IMG/VR virus record: IMGVR_UViG_3300028584_001240
Length of the DNA stretch: 64,000 nt
From: a virus
Taxonomy: Duplodnaviria; Heunggongvirae; Uroviricota; Caudoviricetes
Direction: 5' to 3' (one strand)
Shown here: piece by piece, positions 1-64,000 of the stretch
Numbering within the stretch: the first letter of the stretch is position 1
Layout: each line of letters begins with the position of its first letter
The notes under the pieces: generated by a model
Told to the model about the DNA's origin: nothing
What the model saw: only the letters and a program-made list of their open reading frames with translations
Database searches by the model: none
Made by a program: the position numbers and the translations under genes

Positions 1-484
1 CATTTTTTCTCAAAATAATTTCGTTAATAATCTCATGATCACTGGTTTGCATATTCATCAAAACAGCACATTGTTGAATAACAGTATCAATTCTTGCAAT
101 AACATCTTCCTTTGAAACCTTACCCTTGTAAGAGCTGGTGGCAACCCCTGAATATTTTTGAATCGCTTCTGCGAAACGACCAACATAACCAGTCAAAGTA
201 ATGAATCCCATATGAATTTTTTCGATTTGATATGAACGCTTTTCACTAAAAGCATTAGCAATGATTGTATTTAAGATGTCAAAATCATCTGATAGATCAA
301 GATGAATAGACACGGCAACCAGTAAGGTGTCAATGGTTTCTTCAAGCATTTCTGAGCGGTCGTTAAGCACAATGGCTTCACCCAGTTCGCCCTGCTCTTC
401 TGTCAGTTTAGTATTTCGTTGAAACAACGTCTTTTTATCAAAAATCATTGAGTTTTTAACTAGCTTTTGTTGTAGATCAATCAT
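1..484 (-). CDS. MazG-like all-alpha NTP pyrophosphohydrolase (3' end beyond window edge)
   Basis: Open frame from ATG 484 to position 1; absent from the ORF track because there is no stop in the window. My translation is MIDLQQKLV..LTEEQGELGEAIVL..EMLEETIDTLLVAV. It shows the EExxE..ExxD helical acidic pattern of MazG-type enzymes. GAGG lies 7 nt upstream. Confidence 0.55.
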   Translation of the reverse strand, partial: MIDLQQKLVKNSMIFDKKTLFQRNTKLTEEQGELGEAIVLNDRSEMLEETIDTLLVAVSIHLDLSDDFDILNTIIANAFSEKRSYQIEKIHMGFITLTGYVGRFAEAIQKYSGVATSSYKGKVSKEDVIARIDTVIQQCAVLMNMQTSDHEIINEIILRKN

Positions 485-575
485 TATAATTCCTCTAAGT
501 TTGTCAATAATACTATATAAAAGCAGTATAGCAGACACCTATTTTTTTTTCAATTGTTTCCTTTGTCTAATTATC

Positions 576-866
576 TTAATGTAGACAAACAACACCTTCA
601 ATATGGCAATCACAGGTGCAAATTTCAATTTCTTTGCCATCAACAACCATTTTGTATTCAAAATAAAAGACAAGTGGTGGCATTTTCTTTAAAAATTGAA
701 AACGTCCTCTTTTCTGAGGTTGGTAAGATTTCTGCACACTAATAATAGGAACATCGTCATTGGCTTTATAACGCTTTTTATACGATTGTTGAAGTTTACC
801 TTCATCCAGTGTTCTATCCGGCTTTAAATACTGGTCGTAACAAAGCCTACAACATGCTGCTACCAT
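576..866 (-). CDS. Small Cys/His-rich protein, tandem paralogue 1 of 4 (unknown function)
   Basis: 96 aa. N-terminal MVAACCRLCY, C-terminal ..ICTCDCHIEGVVCLH. GGAG lies upstream of the ATG. Shares the CC..CxCxCH..xH-COOH pattern with the next three genes. Confidence 0.75.
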   Translation of the reverse strand: MVAACCRLCYDQYLKPDRTLDEGKLQQSYKKRYKANDDVPIISVQKSYQPQKRGRFQFLKKMPPLVFYFEYKMVVDGKEIEICTCDCHIEGVVCLH

Positions 867-878
867 AATATTCTCCTA

Positions 879-1121
879 TTAATGCATACAATTAATGCCT
901 TCGACATGACAAGGACATGTGCAAAGGGATTGTTCTTTTTTACCATTGATAATATAAGTTCTTTCCAGTAACGGGAGATTGTCCCGAGTAAATGGATTCG
1001 TTTCTTGTCTAACTTCAATAACAGAACCTTTACCAAAAGCAGACTCAACAAATTGCTGACTAATCTCGCCATCGGCTTTAATATATTTTTTATAACAGTG
1101 GTCACAGCATGGCATTACCAT
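879..1121 (-). CDS. Small Cys/His-rich protein, tandem paralogue 2 of 4
   Basis: 80 aa. MVMPCCDHCY.. and ..LCTCPCHVEGINCMH. GGAG lies 9 nt upstream. Confidence 0.8.
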   Translation of the reverse strand: MVMPCCDHCYKKYIKADGEISQQFVESAFGKGSVIEVRQETNPFTRDNLPLLERTYIINGKKEQSLCTCPCHVEGINCMH

Positions 1122-1143
1122 AATTTATTACTCCTAATTCTAT

Positions 1144-1395
1144 TTAATGCATAACACATAAGTTTGGGTCGTTCAGATGACAATCACAATCACATAACTT
1201 CGTTTCTTTACCATCATGAAGAACATACAAAACTTCCTGATCGGGAAGTTGTCGTCTGATTGAGCTAAATGGATGGGGTTCTTTTCGATATACAGTGGTT
1301 GCTTCCGAGCCAAAGTTCTTGGTTAGAAAAGACTTATTAACACTTTTATCCATTTCAATGTATCTGACTTCACTATATTGACAACATGCAAACAT
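1144..1395 (-). CDS. Small Cys/His-rich protein, tandem paralogue 3 of 4
   Basis: The track ORF runs to 1449, but the internal ATG at 1395 (MFACCQYSE..) aligns with the paralogue N-termini and has GGAG at 1403-1406. Ends ..LCDCDCHLNDPNLCVMH. Confidence 0.75.
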   Translation of the reverse strand: MFACCQYSEVRYIEMDKSVNKSFLTKNFGSEATTVYRKEPHPFSSIRRQLPDQEVLYVLHDGKETKLCDCDCHLNDPNLCVMH

Positions 1396-1409
1396 GATAA
1401 TTCTCCAAT

Positions 1410-1664
1410 TTAATGCAAAACGTACAGTCCCATACCTTGAACATGGCATTCACAGGTACACAGTTTAATTTCTTCTTGCCCTTTAATCACATAGGTCACT
1501 TTAACATCTTTTAGTTTTCTTTCTGGTGTATTGTAGGGATTAGCTTCAATCCTGTGTTCAAAAGTGGCATTATCACCAAAATTTTCAACAAGAAACTCTT
1601 TTTTAATGCCACGATCTCCCATGATGTATGGGACATGTGCGTGTTTACAGCAAGCTTCACTCAT
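1410..1664 (-). CDS. Small Cys/His-rich protein, tandem paralogue 4 of 4
   Basis: 84 aa. MSEACCKHAH.. and ..LCTCECHVQGMGLYVLH. AAGGTG SD. Starts 3 nt after the stop of the upstream oxygenase gene. Confidence 0.8.
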   Translation of the reverse strand: MSEACCKHAHVPYIMGDRGIKKEFLVENFGDNATFEHRIEANPYNTPERKLKDVKVTYVIKGQEEIKLCTCECHVQGMGLYVLH

Positions 1665-1666
1665 AA

Positions 1667-2044
1667 TTATTTCACCTTATCTTTTAATAAAAATCCAAAA
1701 CTTAATACATACCTTGAACCACCTACAACTTTTGTCACTGAGTGTTTTGAGATGTCGGGTCTAAAAAACTTAATTCTAGGCCAATTAATGATACTGTTAT
1801 CAGCCACGAATTCACCACCAGAACGCGATTTTTTCAAAATAATATTTAAACGGTAATGTCTAAACCCTTCATCCACTTTGTCAACATGCTCAGGGATTTG
1901 AGATCCTTCTGGAAATTTAAGTAAATAGAGATCAAAAGGAATCGGCCACATAGATTCAAGCAAAGAAATCTTACTGTAACCAGAAGACTGCCGACCTTGT
2001 TTCCATGTAAACCTATCCGATAACTTCATTTTTAAAATCGCCAT
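1667..2044 (-). CDS. 2OG-Fe(II) oxygenase superfamily-like protein
   Basis: 125 aa. HxD (IPEHVDK), a distal His (SKHSV) and an RxS-type motif (GSRYVLSFG) are in the order and spacing typical of the double-stranded beta-helix 2OG oxygenases. Confidence 0.6.
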   Translation of the reverse strand: MAILKMKLSDRFTWKQGRQSSGYSKISLLESMWPIPFDLYLLKFPEGSQIPEHVDKVDEGFRHYRLNIILKKSRSGGEFVADNSIINWPRIKFFRPDISKHSVTKVVGGSRYVLSFGFLLKDKVK

Positions 2045-2121
2045 AGTAAGAATCCATTTAAAAGTTAGGTCATATTATACATCAAAACAATACTCACTGT
2101 CAATTTAACAATTAATTAAAT

Positions 2122-2148
2122 AAAAAACCCGCACTAGGCGGGCTTTTT
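2122..2148. terminator. Rho-independent terminator after tyrS (bidirectional shape)
   Basis: aaaaaaCCCGCactagGCGGGcttttt. Stem 2128-2132/2138-2142, flanked by an A-run and a T-run. The tyrS stop codon lies in the loop. Confidence 0.85.
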
Positions 2149-3393
2149 AATGAGTCGAAACTCTCGTTTACCACGTTGAAAGACAGCGAATTTACCAAAC
2201 TTGAAATCCGTAATTTCAAGAGCGTTCATATCATCCTCGCTGACTACCAACTTGTTACCGTTTACTTGAACCGCACCACTATGGATAAACTCTCGGCCTT
2301 GTCGTTTAGACTTAGCCAAACCAGTAGCGACCATCAAGTCAAGCACATTCAATGTTTCAGGAACAACAGCGACCATACCGTTCTTTTCAAGGTTGACAAA
2401 ATCATCTTCTTGCAAGCTATCAAAGTTGTTATCAAACAAAGCTTTGATGTTACGCAATACCGAATCAAGTGCTGCTTGACCATGAACAATAGCAGTTAAT
2501 TCCTCTGCCAAAAGCTGTTGAGCCATCGGTTTAGTGCGTTCTTTATCAGCTTCAAGGATAGCGTCAATTTCTTCAATAGACTTAAAGGACAGCATTTTGA
2601 AGAACTTCGGAATATCCGCATCGGCTACTTTCAACCAAAACTGGAAGAAATCAAAAGGGCTGGTCATTTCTGAAGATAACCAAACCGCACCGCTTTCACT
2701 TTTACCAAACTTCGTGCCATCCGCTTTGGTCAGCAAGGGAATGGTCAACCCAGTGGCTACGACATCATTACCTTCTTTACGATGGATAAGGTCAATACCA
2801 GCAGTGATGTTACCCCACTGATCGCTACCACCCAATTGAAGACGGCAATTTTTCTCTTTCATCAAGTGATGGAAGTCCATTGACTGCAGGAGCTGGTATG
2901 AGAACTCAGTAAAAGAAATACCTTGATCATCACGATCCAAGCGGCTACGTACCGAATCTTTACTCATCATAGCATTCACAGAGAAATGCTTACCCACATC
3001 ACGAAGGAAATCAATAACTGAAAGGTTAACAGTCCAATCATGGTTATCAACAAGTTCTACATCACCCAGAATATGTTTGATTTGACCAGCAATACCTGCT
3101 TTGAAACGATTAACGGTTTCCGCGTCATTCAAAGTACGTTCTTGTGCTTTAAAGCTAGGGTCACCAATCATGCCGGTAGCACCACCAATCAATGGGAACA
3201 CAGTATGGCCCGCTTTCTTAAAGCGAAGCATAGTAATCAATGGCAAAAGACTACCCACATGCAAAGACTCTGCTGTTGGGTCAAACCCGCAGTATAGGGA
3301 CAAGCCATTATCCATAAGGTCTGAAATTTTGCTTTCGTCTGTCATCTGAGAAACGAGGCCACGTTGTTTGAGTTCTTGAATAAATGCGTTCAT
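2134..3393 (-). CDS. tyrS: Tyrosyl-tRNA synthetase
   Basis: Class I aaRS. HIGH-type motif (ESLHVGSL), KMSKS-type KFGKSESG, GGATGMIGDPS, and a C-terminal S4-like domain. Start moved from the track's GTG at 3408 to ATG 3393, which has GGAG 9 nt upstream. Confidence 0.95.
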   Translation of the reverse strand: MNAFIQELKQRGLVSQMTDESKISDLMDNGLSLYCGFDPTAESLHVGSLLPLITMLRFKKAGHTVFPLIGGATGMIGDPSFKAQERTLNDAETVNRFKAGIAGQIKHILGDVELVDNHDWTVNLSVIDFLRDVGKHFSVNAMMSKDSVRSRLDRDDQGISFTEFSYQLLQSMDFHHLMKEKNCRLQLGGSDQWGNITAGIDLIHRKEGNDVVATGLTIPLLTKADGTKFGKSESGAVWLSSEMTSPFDFFQFWLKVADADIPKFFKMLSFKSIEEIDAILEADKERTKPMAQQLLAEELTAIVHGQAALDSVLRNIKALFDNNFDSLQEDDFVNLEKNGMVAVVPETLNVLDLMVATGLAKSKRQGREFIHSGAVQVNGNKLVVSEDDMNALEITDFKFGKFAVFQRGKREFRLIKKPA

Positions 3394-3581
3394 AATATTT
3401 TTCTCCACGAAAATTTAATTGTGTTTGTGTATAGCTGATTTTTTAGTTAAATAGATAATGCCTCTAAAAGAAGCATAGAGCGGAGAAGTTCAATATCGAA
3501 CGGTGAAAGACTTTTGAAAGTGAAATGTTTTTGAAGCGTTCATGATGTAGTTCCTTTGATTGCGTTTCGTTTAATATGGCT

Positions 3582-3610
3582 ATTCTATCAAAAAAACAAA
3601 AAGAAAGCAA
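3582..3610 (-). promoter_or_regulatory. Putative sigma70-type promoter of tyrS (long ~190-nt leader)
   Basis: On the minus strand: TTGCTT, 17 nt, then TAGAAT with TG at the extended -10 position (tTGaTAGAAT). Confidence 0.45.
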
Positions 3611-3621
3611 GAAAATATTGC

Positions 3622-4215
3622 TTAATTATGTGATGGTTTCCATTGTTTCACTGGTTTTACTATGTCGGATTTAAAAATATCGTTACTACCTATTGTATAA
3701 TTGCTCATAATATCAAGCTTGAACAAATGACTATTATTTTTCAAAGTCTCGGAAGCAATTACATTGTAGACGGTCTTTTGATTTACAAATTCATTCTGGC
3801 TGATTTTATTCTTTTCGATGTTCTTTAATGTATCATTAGAAAGATAACTGCCAATTTCTTTCATGGATGAATGGAACTCATCAACGGTCTTGTTTTTACG
3901 ATGAGATAACATAGATTCTATCTGGTTGTCTGAAATCGCCAGATTGCTTGTATCAAGGGTTGGAAGGTCATTTTTCCACTCTGTTTCTATTTGTTTAATC
4001 TTTGGATAGAGATCAATAAAATCACGTCTTAAAACGACCACCTGTAAATCATTGTAATAGTTTTGAAAATAATTTTTAATATGATCACTTTTCGAATGTT
4101 GCATCAATTCATTGATAGTAAAAACTTGTTTCAATACGGCCAAATCATCCAAACCTTTCTGGTTAAGTGCGTTTAATTCTTTATCTTCTATGACATCAAG
4201 CATAACAACTACCAT
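3622..4215 (-). CDS. Hypothetical protein
   Basis: Long ORF with no motif I recognise. Start is uncertain (ATG 4215 or 4203). The track's 4251 start lies upstream of a likely extended -10 (TGtTAAACT) and inside the terminator tail. Confidence 0.55.
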   Translation of the reverse strand: MVVVMLDVIEDKELNALNQKGLDDLAVLKQVFTINELMQHSKSDHIKNYFQNYYNDLQVVVLRRDFIDLYPKIKQIETEWKNDLPTLDTSNLAISDNQIESMLSHRKNKTVDEFHSSMKEIGSYLSNDTLKNIEKNKISQNEFVNQKTVYNVIASETLKNNSHLFKLDIMSNYTIGSNDIFKSDIVKPVKQWKPSHN

Positions 4216-4250
4216 TTGTTTATTAATACAGTTTAACACAAAAATACACA

Positions 4251-4276
4251 AAAAAAAAGAGACATCGAAGTCTCTT
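4251..4276 (-). terminator. Rho-independent terminator after the Nudix gene
   Basis: Minus strand: aaGAGACttcgatGTCTCtttttttttt. Confidence 0.8.
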
Positions 4277-4298
4277 AACTTTTTAAACAGTCTTAGAA

Positions 4299-4694
4299 TT
4301 ATTGAGTAAGTGCTAATTCTACTATTTTGTAAAGGTTATCTACGCCACATTTTTCCAACATATCGATATCCACATTAAAAATATCAACCACTTCTTTTTC
4401 TACAGTTTTTGCCTGATAAATTAAGTCATCAAACATACTGAATACAAAGACTTTAAACACATCGCTTTCAATTGCACCCAAACCTGACCAGTGGTTGGCC
4501 GTTGTATCAACACCGGTTTCTTCTTTAAATTCACGAATCATGGCTTGAAGTGGTGTCTCATCCATTTCAATTTTTCCACCGGGGCCATTTAACAAACCAC
4601 GTTGCCATTCTGGGGTTAATTTGCGTATGAGCAATATTTTACGTTTGTCAGCACTGAAAGCTACGGCGAGAACATATTCTTTTTTATCTGTCAT
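4299..4694 (-). CDS. Nudix hydrolase
   Basis: Nudix box GX5EX7REUXEEXGU is readable as GGKIEMDETPLQAMIREFKEETGV. Confidence 0.88.
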   Translation of the reverse strand: MTDKKEYVLAVAFSADKRKILLIRKLTPEWQRGLLNGPGGKIEMDETPLQAMIREFKEETGVDTTANHWSGLGAIESDVFKVFVFSMFDDLIYQAKTVEKEVVDIFNVDIDMLEKCGVDNLYKIVELALTQ

Positions 4695-4808
4695 AATAAT
4701 ACCCTTTTAGTTAAGTAATCTTTAAGAATACATCAAAAAATAAAAATTGAAAGAGTCGTTAAAAACATTTAAATTTAAATATATTATGATATAATAAGAA
4801 TAACAACT

Positions 4809-5885
4809 ATGTATTTTAATATGTATTTAAAAAGAGAATATATTGACGAAGCTGTCAAAAAAGATTTTTCAGAAAACCATCATGCAGAGTTCGCATGGGC
4901 GTATTACCAGAAAACTAAAGATGTTGAAAGTGTAGAACTCGCTATGGTGACCTTTGAACGTGATGAAAAAACACATAAGAGAGCTATTATCAAACAAAAG
5001 TATCTTTCAGATATTAACCAAAACAAATTGGGCGACAAATTTATTGACATTGGTGGAAATAAACCAAGATTAAGCAGCTCTTATTTAATCAATCCTAATT
5101 ATGACTACAAAGAAAATGAAATTACCAATATAGAATTAAAAACACTCAGCGAAGTTGAATTTAAAGAAATGTTTGGAACACTCAATACCATTAAATTAGA
5201 AGAAGCCAATGGATTGATGCAGAATTTTTGTAATCTAAAAGATCAAGGTGTTATCTATTCAAAAGAAGGTGAAGAATTCAGTTACAAAATTATTGAAAAC
5301 AGTGATATGACATTGGGTTCTTTATTGTTATTAGATGAATTGAGAGTATATAAGGACAATGTTCAAATAGGTTTTTTAAAGACTAAATACACTAATGATT
5401 CGATCATCAAAGAATTATTAGGACAAGATTATCAAGTACAAATCAATGACAATATGAGTGCTGATGAAAAGAAGGCATATTTAAAAGAAAAAGAAGTTGT
5501 ATTTACTGAAACTAATTATGACATCATCTTTAACATAAAAAAGAATGAATTAAAAGACCAGCTTAAGAAAATTCAAAGAGAATTGAAAATGTTTAATGAT
5601 GTTGCCACGATAGATTATTCAAAAATTAGTGATGAATTTAAGGGCAAAGGATTAGGCACACAAATATATTTAAAGATGGCTGAACATTACGATAATAAAA
5701 ATATTGTATTCAGAAGCTCTTCATTACAGTCTCCAAGTGCAAAAGGGTTATGGGAAAAGATGAAAAAAGAATATCCATCACAAATAGAAGAAATAAATAT
5801 AGCCGATCAAAACTATTACAAATTAAAAGGCAGCGGTCAGAAAGATAAAGTAACCCATAAAAGAAGAAACAAAAAGACTCTATGA
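4809..5885 (+). CDS. Hypothetical protein with possible C-terminal GNAT-like motif
   Basis: 358 aa. The C-terminal FKGKGLGTQIYLKMAEH resembles acetyltransferase motif A (Q/RxxGxG/A). The rest is unassigned. An extended -10 TGaTATAAT lies at 4787-4795. Confidence 0.6.
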   Translation: MYFNMYLKREYIDEAVKKDFSENHHAEFAWAYYQKTKDVESVELAMVTFERDEKTHKRAIIKQKYLSDINQNKLGDKFIDIGGNKPRLSSSYLINPNYDYKENEITNIELKTLSEVEFKEMFGTLNTIKLEEANGLMQNFCNLKDQGVIYSKEGEEFSYKIIENSDMTLGSLLLLDELRVYKDNVQIGFLKTKYTNDSIIKELLGQDYQVQINDNMSADEKKAYLKEKEVVFTETNYDIIFNIKKNELKDQLKKIQRELKMFNDVATIDYSKISDEFKGKGLGTQIYLKMAEHYDNKNIVFRSSSLQSPSAKGLWEKMKKEYPSQIEEINIADQNYYKLKGSGQKDKVTHKRRNKKTL

Positions 5886-5899
5886 AGAGTCTTTTTTTT
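5871..5899. terminator. Bidirectional terminator between convergent genes
   Basis: aaaaAGACTCtatgaaGAGTCTttttttt. Both stop codons lie in or next to the hairpin. Confidence 0.8.
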
Positions 5900-7802
5900 A
5901 ACGATTAAATAATTTTGTTGCAATGTTTTTTAATAAGCTTTGTTTTTTAGAATCAGTATTAGCATCAATTTTTTCCTTTAACTCTTCTTTTAACGCCGGA
6001 TAACTTTTTAAATCATGTTTAATAATCTCTAATTGTAATATTTTAAACTCATCGTCATCATAAAGTTGATTATCATTTTTTAAGTGAGCGGCACTGTGAG
6101 AGCCGTCTTTATATAAGGTAATGCCAATAAGAGAATGATTATCAGCAGGCTCTTTGTTGAGATCATAAATGAAATATTGCTGACAGTCTTCTTTATAACT
6201 TTTAAAATGAACCTCATCTCGAACGATACACCAAGAAGTGCTACCAACCGCTGAGCTTTGTTGAAAGTTCTCTATTTTTAAAATAATCAGATTGTTATCA
6301 TTTTTAATCACTTCTGCATTAACAGACTTTGCTTTGTTAATAATGGCTTCTGTGTTAAATCCACTATTAATAGAATAAAGTTGTTTCAATGCTTTATTAA
6401 AGTCTTTACTGTTTTTGAAGGATGCTAGTTTTTTACCCAAGCTATCTTGTAATTCACTAGGTGGTATGTTTAAATCGTAGAGAAGTTCTAACGTCTTAAA
6501 AGCTTCTTCATCATAGAGATGTTGATACTTTTTACTGGATATACTGAGTCCGTATTGCTCTATTTTATGCTTACGAACAAAGGCATTCATTGAATCGTCT
6601 AACATTTCAAATAATGACTCATCTATTTCTTCAAGTAGATTATAGTCTTTTGATTTTAATATGGCTTCGTGTTCAAGATAGGTATCAGCAGCAATAAAAG
6701 CACGCTCACAATCATTGAAGTCTTCTTTTAACTTATTTACAAACATTTTAGCAATAGTAGGACTTTTTTTCAATCTATTAAACAATTCTTTTTGTATCAG
6801 CTTTTCAATTAGTGTATCTTTCAATTCTTTTGAATGAAGATCAACCCATTCACCTGTATTTTTTTTGATAGCTATACTGTTGTCATCAAAAATATTAATT
6901 TGACTGATATGTGAAGTTTTGTCATCAATTTTAATATCAACACGAATACGATTAACCGAATTCAAATCAGTATCAGCACGTTCCAATAACAGCAATTCAA
7001 CATTACTAGCGTTTTTAATAAAATTAACAAACTTATGGGCATAAGAATAAGTGAAATCAGCATTGTTTTTCATCAATTTATCAACAATGTCTTGTCGTAT
7101 TTTTTTGTATTCATTAATATGTTCGAAAATGTTGCTCTGCTTTATTAGATTATTCAAAAGGTTTTCTTGATTATAAAATTTTTCAAAAAATGAAAGGTTT
7201 CTCTTTAAATTGAAACAACTTTCTATGTAGGTTGATTTTTCTAAATCAGTTGGATTTCTTGATTTGAATATGTTTAAATCATAATCAACTTCTCTTAAAC
7301 TAATATCTATTTTCTCGATTTGACTTAAAATAGGTGTAATAACATCATCTGCTTTAATAGCGGCGAGTAGATCTTTAACTTTAAGATTTTGAGATGAAAG
7401 ATCGACACCTTCTAATTTAGCAATAGCTTCCCAACCTTTAAAATTAATCAATAAGTCATCATGGATAGACGAATGTGTTATTCTATGCAATGTTCTCATA
7501 ATTTCTCGAACAGAATATCTATATAAACTAGAACTAACCTGTTCAATATCATTAAAATCAGTATCAGTATGTAATTTTTTAAAGCCAATCATTTGTTGAG
7601 AGACTATATAATCACTAACACTCTGTTGATTATACAACCTATCAAGTGTAAAAAAATAATTATCAAATCGAGCATTATACTTATGCTCATTTTTACTATT
7701 GTATGTGCTATGAAATTGATTTCTTAATGTAAAATCTTCATAACTATCAAACTGATTGTCGTGGGCCGAACAAACACTTGTTATATCATCTCTTATTAAC
7801 AT
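5898..7802 (-). CDS. Large hypothetical protein, paralogue of 24585..26729 (shared C-terminal ~190-aa domain)
   Basis: C-terminal KHKIEQYGLSISSKKYQHLYD..LIILKIENFQQSSAVGSTSWCIVRD..QQYFIYDLN..SLIGITL aligns by eye with the other gene. Start set to ATG 7802. The track's TTG at 7892 overlaps the upstream gene and a promoter-like site. Confidence 0.75.
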   Translation of the reverse strand: MLIRDDITSVCSAHDNQFDSYEDFTLRNQFHSTYNSKNEHKYNARFDNYFFTLDRLYNQQSVSDYIVSQQMIGFKKLHTDTDFNDIEQVSSSLYRYSVREIMRTLHRITHSSIHDDLLINFKGWEAIAKLEGVDLSSQNLKVKDLLAAIKADDVITPILSQIEKIDISLREVDYDLNIFKSRNPTDLEKSTYIESCFNLKRNLSFFEKFYNQENLLNNLIKQSNIFEHINEYKKIRQDIVDKLMKNNADFTYSYAHKFVNFIKNASNVELLLLERADTDLNSVNRIRVDIKIDDKTSHISQINIFDDNSIAIKKNTGEWVDLHSKELKDTLIEKLIQKELFNRLKKSPTIAKMFVNKLKEDFNDCERAFIAADTYLEHEAILKSKDYNLLEEIDESLFEMLDDSMNAFVRKHKIEQYGLSISSKKYQHLYDEEAFKTLELLYDLNIPPSELQDSLGKKLASFKNSKDFNKALKQLYSINSGFNTEAIINKAKSVNAEVIKNDNNLIILKIENFQQSSAVGSTSWCIVRDEVHFKSYKEDCQQYFIYDLNKEPADNHSLIGITLYKDGSHSAAHLKNDNQLYDDDEFKILQLEIIKHDLKSYPALKEELKEKIDANTDSKKQSLLKNIATKLFNR

Positions 7803-7824
7803 AAATACATCGTGGTTTTTTATT

Positions 7825-7853
7825 ATTATAACATATAATATAAAAAGTCTTAA
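7825..7853 (-). promoter_or_regulatory. Putative promoter for 5898..7802
   Basis: Minus strand: TTAAGA, 17 nt, then TATAAT with TGt (aTGtTATAAT). Confidence 0.4.
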
Positions 7854-7875
7854 TCTATTTTTTACACTGAGTCGA

Positions 7876-8574
7876 TTACATATTTTCTCCAATATTATAC
7901 ATTTTCAACAACAGAAGTTCTCTTTTGGTTAATTTATTAAACTTTTTATCAAACAAAGACAAAGTGTGAGAGCTTAAATACTTTTCCAGCTCAGTTTTAA
8001 AACTCCTACTCAGGATAGAGCTGACATAGCGTTCACCTGTTAACGTTTTGGCATACAGCATCTGGTTATGCTGAAAGCAAACCGTTTCATCTTTTTTCGA
8101 AATAACAAAAGTGCTTTGATACTTGACAAAATGAGAACCAAACCGCAAAGCATTCAAATCTGAAAATTTGAACGATGAAGAATTCAAAACCTCAAAACCT
8201 TTAAAATAATAAGAAGCTCTGTCGAGATATATAAGGTTTTTCAACATCAAGCCTTCAGCACTTGGCGTGATGCCAGATAGCGTAATCTTATTAAGTGTTC
8301 GTCTGTTAATAAATCCAATTGGGATAAAAACGCCTAATTGTCCTCTGTTGTCATTGTAGTAACCAATAAAATATCTACGATCATTAAGTCCAATCAAATA
8401 AATATGACAATTATCTTCATCAAAATAGTATTTTAATTGAGGAAAAGCATATTTATTAACATGATTACCAATATCAAATCCACGAGTAAGATGCAGAAAA
8501 TCGGTGTCAGGTAATTCCGACATATCAGTTAAAAGAAGATCGTGAATCAGCGTTACATCAGGTTGTGTCATCAT
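7876..8574 (-). CDS. Tail-motif paralogue family member (motif plus 5-aa extension)
   Basis: 232 aa. Ends ..LTKRELLLLKMYNIGENM; compare ..NKRELDLIRMSYI and ..TKRERDIIEMMYI. GGAGG SD. Confidence 0.75.
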   Translation of the reverse strand: MMTQPDVTLIHDLLLTDMSELPDTDFLHLTRGFDIGNHVNKYAFPQLKYYFDEDNCHIYLIGLNDRRYFIGYYNDNRGQLGVFIPIGFINRRTLNKITLSGITPSAEGLMLKNLIYLDRASYYFKGFEVLNSSSFKFSDLNALRFGSHFVKYQSTFVISKKDETVCFQHNQMLYAKTLTGERYVSSILSRSFKTELEKYLSSHTLSLFDKKFNKLTKRELLLLKMYNIGENM

Positions 8575-8585
8575 GAACCTCCAGA

Positions 8586-8613
8586 TAAAAAAATATCTCC
8601 GAAGAGATATTTT
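8586..8613 (-). terminator. Rho-independent terminator after the S49 peptidase gene
   Basis: Plus strand reads aaaaaaaATATCTCcgaaGAGATAT; on the minus strand the hairpin is followed by a T-run. Confidence 0.8.
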
Positions 8614-8627
8614 AATTTGAAAACGTA

Positions 8628-9524
8628 TTAACGAATGCTTTCATTCGGGTGAGACATTGAAAAGAGTTTATCAATAGCCTTACCAATGGATGTTTCAAGA
8701 ACAGCGTCTAGACCGAACAAGCCAGCCAAACCACCACTTTTAGCCTTAACATCAGTATTCACCTGATACAGTTGGGCACCGTCTTTAAAAGCCTTCAAAA
8801 TAGCCGAGCGACTATCACCAATTTCATCAACAAGATGTTCCTTCAACACATCTTGTGCCATGTAAAAGTCACCTTCCATCAGCTTTTCAGGATTAATCAT
8901 AGGGCGATATTGCAATACATGGTTTTTGAACGCAGTGTGAATTTCAACCAGTTTTTGTTTGAAAATAGTTTCTTCGGCTTCACTTGGAAGTTTAGTAGGA
9001 ACCACAGAACGCTTATTGGTGCCTGCTGTGTAAACTCGAACATCAACACCGATTTTAGTCAGCACTTCTTCAAAGATAGGCACTTGCGAAACAACACCGA
9101 TAGAGCCAACAAAAGCAAACGGTTGAGCCACAATGCGATCACAGACCGAAGCCATCATATAACCACCACTGGCCGCGACTTCATCAACAAAACCAGTAAC
9201 CTTCAGACCGTGAGCACGAAGACGGTTGATTTGCTGAGCAGCATTCGCATAGGCGGTTACACTGCCACCGGGGCTTTTAATAATCATGTAGACAGCATCA
9301 CCACTTTTGGAGTTAAGGATAGTCATGTCCACATCACGTTCCAGTTTTTCAAACGCATTGCCTTTATCTTCGGCGTTAAAACGAAGAACAAAGATCTTAT
9401 TCAAATAAACGACATCTTTCGTTTTTGCTTTCAATTCACGTCGAACTTCACGACTCTCAATCTTTTTAATGAGTTCACGGTTCATATCTTTGATTTCTGT
9501 TTTAAAACGAATTTCTTTAGACAT
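8628..9524 (-). CDS. S49-family serine peptidase (SohB/SppA-like, ClpP/crotonase fold)
   Basis: IKSPGGSVTAY..VDEVAASGGYMMASVCDRIVAQPFAFVGSIGVV is the typical S49 core. AGGAG SD. Confidence 0.8.
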   Translation of the reverse strand: MSKEIRFKTEIKDMNRELIKKIESREVRRELKAKTKDVVYLNKIFVLRFNAEDKGNAFEKLERDVDMTILNSKSGDAVYMIIKSPGGSVTAYANAAQQINRLRAHGLKVTGFVDEVAASGGYMMASVCDRIVAQPFAFVGSIGVVSQVPIFEEVLTKIGVDVRVYTAGTNKRSVVPTKLPSEAEETIFKQKLVEIHTAFKNHVLQYRPMINPEKLMEGDFYMAQDVLKEHLVDEIGDSRSAILKAFKDGAQLYQVNTDVKAKSGGLAGLFGLDAVLETSIGKAIDKLFSMSHPNESIR

Positions 9525-9601
9525 TTATTGCTCCTAGGCGTTATTAATGTGGGAATTATAATACATTTTTGAAACGTTGTAAAGGAATGATTTGTATCGA
9601 A

Positions 9602-9808
9602 TTATTTATGATAACGGGAAATTCTCGCAATCTCACCATCCATCCATTGAACAGCACTCAATTCTGGAAGAAGTTTATTCTCTGGTTCAAAGATAAAACG
9701 ACGAACACCACGAAGCAAACCATAACCATAGCTCAATTCAGAAACGATTTTGTAAAGGTTGCCACTGATTGAATACATCTTGCCGCAAATGAGAGGTTTA
9801 TGTTTCAT
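9602..9808 (-). CDS. Hypothetical small protein
   Basis: 68-aa ORF with AAGGA upstream. No recognisable motif. Confidence 0.5.
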   Translation of the reverse strand: MKHKPLICGKMYSISGNLYKIVSELSYGYGLLRGVRRFIFEPENKLLPELSAVQWMDGEIARISRYHK

Positions 9809-9897
9809 GGAGTTAATTCCTTGCTGGTCATTTAAGTAGGTCGCTATTGTATCAAAAATTTAATCACTAAGCAACTGAAATAGTATTAAAATAATCC

Positions 9898-9926
9898 TTT
9901 ACGGAAGTGTCATATTTTGTTATAAT
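9898..9926 (+). promoter_or_regulatory. Putative sigma70-type promoter
   Basis: TTTACG, 17 nt, then TATAAT. The spacer GTCATATTTTGT-TATAAT is nearly identical to the one at 24536-24555. Confidence 0.5.
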
Positions 9927-9963
9927 TTCCTTTAAATTTATTGATAATTATTGACAAGGTGGA

Positions 9964-10569
9964 ATGAAAAAAATGTTAAACAAAGAAGCACTACTCCATA
10001 AAATAAAAGAAAAAAGTACAAAGTTTCTAGAAATAAAAAATCCGGGTGAATTAAATTGTACACCAGAAGGAAACGTTATTGATTTTAATAATATATCATA
10101 CATTAGATTACATAAAGGTCTTTTTATCATCAATAAACACACCGCCAAAAGCTTTTTTAACATTGCTTTTGAAGGTGAAGAAGACGAATATTTAGAAAAA
10201 ATTATCGAAATTTTTAATATATACGCTCATTTTGATTACTTTTTGTATACACCTAAAGACGATGGTTTTAATGTTTACAGCAAAGGTTTTGAAGCGAACT
10301 ATATAGAAAGGAAAATTAAAAAAGAACCTGAAATTGAACAAAAAGAAGGCGTATTTTATTCCAACCTTTGTAAAGAAATATCGCTTGGGCCAATGATGGA
10401 ATGTACATTAGGTATGAAAAATACAGCTTATAGTTATAAAGAGTTATATGAAAACGTCATCTATCCACAATTTCAAGAAATGCTGAAAGAAAGCATTGGA
10501 TTAGAAATTACGCACATGAGCCAGTTTGATGACCGGGCTTTTGAACTATTAAAGATGGCAAGAATTTAA
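9964..10569 (+). CDS. Tail-motif paralogue family member
   Basis: 201 aa. Ends ..DRAFELLKMARI. AAGGTGG SD. Confidence 0.75.
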   Translation: MKKMLNKEALLHKIKEKSTKFLEIKNPGELNCTPEGNVIDFNNISYIRLHKGLFIINKHTAKSFFNIAFEGEEDEYLEKIIEIFNIYAHFDYFLYTPKDDGFNVYSKGFEANYIERKIKKEPEIEQKEGVFYSNLCKEISLGPMMECTLGMKNTAYSYKELYENVIYPQFQEMLKESIGLEITHMSQFDDRAFELLKMARI

Positions 10570-10594
10570 CCACATTGCTGAACAGGAGGTAACC

Positions 10595-10930
10595 ATGTTA
10601 AATGCATTAAGGTATGTGTGGTCATTGTATGATTACTATACAAAGTTTAAACAATCCAGCGATTTCTTCATGCATGATGAATTATTGACGATTACACGTC
10701 TGCGAAATATGAACGGATTGATTGTTGACAGTCGCGGTGAACTTGGATGTTCCTCAATATCCATCAGTTCAAAATATGTAACATTGGACACACCACAAGC
10801 AACACTAGATTTATTTTTCAATAAGTCATGGCTCGAAGTGAAAGCTAAATATCCACGTAGACATTGGTATTATCAAATGGAAAAAAGAATGATTAATTAC
10901 CAACGTTCAAAAAATAAAAATGTAAAATAA
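10595..10930 (+). CDS. Hypothetical protein
   Basis: 111 aa with a strong SD (cAGGAGGtaaccATG). No recognisable motif. Confidence 0.7.
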   Translation: MLNALRYVWSLYDYYTKFKQSSDFFMHDELLTITRLRNMNGLIVDSRGELGCSSISISSKYVTLDTPQATLDLFFNKSWLEVKAKYPRRHWYYQMEKRMINYQRSKNKNVK

Positions 10931-10932
10931 AT

Positions 10933-10970
10933 AAAAAAGGCACCTAAGATAATTAGAATGCCTTTTTTTT
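10933..10970. terminator. Probable bidirectional terminator between convergent units
   Basis: aaaaaaGGCAcCTAAgataaTTAGaaTGCCtttttttt. An interrupted hairpin flanked by A- and T-runs. Confidence 0.5.
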
Positions 10971-10981
10971 GTAAACAATTT

Positions 10982-11779
10982 TTAAATAGCAGTCATCAAT
11001 AACAAATCTATTTTATCGGCAATATTTTCTTGTGGTATATCTAAAAATTCTTGATAAAATCCATTATGAAGATTACTCACATACATCATCAATATTTCAT
11101 CTGTAAAAACATCAATATCATGATCAGTAAAAAGGGTGCTGGCTTCTATAATATCTTCCAAGGTCACTAAGCCAGCTAAACTTTCTGGAAGTTTATATAC
11201 CTTTTTATCTGATAGGCTAAAATATAATGAAAAGGGTTGAGTATGATTAAAAAAACGGACTGTTGGAAATAAAGCTATCTTTCCATCGCGGGTTATTGAA
11301 AAGTTTCTAATGAATTCATATTGTCCAACATTTCTATAAGACCGACTAACACATGATGTTATACCATATTTATGGCTATCTTTTTCCAACATGTATGTTT
11401 TTGCAAAAGTATAAAATTCATGAGGCTTTATATCACTACTCAATTTCAATAATCTTGAGAAATTGGTGTTTTTTTGAAAAGAATTAAGAGCTTCATTGAT
11501 AAAATTAAAATCTTTTCTTGATGTTTTATGAATTTGAAACATTTGATTGAACTTGTCTAGATAAGAAAGATCTTTGAGACAAATTGAATGGAAAAGAGGT
11601 TGTCCCGGTGAAATACCGAAACTGAAAAATGGTTTATTTATATTAATGGGGTTCTTATGTTTTTTAAACAAAATATGAACTTGAGTGTCCATCATAGGAT
11701 ATTGTTCATATTCAAAAAATGTTGTTTTTGTTGTTTTGGTATTAAATGCCCCAGAAACAGCATTCCGAAAATTTTCCAT
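10982..11779 (-). CDS. Tail-motif paralogue family member
   Basis: Ends ..ADKIDLLLMTAI. Start moved from TTG 11791 to ATG 11779 (GGAG 7 nt upstream). Confidence 0.8.
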   Translation of the reverse strand: MENFRNAVSGAFNTKTTKTTFFEYEQYPMMDTQVHILFKKHKNPININKPFFSFGISPGQPLFHSICLKDLSYLDKFNQMFQIHKTSRKDFNFINEALNSFQKNTNFSRLLKLSSDIKPHEFYTFAKTYMLEKDSHKYGITSCVSRSYRNVGQYEFIRNFSITRDGKIALFPTVRFFNHTQPFSLYFSLSDKKVYKLPESLAGLVTLEDIIEASTLFTDHDIDVFTDEILMMYVSNLHNGFYQEFLDIPQENIADKIDLLLMTAI

Positions 11780-11812
11780 AATAAGCTCCAAAAATAATGA
11801 ATCATAATAACA

Positions 11813-12604
11813 TTATATACTATTCATTTCAACCAAGTTCATCATTTCAGCGTAATTAGAACAACTGTCAAAAATACTCTCAACCAGTTTCCTGTCGTTA
11901 AGGAGACTGTCAATATAGTAAAAGAAAATATCGTATGTCCAATTACTATCAATTGAAGTCTTTAAATCATTAATCTCAACACCATTATCGAACAATTGTT
12001 CAAAGGTCAATAAACACCTATCAGCATTGTTTCCACTAAACGTTGAAATATTCGCTGCTTTATTCAGTTCAGGCGATAGCAAAATTGAATAGGTCTTTTG
12101 TTTTAAAGAGATATCCAACACTAAGATTGGGCGAAATTTTCCAGAATTATCTAATACCATTCGCTTGTCATAAGAATAATAGAAGTTATGTCTTTTCGGT
12201 GAGTGATAAAGGTCTATATCTGATAATGTGCATGAATTATAAAACATATGCTCAACTCGCTGGTTAACAGTGACGACTCGATGAATGGATTTTAAATCAA
12301 AATCACCCTTGGTTTTAATCATATGAACAAGGGCATCATTCAAACAAAAAGATGAAAATGCTTTTTTGAGTAGCTTGTTTTCTTCTCGGGTATACATAAT
12401 ATCTGGAATACATGATAAATAGACATCTTCATTATAAAAAACTGAACGCGAAAGAACCTTCCCATGAAAATTTAACAAGGCGACTGGCTCATTGTTCTGA
12501 TGTGTTAATGAAAGTGTTGAACTGTTTAAAAATGTGGCCGAAACAAAATGACCATCAAAGGTTTTAGAAACAGCGTCAAGAAGCGTCTGGTTAATGTTTG
12601 ACAT
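11813..12604 (-). CDS. Tail-motif paralogue family member
   Basis: 263 aa. Ends ..AEMMNLVEMNSI. Starts 2 nt after the upstream stop. Confidence 0.8.
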   Translation of the reverse strand: MSNINQTLLDAVSKTFDGHFVSATFLNSSTLSLTHQNNEPVALLNFHGKVLSRSVFYNEDVYLSCIPDIMYTREENKLLKKAFSSFCLNDALVHMIKTKGDFDLKSIHRVVTVNQRVEHMFYNSCTLSDIDLYHSPKRHNFYYSYDKRMVLDNSGKFRPILVLDISLKQKTYSILLSPELNKAANISTFSGNNADRCLLTFEQLFDNGVEINDLKTSIDSNWTYDIFFYYIDSLLNDRKLVESIFDSCSNYAEMMNLVEMNSI

Positions 12605-12606
12605 TG

Positions 12607-13521
12607 TTAATACGTCAACATCTCAGTTACTTTCAATCGACCAATCAACTCGGATCTTGGTAAGGTCATCATTAATTTTTTCTCCTTCAATTTTAAGTTT
12701 TCAGCTCTACCAATAATATTGACCACACACTTTATGAATTTAGCATTAAATTTCTCAAATAGCTCATCAATAGAAGCTTCCATATTATCAGAAAACATAG
12801 GAACTGCATACTTAAATTTTAAAGTTGATAAGACAGGTAGGTTAAACAAAAACCCCGGCACGAATGCTCCTTTATCATCTCTCATCAATACAATTTCTAC
12901 TTTGGCCGGAGAAAATGAAAAGCTCGTTTGTTTTCTTGAGTTCTCAGTCTTTGAAAGATAACCATAATAAGATTTGCACAAACGTTGCTCTTTTGTATCT
13001 TTGTAAGTTTTAGTCTTCACAAAAAAATCTTTCAACTGTTGTGGAATAGCACTTTTTTCAAACTTTTCAAAGAATTCAAATTCATTAGTTTCTTTAATAT
13101 AACGATCAATAACCGTTTCCATAATGTAGGATGGAAAATCACGACTAGCCATCAACTGTTCAAATAAGGTGAGAACAACTTTACTTTTATCAATCTTATC
13201 ATTAAAAATTGAATAAACAGCTTGACCATCATACACATTGTTATAAACTCGTAAGTATTTATTATCAAAGGGCTTTGGCCCAGTCTCAAGGATAATTCTG
13301 AATCCATAAGTTTGATAGGGGTCATTAATTTCAATAGGATAAGTTTTAGGCCCATACTTATCAACCAGTATAGCTCTAATTTGTTTTATAAGTGGATCAT
13401 ATTCTTTCATAGCGGCCTCTTGTTTTTCTTTATTATCTTTTGTTGCTTGATTAAAAGTAGTCACTTTGACAGCACCACTGTTGATACTGCTAAGTAAGGC
13501 TGTTAGATCAATATTTTTCAT
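12607..13521 (-). CDS. Tail-motif paralogue family member
   Basis: 304 aa. Ends ..LIGRLKVTEMLTY. Confidence 0.8.
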   Translation of the reverse strand: MKNIDLTALLSSINSGAVKVTTFNQATKDNKEKQEAAMKEYDPLIKQIRAILVDKYGPKTYPIEINDPYQTYGFRIILETGPKPFDNKYLRVYNNVYDGQAVYSIFNDKIDKSKVVLTLFEQLMASRDFPSYIMETVIDRYIKETNEFEFFEKFEKSAIPQQLKDFFVKTKTYKDTKEQRLCKSYYGYLSKTENSRKQTSFSFSPAKVEIVLMRDDKGAFVPGFLFNLPVLSTLKFKYAVPMFSDNMEASIDELFEKFNAKFIKCVVNIIGRAENLKLKEKKLMMTLPRSELIGRLKVTEMLTY

Positions 13522-13536
13522 TATTAATATCCTATC

Positions 13537-14316
13537 TCAAATATGATGCATTGCAATGATGGAAAGGTGATCTTCAAAAGATTCCTTGTTAAGAGCTTTA
13601 AAGCCTGCTTCATCAATATCAAATAATTTTTTGAAAAGAGTTTGAACAATAGGATCGATTTCATTTTTGACTTTTGTCAAAAAGCCAGCAAGATTGTTCT
13701 GCATGGTGTGAGCACTAGACAAATGAATATCATGATCAATAGAACCAAACTTAATTTTAATATAAGGATACGAAGTAAATTGACCATCACGATATTGAAA
13801 CATCAGTTTAGTGGTCATCATGATCATTGAATTTTGAACTTTGTATAACTTAGCATTCAAAAAATGGTTTGAATAGCTTCTCATCGCATAAAAATAAGAA
13901 TGTGAGCTGTACGATCTAATGAAACCAAACTGTGATTTAAAGAGGTTCTTATCATGAAAATCTGAAGACTTTAATAAACTGTATTTGGTCGTAAAGTCTA
14001 AAAACCCCTTATTAAAATCTTTGATGAATGAATCAGCATCTTTATGCATAAGCATTTGAGATAGCTCATCAAGAAATGTTTCATTGATATCCGTTGAGAT
14101 GTGAATCGTCTTTTTATCTTGTCGATTAACATAGACATAAATAAATTTGTGCTCATTATTGACGCACACAGTAAATTTAATGACATCAGACTGACCCATA
14201 TCAACTTTATGTTTAATATTGGTTCCAATCACATCAAGATTAAATCTTTCTTTCAATAGATGACTAAAATCCTTCTTAATGACCAAAAGGTGATTGACTT
14301 CTTTTTTACTTGTCAT
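13537..14316 (-). CDS. Tail-motif paralogue family member
   Basis: 259 aa. Ends ..FEDHLSIIAMHHI. ATGA overlap with the upstream gene. Confidence 0.8.
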   Translation of the reverse strand: MTSKKEVNHLLVIKKDFSHLLKERFNLDVIGTNIKHKVDMGQSDVIKFTVCVNNEHKFIYVYVNRQDKKTIHISTDINETFLDELSQMLMHKDADSFIKDFNKGFLDFTTKYSLLKSSDFHDKNLFKSQFGFIRSYSSHSYFYAMRSYSNHFLNAKLYKVQNSMIMMTTKLMFQYRDGQFTSYPYIKIKFGSIDHDIHLSSAHTMQNNLAGFLTKVKNEIDPIVQTLFKKLFDIDEAGFKALNKESFEDHLSIIAMHHI

Positions 14317-15125
14317 ACTTTTAACATCTCCAATACTTTAAAGTCATTAATCGAACCGTTAGCTTCACTGCTAATGCCAGCAACATTAAATTGATTGACA
14401 TAGAAAGTGTATAATTCAGGTGTTAGTTTATTCATGAAATCATTAATATAATCATTAAGTCCAACTAAGGTTGGGTTTTTATTAATAGCTACATTTCTAA
14501 CAATATCAACTGATGAAATAATGCTTATTGTTGTTGTGCTCAAATCCGGGTGCTCAGTATTTAATCTATAATGGTTAGTATCTAACAAATTAACAAACTG
14601 ACCAGAGTGTTCATCAATAAAGAATCGAGTTTTTCCAAATCCACGTAAATTGATACACAGATCAATAATGGGTTTAATTTTAAAATCTTCGGTCACCACA
14701 TAACCTAATTCGGTAAACAACATATTCCATGCATTCGTGTAATAGAACATAGGAGAGAGCGTTATTCTTTTTCCTACTATTTTCGACCTATTGAAAGTAT
14801 CAGCCTCAAAGAAAATAGGGTCTTTAAAAATAATTTTTGAAATCTCATGGTTAAACAAACTATCTGAAATCATTTGACACGTCTTAAAACTATCAAATTG
14901 TGTAAAAATAGAGTTGGCTGTCTCACGGAAATCAGGATCGGTTAATTTGTAGTAAGAAAATTTATGAGTTTCACTGTCATATCCAAAGTTAAGCACTTTA
15001 CTCATTGTCACATTGTTAAAAAGATAAAATGTCTGTTTGTCTTCATGAAAATCAAGAGAATAATCATCACCCAGTATTAAGCTGAATGCTTGTTTAATGC
15101 TATCAATGGTAGTGAATTCATTCAT
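14313..15125 (-). CDS. Tail-motif paralogue family member
   Basis: 270 aa. Ends ..INDFKVLEMLKV. 1-nt overlap with the upstream gene. Confidence 0.8.
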   Translation of the reverse strand: MNEFTTIDSIKQAFSLILGDDYSLDFHEDKQTFYLFNNVTMSKVLNFGYDSETHKFSYYKLTDPDFRETANSIFTQFDSFKTCQMISDSLFNHEISKIIFKDPIFFEADTFNRSKIVGKRITLSPMFYYTNAWNMLFTELGYVVTEDFKIKPIIDLCINLRGFGKTRFFIDEHSGQFVNLLDTNHYRLNTEHPDLSTTTISIISSVDIVRNVAINKNPTLVGLNDYINDFMNKLTPELYTFYVNQFNVAGISSEANGSINDFKVLEMLKV

Positions 15126-15886
15126 TAGATATTTTCCATAGTCATTAGTGTTAGATAACTTTTAATATCATCCTCAGAAAAACAGGTTATATCATCAAGA
15201 CAAAATTTTTCTGAAATAGTTGATGAAGCGTTTTTTAAAACAACAGCGTAAATGTTGCTGCACATTTTATTAACTCTATTCAAAAAGTCTTCGTCATCCT
15301 TTAAATCAAGAGAAATGGAATGAGCCGTAATAACAAATTGGATCATCTTACTAGATTTTAAAACGGAACCATCCAAATAGTAATAAGGTTTACTTTTAAG
15401 ACGTGCGTTCATGAAAGAAAATTCATTAAAATGGCTTTCAAATGAAATTTTACCTTGCAACATTTCTTTATGAATACAATATTTACTTTTTCTTTTTTTA
15501 TCATGGTAAATTTCACCCATAGGCTGAGCATTAAATTTAATATGCACTGAACCTACCTGAAATTCACTAAGAATGGCGTTGATAGAGTCTTTAATAAGAT
15601 GTAGTTGTTCATTTTCTTGTTTAGACATGAAAAACCAATAGAAGTCTCGAATCAGTCCGGGGTTGGCACTGGATTTAATAATAATTTCTTGAGTGTTGTG
15701 TAAATAATCTGCAGAAATAGAGTGCAATTTATTTTTTTCTGTTTTGTAGTAACAGGTAATAATAGATCCTGCTTGATCCGCATTGTCTTCAATAGAAAAA
15801 GAATCTAATTCACGAACTAAAACATCAACAATAAATTTTACAATATTGTTTTTAATAAACGTAGAATTGTCTAATAAAGTTGACAT
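15125..15886 (-). CDS. Tail-motif paralogue family member
   Basis: 253 aa. Ends ..IKSYLTLMTMENI. Confidence 0.8.
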   Translation of the reverse strand: MSTLLDNSTFIKNNIVKFIVDVLVRELDSFSIEDNADQAGSIITCYYKTEKNKLHSISADYLHNTQEIIIKSSANPGLIRDFYWFFMSKQENEQLHLIKDSINAILSEFQVGSVHIKFNAQPMGEIYHDKKRKSKYCIHKEMLQGKISFESHFNEFSFMNARLKSKPYYYLDGSVLKSSKMIQFVITAHSISLDLKDDEDFLNRVNKMCSNIYAVVLKNASSTISEKFCLDDITCFSEDDIKSYLTLMTMENI

Positions 15887-15937
15887 GAATTAAATCTCCA
15901 AAATATGGCACAATTATACCATATTTTTAGGGTTAAA

Positions 15938-16771
15938 TCAATAAGCAGCCATTTCTGTTACAATGACATAATCAACAAGTTGTTGCATAGAGTATTCGGT
16001 AACTTCACCTAACGATTCATGGTCTTTAAGTCTAAGATTACGTTTAATGATATCATACAATTGGGAGCGAATACAGCGTTCATATTTATAAACTAACAAT
16101 TGAACGTCATCTTCACTAATACCTTTATTAGCATCCACCATAATAGTCAACTTAATATCAGCTAACAATGGGATGTTTAAAACATAAACAGGCAACAATT
16201 CACCTGTATAAGTAGACATATTTAAACTCATGGTACACACTGAATAGGCTGCTTTACTTTTTCTATTGCTAAATCGACGGCGTTGTTCAGCTTTACGACT
16301 ACGAGCTGAATAATAGAACATTGCCAAATGTTTTTTACTCGTTGATTTTCTTCGATGATTATCATCAGAAGTTAATGAATCAATGGATAAATCTTTTGGG
16401 TGATATTCCACAGAGTCAAACTGATTCCATTTTAACCCTGCTTCAAAAAACTTCTGAATAATAGCTTGAAGGTAGTTTTCATCCACAACAGGATCTTTAA
16501 AAAGTGTTGAATAAAGGTTCTTGTAGTCATCAATAGAACCATCCATGCCTACTTTTAAAAAGTTACCATTTTCACACGGTAACACGTAGGCATTAAGGAT
16601 GTTATAAGCACTCGATTTGTAACCTGTCTTTCTATTTTTAAAAATTGAAAAACCATCGTGTCCATAATCAACAGTGTATTGTTCAAAAGGGCGGTCCAAA
16701 CCATCTGACAGCACTGTTTTAGCATGATCTAACAGTGGCTGACAGATTTCTTTTGAATTGAGTTTAGACAC
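15938..16771 (-). CDS. Tail-motif paralogue family member
   Basis: 277 aa. Ends ..LVDYVIVTEMAAY. Its ATG directly abuts the serS stop codon (16772). Confidence 0.8.
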   Translation of the reverse strand: MSKLNSKEICQPLLDHAKTVLSDGLDRPFEQYTVDYGHDGFSIFKNRKTGYKSSAYNILNAYVLPCENGNFLKVGMDGSIDDYKNLYSTLFKDPVVDENYLQAIIQKFFEAGLKWNQFDSVEYHPKDLSIDSLTSDDNHRRKSTSKKHLAMFYYSARSRKAEQRRRFSNRKSKAAYSVCTMSLNMSTYTGELLPVYVLNIPLLADIKLTIMVDANKGISEDDVQLLVYKYERCIRSQLYDIIKRNLRLKDHESLGEVTEYSMQQLVDYVIVTEMAAY

Positions 16772-18052
<1,281 letters not shown>

Positions 18053-18090
18053 TCAAATATTCGATATTCTAACACAGTAATACTATTTAT

Positions 18091-18855
18091 TCAATAGCGT
18101 TCGATAGCCAAAACTGGATAGTAACTCATAATCTCTTCGTTACTTAATGCATTTACTTGAGTATGCGTTAAATTATATAGACGAATAATTGTACCTAAAA
18201 TTTGTGTCTGATGGAGGTCATTAAATTGAGTGGCAAAAGTATGCATCTGCATTTTAACTAAACTATCCTGTTCACTTTTCTTCTGAAACCAAAAATCCAT
18301 ACCAAATGACATGAAGTGAAATTCATCATTAAGATAAAATTGATTATTCTCAAATATAAATTTAGCTATTTTATAAACCTTAAAAGTCTCAAAAGGTGTT
18401 GTAACTTCGGCATGAATAGTTTTATCCATCATGAGCGTTTTCCATGAACCAAATTTCAATATTCTTTTTGCAAAAGGTAAAACATTTATGTTTGAGATGA
18501 TTTTTAGTTGCTCGCTGTATTCACTTGCAGCCTTCATAAATAATGAAAAAGAATCTGTGCTTTGTTCACTGCAGTGTTTAATAAATTTATTATAAAGTGG
18601 CAAATATTTTTTGTTATCAATATCTAAGGTAATGTTATTTACTACATAATCACCTTTTTTAACATTATTATTGATAGTAAATCGAAAAATAGGCTTAGCT
18701 TTACTCGTATTGACATCTAAGCAACAAATTGTCCTACCACCAGTATACTGACCCAACCCAGTGCGGGTATGGAAAATAACAGAGCCTTTCATATTTTTTT
18801 CAAAGAAAGGTCTTAACTCTGAGATCATTGCTTGACATAATTCATTATCGTTCAT
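18091..18855 (-). CDS. Tail-motif paralogue family member (sub-cluster A, 1 of 3)
   Basis: 254 aa. Ends ..IMSYYPVLAIERY (Ile replaces the Met). Shares KFIFENNQFYLNDEF with the next two genes. Confidence 0.8.
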   Translation of the reverse strand: MNDNELCQAMISELRPFFEKNMKGSVIFHTRTGLGQYTGGRTICCLDVNTSKAKPIFRFTINNNVKKGDYVVNNITLDIDNKKYLPLYNKFIKHCSEQSTDSFSLFMKAASEYSEQLKIISNINVLPFAKRILKFGSWKTLMMDKTIHAEVTTPFETFKVYKIAKFIFENNQFYLNDEFHFMSFGMDFWFQKKSEQDSLVKMQMHTFATQFNDLHQTQILGTIIRLYNLTHTQVNALSNEEIMSYYPVLAIERY

Positions 18856-18873
18856 TTTTTGTGTTTCCTATCA

Positions 18874-19632
18874 TTAATAACGTTCCATTGACAATACTGG
18901 GTAATAAGACTGGAACTGTTTATCAGTCCAAAGACCAAACTCAGTAAAAGGCACATCATACAGTTCATTAATTTTTGAAGTAATAATTTCATAGTGATCT
19001 TCATAAAATTTATGAGCAAATTCTTTAACTTCAACCTTCATGACATCTACGTCTTCTGTTTTTTGAGCAAACGTATAGTGTTGACCTAGTGAAGTAAAAC
19101 TAAACTTATCATGTAAATAAAATTTATTATTTTCAAAAATAAATTTAGGTGTCTTATGAATGTTGATAACTTCAAAAGGAGTTGTCATAATGGCATGGAC
19201 AGCAAGATCCACTCTAATATAGTCACCATCTGCAATCAACTTTCTTTCCTCAAATGGCAATACATCAATAGCAGTTATTAATTTTAAATGATCAGTCTGT
19301 TTAAGTGTTTCATTCATAAACAAATTAAATGAATTAGAACTGTATTGGCTACACACAGCTATGAATTTATTCAATATGTTTAAATGTTTTTCATCGTGGA
19401 CTTTTATTTCGATAGATTTAAACTTTTGATCATAGATCCTTCTGTCTTTCATAATAATAAAAGATAATAAAAGTTGTCCGGTAGAGGACTGCATATGTAA
19501 AATATCCAAAGAAATACCATTAGGCTTAGTATTATTTAATGAAGCCTTAAACATAACAGGATAATTAAGATGTCGAGCCGCAAACAAGCTTAAAACTGAT
19601 TTCATACTCTCAACCAGTTGTTCTGTTGTCAT
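18874..19632 (-). CDS. Tail-motif paralogue family member (sub-cluster A, 2 of 3)
   Basis: 252 aa. Ends ..FQSYYPVLSMERY. Contains PKFIFENNKFYLHDKF. Confidence 0.8.
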   Translation of the reverse strand: MTTEQLVESMKSVLSLFAARHLNYPVMFKASLNNTKPNGISLDILHMQSSTGQLLLSFIIMKDRRIYDQKFKSIEIKVHDEKHLNILNKFIAVCSQYSSNSFNLFMNETLKQTDHLKLITAIDVLPFEERKLIADGDYIRVDLAVHAIMTTPFEVINIHKTPKFIFENNKFYLHDKFSFTSLGQHYTFAQKTEDVDVMKVEVKEFAHKFYEDHYEIITSKINELYDVPFTEFGLWTDKQFQSYYPVLSMERY

Positions 19633-20385
19633 TTAACAAACCTCCATCGCTAATACAGGGTAATAAGACATCAATAATTCTGGCGACCAATTAGAAACTT
19701 CATCAACAGGTGTATTATAGAGTTCACTCAATGCAGTAGTTATATAGAGAAAACATTTATTATAGAATAAATCGGCAAACTTTGAAACGTAATCATTAAT
19801 ATATTTTTCATTATTTTCTGTTCTTTTCATGAACTTAAAATTACCAACTTCCGAAGAAAATACAAATTCAGGATTAATATAGAATTTATTTTTTTCAAAG
19901 ATAAATCTAGGTCTTTGTTCTATTTCAATAGTTTCAAAGGCTGTTTCAAGGTTTGCATAAATTTGTGGATCGATAACACCATGCAATTTTGATGAATACT
20001 GAATAGTGCTGGAATCTTGTAGTATATTGACAGCTTTGATAAATTTCAAATGATTGCTTTGTCTAATCATAGCGTCCACAAATAATGAAAATGAATTAAA
20101 CCCATCAACACAATATTCCTTTACAAACAAATTATAGATGCCTAAATATTTTTGGTCACCAATCACTATATTAATTGAATGTCTTTTAGCCTCATTTGTC
20201 GATTCAAGAATAAAACTGAAAATAATGCTTCCTGATGCAGTGAGGACACGAACATCAGGAAAAAGATTATGACTGCCAACATTACCATTAGTCCGTTTCT
20301 GGAAAAAGACAGGTTCGAGCACATTATCTTTAAAAAATGGCTTTATTTTGGCTATAATTGAATCACATAAATCATTTATATTCAT
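19633..20385 (-). CDS. Tail-motif paralogue family member (sub-cluster A, 3 of 3)
   Basis: 250 aa. Ends ..LMSYYPVLAMEVC. Contains PRFIFEKNKFYINPEF. Confidence 0.8.
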   Translation of the reverse strand: MNINDLCDSIIAKIKPFFKDNVLEPVFFQKRTNGNVGSHNLFPDVRVLTASGSIIFSFILESTNEAKRHSINIVIGDQKYLGIYNLFVKEYCVDGFNSFSLFVDAMIRQSNHLKFIKAVNILQDSSTIQYSSKLHGVIDPQIYANLETAFETIEIEQRPRFIFEKNKFYINPEFVFSSEVGNFKFMKRTENNEKYINDYVSKFADLFYNKCFLYITTALSELYNTPVDEVSNWSPELLMSYYPVLAMEVC

Positions 20386-21119
20386 ATTTTGTGCATCTCT
20401 AATAGTTGAACATATCGAACAATATCTTCATCTAATACTTCTTTTGGATCAAGCGTTATTTTTAAATTCTGCCGAATCCTATTAATAATAGATGATCTTG
20501 ATAAATTATAAAGACCTTTCTCTAAATCCTCATAATAAGATGGATGGTTATCCAATAATTGTGGGTGAGAACTGATGATTTTGTCAGAGAAATGAACAGA
20601 GCAATTTAATCGAAGGTCAAGATATAACTCTTTATTGTAAATAGTAAATACGCAATCATGTCGAATAGTTGTTAAGCCTAATACAGACGTGAACTTTGCC
20701 ACATTAGTTCCTGACAATTTATTAAAATCATTAACTCGGTTCACCCGATCAGATGTAAAAAGGTTAAAGATATTGTCTTCTGATTCGAGTTTGGTCATTT
20801 TGAATAATGATAATTGTTCATGTATGTTTTCAAACATTTTAATAATACGAGCATAGTGAGAATCAACTCGTTTAGCTTTCTTAACCATTTCACGTAAGTA
20901 AAGCTCACCTTCACCATCATAATGGTAAACGTTTAAGATAGGCAAGATGCCTTGTCTATCATTGATATAAATAATAAGTAAGTGTTGTTTCTTGTTGCCA
21001 GTATAAATACTCACTGTAAAAACTGGATTCACAGCCGGTACTTCTTCGACAACAACATCTACACTGAAATGTTCTTTAAAGAATTTAGTAAATACTGGAA
21101 TGATTAACTTTTTCAACAT
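20382..21119 (-). CDS. Tail-motif paralogue family member
   Basis: 245 aa. Ends ..IVRYVQLLEMHKI. Confidence 0.8.
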   Translation of the reverse strand: MLKKLIIPVFTKFFKEHFSVDVVVEEVPAVNPVFTVSIYTGNKKQHLLIIYINDRQGILPILNVYHYDGEGELYLREMVKKAKRVDSHYARIIKMFENIHEQLSLFKMTKLESEDNIFNLFTSDRVNRVNDFNKLSGTNVAKFTSVLGLTTIRHDCVFTIYNKELYLDLRLNCSVHFSDKIISSHPQLLDNHPSYYEDLEKGLYNLSRSSIINRIRQNLKITLDPKEVLDEDIVRYVQLLEMHKI

Positions 21120-21142
21120 ATCTGTAACTCCATCATTAAATT

Positions 21143-21952
21143 TTAAATTTTTGACATATCAATAACATCAATATAACTATCAAACAGTTCTTTACTAATA
21201 GTTTTAAGATCAATGTCCATATCCAAAAATTTTTTTCCAATACGATCTTTAAAGCTGTCATAAAAATAAGTGTAAAACATTCCCACTGATAATACCTCAG
21301 TTATACTGCTATTGGGGGAATGGACTAAAATAGGCGTTTCACCATTGTTATAAAATAAGAACGGACTTTGATCAAGAAACAATACCTTTGTCTGGAATGT
21401 AGCTGTAAACTCGCCATCGTCAAAGGATTGAGGAATACCACCTTTCAAATCAATTTTCTTAGTTTTAATAATCTTAGCGACAACTGGATTATAGGTAACA
21501 TTTTGAATGGCTACGTTAAACTTCTTATTAACAACAGAAGTATCCATATGGGAAAGCATAGAACTTGGTTTAAATTCTACATCACCCGTTTTGATAAATA
21601 AACCTACATCCAAACCTGCCTGAACATAGCTGTCATGAATCGCCTTCATGTAATTAAAATTAGTATTAAAGATTTTATCAAGGTAACGAAGCATACGAGC
21701 CGTCTTTTCTTCATCATCTTGTGTATTAAACGAAAAATGAAGTTCATAAGACTTAGAGTGACTGTTATTTTCCTTGGCAGTTTCTTCGATATAAAGAATA
21801 TCACCATTTTTATTAGGGATGCTCAACACGGAGAAAAATTTACGATCAAAAAATTTCGATTCACTGACTGATTTATCTTTATAGACAAAGCCTTCCGCAA
21901 ACAACTTGGCGGAATAATTTGAAGCAAATTGTTCTATAAATAGATTGTCCAT
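21143..21952 (-). CDS. Tail-motif paralogue family member
   Basis: 269 aa. Ends ..LFDSYIDVIDMSKI. Confidence 0.8.
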   Translation of the reverse strand: MDNLFIEQFASNYSAKLFAEGFVYKDKSVSESKFFDRKFFSVLSIPNKNGDILYIEETAKENNSHSKSYELHFSFNTQDDEEKTARMLRYLDKIFNTNFNYMKAIHDSYVQAGLDVGLFIKTGDVEFKPSSMLSHMDTSVVNKKFNVAIQNVTYNPVVAKIIKTKKIDLKGGIPQSFDDGEFTATFQTKVLFLDQSPFLFYNNGETPILVHSPNSSITEVLSVGMFYTYFYDSFKDRIGKKFLDMDIDLKTISKELFDSYIDVIDMSKI

Positions 21953-22005
21953 AGGATCTCCAATGAAAGATGACCCATTATATCATAAAAACATGTAAAA
22001 ATAAA

Positions 22006-22749
22006 TCAAATTTTAATCATTTTATAGACATTGATTGCTTTTTTAATAAATTCTTCCGATTCATGCATTAAAGAAATCTCTGTCTCTTTAAATATTTCAT
22101 TGTTAATTCTGTTCACAATGATTTTAAAGAATAACGATTCAAGTTCATGTTCTGCATAATCAACACCACAATAAGAGTATACATCATCATTATTATTAAA
22201 AATAAAATAATCATTATCAAAAGAATAGTAAGTTTTAGTGCTATAAAATACTTCACCATCGCTTGTAACATTAATGACATAATTATTTAATCGAAAGATT
22301 TTCTGACCACCCACTGTCTTTTTCATACTAGGTAAAACTTGGAAGAGCTTGTTATTAAACCGGGCATTGTATAAATTATCAGAAGCTGATTTCGTAAAAT
22401 CATCAATAGCGTCAACCACTTCACAGATCCCAAGATGTTCACAAATTTCTTTTTGAATAGCGTCTAGAATTTCATGTTTATGCGAGTTGAATGGAAAAAA
22501 AGATAGCTCTCTGTTTAAAATAACGGTTTTATTTTTTTCATTAATTTTCAATTGATCACAGCGATGAATGTCAACCAACAAACGTAAAGGCCGTTCATTA
22601 AAGAATGTAAATGTTAAAACATAATCGTCAGAAATCATTTTTAGCACAGAAATACTGGGAGAATGAGTAACCTTATGTACAGAATAGCCACCCAAACAAA
22701 AATCAGTGTGGTAACGCTCTAAAAATTTATTAATAATTACTTCTAACAT
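22006..22749 (-). CDS. Tail-motif paralogue family member
   Basis: 247 aa. Ends ..FIKKAINVYKMIKI. Confidence 0.8.
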   Translation of the reverse strand: MLEVIINKFLERYHTDFCLGGYSVHKVTHSPSISVLKMISDDYVLTFTFFNERPLRLLVDIHRCDQLKINEKNKTVILNRELSFFPFNSHKHEILDAIQKEICEHLGICEVVDAIDDFTKSASDNLYNARFNNKLFQVLPSMKKTVGGQKIFRLNNYVINVTSDGEVFYSTKTYYSFDNDYFIFNNNDDVYSYCGVDYAEHELESLFFKIIVNRINNEIFKETEISLMHESEEFIKKAINVYKMIKI

Positions 22750-22758
22750 GTAATATCC

Positions 22759-23526
22759 TTAAATAGTCAGCATTTCTAATAATTGTATTTGTTCTTGATA
22801 TTTGTTATCAAAGTCAATGTCAAAATCAATATTTTTAAAACTTCTGTTGATATTTTTACGAATGGCACGTCTTCTTTTAACTGAAATATAATTTAAAAGC
22901 TGTTCTTTGTTCATATAGTGTTCATCAACTGAATAATGTTCATCAACATTATTAAATTTGATAGCAATAACGTCCCTATCAGAAAAGATGATGTCAATAT
23001 TATAGTTAACAATGATGTTCATATCAGTATCAAAACCTAAATGTTTACCAATAACGGTATTCATTTTAACTCGTCTATTTATTTTTTTATAAAAATCTTT
23101 ATATCCAATTTCGTAAATCAATTTATTAGTATTAAAGAAATCATGACAAGAATCCGAAATGGCATTGAACCGTTTAAATGATTGAATGGAGTCTAGTTGT
23201 TCATCATCAGTTTTAATAAAATCAAATATCTCAAAAACTCTTTTATATTCAATAGTAATAAAAGGTGCAGCCTTCAAAAAATCACGATAAATAGGCTGCT
23301 CTGGTGTTTTTAATGTAGCTAATTGAATTTTTATAGTGCTAGTGTGTGGGATAATTTCAAAAATATAGCAAGTCTCATCATTAAGATGAAAAGAGACATT
23401 AGACGAACCACTCGTATTGTAGCCATATTTCATTTCACTATCTGGCTTATTTTGGGAAATAATAGAGCCATACTTTTCAATAAACAAAGCAGTCAATCGA
23501 ACGAGTTCAGCATGTGTATTGCTCAT
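22759..23526 (-). CDS. Tail-motif paralogue family member
   Basis: Ends ..YQEQIQLLEMLTI. Start moved from TTG 23538 to ATG 23526 (GAGGTG upstream), 1 nt after the upstream stop. Confidence 0.8.
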   Translation of the reverse strand: MSNTHAELVRLTALFIEKYGSIISQNKPDSEMKYGYNTSGSSNVSFHLNDETCYIFEIIPHTSTIKIQLATLKTPEQPIYRDFLKAAPFITIEYKRVFEIFDFIKTDDEQLDSIQSFKRFNAISDSCHDFFNTNKLIYEIGYKDFYKKINRRVKMNTVIGKHLGFDTDMNIIVNYNIDIIFSDRDVIAIKFNNVDEHYSVDEHYMNKEQLLNYISVKRRRAIRKNINRSFKNIDFDIDFDNKYQEQIQLLEMLTI

Positions 23527-23527
23527 A

Positions 23528-24142
23528 TTACACCTCAATCATATCACAAAGAGACACATGAGAACGAATCGTTTCATCAGGCAATTCAAAAAAGAACTTC
23601 TTAGTCATCCCAACATTAGTTTTTTTGTTAACAATATAATGAAGAGAACCCATTGTTTCGACATAAAACAAATTAAGAAGTTCTTCCATAGTAACTTTTT
23701 TATGACTTTCGTTAACCTCACTAGGATGGCGGTAAGTGAGCCAAATATCACCCGTATCCAAATCAAACCAGAGATCTTTTTTATTCATTAGGTGGACCGG
23801 CCAGCAAAGGCGAAGAAAGTTACCAGAATAGATGTTTTTTATCCCCTCTTCTCGGGCTTCAAATTCTGTGTCGAAGCGATAATAGATAATCGAAGTTTTA
23901 GCGACTTTACCACTACTGGACTTACGACGATACGCTGTGCTGTATGTAATTCGTTCAAAATTATTGGATTGAGATTTCATGTAAGTGAATGTTGCTTCAA
24001 AACCATTCTCCATAACACGTCTCATAAAGCTTTCCACTGAAAAGCCAACATCCTGAAAAGCTCCAAGGTCAACACTCTTTTGAAATGCAGACTGAATAAA
24101 GGTCTTTACAGTAGTGAAATCAAATGAATTTAAATCTCTCAT
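23528..24142 (-). CDS. Tail-motif paralogue family member
   Basis: 204 aa. Ends ..IRSHVSLCDMIEV. GGAG upstream. First gene after the promoter at 24172-24200. Confidence 0.8.
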   Translation of the reverse strand: MRDLNSFDFTTVKTFIQSAFQKSVDLGAFQDVGFSVESFMRRVMENGFEATFTYMKSQSNNFERITYSTAYRRKSSSGKVAKTSIIYYRFDTEFEAREEGIKNIYSGNFLRLCWPVHLMNKKDLWFDLDTGDIWLTYRHPSEVNESHKKVTMEELLNLFYVETMGSLHYIVNKKTNVGMTKKFFFELPDETIRSHVSLCDMIEV

Positions 24143-24171
24143 GGTGATATAGCTCCAAAAAATGATGTCCC

Positions 24172-24200
24172 ATCATAACATATTGGGTCATTTTGAGCAA
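24172..24200 (-). promoter_or_regulatory. Putative promoter of the 13-kb minus-strand paralogue array
   Basis: Minus strand: TTGCTC, 17 nt, then TATGAT with TGt (extended -10). Confidence 0.5.
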
Positions 24201-24204
24201 GAAA

Positions 24205-24232
24205 TAAAAAAGGCAACCGTTTTTGGCTGCCT
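24205..24232 (-). terminator. Rho-independent terminator after the small ORF 24254..24409
   Basis: Minus strand: GGCAGCCaaaaacGGTTGCCtttttt. Confidence 0.75.
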
Positions 24233-24253
24233 ATGGTATTTAAGTGGTTAAAA

Positions 24254-24409
24254 TCAATAACCGAGTGCTTTTTCTCGTAGCTGTTCGAAACGATCCCATG
24301 CTTGTTCTTTCGATACCCGTGGTGCAAATTTGGCTTCATGCTGTTTCCATGCCAGCTCAATTTCACGTTCTTTGCGTTCAGTTTTGGTGTTCACTACAAT
24401 TTTAGCCAT
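24254..24409 (-). CDS. Small basic hypothetical protein (51 aa; below the ORF-track cutoff)
   Basis: My translation is MAKIVVNTKTERKEREIELAWKQHEAKFAPRVSKEQAWDRFEQLREKALGY. GAGGA SD and a terminator immediately downstream. Preferred over the overlapping track ORF 24139..24366. Confidence 0.6.
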   Translation of the reverse strand: MAKIVVNTKTERKEREIELAWKQHEAKFAPRVSKEQAWDRFEQLREKALGY

Positions 24410-24525
24410 ATCTAAATCCTCATTTAATTAAGCTTATGTGTTTGAGCTTTAAATATAGCAATATTTATCTTTATTGTCAATAGCCGAAAATAAACGAATT
24501 AAAGGCTTTAAAATAAGTAAATAAA

Positions 24526-24555
24526 TTGACAGATATCGTCATATTTTGCTATAAT
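24526..24555 (+). promoter_or_regulatory. Near-consensus sigma70 promoter
   Basis: TTGACA, 18 nt, then TATAAT with TGc (extended -10). Confidence 0.7.
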
Positions 24556-24584
24556 AGCCCAAATTTTAAAGAGGTGTTTATTGT

Positions 24585-26729
24585 ATGCATATCAATCCTA
24601 AGTTTTACAAAGTGCTTGAAGAACTGTGTTTGAAACAACAAGGTTATCACTATCATGGTTATAATTCAAGTTTCGATAGAGACTATGGGGCATTTGTTTA
24701 TTTAGACGATCTAGCGGACACTTGTAGATATGAAGCATTTAAAAAATATAATTTATCTGATATTCGTAATGATAATGATTTTAAACTGTGTTTAGGTTTA
24801 GAATTCCTAGATATGGATTTATCCATGCTCAGTATGACCAATAGAAAACTTGAAATGTGTAATTACATGGATTTTGACAGTGAGTCTCGACAATTCATGC
24901 CATCCATGATGAAAAGAAACAAAGATTTCTCAAAAGAAGAAATTATAAAAACATTTGAATACAAACTGATGAATTTTGAAAGTTCTATACAAATGAGCTA
25001 TCATGCGATCAGAGAAACATTTATGGTTCGAAATTTTTTAAATTGCACACCACTGGTAGATGAATGGTTGTCGTTTGCAAAGAAACATAATGTATCCATT
25101 GACAGTGAAATGGCACCTGTCCTTGAGTTTTTAGAAAAAGATAAGGATAGCTTTAAAATCTATCAGCAATTGATGTCTGATTTTAGTGATATTAGAAATA
25201 ATTCGATAGGGTTTATCAAGAAATCTCACAGTATCATGAGAGAGATTTATTACAACAAACCACACCACGGATTTGAAGGCTTTATTAATCCACACTATGG
25301 AATGAATTCAAACGACAATCGAATGACTGGTGAGCAATATGTTGTAGATAAGGAAATTATCAATGAGGTAGACACGCTTCAAGAAAAAATTGATTTTTTG
25401 AAAAATAACATCAAAAAGGCTATTAGTTCTGTTAAAAACGATGAATATGATGAAGTCGAAATTAGAAACAATAATAAAGTATTAGTCACTGCAATCTATT
25501 CAGCCTATAAGAAACTGAAAGATAAAATTGCTCTACCTGTAACAAAAGCAAAGTTTTTCAGTGAAGATGTAACGCTTTTGACACCTAATAAAATATGTGA
25601 CGAACATGCTATTGAGACTTTTTTAGAAAAAAGAACGAAAGATGTTATGTTGATTGCTGAGAATATTTCTCATCAAAATATCCATTATAAAAAAGTAATC
25701 GTTTTTGAAGATAAAAGTTTAGCTGTTTTGGTGGATGGTCAAGAACGATTTGAAGTTTTTGTTGATATTAATGAAACCAAACACCTTGTAAAAGCAGCAA
25801 TGGTTGGTTACTTGAAACACATGCTTAGAAAAAACCCAACAATTGCCAAGGTTATCAGCAATGCATTTGAAAGTAATATTAACAAAATAAATGAGAGTAC
25901 TGAGCGGTATCATGATAGACCATTCCAGCTCAATAAAATTATGGTATCTATTGATACTTATTTCAAAAATGAAAACATTTTAAAATCCTTGAAATTTGAT
26001 TTCATTGAAACTTGCAAAAAATTATCTTCATTTGAAAAAATTGATGACAAGATGCATAAATTAATTCGTGAACATAAAATTAAAAAATACGCTGAAAGCA
26101 TTGTGAGTAGCAAGTATAAACATTTGTATAATGCTCAAAGTTATAAGTTATTTAAGGAACTCTATGATTTAGGGATCGATTTGAAGATTGTTCAAGAAAT
26201 GATTGGTAAAAAGTTGGCGGCTGTTGAAACTGAAAAAATGTTTAATGAACATATTAAAAGTTTAATCAATAGTTTTAATGATTTTGATATGGAATCCATT
26301 AAAATTAAAGCTTCATCTAACAAAGTAAACGTTATTTCAGATACTGATAATATTCTTATTCTTGAAATCTCTAACTTTGAGCAATCTAAGAAATTAGGAA
26401 GCGGTTCTTGGTGCATTAGTCGAAACAAGACGTATTTTGACCAATATGTTGAAAGAGATGGAAAGCAATATTTCATTTATGATTTCAATCAAACATCAAA
26501 AAGTGTTAAATCACTGGTGGGCATCACTTTAACAAGTACAAAAACGGTAAAAGCGGCTCATAGTAAAAGTGATGGACATTTTAGCGACAAGAAGATGATT
26601 GATTATCTCATTGAGAAGGTGACGAAACTAGAAGAACAAGTCAAACCAAAAGTGACTGCAGTTAGAAAGACTAGAAAGAAAAAAGAAATTGATGGTGTCG
26701 ATATTACTCATTTAACCATTGGCTTCTAA
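24585..26729 (+). CDS. Large hypothetical protein, paralogue of 5898..7802
   Basis: 714 aa with AGAGGTG SD. C-terminal EHKIKKYAESIVSSKYKHLYN..ILILEISNFEQSKKLGSGSWCISRN..KQYFIYDFN..SLVGITL matches the other gene. A KNPTIAKV / KSPTIAKM segment is also shared. Confidence 0.8.
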   Translation: MHINPKFYKVLEELCLKQQGYHYHGYNSSFDRDYGAFVYLDDLADTCRYEAFKKYNLSDIRNDNDFKLCLGLEFLDMDLSMLSMTNRKLEMCNYMDFDSESRQFMPSMMKRNKDFSKEEIIKTFEYKLMNFESSIQMSYHAIRETFMVRNFLNCTPLVDEWLSFAKKHNVSIDSEMAPVLEFLEKDKDSFKIYQQLMSDFSDIRNNSIGFIKKSHSIMREIYYNKPHHGFEGFINPHYGMNSNDNRMTGEQYVVDKEIINEVDTLQEKIDFLKNNIKKAISSVKNDEYDEVEIRNNNKVLVTAIYSAYKKLKDKIALPVTKAKFFSEDVTLLTPNKICDEHAIETFLEKRTKDVMLIAENISHQNIHYKKVIVFEDKSLAVLVDGQERFEVFVDINETKHLVKAAMVGYLKHMLRKNPTIAKVISNAFESNINKINESTERYHDRPFQLNKIMVSIDTYFKNENILKSLKFDFIETCKKLSSFEKIDDKMHKLIREHKIKKYAESIVSSKYKHLYNAQSYKLFKELYDLGIDLKIVQEMIGKKLAAVETEKMFNEHIKSLINSFNDFDMESIKIKASSNKVNVISDTDNILILEISNFEQSKKLGSGSWCISRNKTYFDQYVERDGKQYFIYDFNQTSKSVKSLVGITLTSTKTVKAAHSKSDGHFSDKKMIDYLIEKVTKLEEQVKPKVTAVRKTRKKKEIDGVDITHLTIGF

Positions 26730-26740
26730 CTAGAGTATGT

Positions 26741-26768
26741 AAAAAAGACACTTCGGTGTCTTTTTTAT
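26741..26768 (+). terminator. Rho-independent terminator
   Basis: aaaaaaGACACttcgGTGTCtttttt. Confidence 0.85.
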
Positions 26769-26778
26769 TATCTGATGA

Positions 26779-26806
26779 TTGCAAAAGGAAATCGTCATAT
26801 TATAAT
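26779..26806 (+). promoter_or_regulatory. Putative sigma70 promoter of membrane-protein gene 1
   Basis: TTGCAA, 16 nt, then TATAAT. The spacer contains the ATCGTCATAT box shared with 24534-24543. Confidence 0.55.
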
Positions 26807-26876
26807 ACTTAAAGTAGCAAAATAAATTAGATGTATTATTTAAACCACAACCTAAAACAATTATAATAAGGAAATT

Positions 26877-27317
26877 ATGAACACGCAGGATCAATCAATA
26901 TTAACTACAATTTATAGAATATTTATAGGACTCACAATCTGTGGGCCAATCATGGCATTATTCATTTCACTGCCCTTTGGACTACCAGTGGTGTTAACAA
27001 TCGCTCTAATAGCCAACTTAATAATGTCTATGAAATATTACAACGAACTGGTTCGCTCATCTTTTGATAGAGAGATTAGAAAATTACTTCATTTTTTTAC
27101 GACATCAATTACTATTTTGTTTCTAACATCCATACCTGCTTTAATAACTTCATACACTGTTGTAAATGACATGACTGCGACGATGGATATGATTGCTGTG
27201 GTTATTAAATTTATAGGATCTATCGTTGCATGGGGATATTACTTAGTTGTTTTGATAAAGGAATATCATCAATTTGAAAAAATGAAAAATAAAAAAAATA
27301 ATATATTTATAGCTTGA
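26877..27317 (+). CDS. 4-TM membrane protein, tandem paralogue 1 of 3
   Basis: 146 aa. Four hydrophobic segments. Conserved (T/N)IY near the N-terminus, a KYY..(I/H)(R/K)K(L/I)L loop, and W(G/S/A)YY in the last helix. AAGGA SD. Confidence 0.8.
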   Translation: MNTQDQSILTTIYRIFIGLTICGPIMALFISLPFGLPVVLTIALIANLIMSMKYYNELVRSSFDREIRKLLHFFTTSITILFLTSIPALITSYTVVNDMTATMDMIAVVIKFIGSIVAWGYYLVVLIKEYHQFEKMKNKKNNIFIA

Positions 27318-27334
27318 AAACAACAATAATATTT

Positions 27335-27359
27335 AAAAGGCACTTAGGTGTCTTTTTTT
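27335..27359 (+). terminator. Rho-independent terminator
   Basis: aaAAGGCACttagGTGTCTTttttt (one G-U pair). Confidence 0.75.
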
Positions 27360-27370
27360 AGTTCATTCGA

Positions 27371-27398
27371 TTGTAAAAGAACAACTACATATTATAAT
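27371..27398 (+). promoter_or_regulatory. Putative sigma70 promoter of membrane-protein gene 2
   Basis: TTGTAA, 16 nt, then TATAAT. Confidence 0.5.
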
Positions 27399-27428
27399 AA
27401 TATAAACAACAATCAAAGATGTGTCCTC

Positions 27429-27875
27429 ATGGATGACAACAACCGATATTCAACATTGAATAATATTTATAAAGCGTTAATTTTTATGACGTTTGCAGTG
27501 CCTACACTTTGTTTTTACATTGCGTTTCAATCGTATATACTTGCCATTCTTTTACTACTTTTATTCATTATTGTTCCACATGCCTTAATTTGGACAAAAT
27601 ATTATAAGCTTACTGACCATGACACTTTTCAATTGCATATTAAAAAAATATTGATGGCTTTTTGGATATCCGGTGGGATACTTTTAGTTTCTTTGTTGCC
27701 AATGTTAGTTTTTGTTGGAGCCGATGGTGGTCAACCCACTGGCGGCGAATATCTAATGATGTTCTTAGCAGCAATTGGATGTTTCATAGGGCCAGCGTTT
27801 TCTTGGTCTTATTATGGCTACAAATTGATGAAAAATTATAGTTTACTTGATAAACAAATAAGAGGTGAGATATGA
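27429..27875 (+). CDS. 4-TM membrane protein, tandem paralogue 2 of 3
   Basis: The track's GTG 27348 lies inside the upstream terminator and before the promoter. ATG 27429 (MDDNNRYSTLNNIYKALIF..) aligns with the paralogue N-termini. Confidence 0.75.
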   Translation: MDDNNRYSTLNNIYKALIFMTFAVPTLCFYIAFQSYILAILLLLLFIIVPHALIWTKYYKLTDHDTFQLHIKKILMAFWISGGILLVSLLPMLVFVGADGGQPTGGEYLMMFLAAIGCFIGPAFSWSYYGYKLMKNYSLLDKQIRGEI

Positions 27876-28300
27876 ATAGTTTTAACGAATACGAGTGTTT
27901 AAAGAACATTTATTCAAGAATGATCATGCTCACAGCTATATCACCAATAGCTGTCTTATTTTTTGGCCCATTTTTGTTTTTATATATATTGATACCTAAT
28001 CTTTATATTTATGTTAAATATTATAAAAGACATGGCAATACAAAATTTGAAGGGCATATCAGAAAAATACTTAAAACATGTTTAATTTCGTTAAGTGTTC
28101 TATTTATATTTTTGTTACCACTTATATCAATGGCCTTCATAGACTTTACAAAAATATATCAAGGAACAGCTTATATGATTTTAATGGTAGCAATGATTTG
28201 TGTTGGTGTTGGTCTTTTGATTTCGTGGGCTTATTATTTTCATAACTTAATGAAGCTATCAAAAACTATAGATGAAAATGACTTTAACAAACTTATTTAA
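27872..28300 (+). CDS. 4-TM membrane protein, tandem paralogue 3 of 3
   Basis: 142 aa. ATGA overlap with paralogue 2. GAGGTG SD. Contains NIYSRMIM.., KYYKRHG.. and WAYYFHNLMK. Confidence 0.8.
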   Translation: MNSFNEYECLKNIYSRMIMLTAISPIAVLFFGPFLFLYILIPNLYIYVKYYKRHGNTKFEGHIRKILKTCLISLSVLFIFLLPLISMAFIDFTKIYQGTAYMILMVAMICVGVGLLISWAYYFHNLMKLSKTIDENDFNKLI

Positions 28301-28302
28301 AT

Positions 28303-28328
28303 AAAAAGGCACCTACGTGCCTTTTTTA
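28303..28328. terminator. Bidirectional terminator
   Basis: aaaaaGGCACctacGTGCCtttttt, between convergent genes. Confidence 0.85.
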
Positions 28329-28332
28329 ATGC

Positions 28333-28746
28333 TTATTTTCCGTGCCATACATAACAGGGCTTAACCGCACAAATCGTGTAGCTATTGCTACCGACATGGC
28401 CCCAGTCTTCAACATACACACGCCAGCCAAGATCATTTGAACCATCATGTTGACAATCACCTTCCCACGGCTCTTTGAGTTCAATATGTTTTGCATCACG
28501 ACTGGCAAGCCACTGCTTAGCAAACGTATATGCTTCTGCAGCATAAATAGGTTCAGGAAACGCAATCGCTTCTGGTGTATTGTACCATAGAAAGACCAGC
28601 CCTTTGGTCGGCATGACAATATATCCTTTGGCTGATGCACCTTGTTCATTGTAATTACTTTGAATGTGAAACGCTAGTTTGATAGCTAGCTCAAGGTGTT
28701 CATCATCTTCGCCATTAACGTTAAAAATACGGTTATCGAAACTCAT
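28333..28746 (-). CDS. Hypothetical protein
   Basis: 137-aa ORF (..GWRVYVEDWGHVGSNSYTICAVKPCYVWHGK). Not recognised. The overlapping track ORF 28326..28649 is rejected. Confidence 0.65.
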   Translation of the reverse strand: MSFDNRIFNVNGEDDEHLELAIKLAFHIQSNYNEQGASAKGYIVMPTKGLVFLWYNTPEAIAFPEPIYAAEAYTFAKQWLASRDAKHIELKEPWEGDCQHDGSNDLGWRVYVEDWGHVGSNSYTICAVKPCYVWHGK

Positions 28747-28799
28747 AGGGCAGACCTCTTAAAATAGATGGCTAAGTATATAGTAATTAGACGATTAGG

Positions 28800-29573
28800 T
28801 CAAATCAAAGACATCTCAGCTAAAGAAATATATTGTGGAAGATTCTTTTTATCTTGTAAAAACGTATCATTATCCATTTTCAGTAATTTAATTAAGACAA
28901 CACGAATACGTCTGAACGCATATCGTTTCAAGTGTCTAAACAATTGTGCTTCATTGACAACTTTATAATTTTTTCTATTACGACCGACTGAACTTAATGA
29001 TGTTAGGGTGCTCACTCGAAGTTGTTTGATATCATCCACTGGTTTAGAGATTTCAACTCGTACAACATAGCCATAGTTAACTAAAAAATCAATGTTAATT
29101 AATAGTTTTGGGGTTTCAGTAAAATCAAAAGACACACTGAAAAATATTTTGCTCCGCATAGCGACATCAGCCGCCCGGTATAAAGGTTTTTTTACATCGT
29201 GAAAATTTAAAGGTGTGATATCAACAGGAAGACTCATCTCATCAATATTAGGAAACGTTTTCAAACTTTTTTCATACGAATCATATGAGATCAATTTGTG
29301 TTCATCAAAACATTGAGCAACAGATGTCATCATGCCTACGATGGTAACAAATGACAGTTCGAAATAATTGCAAATATGTTCCATAATTTCTCTATTACAT
29401 CGTATATTTAAACTAGAACGATTAGCATTACAAATAAAACCAGTAGATTTAAAACTATTATACCTTGGAAATATATCGACTAATTGATTATCATGCTCAA
29501 ATGGAATGACAGATGACAAATGTTGTTGAAACTTTCGGATTTCATCCGCTTCCAGTGAAGTAATTTTTTGCAT
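28800..29573 (-). CDS. Tail-motif paralogue family member
   Basis: 257 aa. Ends ..NLPQYISLAEMSLI. Confidence 0.8.
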   Translation of the reverse strand: MQKITSLEADEIRKFQQHLSSVIPFEHDNQLVDIFPRYNSFKSTGFICNANRSSLNIRCNREIMEHICNYFELSFVTIVGMMTSVAQCFDEHKLISYDSYEKSLKTFPNIDEMSLPVDITPLNFHDVKKPLYRAADVAMRSKIFFSVSFDFTETPKLLINIDFLVNYGYVVRVEISKPVDDIKQLRVSTLTSLSSVGRNRKNYKVVNEAQLFRHLKRYAFRRIRVVLIKLLKMDNDTFLQDKKNLPQYISLAEMSLI

Positions 29574-30274
29574 TAAATAGTATCCATAGCAATCAGTGTC
29601 ATATATCGTCCAATGTCGTCAAATTCGGCTGATTTAATATCTTGTCGGCTGAACAATTTAATCTTCTTTGTCGTCAACAAACAAAGAACACGTTGTCGAA
29701 TAGCTTTTTTAATGATGTCATCAATTGATTGCATGTTATAATCAGGTGTAACACTCAGTAAGAAACGTTCTTTACGAGCCGTAGGTAAATAAATATCCAG
29801 AATCGGTTCAAAATGGTCACCTTTAACAATGAATCGCATTACTAATCGTACACTTGGATAAATATTATACCCTTTTCTAATGGTGTAAAAGGTTTCTTTA
29901 TTGGCAATGACATTCCTATCTTTCAGAGGAACCATCATTTCATAATTAAAACTATCGGCATGAAAGTTTTCAATATCAAAGGTAGGTTGATGACTGACAG
30001 TGGTTGTCAATTGAGTGTTTTCCATGCGTGACATATACAGATCAACAATTTCTCTCACAATCTTGAAATCCATTGAAAATAATCCATAAATCTCTTTAAG
30101 CATATTAAGATTTAAGGCAGTAACATTCACTTCAAAAACATCGGCTTTAATTTGACTTAGAGTCATGTATTGAGTGTAATTATTTTCCTCAATAAAATAT
30201 TTAAAGATACCTTCTTGATGGGCTTTTTTGTATTCATTGATTTCATTGATAACAATCTGTTTAAAGTTTTTCAT
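29573..30274 (-). CDS. Tail-motif paralogue family member
   Basis: 233 aa. Ends ..DIGRYMTLIAMDTI. 1-nt overlap with the downstream gene. Confidence 0.8.
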   Translation of the reverse strand: MKNFKQIVINEINEYKKAHQEGIFKYFIEENNYTQYMTLSQIKADVFEVNVTALNLNMLKEIYGLFSMDFKIVREIVDLYMSRMENTQLTTTVSHQPTFDIENFHADSFNYEMMVPLKDRNVIANKETFYTIRKGYNIYPSVRLVMRFIVKGDHFEPILDIYLPTARKERFLLSVTPDYNMQSIDDIIKKAIRQRVLCLLTTKKIKLFSRQDIKSAEFDDIGRYMTLIAMDTI

Positions 30275-30275
30275 T

Positions 30276-31013
30276 TTAAATTTTTTCCATGCTAAGAACG
30301 GTTAAGTATTGTTTAAGCGTTTCTTCATCAAATTCAACAGCGTCAAAACATTCTTCTGGGTAAGCGTCAATCAAGAAGGCTTTAAACTCACTCAGCACAC
30401 CTTCTTTGACTACTTTTTGGGCGACTTCATATAATTCATCGTTACCAAGAATAACAGAGAAATAGCCCTCTTCTGAGAGTGGGAATGTGATTTTAGCCCT
30501 TGGTTGAATGACACCATCTTGAAAATGCAAAAACAACTGAATATAAATACGGGCGTCTTTTAGATTTAATCCACCACTGAATTCCTTAGAGTAGTAATTA
30601 CCCTCTGCAGCGACTCCTGCAAAGGAATCATACTTACTGGTAAACTCTTCACGAAAGACAGCTTTTATATAAGAATCGTCATAACGGTCATGCATTTTGA
30701 AATCACGCATGTAGCTGACGTATGCTTCGCAAATAGAATCTACTTTGTCAAAATCAAAACCAAACGATTTATAAATTTGACGTTCAATCAATGAAAACTT
30801 GGTTTTCAAAACATAGATATCTGAATAGTCTTTAAATAGATTTTTTTCAACATTGATAGGTGTGAAATAATCAAGTTCCGACCATTTTACTGAATACTTT
30901 GTTAACTTTAATGATGTCTCATGAGCACCATTAAATAAAAGTTTATTCGTATCAAATGAATAGGCATTCAAGGTATTAACAAAATCTTTAAGCCCTTCGT
31001 TCATTGTACTCAT
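30276..31013 (-). CDS. Tail-motif paralogue family member
   Basis: 245 aa. Ends ..TLKQYLTVLSMEKI. Confidence 0.8.
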   Translation of the reverse strand: MSTMNEGLKDFVNTLNAYSFDTNKLLFNGAHETSLKLTKYSVKWSELDYFTPINVEKNLFKDYSDIYVLKTKFSLIERQIYKSFGFDFDKVDSICEAYVSYMRDFKMHDRYDDSYIKAVFREEFTSKYDSFAGVAAEGNYYSKEFSGGLNLKDARIYIQLFLHFQDGVIQPRAKITFPLSEEGYFSVILGNDELYEVAQKVVKEGVLSEFKAFLIDAYPEECFDAVEFDEETLKQYLTVLSMEKI

Positions 31014-31429
31014 GAGTTAAAACCTACACTGGATTCTGCTGTTTTAATGGAAACCCAATCCACCAAGGAAAGGACACTGAAATCACACATTTCATTAGTA
31101 ACAATAAAGGAACCCAGTGGGATTTTGAAATCTCCATGAACAAAGACTGAATGGTTTGTTTCAAAGTTAATTTGTTCGTCAAATGAATGCGTGAATGCCG
31201 CCAACGCTTCATCATAGCCAGCCATACCTTCTTCAAGTTTCTGGCAAGCACTCAAATCTTGTTGAACTTGCTCATAAAGATCTCGCCAACGGGTAATGAA
31301 AATAAACAAAGCATTTCTCAACAAATTATCAAATTCAATAACAGAATGATTAGATTCAATAACAATCACTGAAGCTTCGCTATTTTTACCATGATGGGTA
31401 AATGTTCTTGAAATAACAATCTGATTCAT
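31010..31429 (-). CDS. Hypothetical protein
   Basis: 139 aa. ATGA overlap with the downstream family gene. No tail motif and nothing recognisable. Confidence 0.65.
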   Translation of the reverse strand: MNQIVISRTFTHHGKNSEASVIVIESNHSVIEFDNLLRNALFIFITRWRDLYEQVQQDLSACQKLEEGMAGYDEALAAFTHSFDEQINFETNHSVFVHGDFKIPLGSFIVTNEMCDFSVLSLVDWVSIKTAESSVGFNS

Positions 31430-31490
31430 AATACGCTCTCTCTATAAAAATAATGCTTAAATTATAACACAACGATGAATTTTAGGCAAT

Positions 31491-31516
31491 AAAAAAGAAC
31501 CCGTAGGTTCTTTTTT
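31491..31516. terminator. Rho-independent terminator after the SPFH gene
   Basis: aaaaaaGAACCcgtaGGTTCtttttt. Confidence 0.85.
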
Positions 31517-31532
31517 AATTAAGCTTAGTCAA

Positions 31533-32441
31533 TTAAACTTTGTGGTGACCCAACTCAGTAGATCTCAAACCGGCTACCAAACTAGTCAACTCTTTAAGTT
31601 CAGCGTTAGTGCCTGCGTCACTGATAATAAGTGAACCTTTACCGTTTGCAACATCACGTAATGTGTCAAATTTGTTCAATTGAAGAATCATAGCTACTGC
31701 CATTTCATTAGAGATATTCAACGAAGAAGAAAGATTTTCAATCGCTTCATTAAAACCACGACTAATAGCAAGACGTTGATCAGCAATACCTTCACCTTGT
31801 AATTTCTTAGACTCTTTTTGTGCCTGAGCTTCTGCAACAATAGTAATTCTTGAAGCTTCTGCACGGTTCTTGGCAGCTTCTTTTTCACGCTCAGATGCAG
31901 TTACTGAGTTGTATGAGTCTTGAACATCACTGGTTGGAATTGGTTCGTCAACGAGAACCGCAACAATTTTGAAACCAAATTCTTCCATCTTTTTAGACAA
32001 CACTTCTTCAATGACATCTTGAATTTCATCACGAACGCTATAAAGTTCCAAGAATGTTTTCTTACCCACTTCTGAACGAACAAGGTTGCTAACATAACTA
32101 ATGATTTGTGTTTCTGGATCATCAAGTTCATAAGCAGCTTTTTCAGCATCAAGTACATGGTACTGAACGTTTATTGGGTATTTAATAAATAAGTTGTCAT
32201 TAGTTTTCAATTCAAGCACAGTGCTCAATTGTAAAATGTTCAAAGGAACAACTTTATCAACAGCTTGAATCGGCCAAGGAAGTTTAAAAGACAAACCAGC
32301 TTCTTTGATTGCAGAAAACTTACCAAATGTAACAATTACTGAAACATGTTTGTTTTTGGTCAAAACAACACATGAGTAAACTAATAGTCCTATTAATCCT
32401 ACTAATAGTAGTATCATAAAAGCATTTCCGAACATATACAT
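31533..32441 (-). CDS. SPFH / band-7 (stomatin-prohibitin-HflK/C-like) membrane protein
   Basis: N-terminal TM helix (FMILLLVGLIGLLVYSCVV) followed by a typical SPFH core (VIVTFGKFSAIKEAGLSFKLPWPIQ..) and a coiled-coil EAAKNRAEASRI.. region. AGGAG SD. Confidence 0.85.
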   Translation of the reverse strand: MYMFGNAFMILLLVGLIGLLVYSCVVLTKNKHVSVIVTFGKFSAIKEAGLSFKLPWPIQAVDKVVPLNILQLSTVLELKTNDNLFIKYPINVQYHVLDAEKAAYELDDPETQIISYVSNLVRSEVGKKTFLELYSVRDEIQDVIEEVLSKKMEEFGFKIVAVLVDEPIPTSDVQDSYNSVTASEREKEAAKNRAEASRITIVAEAQAQKESKKLQGEGIADQRLAISRGFNEAIENLSSSLNISNEMAVAMILQLNKFDTLRDVANGKGSLIISDAGTNAELKELTSLVAGLRSTELGHHKV

Positions 32442-32521
32442 TTCTCCTTTTAAATTAATGCTTTTCTAGTATAAATTAAAGAAGATAAATGTCAAATTTG
32501 AAAATCTCAAAAATGATACAC

Positions 32522-32546
32522 AAAAAAAAATGAGGCCGAAGCCTCA
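32522..32546 (-). terminator. Rho-independent terminator
   Basis: Minus strand: TGAGGCttcgGCCTCAttttttttt. Confidence 0.85.
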
Positions 32547-32566
32547 TTAACAAGTATTATAATCAG

Positions 32567-33097
32567 TTAAAAGTCAACAGGAAGTTCAATGCGTTCACTT
32601 GCGACCAGTTCCCAGAAGCTGGTGTAAATCATGGCGTCCGTCAGTTGTCGAGTAAGTTTTTCGTTATAAATATATTCACAAATTGCACGAATTCTCATTT
32701 CAGCTTCACGGTATCCACGAACGAAAGGTTGCCAATTTAATTCTGAACCTGTATTGAATTGTTGGAAAAGGAGATAAATAAAAGCGAGTTCTTTTTGTTT
32801 CTTAGCGGCTTCGCCAAATTGTTTAATATTTTCTTTATTAACACCTTGTGCAGAGATGCGACGCTGAATGCTTGCAAACTGATAAAGCATATTGTCAATG
32901 GCAAAGGCATAGCTGATTGAATAGTATTTAAAAGCTTCTGCTGTATCAGCAAGGTTATAGTTTTCAACAGATTGTTCAAACATCAAGCGTGAATCGACCA
33001 GTTTTTTACGAGTTGGAGCTTCGATTAAGTCTGTCTCTAAATAGTGAGCATTGCCACTTTTTTGCGATTTAAAAAGCTTACTTAGTGAAGAATTCAT
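32567..33097 (-). CDS. Hypothetical protein
   Basis: 176 aa with GGAG SD. Helical-looking and not recognised. Confidence 0.65.
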   Translation of the reverse strand: MNSSLSKLFKSQKSGNAHYLETDLIEAPTRKKLVDSRLMFEQSVENYNLADTAEAFKYYSISYAFAIDNMLYQFASIQRRISAQGVNKENIKQFGEAAKKQKELAFIYLLFQQFNTGSELNWQPFVRGYREAEMRIRAICEYIYNEKLTRQLTDAMIYTSFWELVASERIELPVDF

Positions 33098-33226
33098 GGT
33101 TAGCTCCTGTCGATTGAGTAGAACTTATTATAGCACAATTTTTATGAAAACAAAATATTTTAATGCTCCACTTATCTTTTTTTTTAAATATGATAAAATG
33201 AATTAAAACAATAACAAGGAAAATTA

Positions 33227-34099
33227 ATGACTTTATTTCGTAAAAAAACTGCTGATGAAATGCAATCAAAAATATTAGATACCATCCAAGAATACAGAGA
33301 ATCATTGCATGAAAAACAAAAAATAGAAGAAAAAGTTGAAAGCAGTAGATTTAAGGCTATTGCTGGCATGTTAACAATGTCTGCGGCTTCACTGGGTGCT
33401 TTTGGTGTAATAACCGTAGCTTCTTCTGGTTTGATTGCAGCTCCACTTGCTGCAGCAATAGTAACAGCAAGTGTACCTATTAGTAGTGTCGCCTTAGCCT
33501 ATGCTGGTGTAAATCATCTTGTTAGAAAATATCATGAAAGTAAACTTTCGAATGGCTTCGGTATAAAATCAATGTTGACTGATGAAGATTTTGTTAAAAA
33601 AGCTGGAAGTAAATTTGATAAAAAAATAAATAATATTTTATCACAAACATCTGACCATAAACGATTGCAATATAGCCAACTTGATGAATTAAAAAAGGCT
33701 ATTATTAATGATAATGGAACTTCATTAGATGATGCGTTGAAAGCAATAAATCTACCAGATACAAAGCATAAAAAAGTATTCAAAGAAAATATATCAGGAC
33801 AACTTGAAGCTAGTTTAGAAAGAATTATGCCAAAGTCATTTTATTCAAGTAGAAAAGAAAGTTTGAAAACAGGATTAGGATTAACCGTTGCAATGGGCGG
33901 TGCAGTAGCTGCTGTTGGCGGAATGTCAGCCGCTTCTTTAATGGTCACTGGATTAGGTGTAATTGGTGGGGTTGGAGCCTTAGCGTGGTCAGGAATAAGA
34001 ATGGCAGCCGAAGCTATCGAAAATCGTCAAATCAAGAAAGAATTTGGTGTGAAAAATGACGAAGAAGCTGGAAAAAGAAAGACAAAATTAGCACTATAA
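33227..34099 (+). CDS. Membrane protein with Gly/Ala-zipper hydrophobic segments
   Basis: 290 aa. AIAGMLTMSAASLGAFGVITVASSGLIAAPLAAAIVTASV.. and the C-terminal GLGLTVAMGGAVAAVGGMSAASLMVTGLGVIGGVGALAW. AAGGA SD. An extended -10 TGaTAAAAT lies upstream. Confidence 0.7.
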   Translation: MTLFRKKTADEMQSKILDTIQEYRESLHEKQKIEEKVESSRFKAIAGMLTMSAASLGAFGVITVASSGLIAAPLAAAIVTASVPISSVALAYAGVNHLVRKYHESKLSNGFGIKSMLTDEDFVKKAGSKFDKKINNILSQTSDHKRLQYSQLDELKKAIINDNGTSLDDALKAINLPDTKHKKVFKENISGQLEASLERIMPKSFYSSRKESLKTGLGLTVAMGGAVAAVGGMSAASLMVTGLGVIGGVGALAWSGIRMAAEAIENRQIKKEFGVKNDEEAGKRKTKLAL

Positions 34100-34125
34100 A
34101 AAAAGGCACTTAGGTGCCTTTTTTC
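34098..34125. terminator. Bidirectional terminator
   Basis: aaaaAAGGCACttagGTGCCTTtttt. Confidence 0.85.
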
Positions 34126-34133
34126 AATCTTGA

Positions 34134-34433
34134 TTAGTTGGTTTTCAATTCAGTCGTTAGTCTGGAAACAAACCATTCTTCAAGTGTTTGAATGCTTGGC
34201 TCGGAGAATTCAAAACCTTTTTGTTTTTCTTTATTTTTAAAGTATCCAAAATACATCAATTCGAATTCTCGACCGATGAATTGGAATACATATTCCTTAC
34301 GCTCAACAGCCGCAAGGCAAGCAGTCATCATATCATAAAGAAATTTTTCTTTGCTTTCATATTCAAATGGAACGATGTCAGTCCCATACCAAGTGAACTC
34401 ATCACCGATAGAATATTCCATAACAAATCGCAT
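34134..34433 (-). CDS. Hypothetical protein (99 aa)
   Basis: The track ORF extends to 34613 through a promoter region. ATG 34433 (MRFVMEYSIG..) has GAGGA upstream, and the extension is low-complexity. Confidence 0.6.
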   Translation of the reverse strand: MRFVMEYSIGDEFTWYGTDIVPFEYESKEKFLYDMMTACLAAVERKEYVFQFIGREFELMYFGYFKNKEKQKGFEFSEPSIQTLEEWFVSRLTTELKTN

Positions 34434-34515
34434 ATTGAAATCCTCAACTGGTTTAATTGAAGCTATTATAACAGAAAACAAAGAAAAAGTAACTATTTTT
34501 TTATGTTCTTTTTTG

Positions 34516-34544
34516 TTGATAAAATTAAGGATAAGTGATAAAAT
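34516..34544 (+). promoter_or_regulatory. Putative sigma70 promoter
   Basis: TTGATA, 17 nt, then TAAAAT with TGa (extended -10). Confidence 0.6.
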
Positions 34545-34600
34545 CAAGAATAACTTTACTGGCTTTTTTTGGCTTGTATTAAAACAGATTAGGAAAATTA

Positions 34601-35494
34601 ATGAAAATAACACCCAAAGAATTAGAAGTCTTGAAAATCTATACTCAACAACTTAAACTGAGTGTTGTTGATGGCGTATTGCAGTTAAACGATGAACCAT
34701 TAGACTTATTTCCCTATCTTTTAAATAAATATCGTGGACTTCATGATATTCATATAGATTTTACGTCTCAAAGCATTAGAAATAATAATAAAGGTACTTT
34801 GTCTGTCTATGATAATAGTTTTACAGTGCTCACAGGTGACATTTTAATTAATGAAAACAATGTAAGATTTTTAGTTGATGGGTTTACATTTGAAAATGAT
34901 GAATTCTGTAAATATGTGTTAGAAATGAAGTCACTCAAACAAAATAGTAAAGATTTCTCAATGACATTAAATTATGAGAACTTTGGTAAATATAGATTAC
35001 GATGTGGAATGAATAATTCAACAATTTTGATGAGAATGTTAGCCGATCCATTGAATGAAACAAAATTTAAATTTCCTTATTTTAATTACGAAGAGTCGAG
35101 AGTAATTAAAGATAATACTGTATTGTATGAAACAATATGTAAAACTGAAATTGAAGAAGTTGACAAATATAGATCTTTATATGTAGCAAAAATACATGAA
35201 CTAATAAAAACATGTCAATTTGAACAGGGGCGATTAATTAATATTAAAACAACAGTTGATCTCAATTCAGCAGATATTTTATTTGACACGAATTTTATTT
35301 TGAATAAAAGTGAACAAAGAAAAATGTTGGAATATGTGTTCAATAACTATGATGAAATCAATGTTCCATTATATTCCTCAATCATAAAAAAGAGTGAAAA
35401 TTTTACAGCGAAAACATTTCAAACAGATGTTGTTTTCAATAGCCGAGAAATCATTAAAAACTTCTTAGACCTAACAGATATGGCAACTATATGA
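34601..35494 (+). CDS. Tail-motif paralogue family member
   Basis: 297 aa. Ends ..IIKNFLDLTDMATI. Confidence 0.8.
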   Translation: MKITPKELEVLKIYTQQLKLSVVDGVLQLNDEPLDLFPYLLNKYRGLHDIHIDFTSQSIRNNNKGTLSVYDNSFTVLTGDILINENNVRFLVDGFTFENDEFCKYVLEMKSLKQNSKDFSMTLNYENFGKYRLRCGMNNSTILMRMLADPLNETKFKFPYFNYEESRVIKDNTVLYETICKTEIEEVDKYRSLYVAKIHELIKTCQFEQGRLINIKTTVDLNSADILFDTNFILNKSEQRKMLEYVFNNYDEINVPLYSSIIKKSENFTAKTFQTDVVFNSREIIKNFLDLTDMATI

Positions 35495-35587
35495 CGCCAT
35501 TATTTTATCCTCTAAAAACAAGATAAATATTTGACTTTAATAAGATTTAGCGTAATCTATAGTTAACTATAATTTATAATATAAGGT

Positions 35588-36343
35588 ATGATCGTGACTA
35601 AGACATTAAAATTAACCACACTGCTAATTGCTATGGCGGGAATACTGCCATCTCTAGCTGCTTACAGAATCGCAATTCCATTAGAAACAACACAAGGTGG
35701 TGCTCTTCCAAACGGAAGCATCGTTATAGGGAATGTTAATCAACCAACTCAACCAACACCACCAAGTACTAACTGTGTTTATAATAGTGAATCTTATGTT
35801 CAAATGCTTAAAATAAGTAATCCTACATTTGAAGCTGGAGATAGAGTTTTTATCTATAATAATAATCTTGTAGGTTATGATAGTCCATCAAATGGACTTA
35901 CACCACCTAACGGATTAACTGCTGGAACTCAACAAGCTGAGTTAATTGAAACTACTGACTTTGAGCTTTGTGGTGATAATCTAGAAAGTTATCCAGCATT
36001 ACCACCAATTGGCGGTGGTGGACCACCACCGGGACCAATAGATCCTCCAGTAGATGATCATACAGGACCGGATTGGACACCTGAATGTATATTGAATACA
36101 ACGACTGATTATGCAGCAATAAACACGCTCAATAATTCTCGTGAATTTCATTCAACGACATTTGGATTAAATCATGTTGCAGTCCAAAATTGGAATTATG
36201 TTCCTGCTGATTATGATCCAAATAATCCATCATCATATATATATTTTGATAAATCAGAACAAACAGGAGATCCACGAGTTTCTGGACCAAATCCTGATTT
36301 TACATATTCTGAAATATGTAGAGTTAGAAAAAGAGACTTATAA
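35588..36343 (+). CDS. Exported Pro/Gly-rich hypothetical protein
   Basis: N-terminal signal-like segment KLTTLLIAMAGILPSLAAY. PPIGGGGPPPGPIDPP tract. The start could instead be GTG 35594, which is better spaced from AAGG. Confidence 0.65.
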   Translation: MIVTKTLKLTTLLIAMAGILPSLAAYRIAIPLETTQGGALPNGSIVIGNVNQPTQPTPPSTNCVYNSESYVQMLKISNPTFEAGDRVFIYNNNLVGYDSPSNGLTPPNGLTAGTQQAELIETTDFELCGDNLESYPALPPIGGGGPPPGPIDPPVDDHTGPDWTPECILNTTTDYAAINTLNNSREFHSTTFGLNHVAVQNWNYVPADYDPNNPSSYIYFDKSEQTGDPRVSGPNPDFTYSEICRVRKRDL

Positions 36344-36346
36344 AAA

Positions 36347-36378
36347 ATAAAGCACTTAGAAATAGGTGCTTTTTTTTG
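36347..36378 (+). terminator. Rho-independent terminator
   Basis: AGCACttagaaatagGTGCTtttttttt. Confidence 0.6.
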
Positions 36379-36463
36379 CTATGTAATAATTGTGTAAAGC
36401 TCATTGTAAATGATTATTATTTTGATATGATATGATCAAGATAACACCACAATGGAGTTTACC

Positions 36464-36874
36464 ATGAAAAAGATAATCACAAGTTTAGTTTTAGCCAGCA
36501 CATTACTATCAGTAGGTGTAGCTCAAGCACGCGGTGGACATCATCACGGCGGTGGAAATGATTTCGGTAGATTTGTGGGTTACACTGCGGCTGCAGCTTT
36601 AACAGTTGGTGCTGTATCCTATGTCATTAATTCTGGAAATAACAATGCTTACAATAGAGGTTATAATGATAGGGCTAGGTATCAAGCAGCAGCCAGAGAA
36701 CAAGCGGCTTACGATTATGAAATGAGCAGACGTTATCAGCCACAACCTGTATACTATTCACAACCTGTCTATTACGCTCCACCAGTAAGACAACAAGTTA
36801 TTTATGTTGATAGACCTGTTTACTACACACCACCTGTGCAAAGAGTGTATTACAATGGATACTACCCATATTAA
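36464..36874 (+). CDS. Exported Tyr/Pro-repeat protein
   Basis: Start moved to ATG 36464 (GGAG 8 nt upstream). Signal peptide MKKIITSLVLASTLLSVGVAQA, then GGHHHGGG, a hydrophobic segment, and a repeated (Q)PVYY motif (PVYYSQPVYYAPPV..RPVYYTPPV..VYYNGYYPY). Confidence 0.7.
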   Translation: MKKIITSLVLASTLLSVGVAQARGGHHHGGGNDFGRFVGYTAAAALTVGAVSYVINSGNNNAYNRGYNDRARYQAAAREQAAYDYEMSRRYQPQPVYYSQPVYYAPPVRQQVIYVDRPVYYTPPVQRVYYNGYYPY

Positions 36875-36879
36875 AGAAT

Positions 36880-36907
36880 AAAAAAAGACCTGAAAAGGTC
36901 TTTTTTG
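36880..36907. terminator. Bidirectional terminator
   Basis: aaaaaAGACCtgaaaaGGTCTttttt. Confidence 0.8.
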
Positions 36908-36915
36908 TTGTGTTG

Positions 36916-37086
36916 TTATTTCTCGTAATGTTCATTCATCCGTTGAAGATCTTCTGGGCTTAAATCCTTACCATCCCAATCAAGAATACCAAGTCTATCA
37001 TCAATACGCCATTGAGATTCAGCGTCTAATTTACCATAGTTAGTTGGACGTTCAAAACTTTTTTCAAACATTTCTCTTTGATTCAT
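36916..37086 (-). CDS. Small hypothetical protein (56 aa; below the ORF-track cutoff)
   Basis: My translation is MNQREMFEKSFERPTNYGKLDAESQWRIDDRLGILDWDGKDLSPEDLQRMNEHYEK. GGAGAGcaaatATG SD. Followed by the terminator at 36880-36907. Confidence 0.6.
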   Translation of the reverse strand: MNQREMFEKSFERPTNYGKLDAESQWRIDDRLGILDWDGKDLSPEDLQRMNEHYEK

Positions 37087-37110
37087 ATTTGCTCTCCAAT
37101 TAAAAATACA

Positions 37111-37220
37111 TTAGGACCATCATGCTTTGCACCATGCACTGAAGGAGTCGAACCTTCTAGTTTAGGGACTCGAACCCCGCTTAACACAACAGACTACTGC
37201 CGTTCGCCATCACGTCCTAA
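37111..37220 (-). ncRNA. tRNA-like structured RNA candidate (two T-arm-like hairpins inside a 7-bp closing helix)
   Basis: Minus strand elements: 5'-TTAGGAC (37220-37214) pairs with GTCCTAA-3' (37117-37111). Inside are ACGGCAG-TAGT-CTGTTGT (7 bp), GGGG-TTCGAGT-CCCT (37178-37164) and GAAGG-TTCGACT-CCTTC (37157-37141). Both loops fit the T-loop consensus UUCRANY. I could not fold a canonical cloverleaf. Confidence 0.4.
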
Positions 37221-37255
37221 ATCTGGTGAATGGATGTAAACCATCTCATTCATGT

Positions 37256-38095
37256 TTATACACTAATCATATCATTAAGCTTTAAAACATCTCGATAATC
37301 AAGATTAAAATCAATACCATATTCATCATTTAATCTTGGCTTCAAGTTTTTACAAGCCAAATCATAGAGATAACGATATACATAATCTTGCAATTCACTT
37401 TCAGCAATCACCAATGTTTCTTCTGGCACTAATTCATCTAATACTGCCAAGTCACTTTTATAATTTTCTTTTGGCTGACTGGTAATAAAAAGCTCTTGTG
37501 AACTTTTGGTATATACCATATTGACAACGACTTTATTTAAATCTTGTGTAAATAAAAGCTTGTCAGTTTCTAAACTTTCATAAAAAGCAAAAATACAGAT
37601 TGAATATTTTAACACAAATTGAAAGAAACTTCTATGTATATCTACAAAATCAGTACCTGAAAAATAAAATTCATTATCATGCTGCATAATACAGATTTCA
37701 CGTTGTTCAAGATTCGGGCCATCAGTGTAACTGAAAAAATAAAGCATTTCTTTTGGGTGTAAAATAAAACTAATATTATGTTTATCTTTAAAAATAGCAA
37801 AAAGCTTATCAACCAAGACATCAGAAACATGAAAAAAGATAGGGTATGCTAAATAACACATTACTCCATCAATTGTAGCCGTTTCATTAACGTAGAGTTT
37901 ACGAGCAATAGTTTTCAAAACGCATTGATTATTTTTATAAAAATAAATATCTTTGAGATCTTTCAACGTACATGACACCCCATTACTGGAAAATGCATGC
38001 ATCGTTTTTGTCATGTCATCATAATAGAAACTGATTTCAACGCCGTAAATACGAGACGTTTTAATAAACCAGTGTTGTTCAACATTCGGATGCAT
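37256..38095 (-). CDS. Tail-motif paralogue family member
   Basis: 279 aa. Ends ..DYRDVLKLNDMISV. Sits between the tRNA genes and the tRNA-like element. Confidence 0.8.
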   Translation of the reverse strand: MHPNVEQHWFIKTSRIYGVEISFYYDDMTKTMHAFSSNGVSCTLKDLKDIYFYKNNQCVLKTIARKLYVNETATIDGVMCYLAYPIFFHVSDVLVDKLFAIFKDKHNISFILHPKEMLYFFSYTDGPNLEQREICIMQHDNEFYFSGTDFVDIHRSFFQFVLKYSICIFAFYESLETDKLLFTQDLNKVVVNMVYTKSSQELFITSQPKENYKSDLAVLDELVPEETLVIAESELQDYVYRYLYDLACKNLKPRLNDEYGIDFNLDYRDVLKLNDMISV

Positions 38096-38149
38096 AACAA
38101 GACCTCAAAAAAATAAACCTTATAGAATTATAAGATTTATGTAATAATG

Positions 38150-38224
38150 TTGAAGAGGAAGGATTTGAACCTCCGACATACCCGCCCAAAATGCAGGCTG
38201 CTCTACCCACTGAGCTACCCTTCA
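38150..38224 (-). tRNA. tRNA with non-canonical anticodon arm; anticodon most simply UUU (Lys); CCA not encoded
   Basis: Manual fold of the minus strand: acceptor TGAAGGG/CTCTTCA (U1-A72, one G-U); D arm GCTC-AGTGGGTA-GAGC; anticodon arm GCCTGC-ATTTTGG-GCGGGT (6 bp, or 5 bp with a 9-nt loop); variable ATGTC; T arm GGAGG-TTCAAAT-CCTTC; discriminator A. Confidence 0.7.
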
Positions 38225-38272
38225 AACTCTTTATAAAACAATAGAGCAACTAGGTTACTCTATTTTTTAAAT

Positions 38273-38349
38273 TGGTCGGAGTGGCAGGATTTGAACCTGC
38301 GGCATCTTGCTCCCAAAGCAAGCGGTCTACCGGGCTGACCTACACTCCG
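38273..38349 (-). tRNA. tRNA-Pro (anticodon UGG), CCA encoded
   Basis: Manual cloverleaf: CGGAGTG-TA-GGTC-AGCCCGGTA-GACC-G-CTTGC-TTTGGGA-GCAAG-ATGCC-GCAGG-TTCAAAT-CCTGC-CACTCCG-A-CCA. All stems are Watson-Crick. C1-G72 and G37 are typical of tRNA-Pro. Confidence 0.9.
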
Positions 38350-38362
38350 TTTCGATAAGTAA

Positions 38363-38391
38363 ATAATACGATATTCATACTGCATTGTCAA
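38363..38391 (-). promoter_or_regulatory. Strong sigma70-type promoter of the tRNA transcription unit
   Basis: Minus strand: TTGACA, 17 nt, then TATTAT, ending 13 nt before the tRNA-Pro 5' end. Confidence 0.65.
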
Positions 38392-38521
38392 CATTTTTTT
38401 TTATGATTGAAATTTTATCAAAAATACAACACTTTAAAATTTTTAAAAATAATATTACTTATTGGTTTTTATTGACTTTTTATAAAAAATGGTAAACTGT
38501 TGAAAACATTTAATTTATTTT

Positions 38522-39259
38522 ATGAAGAATTGGCAAATATTTGAAAAGAATTGTTTGGACTATCTTAACCAGACCAACCTCGATGTAATGATGAAATATA
38601 CATCGAAAGGAAGTTCTGACTCCACAATATCAGATATCCAAGTCATGGAAAATGATGTATTGTCTTATTACATAGAAGCCAAAATGCCAAAATCTCAGTG
38701 TGGTCAATTTGTGCTACTAAAAAATGACAATAACGAGTTCTATTTTAGTGAAAGAAATAAGATTGCGATTAATGAATCTTCAAAAGAAATAATTGAATAT
38801 ATTAACAACAATCAATTAAATGAAATTGAAAAGAAAAACATTCCATTAGTTTTGTCACAAGAATTAATTGTAGATTACATTCTTACGCATTACAAAGAAA
38901 AAGAAGTAAAGTATATCATTACAAAGAAAAAAGATGATTACCAACTAATACCATTGAATAAAAATGACTTATTAAATGCCTTTGAATTTAGTGCAACATT
39001 ACGAATGAAGAAAAGCGGTTCAAGAAGTCTCACAAAATCTTTTGAAGATAAGCTAATTCATCATATAGAGAAAGAGTTCATCAGCAAAGAGAACATAGAC
39101 AATAAAACAATGTATCTGTTAAACAAAGAAGGTGATTTCATCATTCATATAGATGGTTATGACTTATTTTTCAAACAACAAGAAAATAAAATGTATGTGG
39201 TAAGAATATTGTCAAACACAAACAATTATTGTGTAATATTTTCATTGAATTTAAAATAA
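38522..39259 (+). CDS. PD-(D/E)xK-like nuclease-fold protein (putative)
   Basis: 245 aa. N-terminal WQIFEKNCLDYL..GSSDSTISDIQV..YYIEAKMP gives a D..(E)xK arrangement like Mrr/restriction-endonuclease-type catalytic cores. The rest is unassigned. Confidence 0.45.
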   Translation: MKNWQIFEKNCLDYLNQTNLDVMMKYTSKGSSDSTISDIQVMENDVLSYYIEAKMPKSQCGQFVLLKNDNNEFYFSERNKIAINESSKEIIEYINNNQLNEIEKKNIPLVLSQELIVDYILTHYKEKEVKYIITKKKDDYQLIPLNKNDLLNAFEFSATLRMKKSGSRSLTKSFEDKLIHHIEKEFISKENIDNKTMYLLNKEGDFIIHIDGYDLFFKQQENKMYVVRILSNTNNYCVIFSLNLK

Positions 39260-39294
39260 TGATAACATCTATGCCAATTATTATCATGAAAGAC

Positions 39295-39318
39295 AAAAAC
39301 CGCATCTCTGCGGTTTTA
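39295..39318 (+). terminator. Rho-independent terminator
   Basis: AAAACCGCAtctcTGCGGTTTTatatttt. Confidence 0.8.
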
Positions 39319-39336
39319 TATTTTCAACAATTTCTC

Positions 39337-39999
39337 TTAAATAGTGGACATTTCAAACAGTAAACATAATGAATCATAATCCATAGTTTCAGGTGTAACA
39401 CCTACTTTGTATTCATCTGGAATGTCTTCATATCGTGTTCTTAATAAGGCTTTGATGGCTTTGCTTTGATCGGTAATTCCATGCTCAATAAACACATCGC
39501 CACGAGTAAATGAATACTCTCGAAGATCGACAAAAAAGCCAGTCTTCTTGTAATTTTCTATGTCATCTTGTTTGTATTCAGCAAACGTTCCTTTTTCTTT
39601 ATTCAAATTAATACAATGATTGAATCCATTGTTCCAACGAATAATCACACGACTAGGTTTAAGAATATCGTCAATAATATCAGAATCATAATGAACCGAT
39701 ATCGTATAGTGATAATTGTCATAACGCATGATGGGATATTTTAACATAGTAGCAAATGAATTAAATTTATCCATAAAACGCAAACTGTAATTAAAATACG
39801 ATTCGGTTGTGATATTATTTGTTTTTAAAATGTCATTAACTAAATCGGCCCAACCACTATAAGCACAATCTTTAATAATACGTTTATCTTTCCAGTAGAA
39901 ATGAAAAATATGTCTTCTCGACTTTGATGGTGTTTTAAAGTTGATTTGATCATCGTTTTTAATGTAACGAGATCCTACTGCTTTATCAAATTTCTTCAT
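39337..39999 (-). CDS. Tail-motif paralogue family member
   Basis: 220 aa. Ends ..MDYDSLCLLFEMSTI. Confidence 0.8.
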   Translation of the reverse strand: MKKFDKAVGSRYIKNDDQINFKTPSKSRRHIFHFYWKDKRIIKDCAYSGWADLVNDILKTNNITTESYFNYSLRFMDKFNSFATMLKYPIMRYDNYHYTISVHYDSDIIDDILKPSRVIIRWNNGFNHCINLNKEKGTFAEYKQDDIENYKKTGFFVDLREYSFTRGDVFIEHGITDQSKAIKALLRTRYEDIPDEYKVGVTPETMDYDSLCLLFEMSTI

Positions 40000-40037
40000 A
40001 TGTGTACCTATCTATTAAAAGGTAACAAAACACGCTA

Positions 40038-40373
40038 TCAATGCAGTGTTTTCACCTTGGATGCGTTATAGAAACTCAGCTTCTGAGCGAGTTCCCCAAT
40101 GAGTGATGTTCGCGTAACTTCACAGATAGGATTGAAAATAGATTGAAGATGATCAAGACTGAGCTTATTATACTCTGCAATTTTCTGCATTTCCTGAAAA
40201 TCATCGGCGGTCTTAGGCTCCATAAAAAGCAAAATAAGAAAATCACCAACCTCAGATTCATCAGTAACCATAGCTTCTGGATGGCCGAGGGATTCAAGGA
40301 TAATAGCTGTTTCTTTTTCAAAGATATCCACTAAATCGCTATCTGCTTTCTGAACGTCTACTTTGTTAGTCAT
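40038..40373 (-). CDS. Small acidic hypothetical protein, paralogue of 45467..45829
   Basis: Start moved to ATG 40373 (GGAGG upstream). IILESLGHPEAMVTDESEVGDFL and ..SLIGELAQKL align with KILDAVNVPHFKVSDNTEVSSLF and ..KLVDLAKKL of the other gene. Confidence 0.65.
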   Translation of the reverse strand: MTNKVDVQKADSDLVDIFEKETAIILESLGHPEAMVTDESEVGDFLILLFMEPKTADDFQEMQKIAEYNKLSLDHLQSIFNPICEVTRTSLIGELAQKLSFYNASKVKTLH

Positions 40374-40437
40374 CTCGCCTCCAATATTATTGTCTAATAA
40401 TAGCAAAAAAATACCATAATGTCAAACTTAAAGAAAC

Positions 40438-40466
40438 TTGAAAGAACGTCTTAATTGTGTTAAAAT
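40438..40466 (+). promoter_or_regulatory. Putative sigma70 promoter
   Basis: TTGAAA, 17 nt, then TAAAAT with TGt (extended -10). Confidence 0.6.
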
Positions 40467-40492
40467 AATGAAAATTTAATGGGAATTAATAG

Positions 40493-41266
40493 ATGAAAAT
40501 TAGAACGGGTATACTGACCAATGAGTACAAAGAAGAAACCACTTATGAATGGCCGGAAGGTTCGGGTTCGCAGGCGGGTGGTGGTTCACTTGATGGTATT
40601 GGTTCCGTAGTCTTTTTTGAAGTCTTTATTAAAGACATGAGTTATATCCGTGGTGAAGGTGCTACACTGGCAGATGCTGAAAAAGCCGCTTGGGATAAAT
40701 ACCAAGTGTATATGGGCTGTGAGCATGAATTTCAACGGTTCAGCGATACAAGCCAATTGGGTAAATGTAAGCACTGCAGTATGAAAAAAGACAAGCTGTT
40801 TAAAATGCTAACCACTTGCAACACCTGTGGCAAACATGAAGTCATCCATAATATTAGTTATGAATACTATTGTTATGAACACTACATGACTAAACTTGTA
40901 GACAACATTAAGACCTGTGACGATAACAGAGAACTGATTGCACAAGAAAAATGGCTGGGTTGTCATAAAGTGCTTGAAGAAGCTGGTGTTTTTGATGGCC
41001 TGACGGATGTTGAAATTCATACAGTCTTTCATAAAAACTATCATGGCTTCTTTGAATACATGATGGATGTTTGTAAAACTCTACAAAAAGAACACAACCC
41101 AACCAGTAAGTTGCATTATATTGATGTATTGGAAATGATGGAACATGATTCAACTGCTTTGAAAGCAATTTTCAACATTTATCTTTCTGAATGTAAAGGT
41201 GTGAACGTAAATAAAGATATTCAAGAACTTGAAGATTTGCTAATTACTTTCGTAAAAAGTAAATAA
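40493..41266 (+). CDS. Hypothetical protein with Cys/His zinc-ribbon-like cluster
   Basis: 257 aa. The cluster is CEHEF..CKHCS..CNTCGKHE..CYEHY. Confidence 0.65.
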   Translation: MKIRTGILTNEYKEETTYEWPEGSGSQAGGGSLDGIGSVVFFEVFIKDMSYIRGEGATLADAEKAAWDKYQVYMGCEHEFQRFSDTSQLGKCKHCSMKKDKLFKMLTTCNTCGKHEVIHNISYEYYCYEHYMTKLVDNIKTCDDNRELIAQEKWLGCHKVLEEAGVFDGLTDVEIHTVFHKNYHGFFEYMMDVCKTLQKEHNPTSKLHYIDVLEMMEHDSTALKAIFNIYLSECKGVNVNKDIQELEDLLITFVKSK

Positions 41267-41313
41267 AAGAATTAAACTTAACATTTTAAAAAGAATTGAT
41301 GAGGAATTGAAAA

Positions 41314-42333
41314 ATGACACCTATTGACCACGCAGCTATTTATGATTTCGCCAATGAACATCTTAAAAAAACTGATAAAAGCAAATCAGTTGTGAAAGCA
41401 TTAGCAGAAGATATTTTTAATACTTATTTTAAAGAGAACTTTAATAGTCAAACTATTAATCTACAAGGACATCTGAGAGCTGTTGTTGATAATAGGCCAA
41501 TGGCTGACTTTGAAAATCAACGACTATGGAGAGATTTAAAAGAAAGATACCTAAGCGTAATTGACTCTTATTTGTTAGCTCCTTTGGTTAAAGGAATTCA
41601 CAAGAAAGAAGAAATTGTGCCATTTTTCAAAAAAGGTGAAAATAATCCGCACTGGATGGAAGAAATTCACTGTGTTGATTGTGGTTGCAATCTCAAAGTA
41701 AAAAAGAAAGGTGACGCCTATACCAATGACTTGAAAGAAGACGAAGAACAATATTGGGTCTATGTCAAAGAAGCACAATCAGCGTGTAAATTCCCAGAAG
41801 GCGTAGGTCATTATAGCAACGTGATTGATGTACCATCAGGTAAATTAATTTTTTCAAACTATTTATTGAATTTGTTTGATAGAGAACTCGCCATTACATC
41901 CGATGAATACATCAGTGATAAATGTGGCTACCGAAATAGTATTAACAGTGATTATGGCGTAAAATTAAACACAGAGTTTTGGAATAACTTAAAAGTTATT
42001 TATATTCAAGTTGGTAATACATCACCGAACTTGTATCAAAATCCAAAAACTCATGAAATTACCTGCAAGATTGGTAAAGCTAAGAAGGATTCCATAAAAA
42101 AAGGTAAAATTGATACATCAATATGGGCTGTTTTTGGCATGGATTATGATGAATTTATCAAACTATGTAAAGAAAATGGAAAAAATACCGAAAATATTGA
42201 CGATATAGAAGCACTCGAAGCTCAGTACAAACCTGTCTATATTGATGTTCCGGTTGGTAAATATGAAGTTACTTCCTATAATGCGGCTAAATATGATGAT
42301 CAAGATACTTTCTTTACCATTAAAGCAGTATAA
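41314..42333 (+). CDS. Hypothetical protein
   Basis: 339 aa with GAGGA SD. Contains HCVDCGC; not recognised. Confidence 0.7.
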   Translation: MTPIDHAAIYDFANEHLKKTDKSKSVVKALAEDIFNTYFKENFNSQTINLQGHLRAVVDNRPMADFENQRLWRDLKERYLSVIDSYLLAPLVKGIHKKEEIVPFFKKGENNPHWMEEIHCVDCGCNLKVKKKGDAYTNDLKEDEEQYWVYVKEAQSACKFPEGVGHYSNVIDVPSGKLIFSNYLLNLFDRELAITSDEYISDKCGYRNSINSDYGVKLNTEFWNNLKVIYIQVGNTSPNLYQNPKTHEITCKIGKAKKDSIKKGKIDTSIWAVFGMDYDEFIKLCKENGKNTENIDDIEALEAQYKPVYIDVPVGKYEVTSYNAAKYDDQDTFFTIKAV

Positions 42334-42362
42334 CAAACAATTAAACTTAAAAAGAGTGAGAC

Positions 42363-42683
42363 ATGGAAAAATATACAATACGTTCTATTTTAAACGAACC
42401 AACCCAAAGTCCAGAAGGTTGCTTTTGTCTACCAATTGACCATCAATCATGGACATTAGACACCATTGGCTCCTTTACAGACGACAGTAGTAATTATGCA
42501 CCAGATTCAGAAGAATATTTGCCATTAGAAGTAAAAGATGGATCATGGATTGTTACACTGGATACTGCAACCATTGAAGATATTGTATTAAATGTTAAAG
42601 ATCAAAAAGAAAATGCAACAGTAGATGATTTATTGATTGCTTTTATCTATTATTTTGAAAATGATGCTTTTTTAATCCTTTGA
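42363..42683 (+). CDS. Hypothetical acidic protein
   Basis: 106-aa ORF, same strand and closely spaced. Confidence 0.6.
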   Translation: MEKYTIRSILNEPTQSPEGCFCLPIDHQSWTLDTIGSFTDDSSNYAPDSEEYLPLEVKDGSWIVTLDTATIEDIVLNVKDQKENATVDDLLIAFIYYFENDAFLIL

Positions 42684-42708
42684 TTTATTAATAGGTTTAT
42701 GATATAAT
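42680..42708 (+). promoter_or_regulatory. Putative sigma70 promoter
   Basis: TTGATT, 17 nt, then TATAAT with TGa. The TTATGATATAATAAG box is also present at 4784-4798. Confidence 0.6.
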
Positions 42709-42736
42709 AAGTCATTATTTTAAAAGGAGTATCATC

Positions 42737-43831
42737 ATGGGTGGTAATGCATTAGCTCTTGCCGTAGTAAACGGTAACCCTGAGCCGGTTGGCGTGGAAT
42801 CGAAACGTCTCCATAAAAAAGATTTTGATAGCTTGACAGCGAAAGTCGTCAAGGTATTGAATGTTGCCATCGAAAAAGCAAACTCTATGGGTGCTCATAT
42901 TGTTGATGCTCCCCATGAAGTCAAAGCTTATCGTCAAAAAGAAACTTTTGGTGATCTCGATTTGCTGGTAGACGGTGAATTATTTAGCTTCGTTCCTTAT
43001 GAAGAAGTGATGGAAATGCTTCGTGTGGAATTTAATCACACTGGCCCATTGCCTTACAAGCCAAAAGACAAGAAAGATATGGTGATGAGTATCGGTCTGC
43101 CTTCGGATGAAAAAGATGTTTATTTTCAGCTTGACTTGATTGCTTCTGAGCGAGATTATTATAAGTTTCACTCTTCTTATTTGAATTGGAACGATTTGGG
43201 TAACTTGGTAGGTGTTGTTGCCAGCTCTAATGGTTTCTTGAAATATGGTCATGATGGTCTTCGGTATTTGTTCAGGGATGGTGATAACCTCTTCGAAAGC
43301 GTTGTGTTGACGAATGATTGGGATGAAGCGTTGGAGTTCTTTGGTTACTCACAAGAGCGTTATTATGCTGGTTTTGATAACCTCTTGGAAATTTATGAGT
43401 ATGCAGCATCAAGCCGCTATTTCAGCCCAAGCCTGTATGCATTTGAGAACCGTAACCATACACAACGTACCCGTGACCGTAAACGTCCAACGTATAATGG
43501 CTTCTTGAACTGGATTGAAGAACAAGATGCTCTGGGTTACTTTAAGGACAAGAAACCGATGGACAGTGATAAATGGAAAGAACGTGTTTATGAATTCTTC
43601 CCAAGTTTTGCACAAACCGAGAAGGATACTTGGGCTAAACTTGAACGCCGTAAAGTGTTTAAGGAATACTTTAATGGTGGGCGTCTCTTGAAATTTAAGC
43701 CAGAACTACAAAAGCAAGCAATCAGTGACTATTTGAAAGCACTTGAACAAAGTGTTCCAGACATTGAAGAATTTGTAGTCACTTATAAAGACGTTGCAAT
43801 GGAAATGCTTGTAAAAATGAAAGAAGCTTGA
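42737..43831 (+). CDS. Pol-beta-fold nucleotidyltransferase-like protein (putative)
   Basis: 364 aa. KETFGDLDLLV (G..DxD) followed ~55 aa later by YFQLDLIAS (third carboxylate), as in the pol-beta NTase superfamily. Specific family not recognised. AAGGAG SD. Confidence 0.45.
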   Translation: MGGNALALAVVNGNPEPVGVESKRLHKKDFDSLTAKVVKVLNVAIEKANSMGAHIVDAPHEVKAYRQKETFGDLDLLVDGELFSFVPYEEVMEMLRVEFNHTGPLPYKPKDKKDMVMSIGLPSDEKDVYFQLDLIASERDYYKFHSSYLNWNDLGNLVGVVASSNGFLKYGHDGLRYLFRDGDNLFESVVLTNDWDEALEFFGYSQERYYAGFDNLLEIYEYAASSRYFSPSLYAFENRNHTQRTRDRKRPTYNGFLNWIEEQDALGYFKDKKPMDSDKWKERVYEFFPSFAQTEKDTWAKLERRKVFKEYFNGGRLLKFKPELQKQAISDYLKALEQSVPDIEEFVVTYKDVAMEMLVKMKEA

Positions 43832-43837
43832 TTTGAA

Positions 43838-43868
43838 AGCCCCTCGTGAAAATCTGGGGCTTATTTTT
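43838..43868 (+). terminator. Probable rho-independent terminator
   Basis: AGCCCCtcgtgaaaatctGGGGCTtattttt. Confidence 0.55.
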
Positions 43869-43885
43869 AAGGATATTTTTAAAAT

Positions 43886-44614
43886 ATGAATGAGAAATAC
43901 ACAATAGTCCAGAATGATAGTTTAGAATTTGATGAATTGTTCGATGTCAGTCAAATTAATATGAGTTATTATTTTTCAAATTGGGTTAACAATGAGATTA
44001 AAATGACAAAAATTATTAAAAAACTTTATCTGGAAGGTATAAAAGTTGATATGATTAATATGTATGCAAATCCAGACAAGGGAGATCACCGTGAATATTG
44101 TGATGTTGAGAATCGTGATGATAGAATATATTACAATTTTATTAGTCAATTATTAAAACAATCTCATGCTAGAAATGACTTCAATTATTATGAACATTTA
44201 CCATTATCTGATCGAAAAGGTTATATGGATATTTGCTATCTCTTCAATAGGCCAAAAATAGAAATAAGATATCACACTAAAACAATTAGCACTATTTTTA
44301 CATTTACTGAGACTGGTTTGGTTATTGTATACAAAATTAACAATAATGACAGTAATAAAATGATGATAGAAATAAAAATCAATGAGAATAATGAAATATT
44401 ATCAACAATTGTTCACTTTAATGGAAAGATTTATAAAGAACCAGAAAAGATAAAATTAAGTCATAAACAGCTAGATTATCTTATTGCTTTATGTCATTAT
44501 GGCATGATAGAAGAGAAAGATTTTAATGTAGAGCCATATATTGATAAGGTGTTAGCAGAAGATTATAAAGATGTAATTAATTATTTTAAAGTAAAAGAGA
44601 TGACTTACATATGA
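43886..44614 (+). CDS. Tail-motif paralogue family member (sub-cluster E, 1 of 2)
   Basis: 242 aa. Ends ..VINYFKVKEMTYI. Shares SNKMM(I/L).I.IN, (K/Q)QLDYLI and NARNDF/HARSHL blocks with the next gene. Confidence 0.8.
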   Translation: MNEKYTIVQNDSLEFDELFDVSQINMSYYFSNWVNNEIKMTKIIKKLYLEGIKVDMINMYANPDKGDHREYCDVENRDDRIYYNFISQLLKQSHARNDFNYYEHLPLSDRKGYMDICYLFNRPKIEIRYHTKTISTIFTFTETGLVIVYKINNNDSNKMMIEIKINENNEILSTIVHFNGKIYKEPEKIKLSHKQLDYLIALCHYGMIEEKDFNVEPYIDKVLAEDYKDVINYFKVKEMTYI

Positions 44615-45405
44615 CAAATCAATATATCGTAAAAATACTCAGCTCAAAACATGTCTTTGATGAGACATCTAATAAGGGTGTTGAGAATAAATATTTAACT
44701 GTAAAAACAGAAAATGAAGACTTTAAAAAGTTATTGGATATTAGTGCTATAAACAGCAGATATTATTTTTCAGCGTGCTTAAATATTAAAGATAAAGTTA
44801 CTCAACATCTAAAAGAGACGAATAAAAAATTCGCAGACGTTAGACCTTATCACGCTCCTGATAAAGATGATTGCACGGAATATACAGATGTAAAAAATCA
44901 GAACTCTACTGTATACATGGATTTTATTGAGAACCTTGTTAAAAATGCACATGCAAGAAGTCATTTAACATTTGTGGACTATATTAAAGACATTCATAAA
45001 AAAGCTGACGTTATTTTTTCTCACTTTTTTGACAATGCTAAGATAAGTATCACCTATTTTACAAAACCTATCATGCTTTGTATGAATTTTGATAAAAATG
45101 GATTGAATATTGTCTATATGCTAAATAGTTGTGACAGCAATAAAATGATGTTAGACATTACTATTAATCACAACACTGAAATTATCTCAACAGAAGTTTA
45201 CTTTAATTTTAATAATACAAGATCAAATGAAACAGATATGATTACTTTAAACCATCAACAATTAGATTACCTTATTGTATTAAGTCATTATGCTGACGGT
45301 GAAGAGATTGATTTTATGGTTGAAAAATATGTTGATGACATTTTAGCTGAGAACTATCAAGATTTACTCGATTACATTAAAGTTAAAGAAATGATGCACA
45401 TCTAA
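44611..45405 (+). CDS. Tail-motif paralogue family member (sub-cluster E, 2 of 2)
   Basis: 264 aa. Ends ..LLDYIKVKEMMHI. ATGA overlap with the previous gene. Confidence 0.8.
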   Translation: MTNQYIVKILSSKHVFDETSNKGVENKYLTVKTENEDFKKLLDISAINSRYYFSACLNIKDKVTQHLKETNKKFADVRPYHAPDKDDCTEYTDVKNQNSTVYMDFIENLVKNAHARSHLTFVDYIKDIHKKADVIFSHFFDNAKISITYFTKPIMLCMNFDKNGLNIVYMLNSCDSNKMMLDITINHNTEIISTEVYFNFNNTRSNETDMITLNHQQLDYLIVLSHYADGEEIDFMVEKYVDDILAENYQDLLDYIKVKEMMHI

Positions 45406-45419
45406 TTAACTTTAACTTC

Positions 45420-45453
45420 AAAAAAAAGAACTGTCTATGCAGTTCTTTTTTTT
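45420..45453. terminator. Bidirectional terminator
   Basis: aaaaaaAGAACTGtctatgCAGTTCTttttttt. Confidence 0.8.
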
Positions 45454-45466
45454 GTCGTCCAGTTTT

Positions 45467-45829
45467 TTAAGCTGTTGTAAGACTACGCTCATGTAGTTTT
45501 TTGGCTAAATCTACCAATTTATCATCAAGTTCAACAATACAAACACCCTCAAACAGTTTGGTAACAGCCGAAAAAGCGTTCAACGCATCCATTTTTTTAT
45601 CTTGCATTTCTCTTACAGAGTAAGTGCGAGGTTCAAACCTTGCTACACCTGAATATTCATTAGTATAGAATAAACTAGAAACTTCTGTATTGTCAGATAC
45701 TTTAAAATGTGGAACATTAACAGCATCTAAAATTTTATCAACTTCAGCTCTGTAAGCATTAACCAATGCAGTTGGTGGTGGCGTATATTCAGGAAAAAGA
45801 ACATCGGATATAAATTTTGGTAGCTTCAT
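45467..45829 (-). CDS. Small hypothetical protein, paralogue of 40038..40373
   Basis: 120 aa. See the alignment notes at 40038..40373. Confidence 0.65.
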   Translation of the reverse strand: MKLPKFISDVLFPEYTPPPTALVNAYRAEVDKILDAVNVPHFKVSDNTEVSSLFYTNEYSGVARFEPRTYSVREMQDKKMDALNAFSAVTKLFEGVCIVELDDKLVDLAKKLHERSLTTA

Positions 45830-45917
45830 TATAATCTCCTATTAGAAGCACTATAATAACATAAACAAGCAGAAATGACAATAAAAATGATTAATTGAAA
45901 GAAAAATAAAAAAACTG

Positions 45918-45946
45918 TTGACATTTTTTTAATTAAAGATCACAAT
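45918..45946 (+). promoter_or_regulatory. Putative promoter of the thrS leader
   Basis: TTGACA (45918-45923), 17 nt, then CACAAT (45941-45946). Confidence 0.5.
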
Positions 45947-45969
45947 ATAAGTAATTGGAGAAAATTCAG

Positions 45970-46047
45970 ATGAAATTATTTGCAGTAAACACAACGACTA
46001 CAACAACTCAGTTCAATAGCTGGGCTGGTCGATTGTTGCTGTCTTAA
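45970..46047 (+). CDS. Thr-rich leader peptide of thrS (25 codons)
   Basis: GGAG lies 9 nt upstream. ATG AAA TTA TTT GCA GTA AAC ACA ACG ACT ACA ACA ACT CAG .. TAA gives MKLFAVNTTTTTTQFNSWAGRLLLS. Six consecutive Thr codons occupy 45991-46008. Too short for the ORF track. Confidence 0.75.
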   Translation: MKLFAVNTTTTTTQFNSWAGRLLLS

Positions 46048-46093
46048 AATAATCGGAACCACAAAAACCCAGCTAAACGGCTGGGTTTTTTTA
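46017..46093 (+). promoter_or_regulatory. Transcription attenuator: competing antiterminator and terminator helices
   Basis: TAGCTGGG (46017-46024) is the exact reverse complement of CCCAGCTA (46068-46075). The same CCCAGC (46068-46073) pairs with GCTGGG (46080-46085) to form the terminator. CTCAG (46007-46011), directly after the Thr codons, can pair with CTGGG (46020-46024). Confidence 0.7.
46063..46093 (+). terminator. Intrinsic terminator of the thrS attenuator
   Basis: aaaaaCCCAGCtaaacgGCTGGGtttttttt, 55 nt upstream of the thrS ATG. Confidence 0.8.
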
Positions 46094-46148
46094 TGCCTAA
46101 AATAAATGATTAACACAAACACAAACTAAACTATCAAGGGGAAATAAA

Positions 46149-47327
46149 ATGAACGACAAATTAAATGAAGAAAAGAGATACATGAAAGTCGCCAAAGAAA
46201 TGAACTTATTCATGTTGGCTGAAAGTGCAGGTGTTGTTTACTGGAAACCAGAAGGGCTTAAATTGTATGAGAATTTAAAATCTTTTATTCGTAAACACCA
46301 TGAAGACGCTGGTTATCTTGAAGTCAAGAGTCCATCCATTGTGGTGCCTAGCTTATTTGAGCAGTCTGGTCATATGGATAAATACAAAGATAACATGTTC
46401 TTTCTCAATTCATCAGAAGCCAGTAACTACGCTCTCCGTCCTATGAGCTGTCCCAACCATATCCTAATCTATCAATCAGAAAAAAGAAGCTACCGTGAAC
46501 TCCCATTACCAATATTTGAGTTTGGTGAGGTGTTTCGTAATGAAGCGTCTGGTGCATTACAAGTGTTATTCAGACAAAGACAATTCTGTCAGGATGATAG
46601 TCATGTGTTTGTGAATGAAGAAAATCTAATCAGTTCGGTCAATCAATACATACAGATGAGCCAAAAAGCGTATGAAGAACTCGGATTCAAAAAGATTAAA
46701 TACGCCATTGCGTTACGTCCAGAAAAAAGATTTGGTGATGACATCTTATGGGATAAAGCCGAAGAAGCCTTGCGAGAAGCCTGCAGAATGAATAATCTTG
46801 ATTTCGTAGAAAACGAAAATGACGGGGCTTTCTATGGCCCGAAACTAGAACTCCAAGTAGAAGACAAACTCGGCAGATCATGGCAATTAGGTGTGATACA
46901 GCTTGATTATGTTCTTCCAGAACGTTTTGGACTTGAATACATTGATGCCGATAACAAACCTAAGCGTCCTATTATTCTCCACCATGCCGTATTAGGTTCA
47001 CTTGAACGCATGATAGGGATCTTGTTGGAGTCCTTTGGTAAAGACATACCTGACTTCTTACACCCTATGAAATCAGTGGTTATTCCAGTATCCGAAAAAT
47101 CTATGGAGTATGCAAAGGTCGTATTCTCTCATATGGATAAGAAATCATCTAAACTGGATCAAAGTGCTGATTCATTAGGTAAGAAGATTCGATACTGGAA
47201 AGAACGTGGTGTTCCTGAGATCATTGTAGTCGGTGAAGCTGAACAAAGTAAATATGACAATGAAGGTGTGATTAGTTTTGTCGTCAATCTTGGTGCTGTC
47301 AAAGAAGTCAGAGAAATTAAGCCATAA
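46149..47327 (+). CDS. thrS: Threonyl-tRNA synthetase, catalytic plus anticodon-binding domains only (no N-terminal TGS/editing domains)
   Basis: 392 aa. Aligns by eye with E. coli ThrRS from about residue 242 to the end: RPMSCPNH, YRELPLPIFEFGEVFRNEASGAL..FRQRQFCQDDSHVF, GAFYGPKLE, ILHHAVLGSLERMIGILLE. The Zn ligands (Cys, His, His) are conserved. Confidence 0.93.
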   Translation: MNDKLNEEKRYMKVAKEMNLFMLAESAGVVYWKPEGLKLYENLKSFIRKHHEDAGYLEVKSPSIVVPSLFEQSGHMDKYKDNMFFLNSSEASNYALRPMSCPNHILIYQSEKRSYRELPLPIFEFGEVFRNEASGALQVLFRQRQFCQDDSHVFVNEENLISSVNQYIQMSQKAYEELGFKKIKYAIALRPEKRFGDDILWDKAEEALREACRMNNLDFVENENDGAFYGPKLELQVEDKLGRSWQLGVIQLDYVLPERFGLEYIDADNKPKRPIILHHAVLGSLERMIGILLESFGKDIPDFLHPMKSVVIPVSEKSMEYAKVVFSHMDKKSSKLDQSADSLGKKIRYWKERGVPEIIVVGEAEQSKYDNEGVISFVVNLGAVKEVREIKP

Positions 47328-47348
47328 CAATCAACACCACTGAGAATT

Positions 47349-47370
47349 AAAGAGGCTTCGGCCTCTTTTT
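47349..47370. terminator. Bidirectional terminator
   Basis: AAAGAGGCttcgGCCTCTTTtt. Confidence 0.85.
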
Positions 47371-47991
47371 CTATTGATAAAACATAATAACGGCTTTCTT
47401 TTCATCCTCAGACATCTCAGTAACAGTCTTGTCAAGAATGTGTTTAAAATAAGCCTCTCTGAAGGTTTCATTGATAACTCTTATTTGTTCATTGACATTT
47501 TGAAGTTGAGTGTGATTAAATTCAAGTTGAATGTATCCTGTTGGCGTTTGCATCGTCAAGTAAGGTAATGCGAGCGGCTTACTATTGTCAGGTCTAAAAT
47601 AAAATACATTGCTATAATAAAAACTTTTTGTCTCTAATGTATATTTCTCTGGATGTCTTTTATGCTTTTCAATGAGACGAACATTTTCCAAGAAAGTTAA
47701 AAAGAGTTTTCTAGTCTGAATGTGTTCAGAGTAATCAATAACTAAATTATTCTCAGTTATCGCTTTTGAATTAAATTTAACAGTGTTCATGAAAAACATG
47801 TCATATTGATCTATCGTATCTTTATCAAGATGGAAGAAAGCTTCACCCACAATAATAAAGTTATTTTCACTGAGTGCTTTATCAAATGCTATTTTATTAG
47901 AATGTCTATATATTTCACCTTCACAATGTGTGTAAGTGTGTTTTTGATTATCTAATTTATCTCTTAAAAAACGTTTAAAATCCTTAATCAT
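47371..47991 (-). CDS. Tail-motif paralogue family member (sub-cluster B, 4 of 4)
   Basis: 206 aa. Ends ..MSEDEKKAVIMFYQ. Confidence 0.8.
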   Translation of the reverse strand: MIKDFKRFLRDKLDNQKHTYTHCEGEIYRHSNKIAFDKALSENNFIIVGEAFFHLDKDTIDQYDMFFMNTVKFNSKAITENNLVIDYSEHIQTRKLFLTFLENVRLIEKHKRHPEKYTLETKSFYYSNVFYFRPDNSKPLALPYLTMQTPTGYIQLEFNHTQLQNVNEQIRVINETFREAYFKHILDKTVTEMSEDEKKAVIMFYQ

Positions 47992-48000
47992 AAAAAGCCC

Positions 48001-48669
48001 TCAATAGTAATACATCTTAACAATTTGCTTTTCTGATTTAGTAAGCTTCTCTGTCGTGTCCTTTTTGTCAATAAGTTGTGAATAGTACCTAATAAAAAAT
48101 TCATTGTCAATCATTTTAACGGCATTCTCAAAACTATATTCATTGTTTTTTACAATAATATAAAGTTCTGGAAATTCTTTATACTTTTTAAATTTTAAAA
48201 CGATTTTTTGATAGATATTTCCATGTAACGAATGGTAAACATACACTGGATAGATTTCAATATGATCAAGGTTAGCATACACTGGGTTTTTCTTTTTATT
48301 TATTTCATCGCCTTTATTGATAAGACGAAGATGATTTGTAATCACCTTAAAAAATTTTTTAGCATGATAATTATCAACATTCTCAAAATAGACCTTTCTA
48401 GGCGATTCTTTTTTTGATAATAGATTAGGTTTAATGTCGAAAGAGCACTCATGCTCTGAGTCATGTTGGAAATAAGTCAGATTACCAATAGCATAAAATC
48501 TATCATAACCTGATCTTATTTTCGGTGTGCCATCTGGATTTACCGCTTCCTGAACAATAGTGTAACCAGAAGATATTTGATATCTATAATTAATATTACT
48601 GACGGAATGCTTTAAATAGTAATTAAAGGACGCCATATTGTCAGGTAAATCGAATTTTCCTATATCCAT
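48001..48669 (-). CDS. Tail-motif paralogue family member (sub-cluster B, 3 of 4)
   Basis: 222 aa. Ends ..LTKSEKQIVKMYYY. Confidence 0.8.
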   Translation of the reverse strand: MDIGKFDLPDNMASFNYYLKHSVSNINYRYQISSGYTIVQEAVNPDGTPKIRSGYDRFYAIGNLTYFQHDSEHECSFDIKPNLLSKKESPRKVYFENVDNYHAKKFFKVITNHLRLINKGDEINKKKNPVYANLDHIEIYPVYVYHSLHGNIYQKIVLKFKKYKEFPELYIIVKNNEYSFENAVKMIDNEFFIRYYSQLIDKKDTTEKLTKSEKQIVKMYYY

Positions 48670-48673
48670 AATA

Positions 48674-49375
48674 TTAATAGTAAACCATTTTAATCAACTC
48701 TTGTTCTTTTTTGTTAAAGAATTTGCCACGCTCAATTTTTTCACGATCAACAATACCATTATAATAACGTGTTTGAAATGTTTTTTCCATATCATCAATA
48801 GCGGCTAAAAATTTGTTGTCATCATTTAAAATAACAATTTTATGTTCTGGGTAGCCATTGCTTGCTTTAAATTTAAGGAGAGCACATTTACTAACGATTT
48901 GACTAATACGATCATATCTGTAGAAGCACCTAACCATAAGCGATTTTGAATCAAAATTAATAAGTTCACGTTTTTTATGCAAAAGAGTAGCTTCATTTAA
49001 AAGTTTAAGGTGCCGTTTTAATCTCACCCAAAATTCATCAACATGAAACCTATAAACATAATCAAATTTAATAGGTTTACCTGTATCATCTTTTGAAGTG
49101 AGCAGTGTAAAAGAGACTTCGAAATCAGAATCCCAATTACATTCACGACCATTAACAATACTGGCAACCTGATAAAATTTATCATAATACCGAATATGAC
49201 CACTGCCCCAACCAGAAGTTTCATAGACTCTAATTCTATGACCATCAGTCGTTAAGGGATAACGATGAACATAAATGGAATCATCACCATACTCATATTC
49301 GGCATTTGAAAATTTCGAAGAAAAGTATTTTGCAAGTTCAGTCGCTTTATTAATTTCAGTGGAAGGCATAAACAT
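48674..49375 (-). CDS. Tail-motif paralogue family member (sub-cluster B, 2 of 4)
   Basis: Ends ..FNKKEQELIKMVYY. Start moved from TTG 49414 to ATG 49375 (MFMPSTEINK..). HRYPLTTDGHRI matches CRYPLDKEGNRI of the next gene. Confidence 0.75.
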   Translation of the reverse strand: MFMPSTEINKATELAKYFSSKFSNAEYEYGDDSIYVHRYPLTTDGHRIRVYETSGWGSGHIRYYDKFYQVASIVNGRECNWDSDFEVSFTLLTSKDDTGKPIKFDYVYRFHVDEFWVRLKRHLKLLNEATLLHKKRELINFDSKSLMVRCFYRYDRISQIVSKCALLKFKASNGYPEHKIVILNDDNKFLAAIDDMEKTFQTRYYNGIVDREKIERGKFFNKKEQELIKMVYY

Positions 49376-49410
49376 AATAAGAGAACCTTTTTTTAATTTA
49401 AGTAAGTGTA

Positions 49411-50142
49411 TCAATAATAGGTCATTTTTACAAGTTCTTTTAAACGTTCATCCCATTTTGAAATATCCAATAGAGCATAAACATCATCAAAACTCATATT
49501 AGGATAAGCTTCTTTTATTTTGTCTTTGTAATACAGTTTAAAAAACTCAATGTCCATATTTTTTAACGTATTCTGTGTAGTTAACATATTATCCGTTACA
49601 TAGTAGACTGGAAGGATTTCACTAGATGATTTGTTACTTTTCATAAACTGAACAGCTAGAGTTCTTGAAATTTTTTTATTAAGCTGATCATATTTGAAAT
49701 TAAATTTAATTGAAAAGTCGTTGCAGACAATAAATTGATAATCGTCAGAAATATTTTTTTGATTGAGAAGTGTTAAGTGTTGATTAGTATGTTGCATAAA
49801 CAAATCAATCATTGGTGAAGATAAATCACCAAAACGTTCAGAATAAATATCATCGTATTTAGAAGATAATTCAAAAAAAAGTGAACTTGGTGTGTCACCT
49901 TTACCAACATGAGCAATAGTTTCCGACTTAGCGGCTGTGCCACCATACATTCCATAAGTAAAAGGAGCTTCTTTAAGTGCTTCAATAATCCGATTACCCT
50001 CTTTATCTAATGGATAACGACAGATTCCAATTGGATTAGTACCATACTCGTAGTGTTCATTTGTAAAGTTGTTTACAAAATAATCAAGGAATCCATACAA
50101 GGGAAACTGTTTCTTTTTTTCTTCATCAATGACTTCATTCAT
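49411..50142 (-). CDS. Tail-motif paralogue family member (sub-cluster B, 1 of 4)
   Basis: 243 aa. Ends ..WDERLKELVKMTYY. Confidence 0.8.
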   Translation of the reverse strand: MNEVIDEEKKKQFPLYGFLDYFVNNFTNEHYEYGTNPIGICRYPLDKEGNRIIEALKEAPFTYGMYGGTAAKSETIAHVGKGDTPSSLFFELSSKYDDIYSERFGDLSSPMIDLFMQHTNQHLTLLNQKNISDDYQFIVCNDFSIKFNFKYDQLNKKISRTLAVQFMKSNKSSSEILPVYYVTDNMLTTQNTLKNMDIEFFKLYYKDKIKEAYPNMSFDDVYALLDISKWDERLKELVKMTYY

Positions 50143-50164
50143 AGTCGTTCCTTAATTTCGAATG

Positions 50165-50190
50165 CAAAAACGGATGGCCGAAGCCATCCG
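50165..50190 (-). terminator. Rho-independent terminator after the BI-1-like gene
   Basis: Minus strand: CGGATGGCttcgGCCATCCGttttt. Confidence 0.85.
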
Positions 50191-50208
50191 TAAACAGTAA
50201 ACATTTTA

Positions 50209-50859
50209 TCAATCTTTCTTGCCCATAATACTGAGGATTCGCAAGAACAAGTTGATGATGTCCATATACAGTGCAGCGGCTGAGTCTACGGCGTTATCGA
50301 CAGTTTTAGGAAGTGCCGAAGCTTTACCCCAGTCGTAACCGATATAACCACAGAAGATAGCAGCAATAATCCAGTCCATAATGCCCAAGTCCATTTTAAA
50401 CACAAAGGTCAAAATCAATTCAGCAATAATAGATGCCAGCAAACCCCAAAACAGACCTGATGCAATACTCTCAAAGAACTTAGGATAGGCAGTGCCCAAC
50501 ACCATCATAATACACGTTACCACCGTTGTAACCTGCATGGCATTGATAACCAGCTCAGGTGAATACTGTGATGTTACCATATTCACAATCAAACCAAATG
50601 GCACTGCCACAAAGTTAAAACCTATAAAGCTGACAAGAGCGTTATCAGATTTAGTAAACAAATAAATACCAAACAAGCAGCTTGCAAAATAACCAATCAA
50701 GAAAACCCAAATATTAATGGACAACAGACTGGCTACTGGAATGGTTTTAACGATAAAGACGTTCATCAAAAAACCATACAGCAATACAGCACCAATGATA
50801 AAATTATACAATCGTGTAGAAATTGTATTTTCCGAAGCATAAGCCGTAGATGTTTTCAT
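50209..50859 (-). CDS. Bax-inhibitor-1 / YccA-family membrane protein
   Basis: 216 aa, about 7 TM segments. The C-terminal AAALYMDIINLFLRILSIMG is the characteristic BI-1/YccA signature. Confidence 0.8.
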   Translation of the reverse strand: MKTSTAYASENTISTRLYNFIIGAVLLYGFLMNVFIVKTIPVASLLSINIWVFLIGYFASCLFGIYLFTKSDNALVSFIGFNFVAVPFGLIVNMVTSQYSPELVINAMQVTTVVTCIMMVLGTAYPKFFESIASGLFWGLLASIIAELILTFVFKMDLGIMDWIIAAIFCGYIGYDWGKASALPKTVDNAVDSAAALYMDIINLFLRILSIMGKKD

Positions 50860-50928
50860 TTATTTTAAAACTCCAAGTAGTTAATGTTAAGGCCATATTA
50901 TAGCAAAAATCAGACATATTTACAACAA

Positions 50929-51489
50929 TTAAATGCAAATCATGCGAATAACTTCACGTTCTTCTGGTGTCATGCTTGCTAAGGGTTTAATCAATTCTTC
51001 TGGAATAGGTTGACCAAAATAGCTAATGTAATAATCTAACACTTTTCTTTCCATTTCTTCAATATTACTGTCATTTACTTCAAAAAGAGACATGTGATAA
51101 TCACCATATTCAAGCTCGTTAAATTCAAAGAGATGAACCTTTTGAATATGCCCAGATAAATTGATAAAATAATAAGCATACTCATTATAACATTCATCAT
51201 ATTTTTCAGGATTGAAAAACTCATCATAATCTTTAATGATATTATATAGCTTGGACTCAAATGAATATTTTTCTTCAAGATAATTTAAAAAATCACTCCA
51301 ATTGTGATGATCTGGGTTAATGCCAAAAGCATGACCTTCATCCAATGTGATGTGATCAACTAGATTGTGTTCATGGACAAGCTTTGGCCGGGTCAATCTA
51401 AAAGATTTTTTAGTAATCCCTTTCGAGATAAGAAAATCTTTGACCTGTTCATAAATTGTGTCATAGGAAAACTCTTTGGTTTCAATCAT
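50929..51489 (-). CDS. Tail-motif paralogue family member (sub-cluster C, 3 of 3)
   Basis: Ends ..MTPEEREVIRMICI. Start moved from GTG 51498 to ATG 51489 (AAGGTG upstream). YSFESKLYNIIKDYDEFFN matches the next gene. Confidence 0.8.
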   Translation of the reverse strand: MIETKEFSYDTIYEQVKDFLISKGITKKSFRLTRPKLVHEHNLVDHITLDEGHAFGINPDHHNWSDFLNYLEEKYSFESKLYNIIKDYDEFFNPEKYDECYNEYAYYFINLSGHIQKVHLFEFNELEYGDYHMSLFEVNDSNIEEMERKVLDYYISYFGQPIPEELIKPLASMTPEEREVIRMICI

Positions 51490-51555
51490 CAATATCACCT
51501 TTAAAATAGATGAATCATTATAGCATTATAATAACAAAAAATCCACACAATCTAT

Positions 51556-52122
51556 CTAAATATGAATCATTTCAAGTAACGATATTTCTTCTTTTGATAA
51601 TTGACTTAATGGTCTTTTTAATTCTTCTGGTGTGTTGGCATTTCCAAAATACTGAAAATAGTAATCGAAAATTCTAGTTTCTAATGAGCGTAAATTAGTG
51701 TCATCAAATTCAAGAAACTTCATATAATCATTGCCCAACTCAATGTCAGTAAAGTCAAATGAATAAACTTTTCTCAGTCTTTGATCCATATCAAAAGCAT
51801 AATGACCATTAACATAATAACAGTCTTTTCTCGGATGCTTATTAAAAAAGTCATCATAAAAACCCAGTGTTTTTTCAAGGCGGCTCTCAAAAGAATAACG
51901 ATGGTCTAAATATTCAGCCAAAGGTTCACAAAAAGGATGGTTCCATTTGATTTTAAAACAATGCCCCATCGAAATAGTTTGATTATCAAAAATAATTTCA
52001 CGAGTCAGAATCTCTGGAATTGCTGCACAGAAGTCTTCCTTTTTGATAGAATTAATCAAACAAAAAGTTTGAAGAGATTCAAAGACAGTCTCATCAGTAA
52101 ACTTATAGGTTTCAATCGTCAT
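51556..52122 (-). CDS. Tail-motif paralogue family member (sub-cluster C, 2 of 3)
   Basis: 188 aa. Ends ..LSKEEISLLEMIHI. Contains YSFESRLEKTLGFYDDFFN. Confidence 0.8.
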   Translation of the reverse strand: MTIETYKFTDETVFESLQTFCLINSIKKEDFCAAIPEILTREIIFDNQTISMGHCFKIKWNHPFCEPLAEYLDHRYSFESRLEKTLGFYDDFFNKHPRKDCYYVNGHYAFDMDQRLRKVYSFDFTDIELGNDYMKFLEFDDTNLRSLETRIFDYYFQYFGNANTPEELKRPLSQLSKEEISLLEMIHI

Positions 52123-52137
52123 ATAAAACTCCTAGAA

Positions 52138-52758
52138 TCAAAACACATACATCAAAAATACTTTATATTCCTCTGGTGTCATCTTAGTAATAGGTTTTCT
52201 AAGTTCATCAGGTAAATCCGGCATATAACGAATATACGCTCTATTAAAGAATTCCTCAATCATTTCATAGTAAAGCGTATCATCCATGCCTTCATACATA
52301 ATAATTTCAACACCATCATCGTCTTCATTACAACAATCCGTCAATCTAAGCGTTCTAGCCACTTTAAGCAATCCATTTTTATCAAAATAAAAAGCTTCTT
52401 CATAATCATCAAATGGGTCGTCTTGAACATTAAGACTATTAGCAATTTGGTAAATTTTATCCATAATAGGAAAATGGATATCACCATCATTATTCTGTGT
52501 GCAATGTGCGGCTGCTAATTGAGTTAGCTTACGTTCACAGCTTTCAAGTTGCCAAAAAATAGTGAAACAATCCACCGAAATTTTACTGTATTCACAATAG
52601 TTATTATAGGTGGCAACATTCCCCATCACTTCATCAGTGGTATAGACCTTACCGTCTTTAGTAAATGTAATAGTATCTATAAATTTCCTAATATCATCAA
52701 TTGTGTATTCTTTTGAGATTTTAGGGTAGTTAGTATATTGATAAAAGTCGTGTTTCAT
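52138..52758 (-). CDS. Tail-motif paralogue family member (sub-cluster C, 1 of 3)
   Basis: 206 aa. Ends ..MTPEEYKVFLMYVF. Confidence 0.8.
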   Translation of the reverse strand: MKHDFYQYTNYPKISKEYTIDDIRKFIDTITFTKDGKVYTTDEVMGNVATYNNYCEYSKISVDCFTIFWQLESCERKLTQLAAAHCTQNNDGDIHFPIMDKIYQIANSLNVQDDPFDDYEEAFYFDKNGLLKVARTLRLTDCCNEDDDGVEIIMYEGMDDTLYYEMIEEFFNRAYIRYMPDLPDELRKPITKMTPEEYKVFLMYVF

Positions 52759-53618
52759 ATTGTCTCCATCATTAATAAAGCAAGATAACGATCACGCATC
52801 TCAGTATTAGACAAATCAATCTGGTCTTTTTTCAACCCGTAACGTTGCTTAATGATAGGAAGAAGCCTACTGATAAATTGTGCTTCCATGATTTCAGGCA
52901 ATTGGTCTTTATTAATAGGTCGAGACATCGAAATAAGGTCTTCATAAGATCGAGCCGCAAACACTTGTCTAGTAGTATACACTGTATCAGCATAAACATC
53001 CACAATAAAACTGGCCGCATAGTCTTGGTCAAACCAAGTATCTACAATAAATATGGGTTTAAGGTTGTTGTGTTGATCAATATAAAAATGAAGTTGACTT
53101 TTAATCAAAGAAACCTTTATATGGCTGTATCGTTTATTTTTTTTGTAAGCCTGATTAAATTTTAATTGGGCAATGTTACAACGGCAACATACATCATCTT
53201 GGGCATATTTAGATTTAAAAGAAATATAAGCCACAGGATTTGCAGCTACTGTTTCAAAATCATTCTGCACAATAGACAATATGCCAGATGAAGACATATT
53301 TTTAGCAACATCAATATAAGCTTTTAATACATTGTCAACAGTTTCTCTTTTGATGTTAAAGGCTTTGCAGAAAGTGTGTTCAAACTCATTACGATCTTCT
53401 TTTACAAAGTGATCGACTTTAAAGATTGCACGATTTTTATGAATAAAAACATTAAAGTGACTGTCTGTATTAGTGATTTTAAATTCAAACTGTCCAAAAG
53501 TGCCGGGAACACTTCCGCCTTCTGATGGCGTGTTGATAGCTACATGGGAACTGAGAGCTTGATGTATGTGATCAGCAAAAATTTCTTCTGGCCGTAGACT
53601 GTTTGTAATAGATTGCAT
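52755..53618 (-). CDS. Tail-motif paralogue family member
   Basis: 287 aa. Ends ..EMRDRYLALLMMETI. ATGA overlap with the downstream gene. Confidence 0.8.
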   Translation of the reverse strand: MQSITNSLRPEEIFADHIHQALSSHVAINTPSEGGSVPGTFGQFEFKITNTDSHFNVFIHKNRAIFKVDHFVKEDRNEFEHTFCKAFNIKRETVDNVLKAYIDVAKNMSSSGILSIVQNDFETVAANPVAYISFKSKYAQDDVCCRCNIAQLKFNQAYKKNKRYSHIKVSLIKSQLHFYIDQHNNLKPIFIVDTWFDQDYAASFIVDVYADTVYTTRQVFAARSYEDLISMSRPINKDQLPEIMEAQFISRLLPIIKQRYGLKKDQIDLSNTEMRDRYLALLMMETI

Positions 53619-53674
53619 AACATCTCCCCAATAATAAGCTTTATTATAGCAAAAAAATAAAGGAGACGCAAGAT

Positions 53675-53706
53675 GAAAAAAACCAACACGAATGTTGGTT
53701 TTTTAT
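53675..53706. terminator. Rho-independent terminator
   Basis: aaaaaaAACCAACAcgaaTGTTGGTTttttt. Confidence 0.85.
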
Positions 53707-53717
53707 TTTAAAGTTTA

Positions 53718-54950
53718 TTATTTTACAATAACCGTCGCCGTTAATGGAACACTACATCTTTCTTCATTGTTAACAGTCTTACATGCTGATATATAATAAG
53801 GATAAGTTCCAACTGCTGCTGGTGCATTAGTTGGAAAAGCTACAACTGCAGCCGTTGCTGAGTTAGTTGCCTTTCTAACAAGTGTTGATCCTGCTGATTT
53901 AGAGAACACATCAAAGGTTAATGCTGTATTAGGAGCTACTGTATTTTGGTATCTCACATTATTAATCATAGCAATAGTAGCCGTAGGTGATGCTTCAATC
54001 GTTAATGGCTTTGTTATGGATGCACTACCACCTGCTTCATTATAAGCAGCTAACACAATATTGAATGTGCCTTCACATACACCACATACAGTTTTTTGAA
54101 CGCCTGATGTTGCATCAACAAAAGTACTTGGAAAACCAGTATACGAACTAGATGATCTTATTTGATAACTTGTTGCATTAGTTGCATTAAAATTAAGTGC
54201 ATAAGTTTGACCACCATAAATGACACTTGGAAACTCAAATGAATTGATTACTGGTATAGCCACAGACTTCACCGTTACACTTTTTGTAAAGACTTTACCT
54301 TCTTCATTGGTAGCTTCAAGTGTGTAAATGGTATCACCAATTGGGTGAACTCGACCATAAGTTACAGTTTTAAGTGTTTTAGTTAATAATGCTGAATAGC
54401 CAAGATTATTCGTTAACTTTAATGTCGTAGGTGTTGGCATATCCCATGTAAATACCAAAGAAGTGTTAGTATTAGATACTACTGGTTTATCAACGGTGAA
54501 GCTAGTAATCATATTGACATCAGCTACATCTACTGTCAGTGTACGTTGTTCACTATTACCAAATGAGTCAATACCTTCCAATATATAATTAAAATTTCCA
54601 CTATTAGATTGAGTAACATTACGGCTAGTTGTTTTATTATCTATTACTTGTCCATTAAATTTTAATGTCACTGCATTTTTAATAGACCAATCAAATTTTG
54701 AAATATCACCTTTATTAACTGTATTTGAGTCTACAGTAAATGAAATAATTTCAATTTTATCTTTATCGTCAGGAATTGGATTTTCTTCAACAGGTGGAAT
54801 TTCTTCTACTGGCGGAACTTCTACTATAGGTTTACTGACAAACACAATGTTTGATTTATCAGGAGAAATTATGACTGTGTATTGGTTTGCAGCATAAGTG
54901 CTTGAAACTAACATCATGGATAATAATGTTATTTTTAGATTTTTATTCAT
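53718..54950 (-). CDS. Exported protein with repeated Ig-like/beta-sandwich-type modules
   Basis: 410 aa. Signal peptide MNKNLKITLLSMMLVSSTYA-AN, a (P)PVEE(I/N)P repeat, then repeated modules (FTVDSNTVNKGDISKFDWSIKNAVTLKFNG.. and FTVDKPVVSNTNTSLVFTWDMPTPTTLKLTN..). Ser/Thr/Asn/Val-rich. Confidence 0.65.
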   Translation of the reverse strand: MNKNLKITLLSMMLVSSTYAANQYTVIISPDKSNIVFVSKPIVEVPPVEEIPPVEENPIPDDKDKIEIISFTVDSNTVNKGDISKFDWSIKNAVTLKFNGQVIDNKTTSRNVTQSNSGNFNYILEGIDSFGNSEQRTLTVDVADVNMITSFTVDKPVVSNTNTSLVFTWDMPTPTTLKLTNNLGYSALLTKTLKTVTYGRVHPIGDTIYTLEATNEEGKVFTKSVTVKSVAIPVINSFEFPSVIYGGQTYALNFNATNATSYQIRSSSSYTGFPSTFVDATSGVQKTVCGVCEGTFNIVLAAYNEAGGSASITKPLTIEASPTATIAMINNVRYQNTVAPNTALTFDVFSKSAGSTLVRKATNSATAAVVAFPTNAPAAVGTYPYYISACKTVNNEERCSVPLTATVIVK

Positions 54951-55003
54951 ATACTTTATTATGGTTTTGTTATTATTATAATCATTTTCTAACGAAAGTC
55001 AAT

Positions 55004-55026
55004 AAAAAAGCCTCCGAAGAGGCTTT
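55004..55026 (-). terminator. Rho-independent terminator after ligA
   Basis: Minus strand: AGCCTCttcgGAGGCTttttt. Confidence 0.85.
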
Positions 55027-55043
55027 ATATATTGTTAAGTAAA

Positions 55044-56918
55044 TCAGACTGCAATGTATTTTGCAACAAATTCAGCTTCGGTCAAGATTTCAATATCAAC
55101 ACCTTTCGCTTTCAAGGCTTGGGCGTCAGCAAGTTTACTACCAGCACTTTCACCGTAAACAAGAATTTGTGTTGTCTTGCTTGCTTTGCTTTGGATCTTC
55201 GCACCTTTCGATGTGAAGAACGCTTCAATCTCTTTACGTGAGTAGCTAACCATTGTACCAGTTACCACCACGTTCTTACCAGAGAATGGACTATCATTGT
55301 CAACAACTGCTTGTGAAGACAATTCAAGATTGAACAAAGGACGCAAGGTATTAATCAATTCAAGTTTTTCTTGAATACCGGCTGGAATGAGAACGCTATT
55401 CACTGGGCCGTAACCTTTCATCTTAATCAACTTACCTTCTTCGACTTCATGCAGTGCGTCGATATTGAAGACTTTAAGCAACTTTTTAGAGTCGCCTTTA
55501 CCAAGACTCGAAATACCGAAGGCTGCAAGGAAACGCCAGTCTTCAATTTGACTTGATTTACTGGTTTCAAGAGCGGCGACCAAGTTAGGGCTTTCACCTT
55601 TACCAAAACCAGCGGTCAAGAAATCCTGCTCTTTCATTGCGTAAATCTTTTCCAAGGTGTCGAAACCTGCTTCAACCAACTTAGCGACTGTTTTACCACC
55701 AAAACCATCGTTGTTAGCCAATGTTGCAAAGAAGTGCAACAAGGTCTGGCTAATTTGTTCCGAGCAACCTGAATGGTTAGGGCAGAAAAGGAAGTGACTT
55801 TCCCATTCAAGCACAGTGTTACAGCAAGGGCAGTTCGTTGGAACTTCGTATTCAGCTTGGGTAATCACTTTTTCAATTTTAGGGATTACTTCACCACTAC
55901 GAATGATTTCAATGACGGCACCTACACCCATTTTGTTCGTGCGAACGTTGTTCATGTGGTGAGCGGTTACGTTACTAATCGTTGCACCAGACACAAGAAC
56001 AGGAGCCACAGCAAGAACCGGCGTGATAGTGCCAGTGCGACCTACTTGAAGTTTAACATCAAGCACAGTAGTCTGTGCAGTTTCACCACGTTCTTTAAAT
56101 GCACACTGCCATTTATTGTGATGGTTGTTGTAGCCCATGTATTCTTTGATTTCTGGAACAATGGATTCAATCACGAAACCGTCAATCAAGTAAGGAATAG
56201 CAGCACGCAAATCGTTGTTGATTTGTACAAGGTTAGCAAGAATGTCATCAGCCGTGCCAACATAAGCCTGCAACGTGGTGTAAGGCACAAAATGAATCGC
56301 ACCGTCATCCAAAGCCTTCTGAGTTTCAGGGCGTGTATCTTCCTGAGACAATACGCTGCTCATCATGTTACGTGGATGTGGGAACATCGAAGCAAGGTTC
56401 TCTGCGAAATAAGTCTTGTCAATCACCAACTCGCCACGACCTTCTGCATTTTCTTTACGAATAACACCTTTATCGTAGATGTAAGTAATGTCGTTACCAC
56501 GAATGCCATCACCACGAGTAGATAGTTTTTCTGTTTCATGGCAACCCGCAAAACCATCAAGTTTGCAAGTAACTTTATACATGGATTTTACATGAAGATC
56601 CTGAGCTACGTCTTCAACACGTTTAAACCATTTAGCCAAGGCTTCGGAAGTGTAGAATTTTTCGGTTGACAGCATAGGGGAAGAGTGAGTAATAGCGTTT
56701 TCGCCAACTTCTTCCAATTCAATTTCATCAAACCATGTTGATTCAGGGAATTTAGCACGAAAATCTTCAACAACAGCGTCATAATTTTCATCGGCAATTG
56801 GATCAAGACCAAACAATGCAGTCTTTGGCAACGATTTACGGTAGCAATCGTTATAATCTTCAAGCAGCTCAATGAAAGCAGCTTCGGTTGTTGGGTATTT
56901 GATGTCATTGATATTCAT
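55044..56918 (-). CDS. ligA: NAD-dependent DNA ligase
   Basis: 624 aa. Adenylation KxDG (TCKLDGFAG), OB fold, four-Cys zinc finger (CPCCNTVL..CPNHSGC), HhH region and a C-terminal BRCT (GKNVVVTGTM..). GGAG SD. Confidence 0.96.
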   Translation of the reverse strand: MNINDIKYPTTEAAFIELLEDYNDCYRKSLPKTALFGLDPIADENYDAVVEDFRAKFPESTWFDEIELEEVGENAITHSSPMLSTEKFYTSEALAKWFKRVEDVAQDLHVKSMYKVTCKLDGFAGCHETEKLSTRGDGIRGNDITYIYDKGVIRKENAEGRGELVIDKTYFAENLASMFPHPRNMMSSVLSQEDTRPETQKALDDGAIHFVPYTTLQAYVGTADDILANLVQINNDLRAAIPYLIDGFVIESIVPEIKEYMGYNNHHNKWQCAFKERGETAQTTVLDVKLQVGRTGTITPVLAVAPVLVSGATISNVTAHHMNNVRTNKMGVGAVIEIIRSGEVIPKIEKVITQAEYEVPTNCPCCNTVLEWESHFLFCPNHSGCSEQISQTLLHFFATLANNDGFGGKTVAKLVEAGFDTLEKIYAMKEQDFLTAGFGKGESPNLVAALETSKSSQIEDWRFLAAFGISSLGKGDSKKLLKVFNIDALHEVEEGKLIKMKGYGPVNSVLIPAGIQEKLELINTLRPLFNLELSSQAVVDNDSPFSGKNVVVTGTMVSYSRKEIEAFFTSKGAKIQSKASKTTQILVYGESAGSKLADAQALKAKGVDIEILTEAEFVAKYIAV

Positions 56919-57003
56919 GTATTAAGCTCCGTTTGATTTCATATATTATACCATTTTAAATGGTCTAGATCAAGTAAATTAAGGCTTTGAAGGTGATTTT
57001 TTG

Positions 57004-57822
57004 TTAAATTTTCATCATATCGAAAAGTGTATTGATTGATTCGACATCAAAGCTCTCAAAATCAATAGTGGTGCCAGTGAAGGCTTCAAAACGAGCTTTA
57101 TAGTTAATGTTAAACAGCTCACGTTTAATCACATACGTCAACTCCGTTAAGAAGTCATCGAATTTTTCAAATGTCTTGGATGTTTGAAAAAGAACATTTT
57201 CTTTATCTAGGTCATCAAGACTAATGATTTTTACATTGTAATAAAAAACATTATTCAGTTTTCTGAAATTAATAATCAATTCTTGATGATTTTTCTGACC
57301 CATCATTACAGAACTGAACTTGGTTGGTGTATGAAAAGTATGTTGAATGCCTGCAATGTATTCATTAAAAATAATATCATAGGTTAACGACACTGGTATA
57401 GTGCTGTTTGTACGATAATTGCCGTGGTCGTCATAGATTTCAGCGGGCACAGTCATTCGATTAAATCGTTTATCATACCAAAAGCTGGATAGCTTACTGC
57501 TCATCCGTTGTGGGGTCTTAAATCGGCTTTCAAAGCCAGTACCTGATGTGAATAGTCGATAGTCAAACATCACCGTAAACAGATTAGTACAAATTTCAAA
57601 CATCTGTTCTTGACTGAATGGGGCTTCATACTCCATGTTATTAATCAAAGCAGTATATGCCTTATTAAAGCCAACTTGTAAATCAATACCATCTCTCGTC
57701 ACTTTGGGCAAGTTATGAATTACTAAGCCATTATCCACCATTTTTAGGCAGGATTTCATAAAAGGTTTAATCTCGTGATCATCAAAACCAGATTTATAAT
57801 GTTTAGCCATCAGTTCAATCAT
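57004..57822 (-). CDS. Tail-motif paralogue family member
   Basis: 272 aa. Ends ..VESINTLFDMMKI. Confidence 0.8.
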   Translation of the reverse strand: MIELMAKHYKSGFDDHEIKPFMKSCLKMVDNGLVIHNLPKVTRDGIDLQVGFNKAYTALINNMEYEAPFSQEQMFEICTNLFTVMFDYRLFTSGTGFESRFKTPQRMSSKLSSFWYDKRFNRMTVPAEIYDDHGNYRTNSTIPVSLTYDIIFNEYIAGIQHTFHTPTKFSSVMMGQKNHQELIINFRKLNNVFYYNVKIISLDDLDKENVLFQTSKTFEKFDDFLTELTYVIKRELFNINYKARFEAFTGTTIDFESFDVESINTLFDMMKI

Positions 57823-57908
57823 AACCAGCCCTCTAAAATTTTGTATATTGTATCAAAATAAATAAAAAAAGTCATCTTTTATTTAAAAAAAATGACTTCG
57901 TAGACAAT

Positions 57909-57932
57909 AAAAAAGGCTAATCGTTTAGCCTT
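57909..57932 (-). terminator. Rho-independent terminator
   Basis: Minus strand: AAGGCTAAacgaTTAGCCTTttttt. Confidence 0.8.
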
Positions 57933-57938
57933 CTAAAT

Positions 57939-59210
57939 TTAAATGCAATTTCTTGCCAATAGTTTTTCTGCTACTTGTTGAATGTCTTTTTCTTTGGCAT
58001 CACACACTGGCAGTTTCTTATGATTTTTAGAAACAAATGTATAGGATTTTACCACCAAATCCAACCATTCAGGTTCAATTTCACCAGTTTCTGGTAGTTT
58101 GTACATAGGACTTTTATAACTATAAATACTAATGTAGCCATATTCTTTACTACCATGCACCATCTCGGTATCCCGTTTGTAAGTGCTGAGCATGTCTTCA
58201 TCAAAAGCAATATAGTATTTACCAGCAGAGTTCTTTTTCCATTTGCAATCACTTGACCACATGCCATAAGTATACAACAAATTAATATTGTCATAAGTCA
58301 TATATTCCATAACAGAAGCTAAACTGGTAACATCATAAGGTTTAGCTTTCTCAATCGAGAACTCCTGTGCCAAGCTCTCTCCAATAAAAGAAGACGTAAG
58401 AATAACATAAGGGTTTTCATTTTTAATAAAAACACCATTTTCAATGACAACACAAGGTTCAGCGTTATCAATGTAATGTTTTACAATTTCTGGATATTCA
58501 CCAATAACAATTGTGTCGTGAGGAAATTGTTCACCATCGACATTTTCTTCAAGCTCTTCAAAAACACGAATAGTGCCAGTATTCACATCACGTTCATACA
58601 GAATGAATTTAGTCACACACGCTGATGTACTGGTATATGAGACAATTTCTTTTGCACCTATTTGATGTTTATGAAAACAATCACTACGCATTTCAAATTC
58701 ATTTTCATAATCAGTTGAAGCGTCAAAAATAACATCAATATCACTTTTAAAACCAAAATTATAAAGAGCCATGTCTTCTTCAAAATAATGATATTTATCG
58801 TCAAAATGATTAAGATTAAGGGCAACCATCATTTTTTTCAACAATGAAATACTGGACACATGAAATTGATAAGATGACATCATGCTAAATGAACCATCAT
58901 TCTTCATTCGTTCCCATTCTTTTGGACTGGTTAACAGAGCGGTCATGATATGTTCTCGTTGGTAATCCATATTTTCAGCAAATTTTTCTTGTGCAATACG
59001 ATATACACTGAAAAGTTCATCCAGTTTAAAAATATACTGAAAACCATCATAAGGTTTTGATGTAATCAAGGTGGTTTCTGTTTTATTATTATGGTTTTTG
59101 ATCTCAGACAACTTCTTAAAGTCACCATTTTTAAGAGCTGTCAAAAATACATCTTCCAGCTCCATAACAATAGCAGCCGAAAATTTAGGCAAATCAATAT
59201 TTCGCATCAT
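57939..59210 (-). CDS. Hypothetical protein
   Basis: 423 aa. Ends ..VAEKLLARNCI, hydrophobic and Ile-terminal but without the Met. Not counted as a family member. Confidence 0.7.
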   Translation of the reverse strand: MMRNIDLPKFSAAIVMELEDVFLTALKNGDFKKLSEIKNHNNKTETTLITSKPYDGFQYIFKLDELFSVYRIAQEKFAENMDYQREHIMTALLTSPKEWERMKNDGSFSMMSSYQFHVSSISLLKKMMVALNLNHFDDKYHYFEEDMALYNFGFKSDIDVIFDASTDYENEFEMRSDCFHKHQIGAKEIVSYTSTSACVTKFILYERDVNTGTIRVFEELEENVDGEQFPHDTIVIGEYPEIVKHYIDNAEPCVVIENGVFIKNENPYVILTSSFIGESLAQEFSIEKAKPYDVTSLASVMEYMTYDNINLLYTYGMWSSDCKWKKNSAGKYYIAFDEDMLSTYKRDTEMVHGSKEYGYISIYSYKSPMYKLPETGEIEPEWLDLVVKSYTFVSKNHKKLPVCDAKEKDIQQVAEKLLARNCI

Positions 59211-59225
59211 AAAGTAATCCTCTAA

Positions 59226-59819
59226 TTAAGCTTTGGCTTTGTTGATAAGAAAAGCGATCATTTTGGCTTCTGGGTCTTTACACTTTTTAAGGTATTCAGC
59301 ACAAATATCAAGAAGTTCATCATCAGGCATTTTGTTATCAACTGCCACACTAAGTTCGCTAACCCTGACCAGTTCGTACAATTTTTTCTCAAAATACTCA
59401 GCTTTATCGATCTCATCTTCAAGATAATGGTGCGAAATTATTGAAATTAGTCGAGCATATTCAGCGTATTCGTTTAAATCAAGGTTTGAATGGTTAAATA
59501 CTTTCTTGCCATCAAAATCAAGGCCAACGAGTTCAAGCAGGCTATGAGGAATCATTGCTTTAACAACAGATTCAAGTCGTTCAATATGAGACTTTGCTCG
59601 TTCAATTTCGCCATCCGTAAGAGCCATGAAAACTTCATTGAGTTTAAATCTAACTTCTTCATCACGTTTAATATCATCCAAACCCAGACACGATTCAGAA
59701 AAGTATTCCAACATATGAGTTTTCATTTCATATTCACTTTTAGCTTGAGCAATCTCATAGCCAAGGGTCTTTAACACTCGATTGAAATCACTGCTGGCTC
59801 GCTTAAATAGATAAATCAT
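59226..59819 (-). CDS. Hypothetical helical protein
   Basis: 197-aa ORF, same-strand operon context. Confidence 0.65.
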   Translation of the reverse strand: MIYLFKRASSDFNRVLKTLGYEIAQAKSEYEMKTHMLEYFSESCLGLDDIKRDEEVRFKLNEVFMALTDGEIERAKSHIERLESVVKAMIPHSLLELVGLDFDGKKVFNHSNLDLNEYAEYARLISIISHHYLEDEIDKAEYFEKKLYELVRVSELSVAVDNKMPDDELLDICAEYLKKCKDPEAKMIAFLINKAKA

Positions 59820-59846
59820 TAGAAATCTCCGTAAAGTAGATGATTA

Positions 59847-60281
59847 TTATAACACACCTTCACTGTTTTTGCTTCTTTTTAATGTTAAAATAAATCTTTT
59901 TTTATCAATATTTGAAATGCTTTCAATTGCTTTAAAACTCAGCAGAGTTTTAAAGACACTGTATTGCTGATAGTTAATACGATAATCCTTTATATATGCC
60001 AAAGCCATAGGCTCAGTCAAGGTTAAAAAGTATTTAATGTCATCGGCAAAACCATAATCAGTAAACAATTTATTAATCGCTTTAATGGTTAACGTATTAA
60101 GGTATTTAATGGTAAGCACATGGCCTACGTTATCCATGAAAATAAGAGGATTCTGAGGATCAATACATTCATCATTCATAGCATTAATAACAATGGCAAG
60201 ATAATTCTCTGGATAACCATCTTTTTCACATTGTAGTCTGTAACGAATTAAATTTACCCATTCTGCTGATGTATTTTTCAT
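59847..60281 (-). CDS. Hypothetical protein
   Basis: Start moved from GTG 60287 to ATG 60281; GAGGTGG overlaps the GTG. Confidence 0.65.
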   Translation of the reverse strand: MKNTSAEWVNLIRYRLQCEKDGYPENYLAIVINAMNDECIDPQNPLIFMDNVGHVLTIKYLNTLTIKAINKLFTDYGFADDIKYFLTLTEPMALAYIKDYRINYQQYSVFKTLLSFKAIESISNIDKKRFILTLKRSKNSEGVL

Positions 60282-60403
60282 AACCACCTCTACTTATTGC
60301 ATATTTTGTATAAAGATATTAACAAAAAAATATAAAAATCGCAATGTTTTTTTTAGAAATAAATGCTATAATAAGAAATAATCAAACAAGAAAGGTTGCA
60401 AAA

Positions 60404-60856
60404 ATGAGTGTATTAGAAGAAATTAAAGCAAAACTTGAAACCAATGAAGCATTGGACAAAGAAATCGGAAAAGCATTTAGCAATATCTATTCTTGTACAA
60501 GAGTATGGGCGGCATGGAGTTATGATACAATGACAGCAGATGACTTTCCTCCATTTGAAAAAGGTGATGAAGCCTTTGATGAGTTTGTTAAAGAATTAAA
60601 AACTTCTTTATTGACTGAAAATATTGATAATCCTGATAAGTTTTATGATCTTGTTGAAAAACATATTTGCAACTATGAATTGTATTACAATGAAGACGTT
60701 GATCGCTATTTTTATTCACAGGCTTTCAATGATGATTTTCTTGGTGAAACAGATTTAACCGATATTTATCCAGCGGCTAAAAAATATCAAGAAGTTCATG
60801 CACCAAAGCCAGAAACACCAGAAGTAAAAGTTAAACCGATTAAAAACAAGCCTTGA
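60404..60856 (+). CDS. Hypothetical acidic protein
   Basis: Start moved to ATG 60404 (MSVLEEIKAKLE..; AAAGG upstream). The upstream extension contains a TGcTATAAT -10-like box. Confidence 0.6.
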   Translation: MSVLEEIKAKLETNEALDKEIGKAFSNIYSCTRVWAAWSYDTMTADDFPPFEKGDEAFDEFVKELKTSLLTENIDNPDKFYDLVEKHICNYELYYNEDVDRYFYSQAFNDDFLGETDLTDIYPAAKKYQEVHAPKPETPEVKVKPIKNKP

Positions 60857-60868
60857 TAACACTACAAA

Positions 60869-60897
60869 TAAAAACCACATAACGATGTGGTTTTTTT
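60869..60897. terminator. Bidirectional terminator
   Basis: AAAACCACATaacgATGTGGTTTTttt. Confidence 0.85.
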
Positions 60898-60912
60898 GTA
60901 TTCAAATATTAT

Positions 60913-61692
60913 TCAAATATAAGACATTCTGATAAGATCAAGCTCTCTTTTATTAAACATCTTATTGGTTCTTAAAAAATGAGTAAAGCTACTACCATAC
61001 AGTTTAGTCACACTTATCTCACATGTTTTAAGAATATCACTCAGTAAAATAGATTCCAGTTCACCTGATTTAAAGACAAAATAATGCACATCATAAATAT
61101 TAACATCGTGTAAAGTGGTGCCATCTTCTTGAAGTATGCTTTTAATGGGGCGTTCAACCACCATAGGCACTGTGCCATTAATACCTTTCTGCAAAGGTCT
61201 GCAGTCTTCCAAGAAATACCAAATTTGGTCGATTTTAAACGTGGTATCATCAATTTCATATGACATGCTTTTTAAATAAAGATCTTTTAACAATCTTTTA
61301 GGTTTTGCAAATTTAATCATCCGTGGCAATCCTGACGGACTAAATGCTATGTTATATGACAAAGAATATTCGCTTCCTTTTTCAAAGGATGCACTAGTTA
61401 TTACAAAATAGGATTGCTCTTTTTTATCAACAACCGCCGAGGCAAGTTCAAGGACACATCCTTTGTTATTACTATATCTATAAATAATTTCATTAACTTC
61501 AAACCCAATATCATTAAAAAATTGATTGAGTTCATCCGTGTCCAAGTCAAACTTCAAGCAATAATTTGAACTTTCAATAATATTCATAACCAGCGGTTTG
61601 TATTCTTCACAGTTTTCTTTATTGATTAGATAATGATCAACATAATGAAATTCAATTCTAGATAAGTAATCTTCTTCAGTAGCTTCTGGCAT
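60913..61692 (-). CDS. Tail-motif paralogue family member (sub-cluster D)
   Basis: 259 aa. Ends ..FNKRELDLIRMSYI. LQKGINGTVPMVVERPIK and VNIYDVHYFVF are shared with 61714.. and 63338... Confidence 0.8.
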   Translation of the reverse strand: MPEATEEDYLSRIEFHYVDHYLINKENCEEYKPLVMNIIESSNYCLKFDLDTDELNQFFNDIGFEVNEIIYRYSNNKGCVLELASAVVDKKEQSYFVITSASFEKGSEYSLSYNIAFSPSGLPRMIKFAKPKRLLKDLYLKSMSYEIDDTTFKIDQIWYFLEDCRPLQKGINGTVPMVVERPIKSILQEDGTTLHDVNIYDVHYFVFKSGELESILLSDILKTCEISVTKLYGSSFTHFLRTNKMFNKRELDLIRMSYI

Positions 61693-61713
61693 ATTTAACT
61701 CCCTAAATCGTAT

Positions 61714-62484
61714 TTAGATATACATCATCTCAATGATATCCCGCTCTCTTTTAGTAAACATTTTAGACATAGTAAGAAAATCAGTGTAATCAGTGCCATA
61801 CATTCTAGCACAACTAAAATCACACTGTGTTAATATATCAATCAGTCGAACTTCCTTAGATTTACCATGTACAGTATAGTAAACATCATAGATATTTACA
61901 TTGTAAAATGACTGAGTGTTTTCAACAATTCTTTTTAATGGATGTTCAATAATCATTGTTATATAGCCATTAATACCTTTTTGTAGCTTTCTGTTATCGT
62001 TAAAACAATAACCAATTTGGTCGATCTTAAGAGTATCACAGTCTATGATATAATGAATAGATTTAAGGGTAAGTCCTTTCAATATTTTGTTTGCTGATTT
62101 AAATGTTCGAGAAACAGCAACACCTTGTAAATTGTAAGACGTAAAATAACTGTGAACGTAACGATCATTCTTAGTAAACTCAACCCATTGCAAGACATAG
62201 CGGTCTTGTACAACCTCACCCTCAATGACAGCAGTTAAATCAATCTCACATCCTTGGTTGTCATTGAATTTCAACGTATTTTCTTCAGATAAAAATCCAG
62301 ATAATGAGAGAAATTCATTCAATTGTGCTCGTTTTAAATCAAATTTTATGATGTAAGAATAATCTTTCAACATCTCAATGAGATTGTCTTTGTATTCATG
62401 CATATTATTTTCGTTAATAATATGTGTCTCCAAATAACGATATTCAATTTTGGCTTCTAACTTGGTAGGTTTTAGTGTATTCAT
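61714..62484 (-). CDS. Tail-motif paralogue family member (sub-cluster D)
   Basis: Ends ..FTKRERDIIEMMYI. Start moved from GTG 62496 to ATG 62484, so that IEYRY aligns with IEFHY of 60913... Confidence 0.8.
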   Translation of the reverse strand: MNTLKPTKLEAKIEYRYLETHIINENNMHEYKDNLIEMLKDYSYIIKFDLKRAQLNEFLSLSGFLSEENTLKFNDNQGCEIDLTAVIEGEVVQDRYVLQWVEFTKNDRYVHSYFTSYNLQGVAVSRTFKSANKILKGLTLKSIHYIIDCDTLKIDQIGYCFNDNRKLQKGINGYITMIIEHPLKRIVENTQSFYNVNIYDVYYTVHGKSKEVRLIDILTQCDFSCARMYGTDYTDFLTMSKMFTKRERDIIEMMYI

Positions 62485-62600
62485 AACAATCGTCACTCAA
62501 TAATTCTTTGTATATTATACTATTTTACTTAATAAATCAATTGAAATGTTGATTTTCTTTTTTAATTTGTTATCCTATGCCTAAGAAAAGGATACTGACC

Positions 62601-63341
62601 ATGAATATGAAAAAAGTTAAATTAGCAGACGTATTTGAAAAGTATGGCTCTCATTATATGGTGAAATATCATGCCAGTATAGAAAATGGTATTATTTTTG
62701 AAATTGAAAAAAAATTTGGACATTCTAGAGCTAAAAATACATTTTCGACGGAATATAATATTTTTACAACTTTTAATCCACTACTTGACGAAGATTACAA
62801 AAATCTAGTTGAATATCACAGTGAAGAAATCGCTCAACTAAATAAAGGTTCTTTCTTATCAACACTCATTAATAAAGATAAAAAAGAAAAAATTAAATAC
62901 CATCAAAACAGACTAGAAGCCTTAAATGAAGTGTATGCCACCAGCGAAAAAGATAGATATATCACCAATGAGAATGATGTTGTGGTTCTCTATACTTCTG
63001 AGATTAATGTAGGTGATCATTTGCATATTGTTGATTTAAGAAATAAAGAAGAAATTAACCTTGAAACAGTTTATGTAGATGAATTGGTTCCTTTTTTTGA
63101 TGATGATAAAAACATACGATTAAAAATAAACATAAGGGCTTTTAATGTTGATAAAGTTGAATTAGACAATATCAACTTCGTTGATAACTATTGTTCTCCA
63201 ATAACTGATTATCATGTATTTAATGATCGTGAAAAAGCTTATGATTTTTCAATAGAAGAACTCATGAAAAACGAATACAATGAAAACATAAAAATGAGAT
63301 TAAAGCTTGCCAAAAAGATAGACAATTTATTTGGATATTAG
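62601..63341 (+). CDS. Hypothetical protein
   Basis: The track start is 62577. ATG 62601 (MNMKKVKLADV..) has AAGGA 7 nt upstream. No tail motif. Confidence 0.6.
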   Translation: MNMKKVKLADVFEKYGSHYMVKYHASIENGIIFEIEKKFGHSRAKNTFSTEYNIFTTFNPLLDEDYKNLVEYHSEEIAQLNKGSFLSTLINKDKKEKIKYHQNRLEALNEVYATSEKDRYITNENDVVVLYTSEINVGDHLHIVDLRNKEEINLETVYVDELVPFFDDDKNIRLKINIRAFNVDKVELDNINFVDNYCSPITDYHVFNDREKAYDFSIEELMKNEYNENIKMRLKLAKKIDNLFGY

Positions 63342-64000
63342 ATATAAGTCATTTCGATGACTTTCAGTTCATCCTCATCAAAAACATTCTCAATATTCAT
63401 GAAGTGTTCCATATTATTGCCAATCAACCTATCAAAGCTAAAACCACATGTCTGAATAATATCAGATAAGGTGAAAGATCGAATACGATCTGTATCAGAA
63501 GTAATAATATAGACAATATCAAATATGGAGACATTGTTGAATAACTGATCATCAATAGTAATACTTAATAATGGTTCTTCTTCAATGCGATGAATATTAT
63601 AGTCAAGCTTATGTGCAAATGTTTTAAGCGAGTTTGAAGTATGTAATTCAATATGATTTAAATCGAAAAGATCGCATGAATGATGAATGCTTATGATATC
63701 ATACGTTTCTTTATCGAGTTTTATGACATAGTTAAAATCTACTGAGTATGTGCCCTTAGAATACTGTTCATATTGACTCTTGTAACTGATGTCAATTCTA
63801 TACATATGCTCAAATTCAAAAGAAATTCTTTTAACATTATCAGGGTAGTTAAGTGTTGATAAATAATAACCCTGTTTATGTTTAGGGGATGTACGGATAG
63901 ATAGAGTTAAGTGATAACCTGAACTATTCTTATAAATAGATCTTTCTTGTCGTTTAAAACCTAGCTTATTAAGAAATGAATCAATCTCGCCAACTGGCAA
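63338..64000 (-). CDS. Tail-motif paralogue family member (sub-cluster D), 5' end beyond window
   Basis: Ends ..FDEDELKVIEMTYI. Aligns with 60913.. from about residue 45, so the true start lies outside the window. The 'M' at 64000 in the track is a TTG. Confidence 0.8.
   Translation of the reverse strand: MPVGEIDSFLNKLGFKRQERSIYKNSSGYHLTLSIRTSPKHKQGYYLSTLNYPDNVKRISFEFEHMYRIDISYKSQYEQYSKGTYSVDFNYVIKLDKETYDIISIHHSCDLFDLNHIELHTSNSLKTFAHKLDYNIHRIEEEPLLSITIDDQLFNNVSIFDIVYIITSDTDRIRSFTLSDIIQTCGFSFDRLIGNNMEHFMNIENVFDEDELKVIEMTYI

Follow-up and report, generated by a model that had tools for sequence, protein, structure and literature searches.

Phage-encoded tRNAs are known to neutralise immunity systems that target tRNA, such as PARIS, retron Ec78 and PrrC, and, to our knowledge, the escapes documented so far consist of point substitutions in normally shaped tRNAs. 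[quoted passage not shown] The gene described here, located in a 64,000-nt stretch of viral DNA that was analysed as a whole (the window), resembles it in being a phage-encoded tRNA with the anticodon UUU, the arm of which may depart from the host type where a defence nuclease would read it, and a similar role in lysine decoding may be proposed. The T5 tRNA, however, has a normal 17-nt anticodon arm with only two decisive substitutions, whereas the present one has two extra nucleotides in addition to A32, G37 and G38 and does not have A37.

More generally, it is in the anticodon loop that phage tRNAs tend to depart from those of their hosts, and substitutions in this loop have been put forward as a widespread means of escaping anticodon nucleases, with resistance to VapC, PrrC and colicins suggested in particular (PMC10264068). 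The loop positions outside the anticodon are non-canonical in those tRNAs as they are here; at the same time, those tRNAs have arms of normal size and were compared within known host-phage pairs, whereas in the present case the arm length is altered too.

Enlarged anticodon arms are found in two other groups. The first comprises the tRNAs with a 6-bp anticodon stem, i.e., tRNAPyl, mammalian mt-tRNA-Ser(UCN) and tRNASec-like allo-tRNAs (PMC7609411), and a sixth pair is possible in the present arm as well. The additional pair is compensated in tRNAPyl and mt-tRNA-Ser(UCN) by a 3-nt variable loop, a 1-nt acceptor-D connector and a small D loop, and the Sec-like molecules adopt an 8/5 or 9/4 fold (PMC7609411); the tRNA described here, in contrast, retains a 5-nt variable loop, the connector U8 A9 and an 8-nt D loop with G18G19, and its sixth pair can only be a G.U that is broken in one related locus (L015). 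The second group, which includes frameshift suppressors of the sufA6/sufB2/sufG type, engineered quadruplet decoders and phage tRNAs with 8-nt loops, likewise carries extra nucleotides in the anticodon arm. In the present tRNA the extra bases can pair, leaving a 7-nt loop, and no shifted gene is evident in the window.

Identification of the tRNA gene and its amino acid identity

The gene occupies 75 nt of the minus strand, from position 38224 to position 38150, and its anticodon on direct reading is UUU. These positions had been given correctly in the initial annotation of the locus, and the letters quoted in it are those of the tRNA-sense strand, which reads UGAAGGG UA GCUC AGUGGGUA GAGC A GCCUGC AUUUUGG GCGGGU AUGUC GGAGG UUCAAAU CCUUC CUCUUCA A. 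The same annotation had regarded the gene as a genuine phage tRNA with a UUU anticodon, and both predictors called a tRNA: ARAGORN reported tRNA-Lys(ttt) at 38149-38224(-), and with Rfam RF00005 the gene reached 49.9 bits, above the gathering score of 29 (E=4e-9 for 2.5 kb, and E=1e-7 when the whole window was searched, where this was one of only two Rfam hits). According to ARAGORN, only two tRNAs are present in the 64-kb window, Lys(ttt) and Pro(tgg). An Rfam match to YrlA extending across both tRNAs was rejected as spurious (22.6 bits against a gathering score of 69).

Other features that had been claimed for the gene, namely U1-A72, A73, G37, the lack of an encoded CCA and canonical acceptor, D and T arms, could all be read directly from the sequence. 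The acceptor stem has 7 bp with U1-A72, the D stem 4 bp and the T stem 5 bp, so that these arms, together with the score above the RF00005 threshold, correspond to a canonical elongator tRNA; A73 is followed by CAU rather than CCA. All of the core nucleotides are present (U8, A14, G18G19, A21, G46, C48, T54-Psi55-C56 and A58), and the connector U8 A9, the 8-nt D loop, A26 and the 5-nt variable loop (AUGUC) are canonical. The anticodon arm is the exception, with 19 nt between A26 and A44 instead of the 17 nt made up by a 5-bp stem and a 7-nt loop.

The identity set for lysine comprises the anticodon triplet and A73 (PMC9976931). Both elements are found here, with U34-U35-U36 following U33 in a 7-nt loop and A73 following CUCUUCA, so charging with lysine would be expected. 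The A37 characteristic of tRNA-Lys(UUU) is replaced by G at 38187. In bacteria, a U1-A72 pair is more characteristic of tRNA-Gln and tRNA-Asn and is unusual in tRNA-Lys. When the whole tRNA was compared by BLASTN with 50,697 phage records, tRNA-Pro ranked at the top, and tRNA-Arg, tRNA-Asn and tRNA-Lys followed with similar scores; the body of the molecule is therefore generic and has no isotype signal, and a derivation from tRNA-Pro, suggested by the top hits, was dropped because other isotypes score alike. The top BLASTN hits, the U1-A72 pair and the presence of both UUG and UGG in the loop could still be taken as signs of another identity, that is, of a derivative of tRNA-Gln(UUG) or tRNA-Pro(UGG) with its anticodon off-register in the enlarged loop. 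We consider this very improbable: besides the generic body, similarity to tRNA-Gln was low in a biased set (the ranking of body similarities being dominated by how the loci were collected), an off-register anticodon needs an unfavourable 9-nt loop, and a canonical tRNA-Pro(UGG) adjoins the gene.

Structure of the enlarged anticodon arm

The arm, GCCUGC-AUUUUGG-GCGGGU, lies at 38180-38198 on the minus strand, and direct reading confirmed the 19-nt length with UUU and G37 that had been reported for it. Of the two extra bases, G occupies 38198 and U occupies 38180; between them are A32 (38192), U33 (38191), the anticodon UUU (38190-38188), G37 (38187) and G38 (38186). The stem is G/C-rich and includes one U.G pair.

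The programs used differed in where they placed the two extra bases. In the cloverleaf that RNAfold gave as the minimum-energy fold, the anticodon stem has six pairs and the loop 7 nt, the extra bases forming an outer G.U pair. The ARAGORN structure has a 5-bp stem (CCUGC/GCGGG) and the loop AUUUUGG, for which it needs a 2-nt connector, with the extra G following A26, and a variable loop lengthened to 6 nt by the extra U; Infernal kept the outer five pairs and put two insertions in the loop. The three alternative structures were scored at -25.6 kcal/mol (6 bp), -23.7 kcal/mol (G.U open) and -21.5 kcal/mol (9-nt loop), which makes the 9-nt loop the least likely form. A C-G pair closes the 7-nt loop in the minimum-energy structure and in the centroid alike, the 9-nt alternative being 4.1 kcal/mol less favourable, and the 7-nt loop puts U33 and a purine at position 37 in the canonical register. 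The sixth G.U pair is worth -1.9 kcal/mol and is replaced by U.U in L015; as the gene does not vary, no covariation is seen at this pair. The favoured model is therefore a 7-nt loop, A32-U33-UUU-G37-G38, on five solid pairs with an optional sixth G.U. Thus, of the two forms offered in the initial annotation, a 6-bp stem or a 9-nt loop, the former, with its 7-nt loop, is preferred. In the ARAGORN placement, with a stem of 5 bp and a loop of 7 nt as in a normal tRNA, the anticodon is likewise UUU.

In the variable loop, A44-U45-G46-U47-C48, G46 and C48 stand where the tertiary pairs need them, and this register indicates that the extra G and U lie between A26/A44 and the five solid pairs. On this model, the anticodon helix has one extra layer that is uncompensated elsewhere in the tRNA. 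The loop has A at position 32 and G at positions 37 and 38, where the canonical bases are C/U, A and A, respectively, so that every base besides U33 and the anticodon departs from the canonical C/U-U-UUU-A-A, and the sequence AUUUUGG differs from the canonical Lys loops CUUUUAA and UUUUUAA collected in this work. A G at position 37 is seldom found next to U36: in a biased sample of 82 distinct tRNAs with U36, A37 was present in 80 and G37 in only one.

The arm might also belong to a frameshift or quadruplet tRNA, in which a 9-nt loop, C-A-U-U-U-U-G-G-G, reads, e.g., AAAN or CAAA or shifts the frame at A-rich slippery sites. The placement of the extra bases in the loop by Infernal agrees with this, and some IMG/VR phages do carry 8-nt-loop tRNAs with UUUUGG (e.g., L190). 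Nevertheless, we regard this explanation as improbable, because the closing C-G makes the 7-nt loop 4.1 kcal/mol better, with U33 and purine 37 then canonical, and because standard ORFs make up 90% of the window, in whose 64 kb no split gene in need of +1 was seen. The suggestion of non-triplet decoding made in the initial annotation consequently found no support: the 7-nt loop is favoured, the 9-nt loop is about 4 kcal/mol costlier, and no gene in the window needs a shift.

Conservation in related loci

Relatives were found by using the ORF of 279 aa located downstream of the tRNA gene as an anchor; its homologues have 36-99% identity and occur on contigs of up to 773 kb. Fifteen loci were fetched from 14 independent runs or assemblies, and the tRNA-Pro/tRNA-Lys pair was present at every fetched locus. 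All 75 nt of tRNA-Lys are invariant in 13 of 16 loci, and only two single changes were found overall. One of them converts a T-stem A-U to G-U (L012); the other, G to U at 38198 in L015, breaks the optional G.U and is the only natural variant in the anticodon arm. Two further loci (L137 and L202) differ solely in the bases after A73, and L137 happens to encode CCA.

Regional identities were calculated from seven diverged aligned sequences (six upstream of the inter-tRNA spacer, as L137 lacks that part). The mean pairwise identity was 0.996 for tRNA-Lys, 0.975 for tRNA-Pro, 0.89 for the inter-tRNA spacer, 0.74 for the downstream terminator, 0.62 for the promoter spacer and 0.53 upstream of the promoter. 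The tRNA-Lys gene is held fixed even where the flanking protein is only 36% identical, and its invariance in such diverged surroundings argues that it functions. Judging from these comparisons, the gene is under very strong purifying selection, and its odd features appear to be retained on purpose.

These data bear directly on the possibility of a decaying pseudogene or an assembly artefact, for which the only hints are the unusual arm and an Rfam score (49.9 bits) below that of the neighbouring tRNA (69.1 bits). The gene is identical in at least 14 independent runs, which is incompatible with an assembly error, and in lineages with a flanking protein of 36-87% identity, and its promoter and terminator are kept. 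With neutral sites substituted many times and the tRNA, both extra bases and the loop fixed, such an origin is refuted by the conservation data, and we consider it extremely improbable.

Organization of the two-tRNA operon

All elements of the putative operon are on the minus strand. A sigma-70-type promoter is found at 38363-38391, with TTGACA at 38391-38386, a 17-nt spacer and TATTAT at 38368-38363; it has 11 of 12 matches to the consensus, and both hexamers are invariant in six diverged relatives, in which the 17-nt spacer is only 62% identical. The first gene, tRNA-Pro(UGG), is located at 38273-38349 (ARAGORN; Rfam, 69.1 bits), is canonical and encodes CCA; among the relatives, it has a mean identity of 97.5% and a compensatory change of G-C to A-U in the T stem. 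Between the two tRNAs, an 11-bp hairpin followed by GUUUU was detected at 38240-38264 by a terminator scan and RNAfold. Its stem is conserved, and its loop varies among the relatives (CUA, UUA, CAA, UGU); it could be either a terminator-like element or a processing signal.

The tRNA-Lys gene is followed at 38107-38141 by an intrinsic terminator, an A/U-rich hairpin of about 12 bp according to RNAfold with U7 after it. The stem of the terminator shows compensatory changes in relatives, the region as a whole being 74% identical. Since the promoter hexamers and the terminator are conserved, tRNA-Pro and tRNA-Lys are probably expressed as a unit. Further downstream, at 37256-38095, is the ORF of 279 aa with a GAGG ribosome-binding site, for which no Pfam or PHROG match was found.

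Genome context, codon demand and possible host

The window has 32% G+C, is 90% coding in the standard code and contains 76 ORFs, only about a dozen of which have Pfam matches. These matches include TyrRS, SerRS, an N-terminally truncated ThrRS, NAD-dependent DNA ligase, S49 protease, Band 7 and NUDIX, and matches to PHROG include a portal protein, a head maturation protease and a DNA polymerase. Relatives of the 279-aa ORF sit on contigs of 520-773 kb, and the genome is most readily interpreted as that of a very large phage, similar in kind to those in PMC7162821. Its sole resemblance to deposited huge phages consists of weak tblastn hits to uncultured phages of 634-642 kb. The lineage is absent from INPHARED and IMG/VR, and protein-anchored searches of IMG/VR with both flanking ORFs yielded no relatives.

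The genes for TyrRS, SerRS and ThrRS are an investment of this genome in translation. No gene for LysRS, RNA ligase or kinase, tRNA repair, nuclease-related or defence-related functions was found in the 64-kb window. AAA is the commonest codon, at 68 per 1000 (AAG, 18 per 1000), and CCA is the top proline codon, which fits the partner tRNA-Pro(UGG); with this preference for AAA and CCA, both tRNAs match the highest demand of the genome.

An alternative reading is plain codon supply, in which the extra bases and A32, G37 and G38 of the tRNA-Lys are tolerated quirks, or a co-adaptation to a phage or host factor, and have no role in evasion. Codon demand is consistent with this, AAA being the top codon, and huge phages commonly carry many tRNAs distinct from those of the host (PMC7162821). 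Moreover, in the ARAGORN placement the stem (5 bp) and the loop (7 nt) are of normal size and the extra bases lie beyond them, and the loss of the outer G.U in L015 suggests that this pair is not essential. On the other hand, a neutral quirk should drift, but the arm is invariant where neutral sites are heavily substituted, and three loop changes outside the anticodon, with A37 lost among them, are unusual in combination. Plain codon supply is therefore, in our opinion, unlikely, although it deserves serious consideration.

Shine-Dalgarno motifs precede 43 of the 76 ORFs against 6% of random positions, and together with the sigma-70 promoter they would fit a Bacillota-like host. A Bacteroidota host, suggested by the weak tblastn hits and the published host assignment of the 634-642-kb phages, is not supported, as the TTGACA/TATTAT promoter and the frequency of Shine-Dalgarno motifs argue against it.

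Rarity of the architecture

A search of IMG/VR for the exact 19-nt arm returned a single chance match, which lies within GC-rich coding sequence and not within a tRNA. The IMG/VR collection was also searched with a pattern (a fixed D-stem end, one extra nucleotide before U33, UUUU followed by a purine, and a T loop), which gave three sites, of which a single one, with a loop of 8 nt, is a tRNA. Among 185,579 species-representative bacterial and archaeal genomes, no tRNA with the same architecture and a UUUUGG loop was detected, so the gene was not simply copied from a host.

When any purine was allowed at position 37, about 50 cellular loci, mostly in Bacteroidota, were obtained with a perfect 6-bp stem (UCCCGA-UUUUUAA-UCGGGA), and these were considered as a class of tRNA-Lys with 6-bp stems. 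This was rejected, as the loci are copies of the 3' part of an adjacent tRNA (Arg, Lys, Val, Ala or Met) with an invariant hairpin; most have no 5' acceptor strand, and many are arranged in tandem units of about 123 nt. A scan of metagenomes for the D arm and T arm with a variable gap revealed, among the matches listed, ordinary tRNA-Phe and tRNA-Met with 17-nt arms.

UUUUGG in either register was found in a few IMG/VR phage tRNAs with 8-nt loops, and the 8-nt-loop phage tRNAs seen in IMG/VR overall include L190, L192, L195 and L007. The closest is L190 (AUUUUGGC), located on a 212-kb contig next to a second tRNA with an 8-nt loop (GUGAAAAC).

Discussion

The explanation that we tentatively prefer, with somewhat less than even confidence, is that the gene encodes a functional phage elongator tRNA-Lys(UUU) with a remodelled anticodon arm that may escape host enzymes reading the canonical arm. 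According to this scheme, the tRNA would be co-transcribed with tRNA-Pro(UGG) from the strong sigma-70-type promoter, processed and provided with CCA by host enzymes, and charged with lysine; on the ribosome it would then read AAA, the commonest codon of this AT-rich genome, as well as AAG. The anticodon stem-loop would have been remodelled and the tRNA core left canonical, the most likely benefit being that host enzymes specific for the canonical anticodon arm of tRNA-Lys would no longer act on the molecule. Such enzymes would include anticodon nucleases of the PrrC/RloC type, stem-cutting Toprim nucleases of the AriB/OLD type and the t6A37 machinery, and lysine decoding would presumably go on when the host tRNA-Lys is attacked or depleted. 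The gene would most likely provide a nuclease-proof or modification-independent supply of the tRNA that the phage needs most. The reality of the gene, its structure, conservation and operon and the codon demand are shown by the analysis, and lysine charging, use on the ribosome and nuclease resistance are inferred from them.

Evasion of host anticodon-arm nucleases, which had been put forward in the initial annotation, may be considered plausible. The idea fits the published logic, and an enzyme that gauges or reads the canonical arm of tRNA-Lys would encounter something else here, which is consistent with evasion rather than evidence for it. In particular, the sequence 3' of U36 is GGGCGG and differs at every position from the recognition and cleavage context of AriB, U36-AAUC|A, the latter being the E. 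coli site, which may not be that of the host of this phage. What stands out in comparison with the described systems is the combination of an uncompensated two-nucleotide enlargement, G37 after UUU and conservation across a widespread lineage of very large phages.

Several observations count against easy decoding by the preferred tRNA-Lys. The succession of U36 and G37 rules out t6A37, a modification that strongly helps the weak UUU-AAA pairing, and the loss of A37 is expected to weaken ribosomal decoding. In addition, without the compensating features of the known 6-bp stems, the geometry of the anticodon on the ribosome could be off, and the terminator-like hairpin between tRNA-Pro and tRNA-Lys is a further point against the preferred explanation.

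Another alternative is a tRNA-like decoy or regulator that would titrate an anticodon nuclease of the host, a modification enzyme or LysRS, or that would serve non-ribosomal aminoacyl transfer, the long arm keeping it off the ribosome. An uncompensated long arm (PMC7609411) and the lack of A37 would both be expected to weaken decoding, conservation of every nucleotide fits a protein-recognition surface, and possible inhibition of AriB by competition from overexpressed viral tRNAs was raised in the work on T5 (PMC12409363). However, the canonical acceptor, D and T arms, the T stem that contacts EF-Tu and the positions for tertiary pairs exceed the needs of a decoy, and a decoy should mimic the arm of the host target, which the present arm does not. 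Such a function seems to us quite unlikely.

If the preferred tRNA-Lys(UUU) is charged and decodes AAA, it would follow that an additional layer in the anticodon helix and a UUU anticodon lacking t6A are tolerated by both the ribosome and LysRS, and the molecule would be a natural scaffold on which nuclease-resistant or orthogonal tRNAs could be built. Should it fail to decode, it would become a candidate tRNA decoy. A more unusual outcome, which we consider rather unlikely, is that this is a natural tRNA working with an uncompensated extra helix layer and G37 next to UUU, which decodes AAA despite a displaced anticodon and may alter frame maintenance at A-rich sites, or else that it belongs to an unrecognised class in large phages with enlarged A-UUUU-GG arms, the 8-nt-loop tRNAs of the L190 contig included, that serve as nuclease-proof decoders or decoys. 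The tRNA of L190 and the tRNA-Lys described here have in common the A-UUUU-GG motif, U1, A26, A73 and the T loop.

Expression signals of the tRNA pair and the host

The promoter at 38363-38391 on the minus strand, TTGACA-17-TATTAT, has invariant hexamers and a diverged spacer, and Shine-Dalgarno-like motifs stand ahead of 43 of the 76 ORFs in the window against 6% at random positions. These invariant hexamers and frequent SD-like motifs argue for a host in which sigma-70 and SD usage is classical, and against a member of Bacteroidota. However, the sole similarity to deposited phages is with genomes of 634-642 kb, whose class has been assigned to Bacteroidetes.

Between tRNA-Pro and tRNA-Lys, an 11-bp hairpin followed by GUUUU (38240-38264, minus strand) retains its stem in all of the relatives, while its loop is variable. 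This structure looks like an intrinsic terminator within the tRNA operon, or may instead mark a site of RNase processing. The hairpin could set the ratio of tRNA-Pro to tRNA-Lys.

Other genes in the window

Full TyrRS and SerRS, a ThrRS without the N-terminal editing region and an NAD-dependent DNA ligase are encoded in the window (as a set, 2134-3408, minus; 16772-18043, minus; 46149-47327, plus; and 55044-56918, minus). The ThrRS, of 392 aa, aligns to positions 171-535 of the thrS model. None of the three synthetases matches the isotypes of the two tRNAs of the window, Pro and Lys.

Long same-strand runs of ORFs of ~245-270 aa, all on the minus strand, occupy 11813-24142, 28800-31013, 48001-50142 and 60913-64000, and these ORFs had no Pfam or PHROG match. 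Only some of them were linked by BLASTP as tandem paralogues, which form triplets at 18091-20385, 48001-50142 and 60913-64000. Shorter ORFs make up one more triplet, at 26877-28300, and several paralogue pairs were found besides.

Unusual tRNAs and tRNA-like elements in other genomes

Anticodon loops of 8 nt were observed in tRNAs of several viral contigs (L190:1111-1278; L007:8407-8480; L195:9952-10026; L192, L196, L198 and L199). The first of these, the 212-kb IMG/VR contig UViG_3300038441_001119, carries two such tRNAs as neighbours, one Phe-like (GUGAAAAC) and one Lys-like (AUUUUGGC), and that of L007 (CGUUUUAC) belongs to a 12-tRNA array; UUUUUGGU is common to four related contigs of this kind. 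These tRNAs may serve naturally in frameshifting or quadruplet decoding, or they may be variants that evade nucleases.

Partial tRNA gene copies, comprising the 3' two-thirds, are present in many Bacteroidota genomes, including Chryseobacterium, Flavobacterium, Chitinophagaceae and Bacteroidales, and in one Ignavibacteria and one Saccharibacteria MAG (L141:5490-5880, L142:208-284, L155, L163, L167, L175, L177, L183 and L186, all cellular genome loci). Their anticodon arm is replaced by the invariant perfect hairpin UCCCGA-UUUUUAA-UCGGGA, with the stem strands CUCCGA/UCGGAG instead in the Ignavibacteria copy. [quoted passage not shown] The Chryseobacterium copies are arranged as tandem units of ~123 nt, each with a terminator hairpin of its own, the first preceded by a truncated tRNA-Arg 5' half. 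ARAGORN wrongly labelled some copies tRNA-Lys, and no description of these elements was found. Possible origins are remnants of recombination sites or a mini-element that targets tRNA genes.

A recurring non-tRNA element ending in ...UAGAGCCGCAAUGGUUUUAGCCGUUGAAUUAUUGGGUUCGAGUCCCAUCUCUCGCACCA, for which ARAGORN made no tRNA call, combines a tRNA-like T arm with a CCA end; examples lie in viral contigs and in MAGs of Oscillospiraceae, Eubacterium and Faecousia (L005:4047-4090, L006:10665-10708, L153, L159 and L170).

What the first reader, a model, noticed from the sequence alone, without database searches (positions are those of the whole stretch)
45918..46148. Textbook leader-peptide transcription attenuator (six consecutive Thr codons) in front of a phage threonyl-tRNA synthetase
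Between a TTGACA-17-CACAAT promoter and thrS lies a 25-codon ORF with a GGAG SD (45970-46047). It encodes MKLFAVN-TTTTTT-QFNSWAGRLLLS, using codons ACA ACG ACT ACA ACA ACT.

Downstream there are mutually exclusive helices:
- Antiterminator: TAGCTGGG (46017-46024) is the perfect reverse complement of CCCAGCTA (46068-46075).
- Terminator: the same CCCAGC pairs with GCTGGG (46080-46085), followed by T8. This is a canonical intrinsic terminator 55 nt before the thrS ATG.
- Region 1:2 helix: CTCAG (46007-46011), immediately 3' of the Thr run, can pair with CTGGG (46020-46024).

A ribosome stalled on the Thr codons would mask CTCAG, free the antiterminator strand and allow read-through into thrS. 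That is the trp/thr/pheST logic. The E. coli thr operon leader and the pheST leader pheM are precedents. E. coli thrS itself uses translational autoregulation, and Gram-positive thrS uses T-boxes.

I am not aware of a Thr-leader attenuator controlling a thrS gene, or of any amino-acid attenuator in a phage. It implies the phage senses charged tRNA-Thr and boosts its own ThrRS when charging falls.
Basis: partly seen in the sequence, partly recalled or inferred. Interest (0 to 1): 0.85.

Follow-up and report, generated by a model that had tools for sequence, protein, structure and literature searches.

The report
Threonine-codon attenuator controlling phage-like thrS
A short upstream reading frame with six threonine codons, followed by a switchable terminator hairpin, very probably lets this huge-phage-like genome make more threonyl-tRNA synthetase when charged tRNA-Thr runs low; the mechanism is textbook, but the regulated gene and the genome type are new for it.

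Summary
Window 45918-46148 holds a sigma-70-like promoter, a GGAG ribosome-binding site and a 25-codon ORF with six consecutive Thr codons. An intrinsic terminator follows, and an 8-bp antiterminator competes for its 5' arm. All this lies 56 nt before a 392-aa ThrRS that has no N-terminal editing domain.

Comparative evidence is strong. All 12 distinct relatives sampled (56-100% ThrRS identity, 28-62% GC) keep a 20-26-codon ORF with 5-9 Thr codons plus terminator and antiterminator. Both helices show compensatory changes. Among 141 other thrS loci, only six GC-rich cellular loci show an unrelated Thr leader.

It is not a member of Rfam Thr_leader or Phe_leader, and it is not a T-box or an E. 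coli-type operator.

"Phage" is plausible but unproven. The genome uses bacterial expression signals and is about 80% ORFans. It shares genes with jumbo phages, and one relative is a 437-kb IMG/VR contig. However, clade contigs reach 1.0-1.85 Mb and the window holds no capsid gene.

A 288-kb IMG/VR phage carries the same architecture in front of tRNA genes whose anticodons match the leader codons.

Verdict: a real new member of a known kind, in a new context.

The parts
45918..45946 (+). Sigma-70-type promoter: TTGACA, 17 nt, CACAAT
   Evidence: Sequence and promoter scan, 10 of 12 matches. My own scan of the 60 nt before the leader ATG gives a sigma-70-like pair with a 17-nt spacer in 11 of 12 clade members, scoring 8-11 of 12. 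Eight of them start with TTGAC(A/T) or TTGATA.
45957..45960 (+). Shine-Dalgarno GGAG of the leader ORF, 9 nt before the ATG
   Evidence: Sequence. A purine-rich SD-like motif lies before the leader ATG in 9 of 12 relatives; it is absent in L179 and in the two GC-rich ones.
45970..46047 (+). Leader ORF, 25 codons: MKLFAVNTTTTTTQFNSWAGRLLLS*
   Evidence: An ORF of 20-26 codons with a Thr run is conserved in 12 of 12 clade members, while the flanking residues differ.
45991..46008 (+). Six consecutive Thr codons (ACA ACG ACT ACA ACA ACT), the proposed stall site
   Evidence: In alignment A3 codon positions 1 and 2 are invariant or nearly invariant and no third position is. The codons follow genome composition: ACA/ACT in AT-rich members, ACC/ACG in GC-rich members.
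46007..46013 (+). Region 1: CTCAGTT, 5' strand of the anti-antiterminator (1:2) hairpin. In the minimum-energy fold the helix extends so that the Thr codons pair with GGTCGATTGTTG (46027-46038).
   Evidence: Minimum-energy folds; -12.8 kcal/mol, z = -2.0. Comparative support is weak: 72.8% of cells paired against 63.9% with the partner slid by one column.
46017..46024 (+). Region 2: TAGCTGGG, 5' strand of the antiterminator, inside the leader ORF, 8 nt after the last Thr codon
   Evidence: In 12 of 12 relatives the best duplex with the terminator 5' arm starts 4-12 nt after the Thr run.
46026..46061 (+). Inner hairpin enclosed by the antiterminator; the leader stop codon TAA (46045-46047) lies in its loop
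   Evidence: Fold of 46013-46079: -21.5 kcal/mol, z = -4.7.
46068..46075 (+). Region 3: CCCAGCTA. It is the 5' arm of the terminator (CCCAGC) and the 3' strand of the antiterminator.
46063..46092 (+). Intrinsic terminator: A5, CCCAGC, loop TAAACG, GCTGGG, T7
   Evidence: -16.4 kcal/mol, z = -5.0. Across 12 sequences 97.2% of cells are paired and 7 of 9 pairs show compensatory changes.
46137..46142 (+). Shine-Dalgarno (AGGGGA) of thrS, 6 nt before the ATG; not sequestered by the leader structures
   Evidence: Sequence and fold.
46149..47327 (+). thrS: 392-aa threonyl-tRNA synthetase with catalytic core and anticodon-binding domain only; no TGS or editing domains
   Evidence: Pfam PF00587 and PF03129. 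NCBIfam TIGR00418 thrS scores 392.4 bits against a cut-off of 383.65. It aligns to residues 242-601 of E. coli ThrRS 1qf6. The Zn-ligand motifs RPMSCPNH, QDDSHVF and ILHHA are conserved.
47349..47368 (+). Terminator ending the thrS transcription unit, shared with the convergent gene 47371-47991
   Evidence: Terminator scan.

Best explanation
This is a classical ribosome-mediated (leader-peptide) transcription attenuator that sets expression of a genome-encoded, editing-domain-less ThrRS according to the supply of charged tRNA-Thr.

Proposed sequence of events:
1. Transcription starts about 7 nt after the -10 hexamer.
2. A ribosome loads at GGAG/ATG and follows RNA polymerase.
3. If Thr-tRNA-Thr is plentiful, the ribosome runs through the six Thr codons and over region 2 to the stop codon. 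Behind or ahead of it, region 2 is either covered or re-pairs with region 1. Regions 3 and 4 then form the hairpin plus U7, and transcription ends 56 nt before thrS.
4. If Thr-tRNA-Thr is scarce, the ribosome stalls on the early Thr codons. It covers region 1 but leaves region 2 free, 8 nt downstream of the run.
5. Region 2 pairs with region 3 as soon as region 3 emerges. The terminator cannot form, and polymerase reads into thrS.

The result is a negative feedback loop: low ThrRS activity leads to more ThrRS.

Shown here: every sequence element, the alternative pairings, and their conservation and covariation.
Inferred: translation of the ORF, stalling, the kinetic competition, and the response to tRNA charging.
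For: 1. All elements are present at the stated coordinates.

2. Folding energies: whole leader -37.9 kcal/mol (z = -5.1); terminator -16.4 (z = -5.0); antiterminator -21.5 (z = -4.7).

3. Conservation. The 12 distinct clade members span 56-100% ThrRS identity and leader GC of 28-62%. All have a 20-26-codon ORF with 5-9 Thr codons 153-185 nt upstream of thrS, then a GC hairpin and a U-run that ends at least about 33 nt before the thrS ATG.

4. Specificity. Among 141 distinct non-clade thrS loci with at least 200 nt of upstream sequence, only six carry a Thr-rich leader with a terminator, and it belongs to a different family.

5. Evidence for a translated frame. In alignment A3 the Thr codon positions 1 and 2 are invariant or nearly so while no third position is. 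The rest of the peptide is not conserved.

6. Ribosome masking. With a ribosome footprint placed at the third Thr codon and the RNA cut before region 4, the terminator 5' arm pairs upstream in 11 of 12 sequences.

7. Position of the antiterminator. The best duplex with the terminator arm always starts 4-12 nt after the last Thr codon, and it beats shuffles in each sequence (fraction of shuffles as good: 0-0.11).

8. Covariation.
   - Terminator: 97.2% of cells paired; 7 of 9 pairs with compensatory changes; 0 of 500 shuffles reach this.
   - Antiterminator: 86.5% paired against 18-54% with the partner slid; 12 cells changed on both sides; 0 of 500 shuffles.
   - Examples of region 2: region 3 pairs: GCUGGG:CCCAGC, CUGGGC:GCCCAG, UGCUGG:CCAGCA, CGGGCC:GGCCCG.

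9. Genomic position. In the window the terminator lies between divergent genes, downstream of a promoter. Nothing else needs terminating there.

10. Model search. Covariance model R1, built from the 12 leaders, scores 111.9 bits at the finding (one of its own training sequences). It gives no other hit above 23.2 bits in the 64-kb window. In 501 kb of non-clade thrS loci it gives a single hit at E <= 0.001.

11. Bacterial expression signals. A Shine-Dalgarno motif precedes 42 of 75 ORFs, and sigma-70-like promoters and intrinsic terminators are present. Coupled transcription and translation is therefore available.
Against: - There are no expression data of any kind: no terminated leader RNA, no reporter assay.
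- With region 1 masked, the full-length RNA still prefers the terminator thermodynamically (-26.5 against -21.5 kcal/mol). Read-through therefore depends on the kinetic order of folding, as in classical attenuators.
- The leader stop codon lies 21 nt after region 2. A ribosome parked at the stop would not itself cover region 2, so termination in the high-Thr state relies on region 1:2 re-pairing or on timing. The 1:2 helix has only weak covariation support.
- The -10 hexamer is poor (CACAAT).
- L179 and the two GC-rich relatives lack an obvious SD before the leader ATG.
- Only 12 lineages were sampled, out of at least 120 clusters at 90% identity.
Confidence: 0.86

Rival explanations
1. The hairpin is a constitutive, leaky terminator or insulator, or the end of a small independent transcript (a micro-protein or sRNA gene). 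The Thr run would be a feature of a functional micropeptide and not a sensor, and thrS would be read from residual read-through or from its own promoter.
For: - In several relatives (L004, L174, L175) the upstream gene is co-directional, so a terminator there could also serve that gene.
- The hairpin has an A-tract and looks bidirectional. Weak Rfam sRNA-terminator hits fall on the minus strand.
Against: - In the window and in L005, L006 and L168 the upstream gene is divergent, so there is nothing to terminate except the leader transcript.
- This reading does not explain why only the Thr codons of the peptide are conserved.
- It does not explain why a strand complementary to the terminator 5' arm always sits 4-12 nt after the run and covaries with it.
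- It does not explain why the element is always paired with thrS.
- In the window, no promoter-like site is listed between the terminator and thrS.
Confidence: 0.05
2. ThrRS autoregulation by RNA binding, as in E. coli thrS: the enzyme would bind a tRNA-Thr-like element in the leader. Alternatively, direct sensing of uncharged tRNA-Thr by a T-box-like RNA.
For: thrS is regulated in these two ways in E. coli and in Firmicutes respectively (established knowledge; PMC2965389 mentions the former).
Against: - No T-box or other Rfam family is found, even at E <= 10, beyond sub-threshold leader hits.
- The leader RNA is only about 140 nt from the predicted start to the U-run (ORF start to U-run 123 nt).
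- The terminator loop varies freely among relatives (UAAACG, UAAAU, CAUGU, AAUU, UUAG, AUAU, GAAA, AGAU), so there is no conserved anticodon-like loop.
- The enzyme lacks the N-terminal domains. From my own knowledge of the E. coli system, those domains are needed to block ribosome binding.
- The thrS SD is 45 nt beyond the hairpin and is unpaired.
Confidence: 0.03
3. Same switch, different sensor logic. The Thr run would stall ribosomes for reasons other than Thr-tRNA supply, for example a nascent poly-Thr arrest peptide or a drug-dependent stall. Or the output would be Rho-dependent or translational, not intrinsic termination.
For: - Leader-peptide stalling switches with other inputs exist (ermC- and mgtA-type; established knowledge).
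- The full-length RNA prefers the terminator thermodynamically even when region 1 is masked.
Against: - The regulated gene is exactly the enzyme that charges the tRNAs read at the repeated codons.
- The number of Thr varies (5-9) and the run is sometimes interrupted by Ile or Val. That fits codon counting better than a specific arrest peptide.
- A canonical hairpin plus U-run is conserved.
Confidence: 0.05

Closest known systems
E. coli thr operon attenuator (thrL; Rfam Thr_leader RF00506)
   Same: - A short leader ORF rich in Thr codons.
- Overlapping 1:2, 2:3 and 3:4 helices.
- An intrinsic terminator before the regulated gene.
- The signal is charged tRNA-Thr, read by the ribosome.
   Different: - It controls thrABC biosynthesis genes, not the synthetase.
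- thrL also counts Ile codons.
- There is no detectable homology: 18.5 bits against a gathering score of 55.
E. coli pheST attenuator (pheM leader); Streptomyces leuS and trpS attenuators (PMC1262725)
   Same: An aminoacyl-tRNA synthetase gene is controlled by a leader peptide rich in the cognate codon, with a terminator and antiterminator. The logic is the same feedback on charging capacity.
   Different: - Different amino acids.
- Cellular chromosomes.
- Rfam Phe_leader scores only 22.3 bits against 55.
Streptomyces lividans thrL-thrS leader (PMC8079986)
   Same: A short ORF upstream of thrS, proposed to be a Thr-dependent attenuator.
   Different: - It has only two Thr codons (MKRVRPFLETTPGFVPAR).
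- The transcript is leaderless.
- The authors found one hairpin and no U-run, and called termination unclear.
- No comparative evidence was given.

The element here has 5-9 consecutive Thr codons, a canonical terminator and a covarying antiterminator.
E. coli thrS translational operator and Bacillus thrS/thrZ T-boxes
   Same: The regulated gene is the same. For the T-box, the physiological signal (uncharged tRNA-Thr) and the output (antitermination) are also the same.
   Different: - The sensor differs. The known systems use the protein or the tRNA binding directly to the leader RNA; here a translating ribosome would do the sensing.
- No T-box or operator features are present.
GC-rich cellular thrS leaders found here (L011, L030, L057, L020, L080, L039)
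   Same: A short ORF with 3-4 Thr codons, M(T/R)P(R/P)TTT..., is followed by the terminator AAAGCGCGGC...CCGCGCTTTTT before thrS. Model R1 hits L011 at 25.8 bits.
   Different: - The ThrRS is full length (633-649 aa).
- The genomes are 60-67% GC.
- The sequence family is different.
- The Thr codons come right after the start codon.
- No Rfam family matches.
- The alternative pairing was not analysed in depth.

Membership tests
Ribosome-mediated leader-peptide transcription attenuators (trp/thr/his/pheST class) | A short translatable ORF, with start codon and ribosome-binding site, in the 5' leader | tested here: met
   GGAG, 9 nt, then ATG; 25 codons. An ORF of 20-26 codons is kept in 12 of 12 relatives. 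The Thr codons show 3-nt periodic conservation.
Ribosome-mediated leader-peptide transcription attenuators (trp/thr/his/pheST class) | A cluster of codons for the amino acid tied to the regulated gene | tested here: met
   Six consecutive Thr codons before thrS; 5-9 in every relative. The downstream gene is confirmed as ThrRS by TIGR00418 above its cut-off.
Ribosome-mediated leader-peptide transcription attenuators (trp/thr/his/pheST class) | An intrinsic terminator between the leader ORF and the structural gene | tested here: met
   Hairpin of -16.4 kcal/mol plus U7. 97.2% of cells paired, 7 of 9 pairs compensatory.
Ribosome-mediated leader-peptide transcription attenuators (trp/thr/his/pheST class) | An antiterminator that is mutually exclusive with the terminator and is freed by a ribosome stalled at the regulatory codons | tested here: met
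   An 8-bp perfect 2:3 helix. It forms in constrained folds in 11 of 12 sequences. Its position is 4-12 nt after the run in 12 of 12. It covaries with the terminator arm.
Ribosome-mediated leader-peptide transcription attenuators (trp/thr/his/pheST class) | An anti-antiterminator (1:2) that overlaps the regulatory codons | tested here: inconclusive
   In 11 of the 12 minimum-energy folds (all but L179) part of the antiterminator strand pairs with a segment at or next to the Thr codons. The column-wise test is weak: 72.8% paired against 63.9% slid, with 20 of 500 shuffles as good.
Ribosome-mediated leader-peptide transcription attenuators (trp/thr/his/pheST class) | Read-through rises when the cognate charged tRNA is limiting | not testable with these tools
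   This needs reporter fusions, Term-seq or in vitro coupled transcription-translation.
Rfam Thr_leader (RF00506) and Phe_leader (RF01859) | Covariance-model score at or above the gathering threshold (55 bits) | tested here: not met
   18.5 and 22.3 bits. No hit at gathering threshold in the window or in 10 related loci.
T-box leader | Stem I with a specifier codon and the conserved T-box antiterminator bulge (Rfam RF00230) | tested here: not met
   No T-box match even at E <= 10 in 45400-46600. The leader is too short, about 140 nt.
E. coli-type thrS translational operator | tRNA-Thr anticodon-arm mimic next to the thrS ribosome-binding site, and a ThrRS with an N-terminal domain | tested here: not met
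   The ThrRS aligns only to residues 242-601 of 1qf6. Hairpin loops are not conserved. The thrS SD is unpaired and lies 45 nt from the hairpin.
   No capsid or terminase hit was found among 73 window ORFs. There is one weak PHROG 'portal' hit (E = 1.9e-9) that I could not assign to an ORF, and one 'tail' hit (E = 1.5e-4).

Support for a phage-like origin:
- About 80% of ORFs are ORFans.
- A 364-aa protein has its best phage-database matches in jumbo phages.
- A 714-aa protein matches only 634-642-kb uncultured phages.
- The 85% relative is IMG/VR contig UViG_3300031133_000383, 437 kb.

Against: clade contigs of 1.04-1.85 Mb.

The most novel reading that the evidence does not exclude
Huge phages, possibly including replicons above 1 Mb, may carry a family of codon-specific leader-peptide attenuators. 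Through these the virus would monitor charged-tRNA supply and adjust its own translation genes, tRNA genes as well as aaRS genes.

The window's thrS attenuator would be one member. IMG/VR contig UViG_3300012582_000005 (288 kb) shows two more:
- MKTIAMIIRMRIIRPKMLG*, then a terminator, then tRNA-Arg(UCU), tRNA-Ile(GAU) and tRNA-Met(CAU).
- MTTIIRNMNNNINRTRTTLG...*, then a terminator, then tRNA-Thr(GGU), ThrRS, tRNA-Asn(GUU) and tRNA-Thr(UGU).

I know of no precedent for attenuators that gate tRNA genes by the codons those tRNAs read.
Probability: 0.45. Interest if true: 0.82.

Novelty: new member of a known kind. Interest (0 to 1): 0.64.

Why it matters
- It would be the first well-supported case of a Thr-codon leader attenuator governing a threonyl-tRNA synthetase. 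As far as the searched literature shows, it would also be the first amino-acid leader-peptide attenuator on a phage-like genome.
- It implies that such elements do not simply express their aaRS genes constitutively. They would run a feedback loop on tRNA-Thr charging through the host ribosome. That gives a concrete, testable handle on why huge phages carry translation genes.
- The conserved attenuator is itself evidence that these ORFan-rich, 0.4-1.85-Mb replicons replicate in bacteria, where transcription and translation are coupled.
- The promoter, SD and terminator are E. coli-like, so the whole unit should be directly testable in a standard reporter system.
- If the tRNA-gene attenuators seen in a 288-kb phage hold up, the mechanism extends to a new class of regulated genes.

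Tried and rejected
- **Rfam.** An E-value scan of 45400-46600 gave only sub-threshold Phe_leader and Thr_leader hits plus terminator-like sRNA hits. Gathering-threshold scans of the whole window and of 10 related loci found only two tRNAs.
- **Near-identical DNA in INPHARED phages.** None found.
- **Genome and viral collection scans.** The GTDB genome scan with the single protein returned only an unrelated Trueperaceae thrS at 33% identity. The IMG/VR scan with the single protein found nothing. With the alignment it found one close relative.
- **The exact window ThrRS** (P0001, on a 1.85-Mb JGI contig) could not be looked up for context.
- **Eukaryotic giant virus.** I considered this because of the Mb-size contigs, the many aaRS genes, the NAD-ligase and the ORFans. 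I rejected it because of Shine-Dalgarno motifs, sigma-70 promoters, intrinsic terminators and the attenuator itself.
- **Ordinary bacterial chromosome.** Rejected as unlikely. Only about 14 of 73 ORFs have any Pfam hit, and the ligase is at most 29% identical to any match in the phage-record collection, which includes mis-deposited bacterial sequence.
- **Cognate leaders before the window's other aaRS genes.**
  - TyrRS has a 230-nt leader with an ORF (MNASKTFHFQKSFTVRY*) that is not Tyr-rich and has no clear terminator.
  - SerRS has only 47 nt upstream.
  - ArgRS in L171 and L179 has no leader.
- **L144 and L138 'Thr-rich ORF'.** This is the C-terminal tail of a protein of about 63 aa with no clear terminator, so I did not count it.
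- **The simple terminator scan** misses the hairpin because of the A-tract.
- **The PHROG 'portal' hit.** I could not assign it to a particular ORF, because the alignment-mode scan reports only counts.
Full report
**1. Checking the observation**

- TTGACA lies at 45918-45923, followed by a 17-nt spacer and CACAAT at 45941-45946. The promoter scan also lists this site.
- GGAG lies at 45957-45960, 9 nt before the ATG at 45970.
- The ORF 45970-46047 encodes MKLFAVNTTTTTTQFNSWAGRLLLS*. Its Thr codons ACA ACG ACT ACA ACA ACT are at 45991-46008.
- TAGCTGGG (46017-46024) is the perfect reverse complement of CCCAGCTA (46068-46075).
- CCCAGC (46068-46073) pairs with GCTGGG (46080-46085).
- The thrS ATG is at 46149.

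Corrections are small. The T-run has seven T (46086-46092), not eight. It ends 56 nt before the ATG. CTCAG overlaps the last Thr codon by two bases.

The simple terminator scan does not list the hairpin. An A5 tract pairs with the U-run, so the scan extends the stem into its own tail. ViennaRNA gives these energies:

| Element | Energy (kcal/mol) | z-score |
|---|---|---|
| Terminator hairpin | -16.4 | -5.0 |
| Antiterminator, 46013-46079 | -21.5 | -4.7 |
| 1:2 hairpin | -12.8 | -2.0 |
| Whole 123-nt leader | -37.9 | -5.1 |

None of 200 shuffles folds as well as the whole leader.

Thr makes up 5.3% of codons in the window's genes, so six in a row at a given place has p about 2e-8. This is the only short ORF in the 64 kb, on either strand, that combines a run of six or more identical residues with a GGAG ribosome-binding site.

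**2. The downstream gene**

ORF 46149-47327 (392 aa) is a genuine threonyl-tRNA synthetase.
- Pfam finds the class II core and the anticodon-binding domain.
- NCBIfam TIGR00418 thrS scores 392.4 bits, above its cut-off of 383.65.
- It aligns to residues 242-601 of E. coli ThrRS 1qf6 with the Zn-binding motifs intact.

It lacks the N-terminal TGS and editing domains. The other short ThrRS genes (386-435 aa) lie mostly on IMG/VR contigs of 288-578 kb.

**3. What kind of genome this is**

The window uses bacterial expression signals and table-11 coding.
- A Shine-Dalgarno motif precedes 42 of 75 ORFs, and 90% of the sequence is coding.
- Sigma-70-like promoters and GC-hairpin plus T-run terminators are present.

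Its gene content is virus-like.
- Only about 14 of 73 ORFs have any Pfam hit.
- The recognisable genes are TyrRS, SerRS, ThrRS, a very divergent NAD-ligase (at most 29% identity to any match in the phage-record collection), a NUDIX protein, an SPFH/NfeD pair, Bax1-I, and two tRNAs.
- A 364-aa protein has its best phage-database matches in jumbo phages of 235-735 kb.
- A 714-aa protein matches only 634-642-kb uncultured phages.
- The relative with 85% ThrRS identity is catalogued in IMG/VR as a 437-kb viral contig.

Two points argue against a simple "phage" label.
- No capsid or terminase gene is recognisable in the window.
- The identical ThrRS is on a 1.85-Mb contig, and relatives are on contigs of 1.54, 1.36, 1.33 and 1.04 Mb. 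The largest published phage genome in the searched literature is 841 kb (doi 10.1101/2025.01.14.633092). A 2026 review states that genomes above 1 Mb are so far limited to Nucleocytoviricota (PMC13598248).

"Phage" is therefore plausible but not shown.

**4. Comparative test of the attenuator**

I fetched the thrS neighbourhood of every clade member I could reach. That gave 12 distinct sequences with 56-100% ThrRS identity. Two of them are GC-rich, with leaders at about 61% GC.

All 12 have a 20-26-codon ORF with a run of 5-9 Thr codons 153-185 nt upstream of thrS. A GC hairpin and a U-run follow, ending at least about 33 nt before the thrS ATG. Examples of the peptides:
- MHIVKNTTTTTTTQIEAGLVRYCR
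- MNKFVFNTTTTTTLLKAGLVGYCLE
- MFNFIAITTTTTTTCQNTGQVVTCLR
- MYFSFATTTTTTTTALRPVAERTRT
- MNFRTTTTTTTTTGFGPRGG

Only the Thr run is conserved in the peptide. In the alignment, positions 1 and 2 of the Thr codons are invariant or nearly so while no third position is. Codon choice follows genome composition: ACA/ACT in AT-rich members, ACC/ACG in GC-rich ones. A sigma-70-like hexamer pair with a 17-nt spacer can be placed before the leader in 11 of 12; eight begin with TTGAC(A/T) or TTGATA.

By contrast, 141 distinct non-clade thrS loci lack the element. These include full-length bacterial genes and short huge-phage genes. The only exception is a different Thr leader in six GC-rich loci.

**5. The alternative structures**

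In each sequence the unconstrained minimum-energy fold shows the terminator. In 11 of 12 it also shows an upstream hairpin in which the Thr codons, or the bases just after them, pair with part of region 2 and the following G/U-rich stretch. L179 is the exception: there region 2 pairs with the terminator 5' arm.

I then masked a 30-nt ribosome footprint with the third Thr codon in the A site and cut the RNA before region 4. The terminator 5' arm then pairs with region 2 in 11 of 12 sequences.

The best duplex between the terminator 5' arm and the upstream RNA always begins 4-12 nt after the last Thr codon. Its sequence changes together with the terminator arm: GCUGGG:CCCAGC, CUGGGC:GCCCAG, UGCUGG:CCAGCA, GCUGGGCU:AGCCUAGC, CGGGCC:GGCCCG.

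Counts on the MAFFT alignment A3:

| Helix | Cells paired | Compensatory changes | Control |
|---|---|---|---|
| Terminator | 97.2% | 7 of 9 pairs | 0 of 500 shuffles as good |
| Antiterminator | 86.5% | 12 cells changed on both sides | 18-54% paired when slid; 0 of 500 shuffles |

Covariance model R1, built from the 12 leaders, scores 111.9 bits at the finding, which is one of its own training sequences. It gives no other hit above 23.2 bits in the window. In 501 kb of non-clade loci it gives one hit at E <= 0.001 (L011, 25.8 bits).

**6. Mechanism**

The anatomy is that of a classical leader-peptide attenuator.
- A ribosome stalled on the early Thr codons covers region 1 and leaves region 2 free.
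- Region 2 captures region 3 before region 4 is made, and polymerase reads into thrS.
- With ample Thr-tRNA the ribosome passes over region 2, and the 3:4 hairpin plus U7 stops transcription.

Shown here: the elements, their mutual exclusivity, their spacing, their conservation and their covariation.

Inferred: translation of the ORF, stalling, and the outcome.

Two caveats apply.
- With region 1 masked, the full-length RNA still prefers the terminator (-26.5 against -21.5 kcal/mol). The switch must therefore be kinetic, as in the trp paradigm.
- The leader stop codon lies 21 nt beyond region 2. Termination at high Thr thus depends on timing or on region 1:2 re-pairing, not on a ribosome parked on region 2.

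An N-terminally truncated ThrRS could not use the E. coli operator mechanism, which needs the N-terminal domain (my own knowledge). That may be why this clade uses attenuation.

**7. Comparison with known systems**

It works like the E. coli thr, pheST and trp attenuators. It is not a homologue of Rfam Thr_leader or Phe_leader (18.5 and 22.3 bits against a threshold of 55). It is not a T-box and not an E. coli-type thrS operator.

Attenuators in front of aaRS genes have precedent.
- pheST in gamma-proteobacteria, and leuS and trpS in Streptomyces (PMC1262725).
- RNA-seq-based proposals for alaS, leuS, trpS and thrS in S. lividans. The thrS case has two Thr codons and no clear terminator (PMC8079986).

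Searches of the held literature found no thrS attenuator with a Thr run and no leader-peptide attenuator in a phage. This is absence of evidence in an incomplete library.

**8. Leads beyond the finding**

(a) Model R1 hits a 288-kb IMG/VR phage contig (L141/L180) at 39.8 bits.
- There the ORF MKTIAMIIRMRIIRPKMLG* carries AGA three times, ATT/ATA five times and ATG four times.
- It is followed by GCTTGGG / AACCCAAGC-AAATAA-AGCTTGGGTTTTTT.
- Directly after come tRNA-Arg(TCT), tRNA-Ile(GAT) and tRNA-Met(CAT).
- A second unit on the same contig is MTTIIRNMNNNINRTRTTLG...*, then a terminator, then tRNA-Thr(GGT), ThrRS, tRNA-Asn(GTT) and tRNA-Thr(TGT).

This places the same architecture in a catalogued huge phage. 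It also suggests attenuators that gate tRNA genes by their own codons.

(b) Six GC-rich loci with full-length thrS share a leader M(T/R)P(R/P)TTT... and the terminator AAAGCGCGGC...CCGCGCTTTTT. No Rfam family matches them.

**9. Verdict**

It has not been tested experimentally. It is a new member of a known kind, in a new setting: thrS on a huge-phage-like replicon. Interest is moderate to high. The mechanism is textbook, but its use by a virus-like genome to regulate its own translation genes is new, and it can be tested directly.

Noticed in passing
whole window; L004, L168 and the contigs listed: The exact ThrRS of the window sits on a 1,851,360-bp JGI contig. Clade relatives sit on contigs of 1.54, 1.36, 1.33 and 1.04 Mb. 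The window and the two Mb-size-contig neighbourhoods fetched (L004, L168) are ORFan-dominated and use bacterial expression signals. Only about 14 of 73 window ORFs have a Pfam hit. If these contigs are real single replicons, they are far larger than any published phage (841 kb).
   Followed up: partly
L141 4729-4853 (= L180 10856-10980) and L141 about 2273-2410: On the 288-kb IMG/VR contig UViG_3300012582_000005, two leader-ORF, antiterminator and terminator units precede tRNA genes whose anticodons match the enriched leader codons.
- An Arg(AGA)/Ile/Met-rich leader precedes tRNA-Arg(TCT), tRNA-Ile(GAT) and tRNA-Met(CAT).
- A Thr/Asn-rich leader precedes tRNA-Thr(GGT), ThrRS, tRNA-Asn(GTT) and tRNA-Thr(TGT).
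   Followed up: partly
L011 1655-1786, L030, L057, L020, L080, L039 (upstream of full-length thrS): A second, unrelated candidate thrS leader family occurs in metagenomic contigs of 60-67% GC. It has a short ORF M(T/R)P(R/P)TTT..., the conserved nucleotides ATGACACCGCGAACTAC, and the terminator AAAGCGCGGC...CCGCGCTTTTT 30-90 nt before thrS. No Rfam family matches it.
   Followed up: partly
L090 about 2370-2488: On a 455-kb IMG/VR contig, a 5-codon ORF MTRTTS* with an AGGAG ribosome-binding site is followed by an 11-bp hairpin (CCATCCAGCAA...TTGTTGGATGG) just upstream of a 393-aa ThrRS. There is no clear U-run. It may be another Thr-sensing leader.
   Followed up: no
window 3409-3640 (- strand): TyrRS (2134-3408, - strand) has a 230-nt leader behind a TTGCTT-17-TAGAAT promoter. 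The leader holds a small ORF, MNASKTFHFQKSFTVRY*, which is not Tyr-rich and ends in a single Tyr codon. I saw no obvious terminator and no Rfam hit.
   Followed up: partly
window 46149-47327; L090, L135, L141, L138, L158-L167: ThrRS here, and on many IMG/VR contigs of 288-578 kb, is a short form of 386-435 aa that lacks the TGS and editing domains. Such enzymes should charge tRNA-Thr but not clear Ser-tRNA-Thr.
   Followed up: partly
window 11813-24142 and 47371-53618 (- strand): Long same-strand arrays of ORFs of about 190-300 aa with no Pfam hit lie here. BLASTP links only small tandem paralogue groups: 18091-20385 (three ORFs), 48001-50142 (three ORFs), 26877-28300 (three ORFs), 60913-62496 (two ORFs). 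SerRS (16772-18043) is embedded in one array.
   Followed up: partly
window 38149-38391 (- strand): tRNA-Pro(TGG) and tRNA-Lys(TTT) sit directly behind a strong TTGACA-17-TATTAT promoter with no leader ORF. The tRNA-gene attenuators seen in L141 are therefore not used here.
   Followed up: yes
L179 5436-5570: A tandem array of a unit of about 15 nt (TAAAATATAAGTTAT-like) fills the region upstream of an ArgRS gene in a clade relative.
   Followed up: no
L141 1661-1736, 3650-3737, 3743-3830: ARAGORN reports a tRNA with an undetermined two-base anticodon. It also reports unusually long (88-nt) tRNA-Asn and tRNA-Thr genes flanking the phage ThrRS.
   Followed up: no
window 31010-32441 (- strand): An SPFH/Band-7 protein is paired with an NfeD/ClpP-like S49 protease, a cellular-type operon inside the ORFan-rich region. 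PHROGs labels the protease 'head maturation protease', which may be misleading.
   Followed up: no

What the first reader, a model, noticed from the sequence alone, without database searches (positions are those of the whole stretch)
46149..47327. Phage ThrRS lacks the whole N-terminal TGS and editing module
The 392-aa protein aligns with the catalytic core and anticodon-binding domain of bacterial ThrRS (E. coli residues ~242-642), with the zinc ligands conserved. It begins right at the core. The upstream 55 nt are occupied by the attenuator, so no missed N-terminal exon is possible.

In E. coli the N2 domain hydrolyses mischarged Ser-tRNA-Thr. An editing-less ThrRS should therefore either mistranslate Thr codons as Ser or rely on a trans-acting editor or the host enzyme. 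The truncation would also remove the parts of the protein used in host-type thrS operator autoregulation. That fits with the different (attenuator) control seen here.
Basis: partly seen in the sequence, partly recalled or inferred. Interest (0 to 1): 0.55.

Follow-up and report, generated by a model that had tools for sequence, protein, structure and literature searches.

The report
Editing-less phage ThrRS with Thr attenuator
A huge-phage-like genome encodes a threonyl-tRNA synthetase that naturally lacks its proofreading half, belongs to a large conserved family of such enzymes, and is switched on by a leader peptide of six threonine codons; it is a natural test case for how much proofreading a virus needs.

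Summary
ORF 46149-47327 (+) encodes a 392-aa ThrRS with only the class II catalytic core and the anticodon-binding domain (E. coli residues ~242-621). The TGS (N1) and N2 editing domains are absent.

The truncation is not an artefact:
- An in-frame TGA lies 14 codons upstream.
- All 120 listed relatives (57-100% identity) are 359-415 aa, and none has Pfam domains beyond core and anticodon domain.
- At least 20 huge-phage contigs in three or more supported clades carry ΔN enzymes, with no N-module within ±10 kb.

Zinc, threonine and ATP ligands are invariant in 119 family members. The AF2 model (pLDDT 92.9) overlays the engineered E. coli ΔN-ThrRS (TM ~0.89).

A Thr-codon leader (5-8 Thr), a terminator and an antiterminator are found upstream in 9 of 10 family loci, with compensatory changes. 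So the gene most likely makes Thr-tRNAThr on demand. No free-standing editor is detectable in the window or in one complete ΔN-carrying huge-phage genome.

How Ser-tRNAThr is handled is untested; host trans-editing, pre-transfer hydrolysis and tolerance are all possible.

Verdict: a new variant of known kinds (natural editing-less ThrRS; pheST-type attenuation), apparently undescribed for phages. Moderate interest.

Family members also sit on contigs of 1.0-1.85 Mb, above the published phage size record.

The parts
45918..45946 (+). Sigma-70-like promoter (TTGACA, 17 nt, CACAAT) for the leader-thrS transcript
   Evidence: Consensus scan, 10 of 12 matches. This is a consensus match only. A divergent promoter-like site at 45881-45853 (-) would serve the opposite-strand ORF.
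45970..46047 (+). Leader ORF MKLFAVNTTTTTTQFNSWAGRLLLS*, with six consecutive Thr codons at 45991-46008
   Evidence: Read from the sequence. Homologous Thr-run leaders (5-8 Thr) lie upstream of thrS in 9 of 10 family loci, 8 of them distinct. It is the only homo-residue leader followed by a terminator in the whole window, both strands.
46018..46024 (+). Region 2 (AGCTGGG). It pairs with region 1 (CUCAGUU, overlapping the last Thr codon), or alternatively with the terminator 5' arm to form the antiterminator
   Evidence: The MFE fold shows the 1:2 hairpin. The duplex with the terminator 5' arm is -13.0 kcal/mol against -6.0 ± 2.0 for shuffles, z -3.5. The same arrangement is seen in all 8 distinct loci.
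46063..46092 (+). Intrinsic terminator of the attenuator (AAAAACCCAGC-loop-GCTGGGTTTTTTT)
   Evidence: 12-bp stem followed by U7 in the MFE fold; leader z-score -4.1. Conserved 38-60 nt before thrS in 8 distinct loci, with compensatory stem changes (CCAGC:GCTGG in L095, CCTAGC:GCTAGG in L096, an unrelated GC-rich stem in L097). The simple terminator scan did not list it.
46093..46148 (+). Unstructured A-rich spacer containing an in-frame TGA (46107-46109) and the Shine-Dalgarno AAGGGG (46136-46141)
   Evidence: Fold energy -0.3 kcal/mol, no better than shuffles. Frame-0 translation shows the stop codons.
46149..47327 (+). thrS(ΔN): a 392-aa threonyl-tRNA synthetase with catalytic core (about res 1-300) and anticodon-binding domain (about res 305-392)
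47349..47368 (+). Intrinsic terminator after thrS, making the unit monocistronic
   Evidence: Terminator scan: 8-bp stem with 4 GC pairs, then a T-rich tail.

Best explanation
The gene encodes a catalytically competent class II ThrRS reduced to its catalytic core and anticodon-binding domain. It is a natural counterpart of the engineered E. coli ΔN-ThrRS. It is carried by a huge phage or phage-like replicon that uses bacterial expression signals.

The gene is a monocistronic unit: promoter, leader ORF, attenuator, thrS, terminator.

Proposed control (inferred):
- When Thr-tRNAThr is scarce, ribosomes stall on the six Thr codons of the leader. This masks region 1, so region 2 (AGCUGGG) pairs with the terminator's 5' arm (CCCAGCU) and transcription reads into thrS.
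- When Thr-tRNAThr is plentiful, the ribosome runs on to the leader stop codon and the terminator forms.
- The phage therefore adds threonine-charging capacity only when charged tRNAThr runs low.

Cis post-transfer editing of Ser-tRNAThr is absent. Fidelity must therefore come from one or more of: zinc-based discrimination, pre-transfer hydrolysis at the synthetic site, trans-editing by the host's full-length ThrRS, or simple tolerance of mistranslation.

Shown here: the domain architecture, its conservation, and the conserved leader, terminator and antiterminator layout.
Inferred: enzymatic activity, the regulatory response, and the route to fidelity.
For: Architecture.

Family-wide truncation:
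- All 120 best relatives are 359-415 aa and have only these two Pfam domains.
- Family N-termini map to E. coli positions 230-245 in 112 of 119 members.

Purifying selection: C334, H385, H511, D383, R363, E365, R375, F379, Q381, Y462, K465, Q479, Q484, A513, S517, R520, H309 and Y313 (E. coli numbering) are invariant in 119 of 119 members.

Structure: the AF2 model has pLDDT 92.9 and pTM 0.90, with a fully folded C-terminal domain. Foldseek gives TMq 0.88-0.92 and rmsd about 2 Å to E. coli ΔN-ThrRS (1evk) and to 1qf6.

Attenuator. The terminator is present in 8 of 8 distinct loci. The antiterminator z-score is -2.7 to -5.7 in 7 of 8. Stem changes are compensatory.

Functional logic: feedback through Thr codons only makes sense if the product raises Thr-tRNAThr.

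Context: in other ΔN clades, phage tRNA-Thr genes abut thrS (L067, L064).

No N-module was found in the window, in the ±10 kb neighbourhoods, or in the complete 636-kb genome LR756504.1.
Against: - No biochemical data exist; activity and Ser misacylation are inferred.
- The anticodon-binding domain is much more diverged than the core. Family mean identity to the window protein is 46% in that domain against 74% in the core, and only 22% to E. coli. From memory of the 1QF6 complex (not verified here), N575 and R609 contact the anticodon; neither is conserved in the family. tRNA recognition may therefore differ.
- Only 64 kb of a genome that may exceed 1 Mb was searched, so a free-standing editor elsewhere is not excluded.
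- One family locus (L098) lacks a Thr leader, and the antiterminator in L097 is only marginal (z -1.7).
- Clade-specific replacements occur at positions that are nearly invariant elsewhere (T482V, R512H, V376Q). Their effect is unknown.
Confidence: 0.75

Rival explanations
1. Split enzyme. As in Crenarchaeota (ThrRS-cat plus free-standing ThrRS-ed), the phage encodes the editing activity as a separate protein elsewhere in its very large genome, so fidelity is maintained by a phage-encoded trans-editor.
For: There is a precedent for short thrS genes with a free-standing editor (PMC7373986). Only 64 kb of a genome that may exceed 1 Mb could be examined.
Against: - No tRNA_SAD, TGS, DTD, YbaK or archaeal ThrRS-ED domain among the 72 window ORFs of at least 110 aa that were scanned.
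- No tblastn hit with E. coli N1+N2 in the window or in the ±10 kb around more than 20 ΔN loci.
- No hit at E ≤ 1 in the complete 636-kb ΔN-carrying phage LR756504.1, although that phage is in a different clade.
- No such domain in the precomputed Pfam annotation of neighbouring genes.
Confidence: 0.12
2. Non-canonical role. The ΔN enzyme may be kept for something other than, or in addition to, accurate charging. One possibility is deliberate Thr-to-Ser statistical mistranslation. Another is binding the host thrS operator without blocking the ribosome, which would displace the host repressor and de-repress host thrS.
For: - Loss of the N-terminus abolishes repression at the E. coli operator, while the mRNA mimic is bound like tRNA (PMC7373986).
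- The ΔN form recurs in several phage clades.
- The window clade has unusual replacements next to the zinc ligands.
Against: - The Thr-codon attenuator ties expression to Thr-tRNAThr supply, which fits a plain charging role.
- All catalytic residues are invariant.
- The host is unknown, and thrS operator control is known mainly from enterobacteria. That last point rests on my own knowledge.
Confidence: 0.07
3. Pseudo-enzyme or decaying gene fragment. The ORF is a remnant of an acquired host thrS that lost its 5' half and is no longer a working synthetase.
For: About 240 N-terminal residues and about 20 C-terminal residues are missing relative to E. coli.
Against: - More than 100 invariant columns are shared across 63 sequences down to 56% identity.
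- All active-site residues are invariant.
- The gene has its own promoter, attenuator, Shine-Dalgarno and terminator.
- The fold is predicted with high confidence.
- The clade has 99-100% bootstrap support and is entirely ΔN.
Confidence: 0.03
4. Not a phage gene. The Mb-scale contigs could be cellular genomes (for example a reduced symbiont), in which case this would be the cell's only, housekeeping ThrRS.
For: Family members lie on contigs of 1.04, 1.33, 1.36, 1.54 and 1.85 Mb. This is above the 735-kb maximum quoted for phages (PMC13359090). The window contains no unambiguous capsid or terminase gene.
Against: - Only about 24% of neighbouring genes (16 of 68) have any Pfam hit, against about 73% typical for the collection according to the tool description.
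- A close relative (85% identity) is an IMG/VR viral contig.
- Window proteins find homologues in jumbo and huge phages, including LR756501-4.
- There is a weak portal-like PHROG hit.
- No ribosomal or other housekeeping operons occur in the 64 kb.
Confidence: 0.05

Closest known systems
Engineered E. coli ΔN-ThrRS (residues 242-642; PDB 1EVK/1EVL)
   Same: Same domain content and boundaries, with window residue 9-11 matching E. coli 242-243. All zinc, threonine and ATP ligands are the same. The predicted structure overlays at TMq about 0.89 and rmsd about 2.0 Å. From established knowledge (Dock-Bregeon et al. 2000, Cell 103:877), the construct charges tRNAThr but also makes Ser-tRNAThr.
   Different: The phage protein is natural, not a laboratory construct. 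It is only about 38-40% identical and about 20 aa shorter at the C-terminus. Its anticodon-binding domain is divergent (22% identity), and it has clade-specific V376Q, C480L, R512H and T482V.
Yeast mitochondrial ThrRS MST1 (PDB 3UGQ/3UH0)
   Same: A natural ThrRS made of core and anticodon domain, with no N2 editing domain. Structural match TMq 0.88-0.90.
   Different: MST1 is 31% identical, organellar, and serves a very small proteome. That it uses pre-transfer editing of Ser-AMP is from my own knowledge (Ling et al. 2012, JBC); whether the phage enzyme does so is unknown.
Crenarchaeal split ThrRS (ThrRS-cat plus free-standing ThrRS-ed; Aeropyrum pernix ThrRS-1, PDB 3A31)
   Same: A shortened thrS lacking the N-terminal editing domain (PMC7373986). 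Structural match TMq 0.82.
   Different: The archaeal system has a dedicated DTD-like trans-editor. No such gene was found in the window, the neighbourhoods, or one complete ΔN-carrying phage genome. The phage enzyme is of bacterial type.
Leader-peptide transcription attenuators (E. coli pheM-pheST; thr operon leader thrL, Rfam RF00506)
   Same: A short ORF with a run of cognate codons, then alternative antiterminator and terminator hairpins, then the regulated gene. As in pheST, the regulated gene is the synthetase for the sensed amino acid (one search shows pheM upstream of pheS).
   Different: It is not a member of the Rfam families (Phe_leader 22.3 bits and Thr_leader 18.5 bits against a gathering score of 55). 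It controls thrS, which in E. coli is controlled by a translational operator and in Bacillus by a T-box (the T-box point is my own knowledge). It sits in a phage genome. No literature precedent was found.
Anabaena duplicated ThrRS T1/T2
   Same: A second, inducible ThrRS with deficient editing works alongside an editing-proficient enzyme that clears Ser-tRNAThr in trans (PMC4787780). This is a plausible model for phage ΔN-ThrRS working with the host ThrRS.
   Different: T2 keeps a crippled N2 domain. It is induced by low zinc through Zur, not by a Thr attenuator, and heterodimerises with T1. Heterodimerisation between phage and host enzymes is untested.
Full-length ThrRS of cultured jumbo phages (Sinorhizobium phage Phosso, Agrobacterium phage Atu_ph07)
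   Same: Phage-encoded ThrRS in genomes of 470-490 kb.
   Different: These retain N1+N2 (Phosso is 640 aa). So loss of editing is lineage-specific, not universal, in phages.

Membership tests
Threonine-tRNA ligase (class IIa; NCBIfam TIGR00418 thrS) | Class II catalytic core scoring above the curated family cut-off | tested here: met
   TIGR00418 scores 392.4 bits against a cutoff of 383.65. Pfam tRNA-synt_2b E 1.3e-43.
Threonine-tRNA ligase (class IIa; NCBIfam TIGR00418 thrS) | Active-site zinc triad (Cys/His/His) plus threonine and ATP ligands | tested here: met
   C101, H152, H278, D150, R130 and R287 are present, and are invariant in 119 of 119 family members. The role of the zinc triad is described in PMC7373986.
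Threonine-tRNA ligase (class IIa; NCBIfam TIGR00418 thrS) | C-terminal HGTP-type anticodon-binding domain | tested here: met
   Pfam HGTP_anticodon E 2.2e-10, covering profile positions 2-65 of 94. AF2 predicts a complete alpha/beta domain at residues 309-390 with pLDDT above 89.
Threonine-tRNA ligase (class IIa; NCBIfam TIGR00418 thrS) | Bacterial-type N-terminal TGS (N1) and N2 editing domains | tested here: not met
   No Pfam TGS or tRNA_SAD hit. Only profile positions 171-535 of 565 are covered. tblastn with the E. coli N-module is negative.
Threonine-tRNA ligase (class IIa; NCBIfam TIGR00418 thrS) | Thr-tRNAThr synthesis activity | not testable with these tools
   Requires aminoacylation assays.
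Split ThrRS-cat / ThrRS-ed system (Crenarchaeota) | Catalytic-only ThrRS accompanied by a free-standing Ser-tRNAThr deacylase gene | tested here: inconclusive
   The catalytic-only enzyme is present. No editor was found in the 64-kb window, in ±10-kb neighbourhoods, or in the complete genome LR756504.1. The rest of this genome could not be read.
Leader-peptide (ribosome-mediated) transcription attenuator | Short leader ORF with a run of regulatory codons | tested here: met
   26-codon ORF with 6 consecutive Thr codons. Relatives have 5-8 Thr.
Leader-peptide (ribosome-mediated) transcription attenuator | Intrinsic terminator between the leader and the regulated gene, with a mutually exclusive antiterminator | tested here: met
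   The terminator is present in 8 of 8 distinct loci. The region 2:3 duplex is significantly better than shuffles in 7 of 8. Stem changes are compensatory.
Leader-peptide (ribosome-mediated) transcription attenuator | Read-through induced by starvation for the cognate charged tRNA | not testable with these tools
   Needs reporter fusions or in vitro transcription-translation.
Rfam Thr_leader (RF00506) / Phe_leader (RF01859) | Covariance-model score at or above the gathering threshold | tested here: not met
   18.5 and 22.3 bits against 55. No hit at gathering threshold.
E. coli-type thrS translational operator, or T-box leader | tRNAThr-mimicking stem-loops next to the Shine-Dalgarno, or a T-box riboswitch, upstream of thrS | tested here: not met
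   The spacer 46093-46148 is unstructured at -0.3 kcal/mol. There is no T-box hit at the Rfam gathering score.

The most novel reading that the evidence does not exclude
Several lineages of huge phages, including replicons that appear to exceed 1 Mb, may run their own editing-free threonine-charging module. In this clade the module would be governed by a phage-encoded sensor of tRNAThr charging. Translation in infected cells would then proceed with relaxed Thr/Ser fidelity, or depend on the host ThrRS purely as a trans-editor. Loss of proofreading would be a selected viral trait rather than decay.
Probability: 0.2. Interest if true: 0.75.

Novelty: new variant of a known kind. Interest (0 to 1): 0.55.

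Why it matters
ThrRS is the textbook class II enzyme that needs post-transfer editing to reject serine. Until now the known natural enzymes without the editing domain come from mitochondria and from Crenarchaeota, where a separate editor exists.

This work finds a large, strongly conserved family of such enzymes in huge phages. That raises a concrete, testable question: how much aminoacylation fidelity does a virus need, and who supplies it?

The family also offers compact, naturally evolved ΔN-ThrRS variants for enzymology. Some carry unusual second-shell residues around the zinc site.

The conserved Thr-codon attenuator shows that a phage can sense tRNA charging and adjust its own synthetase accordingly. 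I found no description of such control for thrS or for any phage aaRS gene. It is easy to test in E. coli with reporter fusions.

Finally, the family marks replicons of 1.0-1.85 Mb that look phage-like. If those are confirmed as phages, they would far exceed the current size record.

Tried and rejected
- Near-identical DNA in deposited phages: none.
- Close relatives in GTDB representative genomes: the scan used near-exact peptide patterns and returned only a 33%-identical Trueperaceae thrS.
- Exact look-up of the window protein's own contig: not on record.
- Eukaryotic giant-virus origin (suggested by aaRS genes, ankyrin repeats, an NAD-ligase, AT-richness and Mb-scale contigs): rejected. Shine-Dalgarno motifs precede 43 of 71 ORFs against a 6% background, TATAAT-like boxes are common, and the TyrRS is bacterial-type with an S4-like C-domain.
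- 'Vibrio phage' and about 45-kb IMG/VR hits as phage ThrRS precedents: rejected. They are full-length host thrS (with infC-rpmI-rplT) at prophage borders.
- Convergent active-site compensation for lost editing: rejected. V376Q, C480L, R512H and T482V are confined to the window's clade.
- Antibiotic-immunity ThrRS (obafluorin-type G463S/L489M): no such signature (the mutant names come from the PDB titles).
- Cognate-codon leaders upstream of the window's TyrRS and SerRS: none.
- Membership in Rfam Thr_leader or Phe_leader: sub-threshold.
- Single versus multiple origin of ΔN: the NJ tree leaves the deep nodes unresolved (bootstrap below 20). A first attempt with Biopython timed out.
- Literature searches for phage ΔN-ThrRS, thrS leader-peptide attenuation or Mb-scale phages found nothing specific. 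The library lacks most subscription journals.
Full report
1. THE OBSERVATION

An ORF runs from 46149 to 47327 on the + strand and encodes 392 aa. It starts at an ATG preceded by AAGGGG at 46136-46141.

Pfam detects only the class II core (tRNA-synt_2b, residues 88-295, E 1.3e-43) and an HGTP anticodon-binding domain (residues 309-367, E 2.2e-10). The NCBIfam thrS equivalog TIGR00418 scores 392.4 bits, just above its 383.65 cut-off, and matches only profile positions 171-535 of 565. Against PDB sequences, residues 9-366 align to residues 242-601 of E. coli ThrRS (1qf6). They also align end-to-end to the engineered 'catalytic domain' constructs of about 400 aa.

An alignment with E. coli ThrRS (fetched) places the zinc ligands at C101, H152 and H278. 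The protein ends near E. coli residue 621, so it is also about 20 aa shorter at the C-terminus.

No N-terminal extension is possible, for three reasons:
- An in-frame TGA lies at 46107-46109.
- The next upstream ORF is on the opposite strand.
- tblastn with E. coli residues 1-241 finds nothing in the window (best E 12) or in the relatives' neighbourhoods (best E 3.8).

One small correction: the 56 nt immediately upstream are an unstructured spacer, and the attenuator lies just beyond it.

2. THE TRUNCATION IS A FAMILY TRAIT, NOT AN ACCIDENT

The 120 best relatives in a database of 5.8 billion proteins (57-100% identity) are all 359-415 aa. Their only informative Pfam domains are these same two.

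In an alignment of 119 of them with E. coli ThrRS, 112 start at E. coli positions 230-245. Every catalytic position examined is invariant: C334, H385, H511, D383, R363, E365, R375, F379, Q381, Y462, K465, Q479, Q484, A513, S517, R520, H309 and Y313. A 63-sequence alignment has more than 100 invariant columns, although identities fall to 56%.

AlphaFold2 run on that alignment gives pLDDT 92.9 and pTM 0.90, with a complete alpha/beta C-terminal domain. Foldseek overlays the model on the engineered E. coli ΔN-ThrRS (1evk) at TMq about 0.89 and rmsd about 2.0 Å. It also matches two natural editing-less enzymes: yeast mitochondrial MST1 (0.88-0.90) and Aeropyrum ThrRS-1 (0.82).

The anticodon-binding domain is much less conserved than the core. 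Within the family, mean identity to the window protein is 46% against 74% for the core; against E. coli it is 22% against 43%.

3. WHAT KIND OF GENOME IS THIS?

The window is 29-37% GC. Besides thrS it encodes a bacterial-type TyrRS (2134-3408), a SerRS (16772-18043), an NAD-dependent DNA ligase (55044-56918), tRNA-Lys and tRNA-Pro. Most other ORFs have no Pfam or PHROG match.

The genome uses bacterial expression signals. Shine-Dalgarno motifs precede 43 of 71 ORFs against a 6% background, and TATAAT-like boxes are frequent. It is therefore not a eukaryotic giant virus.

Several results point to a phage:
- A relative at 85% identity lies on a 437-kb IMG/VR viral contig.
- Other window proteins have homologues in jumbo phages and in the 636-735-kb 'huge phage' genomes LR756501-LR756504.
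- Only about a quarter of the neighbouring genes in related loci have any Pfam hit.

'Phage', or a phage-like extrachromosomal element, is therefore supported.

One caveat remains. Family members are recorded on contigs of 1.04, 1.33, 1.36, 1.54 and 1.85 Mb. A 2026 review still gives 735 kb as the upper limit for phages (PMC13359090).

4. DISTRIBUTION OF THE ΔN ARCHITECTURE

Among 80 IMG/VR loci there is a clean split:
- Contigs of about 45 kb carry 642-aa, E. coli-like thrS at a contig edge. This is host DNA at prophage borders. The 'Vibrio phage' thrS-infC-rpmI-rplT is the same kind of case.
- At least 20 contigs of 40-578 kb, most over 95 kb, carry ORFs of 386-435 aa with no N-module homology within ±10 kb.

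The published 636-kb phage LR756504.1 has a 386-aa ThrRS. It has no match to E. coli N1+N2 anywhere in its complete genome at E ≤ 1. By contrast, the cultured jumbo phages Phosso and Atu_ph07 encode ThrRS that retains the N-terminal module; Phosso's is 640 aa.

An exhaustive HMMER scan of 1.84 billion representatives shows the window's clade as distinct. Identity drops from 56% to about 43% at the next representatives. Beyond that point, ΔN and full-length ThrRSs are intermixed, and by my reading of the table roughly 30 of the top 150 representatives are ΔN.

A bootstrapped NJ tree of the shared core leaves the deep nodes unresolved. It does recover at least three exclusive ΔN clades:
- the window's clade (bootstrap 99-100, 11 taxa);
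- a large huge-phage clade (bootstrap 88);
- L084/L092/L093 (bootstrap 99).

Whether N1+N2 was lost once or several times cannot be decided from this tree.

5. THE ATTENUATOR

Upstream of thrS, in order, lie:
- a sigma-70-like promoter at 45918-45946;
- a 26-codon ORF at 45970-46047, MKLFAVNTTTTTTQFNSWAGRLLLS*;
- a 12-bp hairpin followed by U7 at 46063-46092.

The leader folds with z = -4.1. The fold contains a 1:2 hairpin (CUCAGUU:AGCUGGG, with region 1 overlapping the last Thr codon) and the terminator. Region 2 (46018-46024) is also complementary to the terminator's 5' arm.

The same layout is found upstream of thrS in 9 of 10 family loci, 8 of them distinct in sequence, down to 61% protein identity. 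The leaders carry 5-8 consecutive Thr codons.

In all eight distinct loci, a terminator of -12 to -24 kcal/mol lies 38-60 nt before thrS. A segment starting 8-12 nt after the last Thr codon (4 nt in L097) pairs with the terminator's 5' arm, and this pairing beats shuffled controls with z of -2.7 to -5.7 in seven of the eight.

The stems co-vary. The window has CCCAGC:GCTGGG, L095 has CCAGC:GCTGG, L096 has CCTAGC:GCTAGG, and L097 has an unrelated GC-rich stem with a matching region 2.

This is the only homo-residue leader with a terminator anywhere in the window. The TyrRS and SerRS genes have none.

It is not a member of Rfam Thr_leader or Phe_leader (18.5 and 22.3 bits against 55). No T-box or operator-like structure is present. 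A second terminator at 47349-47368 closes the unit.

6. HOW IT MOST LIKELY WORKS

Shown here:
- a conserved, structurally intact ΔN ThrRS with every catalytic residue preserved;
- a conserved layout of Thr-codon leader, antiterminator and terminator.

Inferred:
- Ribosome stalling at the Thr codons when Thr-tRNAThr is scarce frees region 2 to form the antiterminator, so thrS is transcribed.
- Abundant Thr-tRNAThr lets the terminator form.

This is the logic of E. coli pheM-pheST applied to thrS. It makes sense only if the product raises Thr-tRNAThr, which argues against a pseudo-enzyme. In other ΔN clades the gene sits beside phage tRNA-Thr genes, in keeping with a phage threonine-charging module.

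Post-transfer editing in cis is absent. Three routes to fidelity remain plausible:
- tRNA-independent pre-transfer hydrolysis of Ser-AMP, which persists in ThrRSs whose post-transfer editing has been abolished (PMC5909460);
- trans-editing by the host's full-length ThrRS, as apo-T1 does for the editing-defective T2 in Anabaena (PMC4787780);
- tolerance of some mistranslation, as in Mycoplasma (PMC7373986).

No free-standing editor was found in the window, but most of the genome is unseen.

Loss of the N-terminus also removes the part of ThrRS needed for repression at the E. coli thrS operator (PMC7373986, citing Caillet 2003). This fits the different mode of control seen here.

7. COMPARISON AND NOVELTY

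The protein works like the engineered E. coli ΔN-ThrRS and resembles MST1 and crenarchaeal ThrRS-cat in architecture. It passes the tests for ThrRS membership except for the bacterial N1+N2 module. It cannot be filed as a crenarchaeal-type split system, because no partner editor was found.

The regulatory element works like the classical leader-peptide attenuators but is not a member of the curated Rfam leader families.

I found no paper describing ΔN ThrRS in phages, leader-peptide attenuation of thrS, or attenuation of any phage aaRS gene. The library lacks most subscription journals, so this is absence of evidence only.

I rate it a new variant of known kinds, of moderate interest.

8. UNEXPLAINED

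- The window's clade has invariant or near-invariant replacements at positions that are almost fixed in other ThrRSs. These are V376Q, C480L and R512H; T482V occurs in half the clade, including the window protein. T482 is T in 38 of 38 full-length sequences sampled. Other ΔN clades do not share these changes.
- One family locus (L098) lacks the leader.
- A different ΔN clade (L064/L070) has a Thr-rich upstream peptide, MDGVIINHLKKLVQANPITTETSTTTAKD*, that was not analysed further.

Noticed in passing
Whole window; related loci L003 (JGI Ga0247725_1000001, 1,539,155 bp) and L005 (JGI Ga0310127_000002, 1,042,066 bp); protein clusters P0001, P0063, P0098: Members of this ThrRS family lie on contigs of 1.04, 1.33, 1.36, 1.54 and 1.85 Mb. 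The identical protein P0001 is on the 1.85-Mb contig. Their neighbourhoods are rich in ORFans and carry further aaRS genes (GluRS/GlnRS-type, ArgRS). Published phage genomes reach only 735 kb (PMC13359090). These may be phages or phage-like elements larger than 1 Mb, or else cellular or chimeric contigs.
   Followed up: partly
window 2134-3408 (-), 16772-18043 (-), 38149-38349 (-), 55044-56918 (-): The same 64 kb holds other translation and replication genes: a bacterial-type TyrRS with an S4-like C-domain (its true start is probably the ATG 9 codons after the listed GTG), a SerRS, tRNA-Lys(UUU) and tRNA-Pro(UGG), and an NAD-dependent DNA ligase that is syntenic with thrS in relatives. TyrRS and SerRS have no cognate-codon leader.
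   Followed up: partly
window 18091-20385 (-), 26877-28300 (+), 43886-45405 (+), 48001-50142 (-), 50929-52122 (-), 60913-62496 (-): There are six small families of adjacent, highly diverged tandem paralogues (26-42% identity, mostly about 190-260 aa). None has a Pfam match, and some flank thrS. Several share C-terminal motifs, for example SYYPVL..ER.
   Followed up: partly
L067 9911-9982 and 11243-11330; L064 2464-2697: In other huge-phage clades the ΔN thrS is flanked by phage tRNA-Thr genes. In L067 a tRNA-Thr(GGU) ends 7 nt before the ThrRS match begins and a tRNA-Thr(UGU) follows the gene. L064 has tRNA-Thr(UGU) and (CGU) within a 13-tRNA array.
   Followed up: no
L064 and L070, about 165 nt upstream of thrS: A second ΔN clade (about 40% identical to the window protein) has an upstream small ORF rich in Thr: MDGVIINHLKKLVQANPITTETSTTTAKD* in L064 and ...TTETTTTTASA* in L070. 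This may be an independent Thr-sensing leader. No structure analysis was done.
   Followed up: no
Window ORFs among those in alignment A1 (Pfam Peptidase_S49/NfeD1b_N and Band_7; PHROG 'head maturation protease' and 'portal'): An S49/NfeD-like protease and a Band 7/SPFH protein are both present. This could be an NfeD-stomatin pair rather than a prohead protease. A Band_7 gene also occurs near thrS in L002/L003. The portal-like PHROG hit is weak (E 1.9e-9) and falls in an ORF of 304 aa or less. Which ORFs carry these hits was not determined.
   Followed up: no
L026, L051, L079, L081, L082, L091 (IMG/VR contigs of 8-23 kb): A third ThrRS architecture appears in some 'viral' contigs: enzymes of 584-610 aa that lack only the N1 (TGS) domain and keep N2. 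The N-module homology starts at E. coli residue 35-65.
   Followed up: no
MK672802.1 / MK672805.1 (L011) and many IMG/VR contigs of about 45 kb (e.g. L020-L024, L029-L050): The 'phage' thrS annotations in these records are full-length host genes (thrS-infC-rpmI-rplT) next to integrases or at contig ends. This is host DNA included at prophage borders, not phage-encoded synthetases.
   Followed up: yes
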